From NCBI GenBank assembly GCA_963732825.1, contig CAVTAX010000002.1:1852931-1876930 (forward strand): a stretch of 24,000 nt of DNA. The letters are read 5' to 3'. Positions 1 through 24,000 of this stretch are shown here, one piece after another. This DNA comes from an uncultured Actinomycetota bacterium (lineage in GTDB: Bacteria; Actinomycetota; Actinomycetes; Streptomycetales; Streptomycetaceae). Within the stretch, counting starts at the first letter, position 1. Each line of letters opens with the position of its first letter. The notes under the pieces are model-generated. The model ran no database searches. It saw only the letters and a list, made by a program, of their open reading frames with translations, and was not told the DNA's origin. Made by a program: the position numbers and the translations under genes.

Positions 1-650
1 ACCTCGGGCAGGATCCGGTTGGCGGCCTCGACCAGGACGAACCGCATGTCCTCGCGCTTGACGTTGGTGTAGTACCTGCACGCGTCGCGGGCCATGTCCT
101 CGACCTCGGCGATGGTCTCCGCACCCGCGAAGCCGCCACCCACGAAGACGAACGTCAGCGCCCTGCGCCGGACGTCCTCGTCGGCCGTGGAGTCGGCCAG
201 GTCGAGCTGCTCCAGGACGTGGTTGCGCAGGTCGACCGCTTCCTCGACGCCCTTCATGCCGATGCCGTGCTCGGCGAGGCCGGGGATCGGGAAGGTACGG
301 GAGACCGCGCCGAGCGCCACGACCAGGTAGTCGAAGGGCAGCTCGTACGACTCGCCGACGATCGGGACGATCGTGGCGACCTTGCGGTCCTGGTCGACGG
401 TCGTGACGCGGCCGGTGAGCACCTCAGCCTTCGGCAGCACGCGTCGCAGGGGGACGACGACGTGCCGCGGGGAGATGCTGCCGGCGGCCGCTTCGGGGAG
501 GAAGGGCTGATACGTCATGTACGACCGCGGGTCGACGACCGTGACGGTCGCCTCGCCGAACCGCATCTTCTTCAGGATGCGGCGCGCCGCGTACAGGCCG
601 ACGTAACCGCCGCCTACTACGAGGATTCGTGGACGCTCCGTGGTGCTCAT
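1..650 (-). CDS. ndh: Type II NADH dehydrogenase / FAD-dependent pyridine nucleotide-disulfide oxidoreductase (N-terminal ~216 aa; 3' end lies beyond the left window edge)
   Basis: The minus-strand frame is open from the ATG (rc of 648-650) to position 1, and is absent from the ORF track because no stop lies inside the window. My translation starts MSTTERPRILVVGGGYVGLYAARR (GxGxxG Rossmann motif). Further on it reads ...EDVRRRALTFVFVGGGFAGAE (second dinucleotide-binding motif, rc of ~120-180, in frame with 650). Confidence 0.85.
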   Translation of the reverse strand, partial: MSTTERPRILVVGGGYVGLYAARRILKKMRFGEATVTVVDPRSYMTYQPFLPEAAAGSISPRHVVVPLRRVLPKAEVLTGRVTTVDQDRKVATIVPIVGESYELPFDYLVVALGAVSRTFPIPGLAEHGIGMKGVEEAVDLRNHVLEQLDLADSTADEDVRRRALTFVFVGGGFAGAETIAEVEDMARDACRYYTNVKREDMRFVLVEAANRILPE

Positions 651-956
651 GCCATCGAGTATCCAGCACGCCCGGGGCACCCCCCGCTACGCCCCACCCC
701 GGGGTCCGGGCCCCCCTGTGCTACCCTGCGCGATTTCGTGATCGATTCCACAGTGCGGTACGGGAATTGTTGATCACTCCCGGTCGTTGGTTGATCTTCC
801 TCCACCGCCGTGAACAGCACGGATCCGGTACCCGTGGGGTGCCGTCCGACCCGCGGTCGGGCGACCCCGGCGCCCGCGGTCCGCAAGGGCGTTGAGCCGT
901 TCCGGCCTGCGCCGGGCCCCCGGCGACCGGAAACCGACACTCAGGGCGGGAACTTC

Positions 957-974
957 ATGTGAAGAAATTCACGA
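957..974. promoter_or_regulatory. Candidate Rex (redox-sensing repressor) operator, ATGTGAAGAAATTCACGA
   Basis: The sequence matches the actinobacterial Rex operator pattern TTGTGAA-N4-TTCACAA in the core TGTGAA-N4-TTCAC. It lies ~300 nt upstream of the ndh start, in the ndh-regulator intergenic region. Respiratory genes are known Rex targets. Confidence 0.5.
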
Positions 975-1199
975 GACTGCTCACGCGGCCCCTTCCCCAC
1001 CCCTCCTTCCCCGCGCTCAGCTGATCGCACGGGTGCTCAACAGCGTACGGCGGCTGAGGTTTTCTACGCCCTGCCGCCCGCCCCGCGCGGGCCGCATTCC
1101 CGTTCCGTGGCGGGCGGTTGGGCGTTCCGCGGGCGAACCGGGGAACCATCTTGACCAGGCGTGGACCGGGGGGTCCCACGGAAGCGGCGGCGGCGCGGG

Positions 1200-2072
1200 T
1201 CAGCGGGCGGCGCGGGCCCGGGCGATGCGGTCGGCGGACTCCTCCGGGGACAGCGCGAGCGCCCGCAGCCGGCCGAACGCCTCACGGTGCGCGGCCACCT
1301 CCGGCGACTCCTCCACGAACCCGCAGCGCGTCAGCCCCTCCACGTGCACGACGTCCAGTTCCTCCAGTCCCGCGAAGGTCAGCACGTCGAACGATCCGGC
1401 CTGCCCGGGGTGCGGGGGCGCCTCGTCGGGCAGCACCTGGAGACGGATGTTGGGCCGCCGGCCGAGCGCCAGCAGGCGGGCGAGCTGATCACGCATCACC
1501 CCTTCGCCCTCCCGGACCGCACCGGTGCGCAGCGCGGCCTCGGCCAGCACCACGCTCAGCCGCAGCGGCCGCTCGCGGGTGAGCACCGACTGCCGGGCCA
1601 GCCGGGTCTGCACCAGCGCGTCCGGATCGGCGCCGGCCTCCCCCGGCACGGCGGCGACCGCCTCACGCGCGTAGTCGGCGGTCTGCAGCAGCGCCGGCAC
1701 CGACGCGGTTCGCCAGGCCAGCACCTCCGTGGCGTCCGCCTCCAGGCTGATCAGGTCCTCCTGCTCCGGCGGGATCAGCCCGCGGTAGGGCCACCACCAG
1801 CCGCGCTGCGTGCCCTCGCGGGCCATCTCCAGCAGTGCGGCCCGCAGCGGCTCGCGCACGTCCCGCCCGATCCCGGCGTACAGGTCCAGCAACGTCCGAA
1901 CGTCGGCGGATTTCGCGGCGCTCCTGGCGTTCTCCAGCCGCGACAGCTTCGAGAACGTGAAGGCCCCGCCGGACCGATCCGAGACCTCCTCCAGCGTCAA
2001 CTCGCCCCGCAGCGACCGCAGTCGCGCGCCCAGCCGGCGCCTCCTCACCGTGCCCGCCCCGCCACCCGTCAT
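1200..2072 (-). CDS. XRE-family helix-turn-helix transcriptional regulator, WhiJ/Scr1-like (C-terminal DUF5753-type domain)
   Basis: Part of track ORF 1200..2318. The internal ATG (rc of 2070-2072) is preceded by GAGGGGG. The N-terminus RRRRLGARLRSLRGELTLEEVSDRSGGAFTFSKLSRLENA is an XRE HTH. The remainder (LLQTADYAREA..., VLPDEA...GSFDVL) resembles the Streptomyces WhiJ-type family. The 82 codons upstream of this ATG are Arg/Gly/Pro-rich and look non-coding. Confidence 0.8.
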   Translation of the reverse strand: MTGGGAGTVRRRRLGARLRSLRGELTLEEVSDRSGGAFTFSKLSRLENARSAAKSADVRTLLDLYAGIGRDVREPLRAALLEMAREGTQRGWWWPYRGLIPPEQEDLISLEADATEVLAWRTASVPALLQTADYAREAVAAVPGEAGADPDALVQTRLARQSVLTRERPLRLSVVLAEAALRTGAVREGEGVMRDQLARLLALGRRPNIRLQVLPDEAPPHPGQAGSFDVLTFAGLEELDVVHVEGLTRCGFVEESPEVAAHREAFGRLRALALSPEESADRIARARAAR

Positions 2073-2417
2073 CCCGTCCGCCCCCTCACGTCCCGGCCCC
2101 CGCCCCAGGCCCACCCCGGAACGTAAGGCTGCTCCAGCAACTTCCCCACGGCCAGCGAGCGTACCGGCCCGCGTCCCCGCACGGCGCCCGAGCACTGGCC
2201 AAGGCCGTGGGAGAGCGGTGTGCGGCCGCCGGGAGGCACCGGCCGGGCGGGCGCCGGTCCGGCCGCCGGAGAGCGCGGAGCCCCGGCGGGCGCGGCGCCA
2301 CGGGGCGCACCAGGGCACGCGGACGCCCCCGCCCGCACTCCGCCGGTACGGCTGACGGCTGTACGGCGGGCGGGGGTGCGGGGCGGGCGGCTGTACGGCG
2401 GTGGCGGGGGACCGGGG

Positions 2418-3359
2418 TCAGCGGGCGATGCCCAGGGCGATGCCGTCGAGGATGTCGTGCTCGGAGACGACGACCTCGGTGGCACCGCAGCGGTCCATCA
2501 CGGCTTCGAGGACGAGCGCGCCGGCGGTGACGACGTCGACGCGGCCGGGGTGGATGACGGGGCTGGCGGCGCGTTCCGCGTGGGTGGAGGCCAGCAGGCG
2601 GGCGGCGATCTCCCGGACGGCCTCACGGGAGACGCGGGAGTGGTGGACGCGGTCGGAGTCGTAGCTCTCCAGGCCCAGGGCGATCGCCGCGATCGTGGTG
2701 ACCGAGCCGGCCAGGCCGACCAGGGTGCGGGCCGACTCCAGCGGGACGCGGGCGGCCGCCTCGTCGAGTGCGGCGGCGATGTCGGAGCGGATCGCGGCGG
2801 CCGCCTGCCCGGTGGGCGGGTCGACGACCTCGCCGTCGCGCGCCAGGTGCCGTTCCGTCAGGCGCACGCAGCCGATGTCCACGCTGTGCCCGGCCCGCAC
2901 GGCGGTGTCACCGACCACGAACTCCGTCGAGCCGCCGCCGATGTCGACCACCAGGAACGGCCGCGGCCAGTCCGCGCCGGTCAGCCCGGCGGTGGCACCG
3001 GTGAACGACAGCCGCGCCTCCTCCTCGCCGGTGACGACCTCGGGCGTGACGCCGAGGATGTCCCGGACGCCACGGGTGAAGACCTCCCGGTTGGCGGCGT
3101 CCCGGGTGGCGGAGGTGGCGACGAACCGCACGCGTTCCGCGCCGTGGCCCTCGATGACCCGGGCGTACTCACGGCAGGCGGTGAAGGTGCGCTCCAGCGC
3201 CTCCGGGGCGAGTTCACCGGTGCGGTCCACGCCCTGGCCGAGCCGGACGATCGTCATCCGCCGGTCGAGGACGGACAGTTCACCGGTGTCCGGGTCGGCG
3301 TCGGCGACCAGCAGGCGGATGGAGTTGGTGCCGCAGTCCACGGCCGCGACGCGGGTCAC
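2418..3359 (-). CDS. ppx: Exopolyphosphatase, Ppx/GppA family
   Basis: Track ORF 2418..3512. The conserved part begins at VTRVAAVDCGTNSIRLLVAD (ASKHA phosphate-1 motif), followed by FLVVDIGGGSTEFV (phosphate-2). The GTG at rc 3357-3359 overlaps the upstream gene stop as GTGA, suggesting translational coupling. Confidence 0.9.
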   Translation of the reverse strand: MTRVAAVDCGTNSIRLLVADADPDTGELSVLDRRMTIVRLGQGVDRTGELAPEALERTFTACREYARVIEGHGAERVRFVATSATRDAANREVFTRGVRDILGVTPEVVTGEEEARLSFTGATAGLTGADWPRPFLVVDIGGGSTEFVVGDTAVRAGHSVDIGCVRLTERHLARDGEVVDPPTGQAAAAIRSDIAAALDEAAARVPLESARTLVGLAGSVTTIAAIALGLESYDSDRVHHSRVSREAVREIAARLLASTHAERAASPVIHPGRVDVVTAGALVLEAVMDRCGATEVVVSEHDILDGIALGIAR

Positions 3360-3904
3360 GCCTCCACCTCCCCGGTCCCGCCGGCCGTGCCGCACGTCCC
3401 GGCGCACGGGCCCTTGCGCCACCACCGCGGCAGCGCCGCGATCGCCTCGTCGCCCAGGGGGTTGACCCCTGGCCCTGCCGCCAGCGCGTGTCCCACCAGC
3501 ACGTGCAGGCACTTGACCCGGTCGGGCATGCCACCGGCGCTGGGGAACCCCTCCAGCACCTCGATCGCGTCACGCCGCGCGACGTAGTCCTCGTGCGCGG
3601 CGCGATAAGCCGCCGCCAGTTCCGGATCGGTGCCCAGCCGCTCCGTCATCTCCCGCATCATCCCGCCCGCCTCCAGCGTCCCGATCGCGGACGCCGCCCG
3701 CGGGCACGTCAGGTAGTACAACGTCGGGAACGGCGACCCGTCCTCCAACCGCGGCGCCGTCTCCACCACGTCCGGCAACCCGCACGGACACCGGTGCGCC
3801 ACCGCCCGCAACCCCCTGGGCACCCGCCCCAGCTGCGCCCCGACCGCAGCGACGTCATCCTCAGTGGGCGATACGGAAGCCGTGACCGGCGGTGGAGTGT
3901 CCAT
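3356..3904 (-). CDS. DUF501 domain protein (Rv1025-like)
   Basis: Track ORF 3356..4057, using the internal ATG (rc 3902-3904). The sequence ...HRCPCGLPDVVETAPRLEDGSPFPTLYYLTCPRA...VKCLHVLVGHALA is typical of the DUF501 family found between ftsB and ppx in actinobacteria. The upstream 51 codons are Arg/Trp-rich and non-coding-like. Confidence 0.85.
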   Translation of the reverse strand: MDTPPPVTASVSPTEDDVAAVGAQLGRVPRGLRAVAHRCPCGLPDVVETAPRLEDGSPFPTLYYLTCPRAASAIGTLEAGGMMREMTERLGTDPELAAAYRAAHEDYVARRDAIEVLEGFPSAGGMPDRVKCLHVLVGHALAAGPGVNPLGDEAIAALPRWWRKGPCAGTCGTAGGTGEVEA

Positions 3905-3989
3905 CCCCCCATCCTCCCAGACCCCCACCCCAACCCAGCAGCGGGAAGCCCCGCGAGGAGCGCGGACGACAACGCGCCGCAGCCACCAC

Positions 3990-4018
3990 AAGGGGCGCGA
4001 GGAACCGCGCGACCAACC
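3990..4018 (+). repeat. Copy A of a short interspersed GC-rich repeat (core AAGGGGCGCGAGGAACCGCGCGACCAACC)
   Basis: The first 28 nt are near-identical to 10179-10206 (26/28). Copy C at 19333-19360 is more diverged (about 21 of those 28 positions). All three copies are intergenic and in the same orientation. The core contains a GCGCG..CGCGC mini-hairpin. Confidence 0.7.
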
Positions 4019-4091
4019 AGAACGGCGAAGCCCCCGCGAACGGACAGCGAGCCGCACCCCAGCAGGCGGACCGGCGCACCCGTCCGGAGGA

Positions 4092-4553
4092 CTACCGCGC
4101 GTCGGTGGCGTTCACCCCGTCCCAAAGATTGTCGTACCAAGGCCGGTCCGCTCCGGAGGCCATCGCCCCGGAAGCCGTTCCCGCCACGGCGGAGCCGCCC
4201 GGCATGACGTACCCCGTCTCGCCCGGCAGGACGTAGTGCAGTTGGACGCGGGCGCGGGCCCGCACGTAGGAGGGGTCGGCCCAGCGGGCCTTCTGCTCCT
4301 TCAGCTGCTCGACGCGTCGCCGCGCCTGCTCGGCCTGGCGGCGTTGCTGGGCGATCTGCGACTGCTGGGCGATGTACTGCCGGGTGGGGTAGGCCAGGGC
4401 CACCACGAGCGCGCAGACGGTGAGGGCGAGGACGGCGGCGCGGCCGGTGAGCCGGGCGCGCCGGGTTCGGCCGGCGGCCTGGTTGACCCGGGCCTGCGCC
4501 TGCCGGCCCAGGGCCCTGAGCCGGACCGCGGTGGGGAACCGGTCGGGCGCCAC
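4092..4553 (-). CDS. divIC: Septum formation initiator, FtsB/DivIC family
   Basis: Track ORF 4092..4586. It has a single N-terminal TM segment (AAVLALTVCALVVALAYP) followed by a coiled coil (IAQQSQIAQQRRQAEQARRRVEQLKEQKARW) and ...PSYVRARARVQLHYVLPGE. I prefer the GTG at rc 4551-4553, which is preceded by GGAGGGAG. The start could instead be the TTG at 4586. Confidence 0.8.
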   Translation of the reverse strand: MAPDRFPTAVRLRALGRQAQARVNQAAGRTRRARLTGRAAVLALTVCALVVALAYPTRQYIAQQSQIAQQRRQAEQARRRVEQLKEQKARWADPSYVRARARVQLHYVLPGETGYVMPGGSAVAGTASGAMASGADRPWYDNLWDGVNATDAR

Positions 4554-4591
4554 GTCGTCTCCCTCCGTCCGGGACCGCACCCTCAAGCGGT

Positions 4592-4636
4592 CCCGCCTCC
4601 CCGCACACGGTACGGGACCGGGTGCGGGGAGGCGGG
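4592..4636 (-). terminator. Perfect 15-bp stem hairpin between eno and divIC (terminator/attenuator candidate)
   Basis: CCCGCCTCCCCGCAC (4592-4606) is the exact reverse complement of GTGCGGGGAGGCGGG (4622-4636), with a 15-nt loop. It lies 47 nt downstream of the eno stop on the minus strand. Confidence 0.5.
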
Positions 4637-4682
4637 GAGCGGGCCGGGACGCGTCACGCGGCGCGGCGGTCCGGGGGGTGCG

Positions 4683-6002
<1,320 letters not shown>

Positions 6003-6129
6003 CTAACCGCAGCCGCCCGGATCGCCGCCAGACGGTGGGGGCGTCTTTCGGGCGAAGCACCGCAATGCGCCCGCTCGGGCGGCGTGTCCGCCCCCGGCGG
6101 AATCCGGCCGGGTCCGTCCGGGGCGCGGG

Positions 6130-6173
6130 CCCGGCCGGGTCCGTCCGGGGGGAAGACGGCGGACCCGGCCGGG
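6130..6173 (-). terminator. 14-bp stem hairpin downstream of rpfA
   Basis: CCCGGCCGGGTCCG (6130-6143) pairs perfectly with CGGACCCGGCCGGG (6160-6173). It begins 17 nt after the rpfA stop on the minus strand. There is no U-tract, as is common in Streptomyces. Confidence 0.5.
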
Positions 6174-6189
6174 AGCGGGCGTTCCCGGG

Positions 6190-7052
<863 letters not shown>

Positions 7053-7412
7053 TCGTCTCCCGCCGGCCGGCGGCAGGACTCGGCGTTCCTGGCAGGCGGG
7101 GCTCGCGGTGGCGAGCGGGGACGACCTTAAGCACACGCCCCGGCGGCCCGACAAGCCGCGGCAGGACGTCCCGCACCGCCGGCCCCACCCCGCCGCGGGC
7201 CGCCGGGAACTGACGAACGCGCAGGTGGGAACGGGCCTAAGTGATCGAATCCGACCTTTGTCATGGATCATGCCGAGAGAGGTATGTCACAGCATCACCG
7301 GCACCGGGCCGGGCGTCGCGCCGCCCGGCCGGGCCTCCCGCCGGAGGCCCGGACGCGACGGAGCCCCCCCGGCCGGCCGGGGGGGCTCCTGGGCGCGGCG
7401 GGCGCCGTGGCC

Positions 7413-8339
7413 TCAGTCGAGGAGAAGGCTCTGGCCGGGGTGGATGACCCCCGGATCACCGCCGAGGACCGAGGCGTTCGCGTGGTACAGCGCCTGCCAC
7501 CCGCCCGGAACGTGGTGTTCGGCGGCGATCCGGTACAGATCCTCCCCGGGGCGGACGATATGGACGGGTTCACCGCCTTCGGAGGGTGCGCCCACTTCCG
7601 GCCGGGCGTGCGCGCCGGGGCCGGGCCGGGCCGGGGGCGTGGTGGCGTCGCCGCCGGAGGGGCCGGGGCGGGCGTGCCGTCCGGCGCCGGCGGAGGTGCC
7701 GCCGGACGCGGGGGGCGCGGACGCCGAGGGGTCGCCGGAGGGCGCGGAGGCGGAGGGGGCCGGGCTGCCGGTCGGCGCCCCGGTGGCGCCGGCCGGGGGC
7801 GGGGTGGCGGAGGCGGGCGCGGTCGGGGCGCCGGGGGCCGGGGCGGACGTGGCGGTGCCGCCGTCGGGGCCGCCGAGCAGGCCGCCGAGGATCCCGCCGA
7901 GCAGTCCGGTGCCGGGCGCCGGGGTGGCGGTGGTGGCGGGGGACGGCGACGCGGTGGCGTCGGCGGCGGTGAGGCCGGCGGTGTTGGCGCAGGCACCCCA
8001 GTACTGCGGCCCGTCGTCGGCCAGGATGCGCCGGGCGACGGTGATCTGCTGCTCGGGGGTGGCGCGTTCCGGGGTGTCGGTGTAGTCGGTGCCGCCGTTC
8101 GCGAGCCACGCGCCCTGGGTCAGGCCGAGGCCGCCGGCGAACCCGTCCGCGACGGCCGTCCAGTCCCCGCCGGTCTCGCAGGCGGCGACCCGGTCCCAGA
8201 CCGAGGCGGTCGCGGCGTGCGCGGTGCCCGCCGAGGCGATCAGCGGCAGGGCGATGCCGGCCCCGGTGGCGCCGACGGTCACCACGAATCTCGGTGCCTG
8301 GCGCGGGCGGCGGTGGCCGCCGGTCCCGGACGTGCGCAT
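7413..8339 (-). CDS. rpfC: Second Rpf-domain plus LysM secreted protein with a long Pro/Ala/Gly/Ser/Thr-rich linker
   Basis: It has a signal peptide, an Rpf-like domain (WDRVAACETGGDW...GGLGLTQGAW...QITVARRILADDGPQYWGACA), a ~150-aa low-complexity linker, and a C-terminal LysM (HIVRPGEDLYRIAAEH...VIHPGQSLLL). The symbol rests only on my memory of S. coelicolor synteny (eno-rpfA-rpfC-P450). Confidence 0.75.
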   Translation of the reverse strand: MRTSGTGGHRRPRQAPRFVVTVGATGAGIALPLIASAGTAHAATASVWDRVAACETGGDWTAVADGFAGGLGLTQGAWLANGGTDYTDTPERATPEQQITVARRILADDGPQYWGACANTAGLTAADATASPSPATTATPAPGTGLLGGILGGLLGGPDGGTATSAPAPGAPTAPASATPPPAGATGAPTGSPAPSASAPSGDPSASAPPASGGTSAGAGRHARPGPSGGDATTPPARPGPGAHARPEVGAPSEGGEPVHIVRPGEDLYRIAAEHHVPGGWQALYHANASVLGGDPGVIHPGQSLLLD

Positions 8340-8473
8340 GGCGTGCCTCTCGTAGACGGCTGGTTGGCGGGGAGCGTAGCCCGCCCCGGGCCGCCGTAAC
8401 AGCCTGATGTAGCAAGGATCACGCCGCGATCACGTATCTGACGCGACGTCAGGCGCGGCCTGTGGCACGGCGG

Positions 8474-9691
8474 TCAGCGCAACGTCACCGGCAGTTCCCG
8501 CAGGCCCCGCATGATCAGACCGCCGCGCCGGCGCAAGTCGGCCGGATCCGCCGCCAGTCGCAGGCCGGGGAAACGGGTCAGAAGCCGTTCGAAGGCGATC
8601 CGGCCCTCCATGCGGGCCAGCGGCGCACCGACGCAGTAGTGGATGCCGTGGCCGAAACCCAGGTGCGGGTTGTCGCGCCGGGCGAGGTCGAGGCGGTCGG
8701 CGTCCGGCCCGAAACGCGCCGGGTCACGGTCGGCGGCGGCCAGCACCACCAGCACCGGTTCACCGGCCCGGATCCGCTGCCCGCCGATCTCCAGGGCCGC
8801 GGTGGCGTACCGCCAGGTGGCCAGTTCCACCGGCCCGTCCCAGCGCAGCAGTTCCTCCACGGCCACCCCGAGCGCCTCCCGGTCGCCGCGTTCCACCGCG
8901 CCGCGCACCAGGGCCAGCCGCAGCGGGTCGCGCAGCAGCGCGTACATCCCGTTGCCCACCAGGTTGATGGTGGTCTCGAAGCCGGCGAACAGCAGGATGA
9001 ACGCCATCGCCGCCGCCTCGTTCTCCGTGAGGTGCTCGCCGTGGTCGCAGGCGCGGATGAGGCCGGAGATGAGGTCGTCGCCGAGGTCGGCGCGCTTGCG
9101 GTGGATGAGTTCCAGCAGGTAGCCGCGCATCCTCTTCACCGCGCGCGCGACCCCGCCGCGCGGTCCGCCGCGGTGCCGGATCATCGCGCCGGCCCAGTCG
9201 CGGAAGTCGTCCTGGTCGGCGGTCGGCACGCCCAGCAGGTCGCAGATCGCGTAGATGGGCAGCGGGAAGGCGAACTCGTGGATGAGTTCGGCCTCCTGAC
9301 GGCCCGCGAAGGCGCCGATGAGCCGGTCGGCGAGTGCCACCACGCGTGGTTCGAACGCGGCCACCCGGCGCGGGGTGAACGCGGCCGAGACCAGGCGGCG
9401 CAGCCGGGTGTGGTCGGGCGGGTCGATGTTGAGCAGATGCGTCATCAGATCGGCGCCGCGTTCCCCGGGGATGCCGGTGCGGCCCTTGGCGTGCGCGCCC
9501 TCGCCGTGGTGCGCCGGGTTCTTGCTCAGCCGCGGATCGGCCAGCGCCGCCCGGGCGTCGGCGTACCGGGTCACCAGCCAGGCGTCCACCCCGCTGGGCA
9601 GCGTGGTGCGGCGCACCGGCGCGTGCTCGCGCAGCCACGCGTACGCCGGATAGGGGTCGGCGGCGAACTCCCACGTGAACAACTCGGGCAT
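8474..9691 (-). CDS. Cytochrome P450 monooxygenase (CYP107-like)
   Basis: This is the C-terminal 405 codons of the 862-aa track ORF 8474..11062, taking the ATG at rc 9689-9691 (MPELFTWEFAADPYPAYAWLREHAPV). It carries the I-helix AGFETT, an ExxR motif (VEELLR) and the heme loop FGHGIHYCVGAPLA. An alternative GTG lies 24 nt upstream. The remaining upstream 450+ codons are Arg/Pro/Gly junk read through other genes. Confidence 0.9.
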   Translation of the reverse strand: MPELFTWEFAADPYPAYAWLREHAPVRRTTLPSGVDAWLVTRYADARAALADPRLSKNPAHHGEGAHAKGRTGIPGERGADLMTHLLNIDPPDHTRLRRLVSAAFTPRRVAAFEPRVVALADRLIGAFAGRQEAELIHEFAFPLPIYAICDLLGVPTADQDDFRDWAGAMIRHRGGPRGGVARAVKRMRGYLLELIHRKRADLGDDLISGLIRACDHGEHLTENEAAAMAFILLFAGFETTINLVGNGMYALLRDPLRLALVRGAVERGDREALGVAVEELLRWDGPVELATWRYATAALEIGGQRIRAGEPVLVVLAAADRDPARFGPDADRLDLARRDNPHLGFGHGIHYCVGAPLARMEGRIAFERLLTRFPGLRLAADPADLRRRGGLIMRGLRELPVTLR

Positions 9692-9881
9692 CGGGGGCGG
9701 GGAGGTGTCGTGCACCCCACGACGGTACCGCCGCCCGCTCCCCACCGGCCGGCAACCGCGGACGGGGTCCGCCGCGTCTCCCCCTATGATCGGGCCGTTC
9801 CGCCCAAGGGCCGCCCACGCCCTGCCGGTTGGGGCCCGGTGCATCCACCGCCACCCGGCGACCAGAGCGAAGGAGTAGACG

Positions 9882-10103
9882 GTGCGCGAGTACATCGAGC
9901 GCGAGGAGATCATCGAGCGCGGCGGTTTCTTCGGTGGTGAGGAGATCATCGAGCGCGAAACGATCATCGAGGAGCGCGGCGGCTTCTTCGGCGGCGAGGA
10001 GATCATCGAACGCGAAACGATCATCGAGGAGCGCGGCGGCTTCTTCGGCGGCGAGGAGATCATCGAGACCGAAACGGTCATCGAACGCGACTCCTTCTTC
10101 TGA
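9882..10103 (+). CDS. Small hyper-acidic tandem-repeat protein (73 aa), function unknown
   Basis: The GTG at 9882 is preceded by AAGGAG (9870-9875) at 6-nt spacing. Third codon positions are almost all G/C. The product is MREYIER-[EEIIER GGFFGG]-[EEIIERETIIEER GGFFGG]x2-EEIIETETVIERDSFF. The repeat copies differ only by synonymous substitutions. A strong hairpin follows 10 nt after the stop. Confidence 0.7.
   Translation: MREYIEREEIIERGGFFGGEEIIERETIIEERGGFFGGEEIIERETIIEERGGFFGGEEIIETETVIERDSFF
9903..10090 (+). repeat. In-frame tandem DNA repeat (57-bp unit) inside the small ORF
   Basis: The full units at 9939-9995 and 9996-10052 are 56/57 identical, with the single difference G9953 versus A10010 (gag/gaa, synonymous). 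A 36-bp partial unit lies at 9903-9938 and a diverged unit runs from 10053. Confidence 0.95.
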
Positions 10104-10113
10104 CCCCAGCCAC

Positions 10114-10147
10114 CCGCGGCCCGTCCCTGTCGGGGGACGGGCCGCGG
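10114..10147 (+). terminator. Perfect 14-bp stem / 6-nt loop hairpin after the small repeat ORF
   Basis: CCGCGGCCCGTCCC (10114-10127) is the reverse complement of GGGACGGGCCGCGG (10134-10147). Confidence 0.6.
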
Positions 10148-10150
10148 TGC

Positions 10151-10207
10151 GTTCCCCGCGCCCTGAGGCCGAGCCCCGAAGGGGCGCGGGGAACCGCGCG
10201 ACCAGCC
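10151..10207 (+). repeat. Copy B of the interspersed repeat, embedded in a 13-bp stem hairpin
   Basis: GTTCCCCGCGCCC (10151-10163) pairs with GGGCGCGGGGAAC (10182-10194). The core AAGGGGCGCGGGGAACCGCGCGACCAGCC (10179-10207) matches copies A and C. It lies between the convergent small ORF and nfi, so it may also act as a bidirectional terminator. Confidence 0.7.
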
Positions 10208-10284
10208 CGCACGAACCGGCGGCCGGCCACCGCGCAGAACCCCAGGCGGCCCGAGCCCCCGGAACGAACCCGCGGAGCGAACCC

Positions 10285-10983
10285 TCAGCCGGCGGCGGCC
10301 AACACGTCCCGGCTCAACCGGTCCGCCGCCCGGGTCGTCTCCGGCAGGCGATAGTCCCTCGCCGCGCGGAGCGTCAGCGCGCAGGCCGTGTCGAGGCCGA
10401 TGCCGTGACCGGTGGAGACGAAGACCGGTTTGACCCCGTCCCGCGTGCGCAGCACCCGTCCCACCACCTCGCCGTCGTCGACGAGGCCGGCGGACGCGCC
10501 GCGCCCCGCACCGAGCGCCGCCGCGTCCCAGGTGCCGGTGAACGGCGTCTTGGCCACGCCCGCGGTCGGCAGGCCGGTGAGGACGCCGAGGTGGCAGGCC
10601 AGGCCGAAGCGGCGCGGGTGCGCCAGCCCCTGTCCGTCGCACAGCATCACGTCGGGGACGGCGGTCAGCTTCTCCAGCGCCTCGATCAGCACGGGCAGTT
10701 CCCGGAACGCGAACAGCCCCGGTATATAGGGGAAGGCGGCGCGTCCGACGGCGGTGGCGCGTTCGAGGACCTCCAGGGTGCCGGCGTCGAGCACGACGAC
10801 CGCGGCGGCCACCAGGCCGTCGGTGCCGCCGCCGTCCCCGGCGTAGGCGACGTCGAGCCCGGCGAGCGTGTCGGGTGCGGCGGGTCCGGGACCGGTGTGG
10901 TCGGCGAGCGGCCGCAGGCGGTCCTGGATCGCGACGGCCTCGTCGGCGTCGGCGGGCCAGGTGTGCGGGATGTCGATGCGCAT
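10285..10983 (-). CDS. nfi: Endonuclease V (deoxyinosine 3' endonuclease)
   Basis: Track ORF 10285..11064, using the internal ATG (rc 10981-10983). The motifs are typical of endonuclease V: AGLDVAY..., FPYIPGLFAFRELPVLIEALEKL, DVMLCDGQGLAHPRRFGLACHLGV, KPVFVSTGH. Confidence 0.9.
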   Translation of the reverse strand: MRIDIPHTWPADADEAVAIQDRLRPLADHTGPGPAAPDTLAGLDVAYAGDGGGTDGLVAAAVVVLDAGTLEVLERATAVGRAAFPYIPGLFAFRELPVLIEALEKLTAVPDVMLCDGQGLAHPRRFGLACHLGVLTGLPTAGVAKTPFTGTWDAAALGAGRGASAGLVDDGEVVGRVLRTRDGVKPVFVSTGHGIGLDTACALTLRAARDYRLPETTRAADRLSRDVLAAAG

Positions 10984-11012
10984 GGGCACCAAGGATGGCA
11001 GGGCCGGGCGGG

Positions 11013-11528
11013 TCAGCCGAGCGGGATGTCGCCGGTGCCCGTGTAGGGCCCGCCGGGGGCACAACCGGTGGTGACCAGCAGGTCGACGGCGTCCCGGCCG
11101 GCCACCACCAGCAGTCGCCCGCCGCCGGGCACGTCGCCGTGGGCCACCTGCTCGCCCTCCGTGCCGGTGGTGAACGGGCGCAGCCGGTAGCCGCCCTTCC
11201 GCAGGGCGGCGGCCACCGCCGCGGGGATCCCGGGGCCGAGGGGGGACATCGAGCTGACGGTCACCGCGGCCGTCTGCCGCTGCTCGCCCCGCGTGGCGCA
11301 GGCGGCCAGGGGCGTTCCGTCGCCGGGGCCGACGCCGTTGGAGATGCCGTTGGTCTCCTTCGGCCAGTGCACGGCGGTGACCGCCCTGCGCAGGGAGGCG
11401 ATGTCGAGCCGGGCGACCGCCGCCAGGGAAGCGGGCTGGCCGGGCGGGCCGTGCTGCGCGCCCGAGCAGCCGGCCGCTGCGAGGACCAGAACGGCTGCGG
11501 CGCGGGCCGGTGCACGGTTCGGCGGCAT
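11013..11528 (-). CDS. Putative lipoprotein (paralogue 1)
   Basis: It has a signal peptide with a lipobox (VLVLAAAGC). Third-position GC is high. It shares blocks with the next gene (HWPKE...PLAACATRG / LRPFTTG / LLVTTGCAPG). Confidence 0.75.
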   Translation of the reverse strand: MPPNRAPARAAAVLVLAAAGCSGAQHGPPGQPASLAAVARLDIASLRRAVTAVHWPKETNGISNGVGPGDGTPLAACATRGEQRQTAAVTVSSMSPLGPGIPAAVAAALRKGGYRLRPFTTGTEGEQVAHGDVPGGGRLLVVAGRDAVDLLVTTGCAPGGPYTGTGDIPLG

Positions 11529-11586
11529 GTCTGGTTCCCCCCGGTGATACGAAATTCCTGATTTCAGCGCGCCGCTCTGACCGTCC

Positions 11587-12123
11587 TCAGGCCACGGACA
11601 GTCTGAGCAGCGTGGGGGTGGCGTTCTGCGTGACGGGGGTGCCGGGCGCGCACGGGGTGAAGGCGAGCAGGAACAGCTGGGCGAGACCGTTGGTGAGGGT
11701 CAGCCGCTCGTCCCCGTGGGTGCCGGTGGCGGTCTTCGACGCGCCGGAGGTGGTGAAGGGGGTGATCTTCCAGCCGTGCCGGCCGAGGTAGGAGACCAGC
11801 TGGGGTGTCTGCGCTTTCAGCCGCGCTGCGTCCGGCAGGGCGACGGTGACGGACAGCTGCACGGCGTTGCGCCCGGTGCCGTGCGCGGTGCACTTGGGGA
11901 GCGCGGTGCCGCTGGGCACCGGCGCCACGCCGTCGAGCCCCTGGGCCTTGCTCGGCCACTTCAGCGCCATGAGCGCGCCGCGCAGTTCGGCGTCCAGCGC
12001 GTCGGTCCTGCCGATCAGGGTCCGGCCCTTCGGCGCGGCGGGCGCGGCGTGGTGCCCGCCGCAGCCGGCGGTGGCCAGCAGCGTGAGCGCGGCGGCGGCC
12101 AGGGCGAGAACGCGTCGGGTCAT
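11587..12123 (-). CDS. Putative lipoprotein (paralogue 2)
   Basis: Track ORF 11587..12159. The internal ATG (rc 12121-12123) is preceded by GGGGAG. It has a lipobox (LLATAGC). Blocks shared with 11013..11528 are KWPSK...LPKCTAHG / ITPFTTS / LLAFTPCAPG. Confidence 0.75.
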   Translation of the reverse strand: MTRRVLALAAAALTLLATAGCGGHHAAPAAPKGRTLIGRTDALDAELRGALMALKWPSKAQGLDGVAPVPSGTALPKCTAHGTGRNAVQLSVTVALPDAARLKAQTPQLVSYLGRHGWKITPFTTSGASKTATGTHGDERLTLTNGLAQLFLLAFTPCAPGTPVTQNATPTLLRLSVA

Positions 12124-12286
12124 GGTCCACTCCCCTGGATCGCGGCGGTGTGCCGGCACCGCGGCCGGCGGTGACGCACGTGGCCCGGCGGCCCGGTGCG
12201 GCCGGCAGGCGTCGGCAGCCTAGCGTGGTTGTCACGTACAGGTCATCAATTCCCGCACGTCACGCCGTTCTCACAGCTCACACCGT

Positions 12287-12314
12287 CCCGTTGCCGGTGC
12301 GCACCGGCAACGGG
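12287..12314. terminator. Perfect 28-bp palindrome immediately downstream of mazG
   Basis: CCCGTTGCCGGTGCGCACCGGCAACGGG equals its own reverse complement. It lies 8 nt after the mazG stop on the minus strand. Confidence 0.55.
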
Positions 12315-12321
12315 CAGCGGA

Positions 12322-13296
12322 TCAGGCCCGGTCCGCCTCGGCGGCGCGCAGCGCGGCGCGGTAGCGGCGGGCGGCCGCGCGCAGGGCGGCCTCGGGGTCG
12401 GCGCCGGCCGCGTCGGTGGCGGCGGCCAGGGCGAGGAGCCGGTCGCCCGGGTCGGGGGCGTCCGGCGCGGGCAGGGGCACGTCCAGGCCGGCGGCCCGGG
12501 CGCGGGCGGTCAGCTTCGCGGCGAGCGCCAGCGCCGGCTGGTTCATCGGCACCCCGTCGGCGGCGGACGCGCGGCGCTTCTCCGCCGCCTTCGTCCGCTC
12601 CCAGTGCTCGTGCACCTCCTGCGGGGTCTCGGCGCTCTCGTCACCGAAGACGTGCGGGTGGCGGCGCACCAGCTTCTCCACGATGCCGCCCGCCACGTCG
12701 TCGATGCCGAACGGCTCGTCCGCGTCGTCCTGCGCGATGCGGGCGTGGAAGACCACCTGGAGCAGCACGTCGCCCAGCTCCTCCCGGTACGCCTCCCGGT
12801 CGCCCTCCTCGATCGCCTCGACGAGCTCGTACGCCTCCTCGATCAGGTACTTCACCAGGCTCTCGGAGGTGCGCTGCCGGGTCCACGGGCACTCGCGCCG
12901 GACTTGGTCCATGACGGCCACCAGGTCCAGCAGCCGGGCGCCCGGCAGGTCGTAGGAGGCGGGCAGCAGTTCCAGGTCCGGCATGGCGGTGCGCCCGGAG
13001 CCGGCCAGCCGCGCCAGCTCGTCGGTCAGCGCCCGCTCCCCCTCACCGCCGGCGACCACCACCACGGTGTGCCCGCCGGCCGCCCGCTCCAGCAGTTCCC
13101 GCCCGCCCGGCACGCCCGCCTCCACCACCACGCCGGCCTCCCGCAGGTAGGGCAGCTGCGGGTGGCCGGGGTCGGCGCACAGCACGGCGTCGGCCCCGCG
13201 CAGTGCCTGCCACGCCTGCCAGGACAGCAGTCCGGGGGCGACCCGGTGGCTCGTGGTCAGCAGGATCAGGCGGCCGGCGCCGGTGTTCGCGTTCAC
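12322..13296 (-). CDS. mazG: Nucleoside triphosphate pyrophosphohydrolase MazG (N-terminal methylase-like domain plus MazG domain)
   Basis: The 324-aa ORF starts at a GTG. The MazG core reads CPWTRQRTSESLVKYLIEEAYELVEAIEEGD...EELGDVLLQVVFHARIA...KLVRRHPHVFG. Confidence 0.9.
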   Translation of the reverse strand: MNANTGAGRLILLTTSHRVAPGLLSWQAWQALRGADAVLCADPGHPQLPYLREAGVVVEAGVPGGRELLERAAGGHTVVVVAGGEGERALTDELARLAGSGRTAMPDLELLPASYDLPGARLLDLVAVMDQVRRECPWTRQRTSESLVKYLIEEAYELVEAIEEGDREAYREELGDVLLQVVFHARIAQDDADEPFGIDDVAGGIVEKLVRRHPHVFGDESAETPQEVHEHWERTKAAEKRRASAADGVPMNQPALALAAKLTARARAAGLDVPLPAPDAPDPGDRLLALAAATDAAGADPEAALRAAARRYRAALRAAEADRA

Positions 13297-13338
13297 CTGT
13301 CGAACGTACCCCCCGGCGCCGGACCCGGGCGTCCCCGG

Positions 13339-13992
13339 TCAGCCCGTGACGGACGCCGGCTTGGCGGGGACCGTGGCGGGGTCGAGCCAGTGGGAGGTGG
13401 TGTTGCCGATGGCCAGGCCCTCGGCGTGCCAGGTGCCGTAGCGCGGGTTGACGTCGACGTGCAGGGTGGCGGCCGTGCGGGACAGCTCGGTGTCCACCTG
13501 CTGCTGGCCCTGCGCGGTGTTGAGGTCGGCGCCGATCGCCCGGGCGATGCCGGCCCGCTGGATCTGGCTGCGGAAGAACGTCTGAGTGGGCGCCCCCGGG
13601 GCCACCGCGGCGCGTTCCAGCAGCAGGTCGCGCAGGCCGTCCTTGCCGCCGAAGCGCTGCTCGTCCATCGATACGGCCGTCTCGATCTGGCCCTGCGTGA
13701 CGGTGACGTGGTGGGCGGCGGCGGCCCGGTCCAGTACCCGGTAGCCGACCAGGCTGTCGAGCATCAGCCGGTTGAGCCCGCCGTCGGCGCCGCTCAGCGC
13801 CACCTGCTGCCCGGACGCCGACTGCGCGTGTCGCAGCTGGGTGACCTGGTTCTGCAGTTCGGTGACGGAGATCGTGCTGCCGCCCACGACCGCGGCCGAC
13901 CCCGGGTGCTGGGCGCACGAGGTGATCAGGGGTGCGGCGAGCACGAGGGCTGCGGCGGTCAGGGAGAGGGTGACGGTGCGGCGGCGGACCAT
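13339..13992 (-). CDS. SurA N-terminal-domain-like lipoprotein (putative chaperone)
   Basis: The ATG is preceded by GGGAGG. It has a lipobox (APLITSC). The sequence ...ISVTELQNQV...LNRLMLDSLVGYRVLDRAA...VTVTQGQIE...VDVNPRYG resembles the SurA_N-type lipoproteins found next to mazG in Streptomyces. Confidence 0.75.
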   Translation of the reverse strand: MVRRRTVTLSLTAAALVLAAPLITSCAQHPGSAAVVGGSTISVTELQNQVTQLRHAQSASGQQVALSGADGGLNRLMLDSLVGYRVLDRAAAAHHVTVTQGQIETAVSMDEQRFGGKDGLRDLLLERAAVAPGAPTQTFFRSQIQRAGIARAIGADLNTAQGQQQVDTELSRTAATLHVDVNPRYGTWHAEGLAIGNTTSHWLDPATVPAKPASVTG

Positions 13993-14161
13993 GGAGCCTC
14001 CCGGCGTTGATCGTTGCGGCGGTGCGTCGATCTTCTGCGCTGATCGAGAATAGGGACTAGGGGTGCGCGATATCCACTACCCCGCACCAGGAACCTGCCG
14101 GCGGCGGCCCGTCGCCGGGCGTGGCCCGTCCGGGAGAGGCGTGGCGGCAGCGGTCCGGGAA

Positions 14162-14207
14162 GGCGTCCGGGGGTGGTCGCGAGGGGCGTCCGGGGGTGGT
14201 CGCGAGG
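14162..14207. repeat. Perfect 23-bp tandem duplication (GGCGTCCGGGGGTGGTCGCGAGG x2)
   Basis: 14162-14184 and 14185-14207 are identical. The duplication lies in the divergent intergenic region. Confidence 0.95.
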
Positions 14208-14739
14208 GGCACGTTCCTCCGAAGCGGCTTCGTACCCGGGGTAGCAGGAGGGCCAGCAGCTCGCGCCGAGCGGCCTCTTGGACAACCGGCACGGAGCACA
14301 TCGTCATCATACGCACGGAACCGGACATGTCCGAATTACTAGTGCGTGCGCGGGATTTGGGCGGACAGCGAGTGTGACCCTGGCCATATGACGCAGATCA
14401 CATACTGCCGCGGCTAGTGGACGTTTGAACGCGGCCCGACGGGGGAGCCCGAGGCCATTTCCCAGGGGTCCGGACAGCCGTGATCTTACCCGGCTTTTAT
14501 GCCGAACGACGATCCGCACTAGTAGACGAGCATATTGCCAGCGGAAATTCCGGCGGCTAGACATTGCCGAGCCGCAGGGTCCGCGAATCGAATCGCGGGC
14601 CTTTCGTCGCCCCACCACGCCGAGAATGGTGATCCTCCCGTATCGCCGTCCCCCGATCACCTTGTCGGCGAACACCACCACCCGTTGCGAACCGGGACGA
14701 CGACTGCGGCTTTCAGCAGACTGGAAGGCCGCTCACACC

Positions 14740-15654
14740 ATGCCCAGACACGCCCGCTTCCGCCTCACTCTGGCTCACAAGATCTCCGCCGCGACCATCG
14801 CCACCGCCGGCGCCGCCGCACTCGCGCTCACCGTCGTCCCGGGGACCGCGATCGCCCACGAAGCACACAGTGCCTCCGGCAGCGCCGAGGCCGTCTCGTG
14901 GAGCAGCGCCGCCGGGCACACCGCCCGCGCCGGCCACGACGACCTCACCCGCCAGTACTGGCGGGCCCACCACCAGTGGTGGCTGAAGAAACAGGCCGAG
15001 GCCAAGGCCGCCGCCGAGGCGAAGGCCAAGGCAGCGGCCGCCGCGAAGGCCAAGGCCAAGGCGGAGGCGCACGCCCGCTGGGTCGCGCACTGCAAGGCCG
15101 AGGCCGCCAAGAAGGCCGCAGCCGCCAAGGCCGCCGCCGCCAAGGCGGAGGCCGCGAAGAAGGCCGCAGCCGCCAAGGCCGCCGCCGAGAAGGCCGCCGC
15201 CGAGAAGGCCGCAGCGGCCAAGGCCGCGACCGCGAAGGCCGCCGCCGCCAAGGCCGCAGCCGCCAAGCCGGCCGTCGTCGCCAAGCCCGCCGCCGCCACC
15301 GTCAAGACCGCCGCGGCGACCACCGTCGTCTACACCAACAACCTCGACGGCTGGATCAAGCACGCGCTGGCCATCATGAAGGCCAACGGAATTCCCGGCA
15401 CCTACGACGGCATTTACCGCAATGTCATGCGGGAATCCAGCGGCAACCCGAATGCGATCAACCTCTGGGACATCAACGCCCAGGAAGGCCACCCGTCCAA
15501 GGGCCTGCTCCAGACCATCCAGTCGACCTTTGACGCCTATCATGTCGCCGGAACGTCGACGAACATCTACGACCCGGTCGCCAACATTGTCGCCGCGTGC
15601 AACTACGCGTACCACGTGTACGGTTCGATCGACAATGTGAACGGCCCGTACTAA
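14740..15654 (+). CDS. Secreted lytic transglycosylase (SLT domain) with an Ala/Lys-rich repeat linker
   Basis: Track ORF 14425..15654, using the internal ATG at 14740. It has a signal peptide (ATIATAGAAALALTVVPGTAIA) and ~110 aa of AAKKAAAAKAAAEKAAA-type low complexity. The C-terminal SLT motifs are NVMRESSGNPNAIN (catalytic Glu), GLLQTIQSTF and NYAYHVYG. Confidence 0.85.
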   Translation: MPRHARFRLTLAHKISAATIATAGAAALALTVVPGTAIAHEAHSASGSAEAVSWSSAAGHTARAGHDDLTRQYWRAHHQWWLKKQAEAKAAAEAKAKAAAAAKAKAKAEAHARWVAHCKAEAAKKAAAAKAAAAKAEAAKKAAAAKAAAEKAAAEKAAAAKAATAKAAAAKAAAAKPAVVAKPAAATVKTAAATTVVYTNNLDGWIKHALAIMKANGIPGTYDGIYRNVMRESSGNPNAINLWDINAQEGHPSKGLLQTIQSTFDAYHVAGTSTNIYDPVANIVAACNYAYHVYGSIDNVNGPY

Positions 15655-15659
15655 AAGCG

Positions 15660-18600
15660 CTACAGCACCACGGAGTTCAAGAACTCCGCGGTCCACACGA
15701 GCAGTTCCCGACCGACCACCGGCTTGCCTCCAATGGTGCCGGTGGTCGGTCGCGGTACGAGGACCTGTTTCGTGGCTGCCTTCAGCACGCTGCGCGGATG
15801 CAGCCGCTTGAGCCGCAGCTCCTGCGACTCGCGCAACTCCACCGGGCCGAACCGCACGTTGCCGCCCTGCAGGGTGATGTCGGCGACCCCGGCCCGCCGG
15901 GCCAGCAGCCGCAGCCCCGCCACCAGCAGCAGGTTCTCCACCGGTTCGGGCAACGGGCCGTAGCGGTCGGCCAGTTCGTCGCGCACCGCCTTGATGTCGT
16001 CCTCGGAGTCGACCGAGGCGATGGACCGGTACGCCTGGAGGCGCAGCCGCTCGCCGGGCGCGTAGTCGTGCGGGACGTGCGCGTCGACCGGCAGCTCGAT
16101 CTTGACCTCCAGCGGCGCCTGTTCCACCGCGCCGCCCGATTCAAGCGCCGTCCGGTAGTCGGCCACCGCCGCGCCGACCATCCGCACGTACAGGTCGAAG
16201 CCGACGCCCGCGATGTGCCCGGACTGCTCGCCGCCCAGCAGGTTGCCGGCGCCGCGGATCTCCAGGTCCCTCATCGCCACGTACATGCCCGCGCCCATCT
16301 CGGTGTGCTGCGCGATCGTCGCCAGCCGCTCGTGGGCGGTCTCCGTCAGCGGCTTCTCCGGCGGGTACAGGAAGTAGGCGTAACCGCGCTCGCGGGAGCG
16401 GCCCACCCGGCCGCGCAGCTGGTGCAGCTGACTCAGGCCGAAGACGTCACCGCGTTCTACGATGAGGGTGTTGGCGTTGGCGATGTCGATGCCGGACTCC
16501 ACGATCGTGGTGGAGACCAGCACGTCGAAGCGCTTCTCCCAGAAGTCGACGACCACCTGCTCCAGGGCGTTCTCCCCCATCTGCCCGTGCGCGGTGGCGA
16601 TCCGGGCCTCCGGCACCAGTTCACGCAGCCGCGCCGCCGCCCGGTCGATCGACTCCACCCGGTTGTGGATGTAGAAGACCTGCCCCTCGCGCAGCAGCTC
16701 CCGGCGGATGGCCGCGGCGATCTGCCGGTTCTCGTACGGTCCGACGAACGTCAGCACCGGGTGCCGTTCCTCCGGCGGCGTGGTGATCGTCGACATCTCC
16801 CGGATGCCGGTCACCGCCATCTCCAGGGTGCGCGGGATCGGGGTGGCCGACATCGTCAGCACGTCCACGTTGGCCCGCAGCTTCTTCAGCTGCTCCTTGT
16901 GCTCGACGCCGAAGCGCTGCTCCTCGTCGACGATGACCAGGCCCAGGTTCTTGAACCGCGTCCCCGAGGCGAACAGCCGGTGCGTGCCGATCACGATGTC
17001 GACCGTGCCGTCGAACAGCCCCTCCACCACGACCTTCGCCTCGTGGTCGGTCTGGAACCGCGACAGCGCGCGGACGTTCACCGGGAACTGCCCGTAGCGT
17101 TCGGTGAACGTGCCGAAGTGCTGCTGCACGAGCAGCGTGGTCGGCACCAGCACCGCCACCTGCTTGCCGTCCTGCACCGCCTTGAAGGCGGCGCGCACCG
17201 CGATCTCCGTCTTGCCGTAGCCGACGTCGCCGCAGATCAGCCGGTCCATCGGGACCGACTTCTCCATGTCCTCCTTGACCTCGGCGATCGTGGTCAGCTG
17301 GTCGGCGGTCTCGGTGTAGGGGAACGCGTCCTCCAGCTCCCGCTGCCACGGGGTGTCCGGCGCGAACGCGTGGCCGGGCGCCGCCATCCGCGCCGAGTAC
17401 AGCTTGATCAGGTCGGCGGCGATCTCCTTGACCGCCTTCTTCGCCCGCGCCTTCGTCTTCGTCCAGTCCGCGCCGCCCAGCCGGTGCAGCGTCGGGGCCT
17501 CACCACCGACGTACTTGGTGACCTGCTCCAGCTGGTCGGTCGGCACGAACAGCCGGTCGCCGGGCTGCCCGCGCTTCGCCGGCGCGTACTCCACCAGCAG
17601 GTACTCGCGGGTGGCGCCCTGCACCGTGCGCTGCACCATCTCGACGTACCGGCCCACGCCGTGCTGCTCGTGCACGATGTAGTCGCCCTGCTGGAGGGTG
17701 AGCGGGTCGATGGTCTTGCGGCGCCGCGACGGCATGCGGCCCATGTCCTTGCTCACCGACCGCTGGCCCGACAGGTCGGACTCGGTCAGCACCGCCAGCC
17801 GCAACCCCGGGTGCACGAAGCCGTGCTCCAGCGCCGCGCACGAGACGTGTACCAGCGCCGGTTCCGGTTCGTCCGGCAGACTCGCGTCCAGCCGCGCCGC
17901 GATCCCCTCGCCGCCCAGCACCTCGACGGTGCGCGACGCCGGGCCGTGGCCCTCGGTGAGGTACACCACCTGCCAGCCCTCGGCCAGCCAGCCCTTGGTG
18001 TCCGCCAGCGCCCGCGCGCTGTCGCCCCGGTAGGTCTCCGGCGCCCGCATCCCCAGCACCAGGGTGTCGGCGTCCAGCTCCTGGTCCTGCGCGAACTGGC
18101 TCAGCGACCACCACGGCACACCGGTGTCCTGCGCGTGCGCCCGCACGTCCGCCAGTGCCCACAGGCTGGCCGCCCCCAGGTCGATCGGCGCCTCACCGCC
18201 GCCGGCCGTCGCCGCCCAGGACGCCTCCAGGAACTCCCGGCTGGTCGCCACCAGGTCCGCCGCCCGGGTCCGCACCCGTTCCGGGTCGCAGGCGACGACC
18301 AGCGACCCGGACGGCATGACGTCCATCACCAACTCCATGTCGTCCACCAGCACCGGCGCCAGCGACTCCATGCCCTCCACGGCGATGCCCTCGGCGATCC
18401 GGCCCAGCAGGTCGCCCAGCTCCGGGTGCAGCTTCGCCAGCTCCGCCGCGCGCTCCCGCACCGGGTCCGTCAGCAGCAGCTCCCGGCACGGCGGCGCCCA
18501 CAGCCCGTGCTCGGCGACCTCCAGACTGCGCTGGTCGGCCACCTTGAAGTACCGGATCTCCTCGACGTCGTCGCCCCAGAACTCCACCCGCAGCGGGTGC

Positions 18601-19192
18601 TCCTCGGTCGGGGGAAAACGTCCAGGATGCCGCCGCGCACCGCGAACTCGCCGCGTTTCTCCACCAGTTCGACCCGCGCGTAGGCGGCCGCGGCCAGCGC
18701 CTCCACCACCGCCGGCAGGTCGAAGCTCTCCCCGGTGCGCAACGCCACCGGCTCCAGGTCGCCCAGCCCCTTGACCTGCGGCTGCAGCACGGAACGCACG
18801 GGGGCGACCACCACGGAGACCGGTCCGGCCGCCGGGTCGTCGGCACTCGGGTGCGCGAGGCGCCGCAGCACGGCCAGCCGCCGCCCCACGGTGTCGCTGC
18901 GCGGGCTGAGCCGCTCGTGGGGCAGCGTCTCCCACGCGGGGTACTCCACCACCGCGTCCGGCGGCAGCAACGACCGCAGCGCGGCGGCCAGGTCCTCCGC
19001 CTCCCGCCCCGTCGCCGTCACGGCCAGCACCGGCCGCCCCGCCCGGGCCGCGAGCGCCGCCAGCACGAACGGCCGGGCGCCGGGCGGACCGACCAGGTCC
19101 AGCCACGCCCGGTTCCCGTCCTCCGCGGCCCCGACCGCCTCCCCCAGGGCGGAATCCTTGATCACGACGTCCAGCAGACCGTTGAGGCTCAT
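15660..19192 (-). pseudogene. mfd: Transcription-repair coupling factor Mfd, reading frame broken by a 1-nt deficit in a homopolymer run (or a sequencing error)
   Basis: The N-terminal part is in track ORF 18470..19291, from MSLNGLLDV (ATG rc 19190-19192) to ...EKRGEFAVRGGILDVFP. The canonical continuation PTEEHPLRVEFWGDDVEEIRYFKVADQRS... through the helicase motifs (GDVGYGKTE, DEEQRFGV, LTMSATPIPRT) to the C-terminus is in the other frame (track ORF 15660..19106). The switch occurs at G5 on the plus strand (18610-18614). The total span of 3533 nt is one nt short of a multiple of three. Confidence 0.9.
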
Positions 19193-19332
19193 GCGGGCCA
19201 GCCTATGCCTCCGGCGGCCCCCGGGTTCCGCCACGCCCCCGCCCACCACTCCTGCCTGGGTGCGCGGCCCCACAACGCGCCCCGCCCCCACCCCCGCCGG
19301 GACGCCGATCCGCAGACGCCCCCCCGCTCCCC

Positions 19333-19360
19333 AGGGGCGCGAGGAACTGCGCGAACACCC
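19333..19360 (+). repeat. Copy C of the interspersed repeat (AGGGGCGCGAGGAACTGCGCGAACACCC)
   Basis: It matches copies A and B in the AGGGGCGCG[A/G]GGAAC[C/T]GCGCGA core. It lies in the intergenic region between the mfd start and the ABC permease stop. Confidence 0.6.
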
Positions 19361-19435
19361 CCACCGGCCCGAGGACCAAAAACAACACCGACCAACCGCG
19401 GCGAGTGGGACGGCGTACCCCGAGTGGGAACGGCA

Positions 19436-19469
19436 ACGCCCCGCGCCCGGAGAAGAGGGCGCGGGGCGT
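19436..19469 (-). terminator. Perfect 13-bp stem / 8-nt loop hairpin downstream of the ABC transporter operon
   Basis: ACGCCCCGCGCCC (19436-19448) pairs with GGGCGCGGGGCGT (19457-19469). It lies 27 nt after the permease stop on the minus strand. Confidence 0.55.
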
Positions 19470-19495
19470 GGGGGATCCCGGGGCGGGACCCGCGG

Positions 19496-22072
19496 TCAGT
19501 CCGTGGCGATGGCGTTGAGGATGTTCATCCGGGAGGCCCGGAACGCCGGCAGGACGGCTGCCAGGCGGCCGACGATCGCGGCGCCGACGAAGACGACGAC
19601 GATCGTGGACCACGGGATGGACAGCGTGTTGAGACCCTGCGTGGCCAGCACCTTCTGGCCGGAGACGCCCCAGGCGAGGCCCAGGACGACACCGATCACC
19701 GCGCCGAAGAGCGCGATCACGATGGACTCCTTGCGGATCATGCCCCGCATCTGGCGGCGGGACATGCCGATCGCCCGGCTCAGGCCGATCTCCCGGGTGC
19801 GTTCGACCACCGAGAGCGCCAGGGTGTTCACCACGCCGAGGATGGCCACCACGATGGCCAGTGCGAGCAGGCCGTAGATCAGGTTCAGCAGCGAGCTGAT
19901 CTGGCTGCTGAGCTGCTTCTTGTAGTCGGCCTGGTTACGCACGGTGACCTGCGGGTACGGATGCAGGGCGGACTTGAGCGCGCTGTAGACGTGGTTGACG
20001 GCGGCGTGGTCGGAGGCCGCGGCCAGCAGCATGACGTCGCCGGGCATCACGTCGGCCGGCACGTAGCGGGCGACGGTGGAGATGCCGACCAGCATGGCGC
20101 CGTTGTTGAGCGTGCTGTCCTTGGAGGTGATCGCGGACAGCGGCAGGGTGGCGTGCTTGCCGCCCTGGCGGAAGGTGACCGGGATGCGGTCGCCGACCTT
20201 CAGGTGGTACTTGTCCGCCACGTTCCCGTCGACGGTGAAGCCGCCCTGCTGGTAGGCGTTCTCGACGGTGCCGGAGGTCGTCGGGACCCGCAGGTCGGAG
20301 ACGTACGTCGGGTCGGTCGCGTCGAAGGTGCTGCCGAGCTTCTTGCCGTCCGGCAAGGTGAGTTCGACGGGCAGCACCCGGTACTCGGTGACGTGGTCGA
20401 GGCCCTTGGTGTTCTTGACCGCGGAGACGATCTGCGGGGTGAAGGCGCCCACGTTGCTGTTGACGATGAAGTCGGCACCGACGGACTTGTCGATCTCGAC
20501 GTTCGCCGAGGCCACCATGGAGGAGCCGACCACCGACAGGCCGGCGACCAGCGCCAGTCCGATCATCAGAGCGGCAGCGGTGGCGCCGGTGCGGCGCGGG
20601 TTGCGCAGCGCGTTGCGCTGGGCGAGCCGGCCCATCGGGCCGAACGGGCGCAGCAGCACGCTGCCGAGCACCCGGATCACGGCGGCGGCCAGCAGCGGAC
20701 CGGTCACCACGAAGCCGACCAGGGTCAGCACGACGCCGAAGGCCAGCGAGCCGCCGCCGGTGGAGCCGTTGGTGGCCTTGGCCGCACCGACCAGGCAGGC
20801 GACGCCGGCCAGCGTGATGACGCCGCCGACGATGCTGCGGACGGTGATGGACCGGGCGGTCTCGTTGGCGGCGCCGGTCTCGCGCAGCGCGGCCATCGGG
20901 GAGATCTTCCCGGCCCGGCGGGAGGGCAGGTAGGCGGAGACCAGCGTGATGATGATGCCGACCGCGGCGCCCGCCAGCGGGGTGTGCGCCTGGAAGCTGA
21001 ACTCCGAGGTGTCCAGGTGCATCCCGAAGCTGTTCATCAGGCCCATCATGGCCAGCGCGAGGCCCGCGCCGACCGCGATGCCCACGGCCGAGCCGACGAT
21101 GCCGAGCAGCAGTGCCTCGATCATCACCGACCGGTTGACCTGCCGCCGGCTGGAGCCGAGCGCCCGCATCAGGCCGATCTCGCGGGTGCGCTGGGCGACC
21201 AGCATCGAGAAGGTGTTGACGATCAGGAAGATGCCGACCAGCAGGCCGATGCCGGCGAAGGCGAGCATCGCGTACTTGATGACCTTGAGGAAGCTGCCGA
21301 CGCTGTTCTTGGAGTCGGCGGTGGCCTCGGCGCGGGTCTGCAGCTTGTACCGCGGGCCCAGCTTGCTCAGCACGGACGCCTTGAGGCTGTCGTTGCTGCG
21401 GGAGCCGTCACCGTAGACCTCGACCTGGGTGAACAGGCCCGCCTTGCCCAGCAGTTCGCGCTGCGCGGTGGGGGTGTCGAGGAACAGCAGCGTGGCGCCG
21501 GGGTTGGTGCTGCGGAACGTGGCGATGCCGCTGAGCTTGGCGTCGAAGCTGCCGAACGCCGTCATGATCTTGACCGGGTCGCCCAGCCCCATGTGGGTGC
21601 GCTTGGCGGTGTCGGCGTCGAGCATGGCCTCCTGCGGGCCGCGCGGAACGTGCCCGGAGGTGACGGTCAGCGACGGGCGCGGCGAGTCCTGCCAGTTGTC
21701 GGCGATCGTCGGGGCGCCGGAGGTGGAGCTGATGCTCTTGTCGTTGCGCGGGTCGACGACGGTGACGGCCTGCGCCTCGGCATGGCCGTAGACCTTCTTC
21801 ACGCCCGGCAGGGACGCGATGCTGCTGACCAGCGAGTCAGGCATGGTGGCCGCGCGGGCCCCCTCCTGCTGGCTGCCGTTGTCCGCCTTCGGCTGGATGG
21901 TCAGGTCGGCGGCGGTGGAGTCGAAGAGCTTGTCGAACGTGGCGTTGACCGTGTCGGTGAACACGAGCGTCCCGCAGACGAAGCCGACGGACAGCACGAT
22001 GGCGATGGCCGACAGCAGCATGCGGAACTTGTGCGCGAAGAAGTTGCGCAGGGATGCCTTCCAGACGGTCAC
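19496..22072 (-). CDS. ABC transporter permease, FtsX/MacB-type (two FtsX modules, 858 aa)
   Basis: It starts MTVWKASLRNFFAHKFRMLLSAIAIVLSVGFV. Duplicated FtsX-type segments are present (VQRTREIGLMRALGSSRRQV and VERTREIGLSRAIGMSRRQM). The GTG start overlaps the ATPase stop as GTGA. Confidence 0.9.
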   Translation of the reverse strand: MTVWKASLRNFFAHKFRMLLSAIAIVLSVGFVCGTLVFTDTVNATFDKLFDSTAADLTIQPKADNGSQQEGARAATMPDSLVSSIASLPGVKKVYGHAEAQAVTVVDPRNDKSISSTSGAPTIADNWQDSPRPSLTVTSGHVPRGPQEAMLDADTAKRTHMGLGDPVKIMTAFGSFDAKLSGIATFRSTNPGATLLFLDTPTAQRELLGKAGLFTQVEVYGDGSRSNDSLKASVLSKLGPRYKLQTRAEATADSKNSVGSFLKVIKYAMLAFAGIGLLVGIFLIVNTFSMLVAQRTREIGLMRALGSSRRQVNRSVMIEALLLGIVGSAVGIAVGAGLALAMMGLMNSFGMHLDTSEFSFQAHTPLAGAAVGIIITLVSAYLPSRRAGKISPMAALRETGAANETARSITVRSIVGGVITLAGVACLVGAAKATNGSTGGGSLAFGVVLTLVGFVVTGPLLAAAVIRVLGSVLLRPFGPMGRLAQRNALRNPRRTGATAAALMIGLALVAGLSVVGSSMVASANVEIDKSVGADFIVNSNVGAFTPQIVSAVKNTKGLDHVTEYRVLPVELTLPDGKKLGSTFDATDPTYVSDLRVPTTSGTVENAYQQGGFTVDGNVADKYHLKVGDRIPVTFRQGGKHATLPLSAITSKDSTLNNGAMLVGISTVARYVPADVMPGDVMLLAAASDHAAVNHVYSALKSALHPYPQVTVRNQADYKKQLSSQISSLLNLIYGLLALAIVVAILGVVNTLALSVVERTREIGLSRAIGMSRRQMRGMIRKESIVIALFGAVIGVVLGLAWGVSGQKVLATQGLNTLSIPWSTIVVVFVGAAIVGRLAAVLPAFRASRMNILNAIATD

Positions 22073-22857
22073 GCGGTCCTCCCGCGCGCGTCGAAGGTGG
22101 CCATGCGCTCCAGGACCTTCTCGGCCGTCGGCTCGGCCATGTCGTCGACGATCCGGCCGTCGGCGAGGTAGAGCACGCGGTCCGCGTACGAGGCGGCGAC
22201 CGGGTCGTGGGTGACCATGACGATGGTCTGGCCGAGGTCGTCGACCGAGCGGCGCAGGAAGCCCAGGATCTCGGCGCCGGCGCGCGAGTCGAGGTTACCG
22301 GTGGGCTCGTCGCCGAAGATGATCTCCGGGCGGGCGGCGAGCGCGCGGGCGACCGCGACACGCTGCTGCTGGCCGCCGGACAGCTGGGTGGGCCGGTGCT
22401 TGAGGCGCGCGCTGAGACCGACGGTGTCGATGACGGTGCGCAGCCACTCCGGGTCGGGCTTGCGGCCGTCGATGTCCATCGGGAGGGTGATGTTCTCGAT
22501 GGCGTTGAGCGTCGGCAGCAGGTTGAACGCCTGGAAGATGAAGCCGATGTTGCGGCGCAGCTTGGTGAGCTGCTTGTCCTTCAGGCCGGTGATCTCGGTC
22601 TCGCCGACCCAGATCTGCCCGGAGGTGACGGTGTCGAGACCGGCCAGGCAGTGCATGAGGGTGGACTTGCCGGAGCCCGAGGGGCCCATGATGGCGGTGA
22701 ACCGCCCGCGGTGGATGTCCACGTCGACGGCGTCGAGCGCCACCACGCGGGTCTCCTCGGTGGCTCCGTAGGACTTGGTCACCGCGCGGCCGCGTGCGGC
22801 AACGGCCGAGACGCCTCCGCTGCCGTCCGTGCCGGGAAGTGTCTCAGCCGTGGTCAC
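22069..22857 (-). CDS. ABC transporter ATP-binding protein (MacB/LolD-like)
   Basis: It carries Walker A (GPSGSGKST), a Q-loop, the signature LSGGQQQRVAVARAL, Walker B (IIFGDEPTGNLD) and an H-loop (VMVTHD). I prefer the GTG at rc 22855-22857, preceded by AGGAG (rc 22866-22870). The track ORF extends to the ATG at 22911. Confidence 0.9.
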   Translation of the reverse strand: MTTAETLPGTDGSGGVSAVAARGRAVTKSYGATEETRVVALDAVDVDIHRGRFTAIMGPSGSGKSTLMHCLAGLDTVTSGQIWVGETEITGLKDKQLTKLRRNIGFIFQAFNLLPTLNAIENITLPMDIDGRKPDPEWLRTVIDTVGLSARLKHRPTQLSGGQQQRVAVARALAARPEIIFGDEPTGNLDSRAGAEILGFLRRSVDDLGQTIVMVTHDPVAASYADRVLYLADGRIVDDMAEPTAEKVLERMATFDARGRTA

Positions 22858-23495
22858 GTCGATCGCTCCTGTGGTCGTGGATGGGTCCGCCGGATCCGGC
22901 CGCCGCCGCACGGCGGGGCGCTCTCCGGCGGCATCAGCCTAGGCCGACCGGGTGGCCGGGCGAGTCCTCCGGCGGGAGGAACCGCAGGTAGGAGTCACCC
23001 GGTGACTCCCCTAGGGGGCGGCGGCCGCGGGCGGACGGCTTTTCGGGGATCTGTGCGAACGCGTCCGCATACCCGGGCCGGTGCGGGGTACGCGCGCTGT
23101 CGGTGGTGACCGGGAGACGGGGCGCGGTGACCGGTTCCGCGGGCGGTCGTGCCGGGTGGCGCGACTGAGGGAACCTGAGCCGCGCCCCGTGGGCCACCAC
23201 CCCCGCGGACGACGTCCGCCCAGCTCACAGCGGTTCTGCCGCCTCCGCCCGGTCCGCCGGCCGGCTCCGCTGCCCCGGCCGCCCCCGCGGCCCGCACCCC
23301 CGCCACTCCCCCGTGCGCGCCCCGCGCGCTCCGCGTCGCGGTGCCCCCGCACCCCGTCGCGTTCTCCCCGGACCCGGCCGGTGTCCGGATAGCGGAGACC
23401 GGCGGGAGTAGGGCGTCCGGCCGGGTCATCCCTGAGGCTGAGGCCCCTCTCCTCCCCGAGACCGAGGGGTTTTCACCCGCCCCCCGGGAACGGCC

Positions 23496-23533
23496 GAGCC
23501 CCGCTCCGGTTCCGCGGTTCCGGTGCGGGGCTC
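23496..23533 (-). terminator. Hairpin downstream of the coiled-coil protein gene
   Basis: GAGCCCCGC (23496-23504) pairs with GCGGGGCTC (23525-23533). The stem can extend by CCGG/CCGG after a T-T mismatch. It lies 21 nt after the stop at 23554. Confidence 0.45.
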
Positions 23534-23553
23534 CTCGCCGAGGGGGCGGACGG

Positions 23554-24000
23554 TCAGTCCTGGGGTTCCTGATCGTCCGGCGGGAGGGTGCGGCCGGTGA
23601 GGGCGGACAGGCTGCTGCGCACGTGCGCGAGGTGGGCGCGGATCTCGTCGCGGTGCGCCTCGTGGGACCGCAGCGCCCGGTCGCTGTCCTGGTTGACGCG
23701 CTCCTCGGTGGCCCGGGCCTGCGCGACGATCTCGGCGGCGGTGGCCTCCGCGTCGTCCTGGGTTCGGCGCGCGGCGTCATGGGCGTCGGCGTGCGCCTGC
23801 TGGGCCTCGGTGAGCAGCCGCTCGGCGCGGGCCATCAGGTCACCGAGCCGCTGGTCGACGGCCCGTTCGCGTTCGGTCAGCTCGCCGACGAGCGCGTCGA
23901 GCCGGTTGCGCTGCTCGGTCTCCATCTCCGACAGGCTGCGGGTGATGTCCTGCCGCACGCCGTCCAGCGCGCGTTCCGCTTCCGAGTCGAGCCGCTCGGC
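23554..24000 (-). CDS. Coiled-coil protein, C-terminal part (5' end beyond the right window edge)
   Basis: The frame is open to position 24000; the 'M' at 23958 in the track is an internal GTG, and upstream codons read ...AERLDSEAERALDG. It is heptad-like and rich in Glu/Arg/Ala/Gln (LVGELTERERAVDQRLGDLMARAERLLTEAQQAHADAHDAARR), with high third-position GC. I do not recognise a specific family. Confidence 0.6.
   Translation of the reverse strand, partial: AERLDSEAERALDGVRQDITRSLSEMETEQRNRLDALVGELTERERAVDQRLGDLMARAERLLTEAQQAHADAHDAARRTQDDAEATAAEIVAQARATEERVNQDSDRALRSHEAHRDEIRAHLAHVRSSLSALTGRTLPPDDQEPQD

Follow-up and report, generated by a model that had tools for sequence, protein, structure and literature searches.

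In this work we followed up a 73-codon open reading frame (ORF) located in a window of 24,000 nucleotides (the whole stretch of DNA that was analysed), and the conservation of its sequence makes it almost certain that this ORF is a real, translated small gene. The best overall explanation of its properties, to which we give a probability of about 0.4, is that it is an autonomous, unannotated repeat-protein gene whose adjacency to a cytochrome P450 gene is incidental and whose product would be a self-associating or cation-binding beta-sheet. It belongs to a rare, essentially unannotated family of the Streptomycetaceae, and what is novel here is the protein family. The features of the region are listed below (positions in the window).

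8474..9691, minus strand: cytochrome P450 (PF00067, E 8e-24), flanking gene, context only
9692..10284, no strand: segment between the nfi stop and the P450 start, absent at the same junction in related genomes
9784..9791, plus strand: CTATGATC, -10-like promoter box (TATGAT at 9785-9790), about 91 nt 5' of the start codon
9870..9875, plus strand: Shine-Dalgarno sequence AAGGAG, 6 nt 5' of the GTG
9882..10103, plus strand: coding sequence of the 73-aa repeat protein, GTG start, stop TGA at 10101-10103
9882-9938, 9939-9995, 9996-10052 and 10053-10100, plus strand: repeat units of the ORF
10114..10147, plus strand: GC-rich hairpin with a 14-bp perfect stem, putative terminator of the small gene, U-tract absent
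10151..10194, no strand: second hairpin with a perfect 13-bp stem, between the convergent small gene and nfi
10285..11064, minus strand: endonuclease V gene nfi (PF04493, E 7e-67; NF008629, E 2e-63), flanking, convergent with the small gene, context only

The ORF is as the sequence-only reading gave it, with a GTG start and a product that matches the quoted peptide exactly, and it is the sole plus-strand gene among the GC3-supported ORFs of the window. A longer N-terminus is ruled out by an in-frame TAG at 9876-9878, upstream of the GTG. GC content by codon position is 0.61/0.34/0.88 (0.78/0.50/0.93 in the P450 gene and 0.79/0.56/0.92 in nfi), a GC3 that bears out the G/C-rich third positions pointed out earlier. 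Long spurious ORFs cover the region in other frames. The tandem repeat has a 57-bp period (3.4 copies, 89% matches, score 293) and is better split into four units of about 19 amino acids, each made of a 12-13-residue acidic strand and GFFG(G); the N-terminal MREYIEREEIIER is the first strand of the repeat protein, and the C-terminal FF is a truncated GFFG. Units 2 and 3 differ at 1 of 57 nucleotides and are a recent duplication. No paralogue of the ORF was found in the window or at any locus. The product, of about 8.5 kDa, contains 22 Glu and 1 Asp versus 8 Arg (net charge -15, pI 4.17) and is predicted to be cytoplasmic, with neither a signal peptide, as already noticed, nor any hydrophobic segment.

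Selection on the peptide had been deduced from the synonymous nature of all differences among the repeat modules. They do exist (the codon is GAG at 9951-9953 and GAA at 10008-10010, and the first GGFFGG shows three GGT-versus-GGC differences), but the deduction is circular, as the modules were defined by their identical peptides, and only four differences are involved; the evidence that does count for selection is found in other genomes. The homologue search proposed in the sequence-only reading yielded 19 homologues across genera, in Streptantibioticus, Kitasatospora, some Streptomyces and metagenomes, and the family evidence is made of 12 genomic loci, L025/L026 and six metagenomic protein clusters. 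The genome scan used two fixed peptide patterns, and the apparent rarity of the family is a lower bound on its distribution. All homologues start with GTG, ATG or TTG (M/V/L) followed by R-E, an in-frame stop lies 2-3 codons 5' of the start in the window and nine other loci, and the C-terminus is conserved, usually as ...ERDFF. Homologues are 36-76 amino acids long, with two to four units, and their indels are all whole codons, so the frame is always kept. The NG86 dN/dS is 0.03-0.42 (15 pairs, from a single context), substitutions at the three codon positions are in a ratio of 100:35:157, GC3 is 0.88-0.95 with a low GC2, and purifying selection acts on strands and linkers alike. Conservation, in-frame variation of the repeat number and purifying selection thus all strongly back the earlier proposal of a real gene.

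Annotation pipelines miss this 73-codon gene, and the family members have no NCBI or UniProt name. No protein record was found for the copies looked up from RefSeq genomes, and 22 family sequences (window and genome loci, with V or M start, and L025/L026) were absent by exact look-up from a collection of 15 billion proteins; this absence is odd for L025/L026, in which a 75-aa gene is listed as called. Six clusters in a collection of 5.8 billion clusters belong to the family, all from metagenomes or raw-read assemblies. Metagenome scans with a peptide pattern and with the degenerate DNA pattern GGNTTYTTYGGNGGNGARGARATHRT gave no new members (8 of 8 DNA matches were unrelated ORFs), and a tblastn search against plasmids and phages found no copy, a weakly informative result with the low-complexity filter on. 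The profile matches P0006 and P0009-P0011 were set aside as unrelated low-complexity repeats.

Two blocks, and no others, are conserved upstream of the ORF: the ATGATC box and the ribosome-binding site. Across 10 loci, which represent three genomic contexts, ATGATC never varies and the T before it hardly does, while Kitasatospora-type loci have TATCGT or TAGGGT at the position equivalent to TATGAT. There is no recognizable -35 sequence at the box at 9784..9791, a consensus sigma-70 scan returned no site, and we infer the promoter and transcription start from conservation alone. The Shine-Dalgarno sequence reported earlier is present, and at the same distance from the start homologues carry GAGGAG, GAGGAAG or GGGGAG. 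The leader, of about 90 nt, shows no excess structure (fold z = +0.88). The 14-bp hairpin is also as described, its arms (10114-10127 and 10134-10147) enclosing a 6-nt loop and beginning 10 nt past the TGA; the second hairpin (arms 10151-10163 and 10182-10194) may terminate nfi or work bidirectionally, and the 110-nt hairpin region folds at -75.7 kcal/mol (z = -5.9 versus shuffles). A simple terminator scan returned no sites because no T-run follows the hairpin; hairpin terminators that lack a U-tract are common in high-GC actinomycetes. Unrelated but similarly strong hairpins lie 3' of the stop in L008, L011, L014, L016 and L025 (z -3.2 to -6.2), a 15-bp stem with z -1.1 is found in L013, and weaker hairpins occur in L004, L005, L007 and L009. 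No Rfam model reached its gathering threshold anywhere in the window, and none matched 9680-10300 at E <= 1. At most loci the gene is accompanied by a TAnnnT -10 box, a ribosome-binding site and a terminator-like hairpin of its own.

The gene occurs in at least seven unrelated contexts, which are P450/nfi, metallo-beta-lactamase-RMMBL/AIM24, GDSL lipase/Mut7-C, CobW-S18/PolX-like, serpin, DsbA, and ABC permease/ATP-synt_B. P450 adjoins it solely in the clade of the window (window, L007, L008, L025 and L026) and is absent from the other six contexts, so that the answer to whether the gene always neighbours the orthologous P450, a question raised with the original observation, is no. The distance between nfi and P450 is only 9 bp in Streptomyces sp. 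ICBB 8177 (L027) and, in S. silvisoli RB6PN23 (L031), 23 bp; in L028 the start of P450 is overlapped by mazG. In genomes that have the ORF at another place, the orthologous P450 follows nfi immediately, or else comes after mazG and a single short gene on the opposite strand. Neither family motif nor ORF was found at the orthologous P450 loci L027, L028, L030 and L031. The orthologous P450 is on a different contig from the gene in ICBB 8177, S. parmotrematis, S. silvisoli, S. rubrisoli, K. humi and NPDC020096, with no ORF beside it in ICBB 8177, S. silvisoli and K. humi. The P450 of the window shares 78-82% identity with P450s from over 100 genomes of Streptomyces and Kitasatospora (Streptomycetaceae) and is part of a conserved array, mazG-(nfi)-P450-rpf-(rpf)-eno; it is a core enzyme and, judging by synteny, is probably the SCO3099/CYP107U1-type bld P450, the gene of which has been described (PMC6430224).

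We read the segment 9692..10284 as a cassette inserted in antisense orientation. The position of the gene next to P450 is incidental because the unit is an insertion between nfi and a core P450, two genes otherwise separated by 9-23 bp, and the gene is very probably functionally independent of P450. The 190-bp divergent spacer described earlier is correct (except that the P450 ATG is at 9691, not 9692), but the shared promoter region that it suggested is a by-product of the insertion, an arrangement that is not conserved. A transposable element or MITE was considered and rejected, as there are no convincing terminal repeats around 9692-10284 (the best flanking direct repeat is 21 nt, 81%, in 73%-GC DNA) and no transposase, and the filtered tblastn search found no copy on plasmids or phages. 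The unit, formed of the TAnnnT -10 box, the approximately 90-nt unstructured leader, a strong ribosome-binding site, the ORF and the GC-rich terminator hairpin, would be an autonomous single-gene unit that landed at different chromosomal places in different lineages and, in this lineage, inserted antisense between nfi and the core P450.

Family members are composed of 29% E, 15% R, 14% G, 19% I+V and 11% F; Ala, Cys and Lys are absent from about 1250 residues, and Y (1.9%, mostly in the N-terminal strand), W (0.2%) and H (0.1%) are rare. The family looks "designer-like", about eight types of amino acid making up its palindromic Glu/Arg/Ile strands and its FG-type turns. Most members carry a net charge of -11 to -15, the two shortest one of -7. 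The grammar of a unit is a quasi-palindromic E-E-I/V-I/V-E-R-E-x-I/V-I/V-E-R strand followed by a Gly-Phe-Phe-Gly turn. In the AlphaFold prediction, the confidence of which is low to moderate, four beta-strands of 12 residues (quasi-palindromic EEIIERETIIEE) form a meander with GGFFGG turns between them, the strands of the window protein being residues 2-13, 20-31, 39-50 and 58-69. Two runs with different targets gave four strands each (pLDDT 71.7, pTM 0.53 and pLDDT 61.8, pTM 0.42); their alignments had 6-7 sequences each and were mostly shared, which means that the runs are not independent, and we give the predicted beta-meander about even odds. Both models match the II/EE strands joined by Gly-Phe turns of the earlier proposal, according to which the protein would self-assemble or bind cations, although the II doublets, spaced about every six residues, are not classically amphipathic in either helix or strand. 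A Foldseek search of the PDB returned generic beta-sheets only (best E 0.42).

Searches with the ORF or with a 14-member alignment placed the family in no described class: Pfam gave no match at 0.01 (best 0.073), NCBIfam none for the ORF, PHROGs a best value of 0.031 (not significant), PADLOC none, and a PDB sequence profile none at E <= 10; a literature search on GGFFGG found nothing relevant. Hydrophilins are defined by Gly above 6% and very high hydrophilicity; a hydrophilin or LEA-like assignment was rejected, since Gly is 16% but the GRAVY is merely -0.48, because Ile and Phe make up 30% of the residues, and no LEA, GsiB or CsbD Pfam model matches. Double-glycine leaders have hydrophobic residues at -4, -7 and -12 before GG; such a leader peptide was rejected for a misfit in register, position -4 in MREYIEREEIIERGG being Glu, and no C39-peptidase ABC exporter was found among the annotated flanking genes. 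A Pup-like or HbYX-type tail and a mimic of the ClpP IGF loop were ideas that we dropped.

Several known systems can be compared with the family. Among designed ionic self-complementary beta-sheet peptides are EAK16/RADA16, the P11-type Glu-rich tapes and the MAX1 hairpins. The family resembles them in its tiny alphabet, its Glu/Arg and beta-branched hydrophobic blocks and its antiparallel pairing, and by analogy charge-gated assembly would be expected; it differs in being a natural gene, in that its hydrophobic residues come as doublets and do not strictly alternate, and in its Gly-Phe-Phe-Gly turns and net charge of about -15, and assembly is here only predicted. Nucleoporins carry GLFG/FG repeats, to which the family linkers (GFFG, GLFG or GFLGGLLGG, with charged spacers between them) are similar, but the spacers are short and predicted to be strands instead of disordered, there are one to three linkers, and the proteins are bacterial and cytoplasmic; there is no evidence of homology. 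The sole Pfam models with any signal, those of the Glu-rich tandem-repeat proteins Plasmodium Ag332 (PF04671) and B. subtilis YqaI (PF09466), share EE-hydrophobic-hydrophobic-E strings at E 0.07-2.4, far below gathering scores, and the similarity is compositional only. Finally, P0008, a 359-aa PX-domain protein from a Logan assembly, matches the profile over four stretches (E 2.7e-7) with the same grammar, GFFG-(T/S)-EEVVE...FG-x-REVREEVVD-x-D-MFG, and its end (...DDRW) resembles family ends (...ERDRW and ...RRDWF). It is much longer, has an N-terminal PX domain and is probably eukaryotic, and the likeness may reflect either homology or convergence; the same repeat grammar may have been reused in this PX-domain protein.

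Other readings of the locus have to be weighed against an autonomous repeat-protein gene. That there is no gene, the frame arising by chance in 73%-GC DNA from slippage of the 57-bp repeat, or the DNA or RNA repeat being itself the functional element, agrees with the long spurious ORFs in other frames, the very recent duplication of units 2 and 3 and the silence of gene-calling pipelines; it is hardly tenable given a frame, start and stop conserved across genera, a dN/dS well below 1, substitutions ordered 3>1>2 by codon position, indels that are all in frame, no Rfam match and a leader devoid of excess structure. The sequence-only reading had raised, and itself rated as weak, a multi-core RiPP precursor whose repeated cores would be cross-linked or oxidized by the adjacent P450. 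The likeness to P450-tailored RiPPs (biarylitide BytA/BytO, cittilins, tryptorubin) lies in an actinomycete small ORF beside a P450 and in a repetitive peptide with aromatic residues, and the divergent P450 does adjoin the gene in five loci. In the present case, however, the adjacency is not conserved, six contexts having no P450 at all, and the orthologous P450 is kept on another contig, ORF-free where inspected; the enzyme is a core, operon-embedded one that scores below every NCBIfam equivalog cut-off (42.5 bits versus a 525-bit cut-off for the RiPP P450 model ApyO, NF050147); the aromatic residues are almost all Phe in place of the cross-linkable Tyr/Trp/His; and the product, of 36-76 aa, is predicted to be folded. 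We reject this idea because the P450 link is an accident of insertion and the P450 a core enzyme, and synteny refutes it as a conserved association; it is as improbable as the absence of a gene.

A precursor role, in which unlinked proteases would cleave the product at its GFFG linkers to give acidic 12-13-residue or Phe-rich peptides that serve as signals or metabolites, would account for two to four near-identical units parted by a conserved Gly-Phe motif, for a C-terminus that stops inside the linker motif (FF; GGFF in L025) and for the different unit numbers among lineages. We consider it improbable, as none of the seven contexts has a peptidase, a transporter or a maturation enzyme among conserved neighbours, there is neither a signal peptide nor a good double-glycine leader match, no variable core lies between constant recognition sites (strands and linkers are both under purifying selection), and AlphaFold puts the units in a single folded sheet. 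Somewhat less improbable, but still unlikely, is an acidic decoy or regulator, for example a nucleic-acid mimic, that would inhibit or chaperone a basic partner such as a nuclease, a polymerase or a ribosomal protein. The strong negative charge of most members and the low pI of the window protein point in this direction, as do neighbours acting on nucleic acids (nfi, the Mut7-C RNase domain, metallo-beta-lactamase-RMMBL, PolX-like HHH_8+PHP and ScoMcrA-SRA), which would fit a role with a basic partner; this enrichment is anecdotal, without statistical support, and no neighbour is conserved across contexts. Moreover, the family shows no similarity to any solved DNA mimic, has no PADLOC or PHROG match, and no copy was found on plasmids or phages by the filtered tblastn search.

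For the autonomous repeat-protein gene, the following mechanism can be proposed. The strands would pair into an antiparallel beta-meander and, since the residue types of every strand read as a palindrome, the Ile/Val doublets would align as stripes on both faces of the sheet, with Glu/Arg ladders alongside. Such a sheet would have open edges and no buried core, for which reason self-association or binding of cations or basic partners would be expected, and the net charge of -11 to -15 would gate assembly or binding (pH, metal ions). That the function is a self-assembling or cation-gated beta-sheet scaffold is our best but tentative assignment, less likely than the reading of the gene as a whole. 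In one context a CobW-like GTPase and an S18 paralogue lie upstream, a hint of zinc without statistical support; membership of a Zur regulon was dropped, with a single supporting context at most. More speculative, and rather unlikely, is the idea that in the cytoplasm of actinomycetes these mini-proteins assemble into charge-gated cross-beta structures or condensates and that the gene spreads as a promoter-ORF-terminator cassette.

In conclusion, this family is a clean case of a conserved bacterial small protein overlooked by current annotation. The present analysis also removes a false lead, since genome mining would otherwise take a small repeat ORF beside a P450 for a RiPP cluster. With its restricted alphabet, palindromic strands and FG-like turns, the protein offers a tractable natural model of charge-controlled beta-sheet assembly, and its size of 8.5 kDa makes biophysical testing easy.

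The small ORF is set off by an in-frame TAG at 9876-9878, which fixes its N-terminus, and the computed pI and net charge of its product are 4.17 and -15. Its codon-position GC is 0.61/0.34/0.88, compared with 0.78/0.50/0.93 for the flanking cytochrome P450 gene, whose ATG at 9691 leaves a 190-bp spacer. Tandem Repeats Finder reports a period of 57 bp (3.4 copies, 89% matches, score 293), and units 2 and 3, with a difference at only 1 of 57 nt, stem from a very recent duplication.

Small ORF and flanking elements
9784-9791, + strand: (C/T)TATGATC box, 91-125 nt 5' of the start across loci
9870-9875, + strand: ribosome-binding site AAGGAG, 6 nt 5' of the GTG
9882-10103, + strand: small ORF, GTG start, 73 aa, product MREYIEREEIIERGGFFGGEEIIERETIIEERGGFFGGEEIIERETIIEERGGFFGGEEIIETETVIERDSFF
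10114-10127 / 10134-10147: hairpin 1, perfect 14-bp stem beginning 10 nt past the stop
10151-10194: hairpin 2, 13-bp stem, after hairpin 1

The sequence-only reading took synonymous differences among the repeat modules as a sign of selection on the peptide, and left conservation as a question. The quoted differences are real, but as evidence of selection they are circular, because the modules had been chosen as identical peptides, and there are four of them only. Homologues provide the answer. A protein search returned five relatives, 12 loci (Streptomyces sp., Streptantibioticus, Kitasatospora and two soil MAGs) came from a scan in which each species was represented by a single genome, and two further loci, L025 and L026, were reached via the closest P450 homologue (the P450 of these strains carries the UniRef label Streptantibioticus silvisoli). 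Every homologue starts at the same place, with M/V/L-R-E, and ten loci, the window among them, have an in-frame stop 2-3 codons 5' of the start. Most end in ...ERDFF, with the variants ...RDSFF (window), ...ERGGFF (L025/L026 and the family member P0007), ...EDNFF, ...ERDRW and ...RRDWF. Lengths range from 36 to 76 aa and differ by whole codons or whole units only. For pairs within one context dN/dS is 0.03-0.42 (Nei-Gojobori); substitutions at codon positions 1/2/3, summed over 15 pairs that are not independent, stand at 100:35:157, and many of the replacements are I/V, E/D or F/L. This settles that the small ORF is conserved and that purifying selection acts on its reading frame.

Upstream, only the (C/T)TATGATC box and the ribosome-binding site are conserved across three contexts, and Kitasatospora-type loci have TATCGT or TAGGGT within a conserved GTGCGTTA..GTCAC block. 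The three hexamers (TATGAT, TATCGT, TAGGGT) all match TAnnnT, the form that housekeeping-sigma -10 hexamers typically take in Streptomyces. A -35 is not recognisable upstream of the small ORF, a consensus promoter scan there gave no match, and the predicted leader shows neither excess structure (z = +0.88) nor an Rfam match. Downstream, the fold of the two-hairpin region is 5.9 sd more stable than that of shuffled sequences; a simple terminator scan is silent because both hairpins lack a T-run. Strong hairpins, mutually unrelated, follow the stop at most loci. P0007 (at L029 150-260, a 690-bp ENA metagenome contig) is a complete copy of the gene with two units and 36 aa; it shares the CTATGATC box, and likewise has the ribosome-binding site and a terminator hairpin. 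This short form may be a real minimal allele, or may owe its length to collapse of the 57-bp repeats in short-read assembly.

The small ORF is the sole + strand gene among the GC3-supported ORFs of the 24-kb window. The labels enolase-like, rpf-like, SurA_N-like, mfd-like and ABC were given by analogy with called genes of related loci or by eye.

Other genes of the window, with their basis
2418-3512, - strand: 364-aa ORF (GC3)
4092-4586, - strand: 164-aa ORF (GC3)
4683-5969, - strand: enolase-like (GC3)
6190-6834, - strand: rpf-like (GC3)
7413-8339, - strand: rpf (Pfam)
8474-9691, - strand: P450 (Pfam)
10285-11064, - strand: nfi, endonuclease V gene; mazG is also on the - strand (both GC3)
13339-13992, - strand: SurA_N-like (GC3)
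15660-19106, - strand: large mfd-like ORF (GC3)
19496-22072, - strand: likely ABC permease (GC3)
22069-22911, - strand: likely ABC ATPase (GC3)
23554-23958, - strand: 134-aa ORF (GC3)

Across the whole window no Rfam family reaches its gathering score, the cyclic-di-AMP (ydaO-type) riboswitch included. This riboswitch sits 5' of rpfA in S. coelicolor, and the regions 5' of the two rpf-like genes (6835-7412 and 8340-8473) are without it at that score.

All-against-all blastn places the small-gene loci in seven unrelated contexts. Among the first 16 loci, the rpf-P450-ORF-nfi-mazG order of the window recurs only in L007 and L008 (tblastn with the window neighbours), and it is also present in L025 and L026; the other neighbours are metallo-beta-lactamase-RMMBL/AIM24, GDSL lipase/Mut7-C, CobW-like plus S18/PolX-like, serpin, DsbA, and ABC permease/ATP-synt_B. 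The P450 itself is a core gene: it matches more than 2,200 proteins at E <= 1e-100, the best 120 matches having 78-100% identity across Streptomyces and Kitasatospora, and it is retained on a different contig where the small gene lies elsewhere (ICBB 8177, S. parmotrematis, S. silvisoli, S. rubrisoli, K. humi and NPDC020096). P450 loci of other carriers are without the small ORF (9 bp from nfi end to P450 start in L027, 23 bp in L031, P450 start overlapped by mazG in L028, no family ORF at the L030 P450 locus), which argues that the ~590-bp segment 9692-10284 is an antisense insertion into a close-set array of co-directional genes. Searches of the unit for terminal repeats or a transposase, and for copies of it on plasmids or phages, were negative. 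Judged by gene order, the P450 neighbourhood of the small gene is demonstrably incidental. Synteny (mazG-P450-rpf-rpf-eno), not sequence comparison, indicates that this enzyme is probably of the SCO3099/CYP107U1 type, a developmental P450 already described (PMC6430224). The proposal that the small ORF is a multi-core RiPP precursor acted on by the adjacent P450 is rejected, as adjacency is not conserved, the P450 is of the wrong type and the residue chemistry does not fit.

The array mazG-(nfi)-P450-rpf-(rpf)-eno is itself conserved and co-directional (window 8474-11064; L027 2296-4254; L031 1791-3757; L028 2009-4266), and its short gaps and the mazG/P450 overlap suggest co-transcription. In that case the insertion, with its two hairpins, would break this co-transcription in the window's lineage, and the P450 would need a new promoter within 9692-9790. 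Short imperfect direct repeats occupy 10196-10284, from hairpin 2 to the nfi stop: those at 10252-10284 have a 13-bp period x 2.5, and the members of a 27-nt pair (10196-10222 / 10249-10275) are 74% identical. At L009 3258-5156 (also in L010, L012 and L015) the small gene lies directly 3' of genes for a CobW/COG0523-like GTPase and a ribosomal protein S18 paralogue, on the same strand; this pair is typical of zinc-starvation (Zur) regulons, and in this one context a connection with metals may be suggested.

The repeat parses best into ~19-residue units, each a putative strand of 12-13 residues followed by GFFG(G/R), the last linker being longer in some lineages (GFLGGLLGG, PGLFDGLFGGG). The strands are quasi-palindromic by residue type (EEIIE-R-E-TIIEE). 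Family composition is E 29%, R 15%, G 14%, I+V 19% and F 11%, and Ala, Cys and Lys do not occur in about 1250 residues; for a high-GC actinomycete the absence of Ala is striking. AlphaFold2 predicts for the window protein (6-sequence alignment) strands at 2-13, 20-31, 39-50 and 58-69 joined by the Gly/Phe linkers (pLDDT 71.7, pTM 0.53), and a second run on the family member P0002, not independent because the alignments overlap, gives the same layout (pLDDT 61.8). Foldseek of the predicted fold against the PDB returned generic sheets only (E >= 0.42). The same grammar (GFFG[TS]EEVVEDVR.D.FGNREVREEVVD[KR]DMFGR, ending ...DDRW) is seen in P0008, a probably eukaryotic 359-aa protein from a Logan assembly with a PX domain (PF00787, E 1.4e-10), which matches the actinobacterial family profile at 2.7e-7; this likeness may be homology or convergence.

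The family has no match in Pfam, NCBIfam, PHROGs or PADLOC, and its profile finds no PDB sequence at E <= 10. Among 1.84 billion representative proteins a profile search picked up only four members and the odd PX-domain protein, a 5.8-billion-cluster collection holds six family clusters, all of JGI, ENA or Logan source and none of NCBI or UniProt source, and exact look-up of the window and genome-locus copies gave no match. Because these look-ups are nearly empty, the family is essentially invisible to current annotation. A contig look-up lists the L025/L026 orthologue (2570-2797, - strand) as a called 75-aa gene in two NCBI assemblies; its exact M-start protein is absent from a 15-billion-protein collection, at odds with the gene-position index.

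Palindromic strands in an antiparallel meander would set Ile/Val doublets abreast, so that both faces would be striped, with Glu/Arg ladders alongside the stripes. A sheet of this kind would have open edges and no core, and function would therefore be expected through self-association or through the binding of cations or of basic partners, with the large negative charge as a gate, a mechanism to which we give roughly one chance in four. The main rival, in which the acidic protein serves as a decoy for some basic partner, finds only anecdotal support in the nucleic-acid enzymes that occur among the diverse neighbours and is itself rather unlikely; that the ORF encodes a processed multi-peptide precursor whose enzymes are unlinked is improbable. 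Tests for membership of known systems were negative, the terminator aside, where the hairpins are strong and lack a T-run. The closest analogies, designed ionic beta-sheet peptides and FG-type repeats, are resemblances rather than memberships. In conclusion, this is a real and new family of small proteins whose sequence grammar is unusual; it suits studies of small proteins and self-assembly well, although it has no link with any long-standing question.
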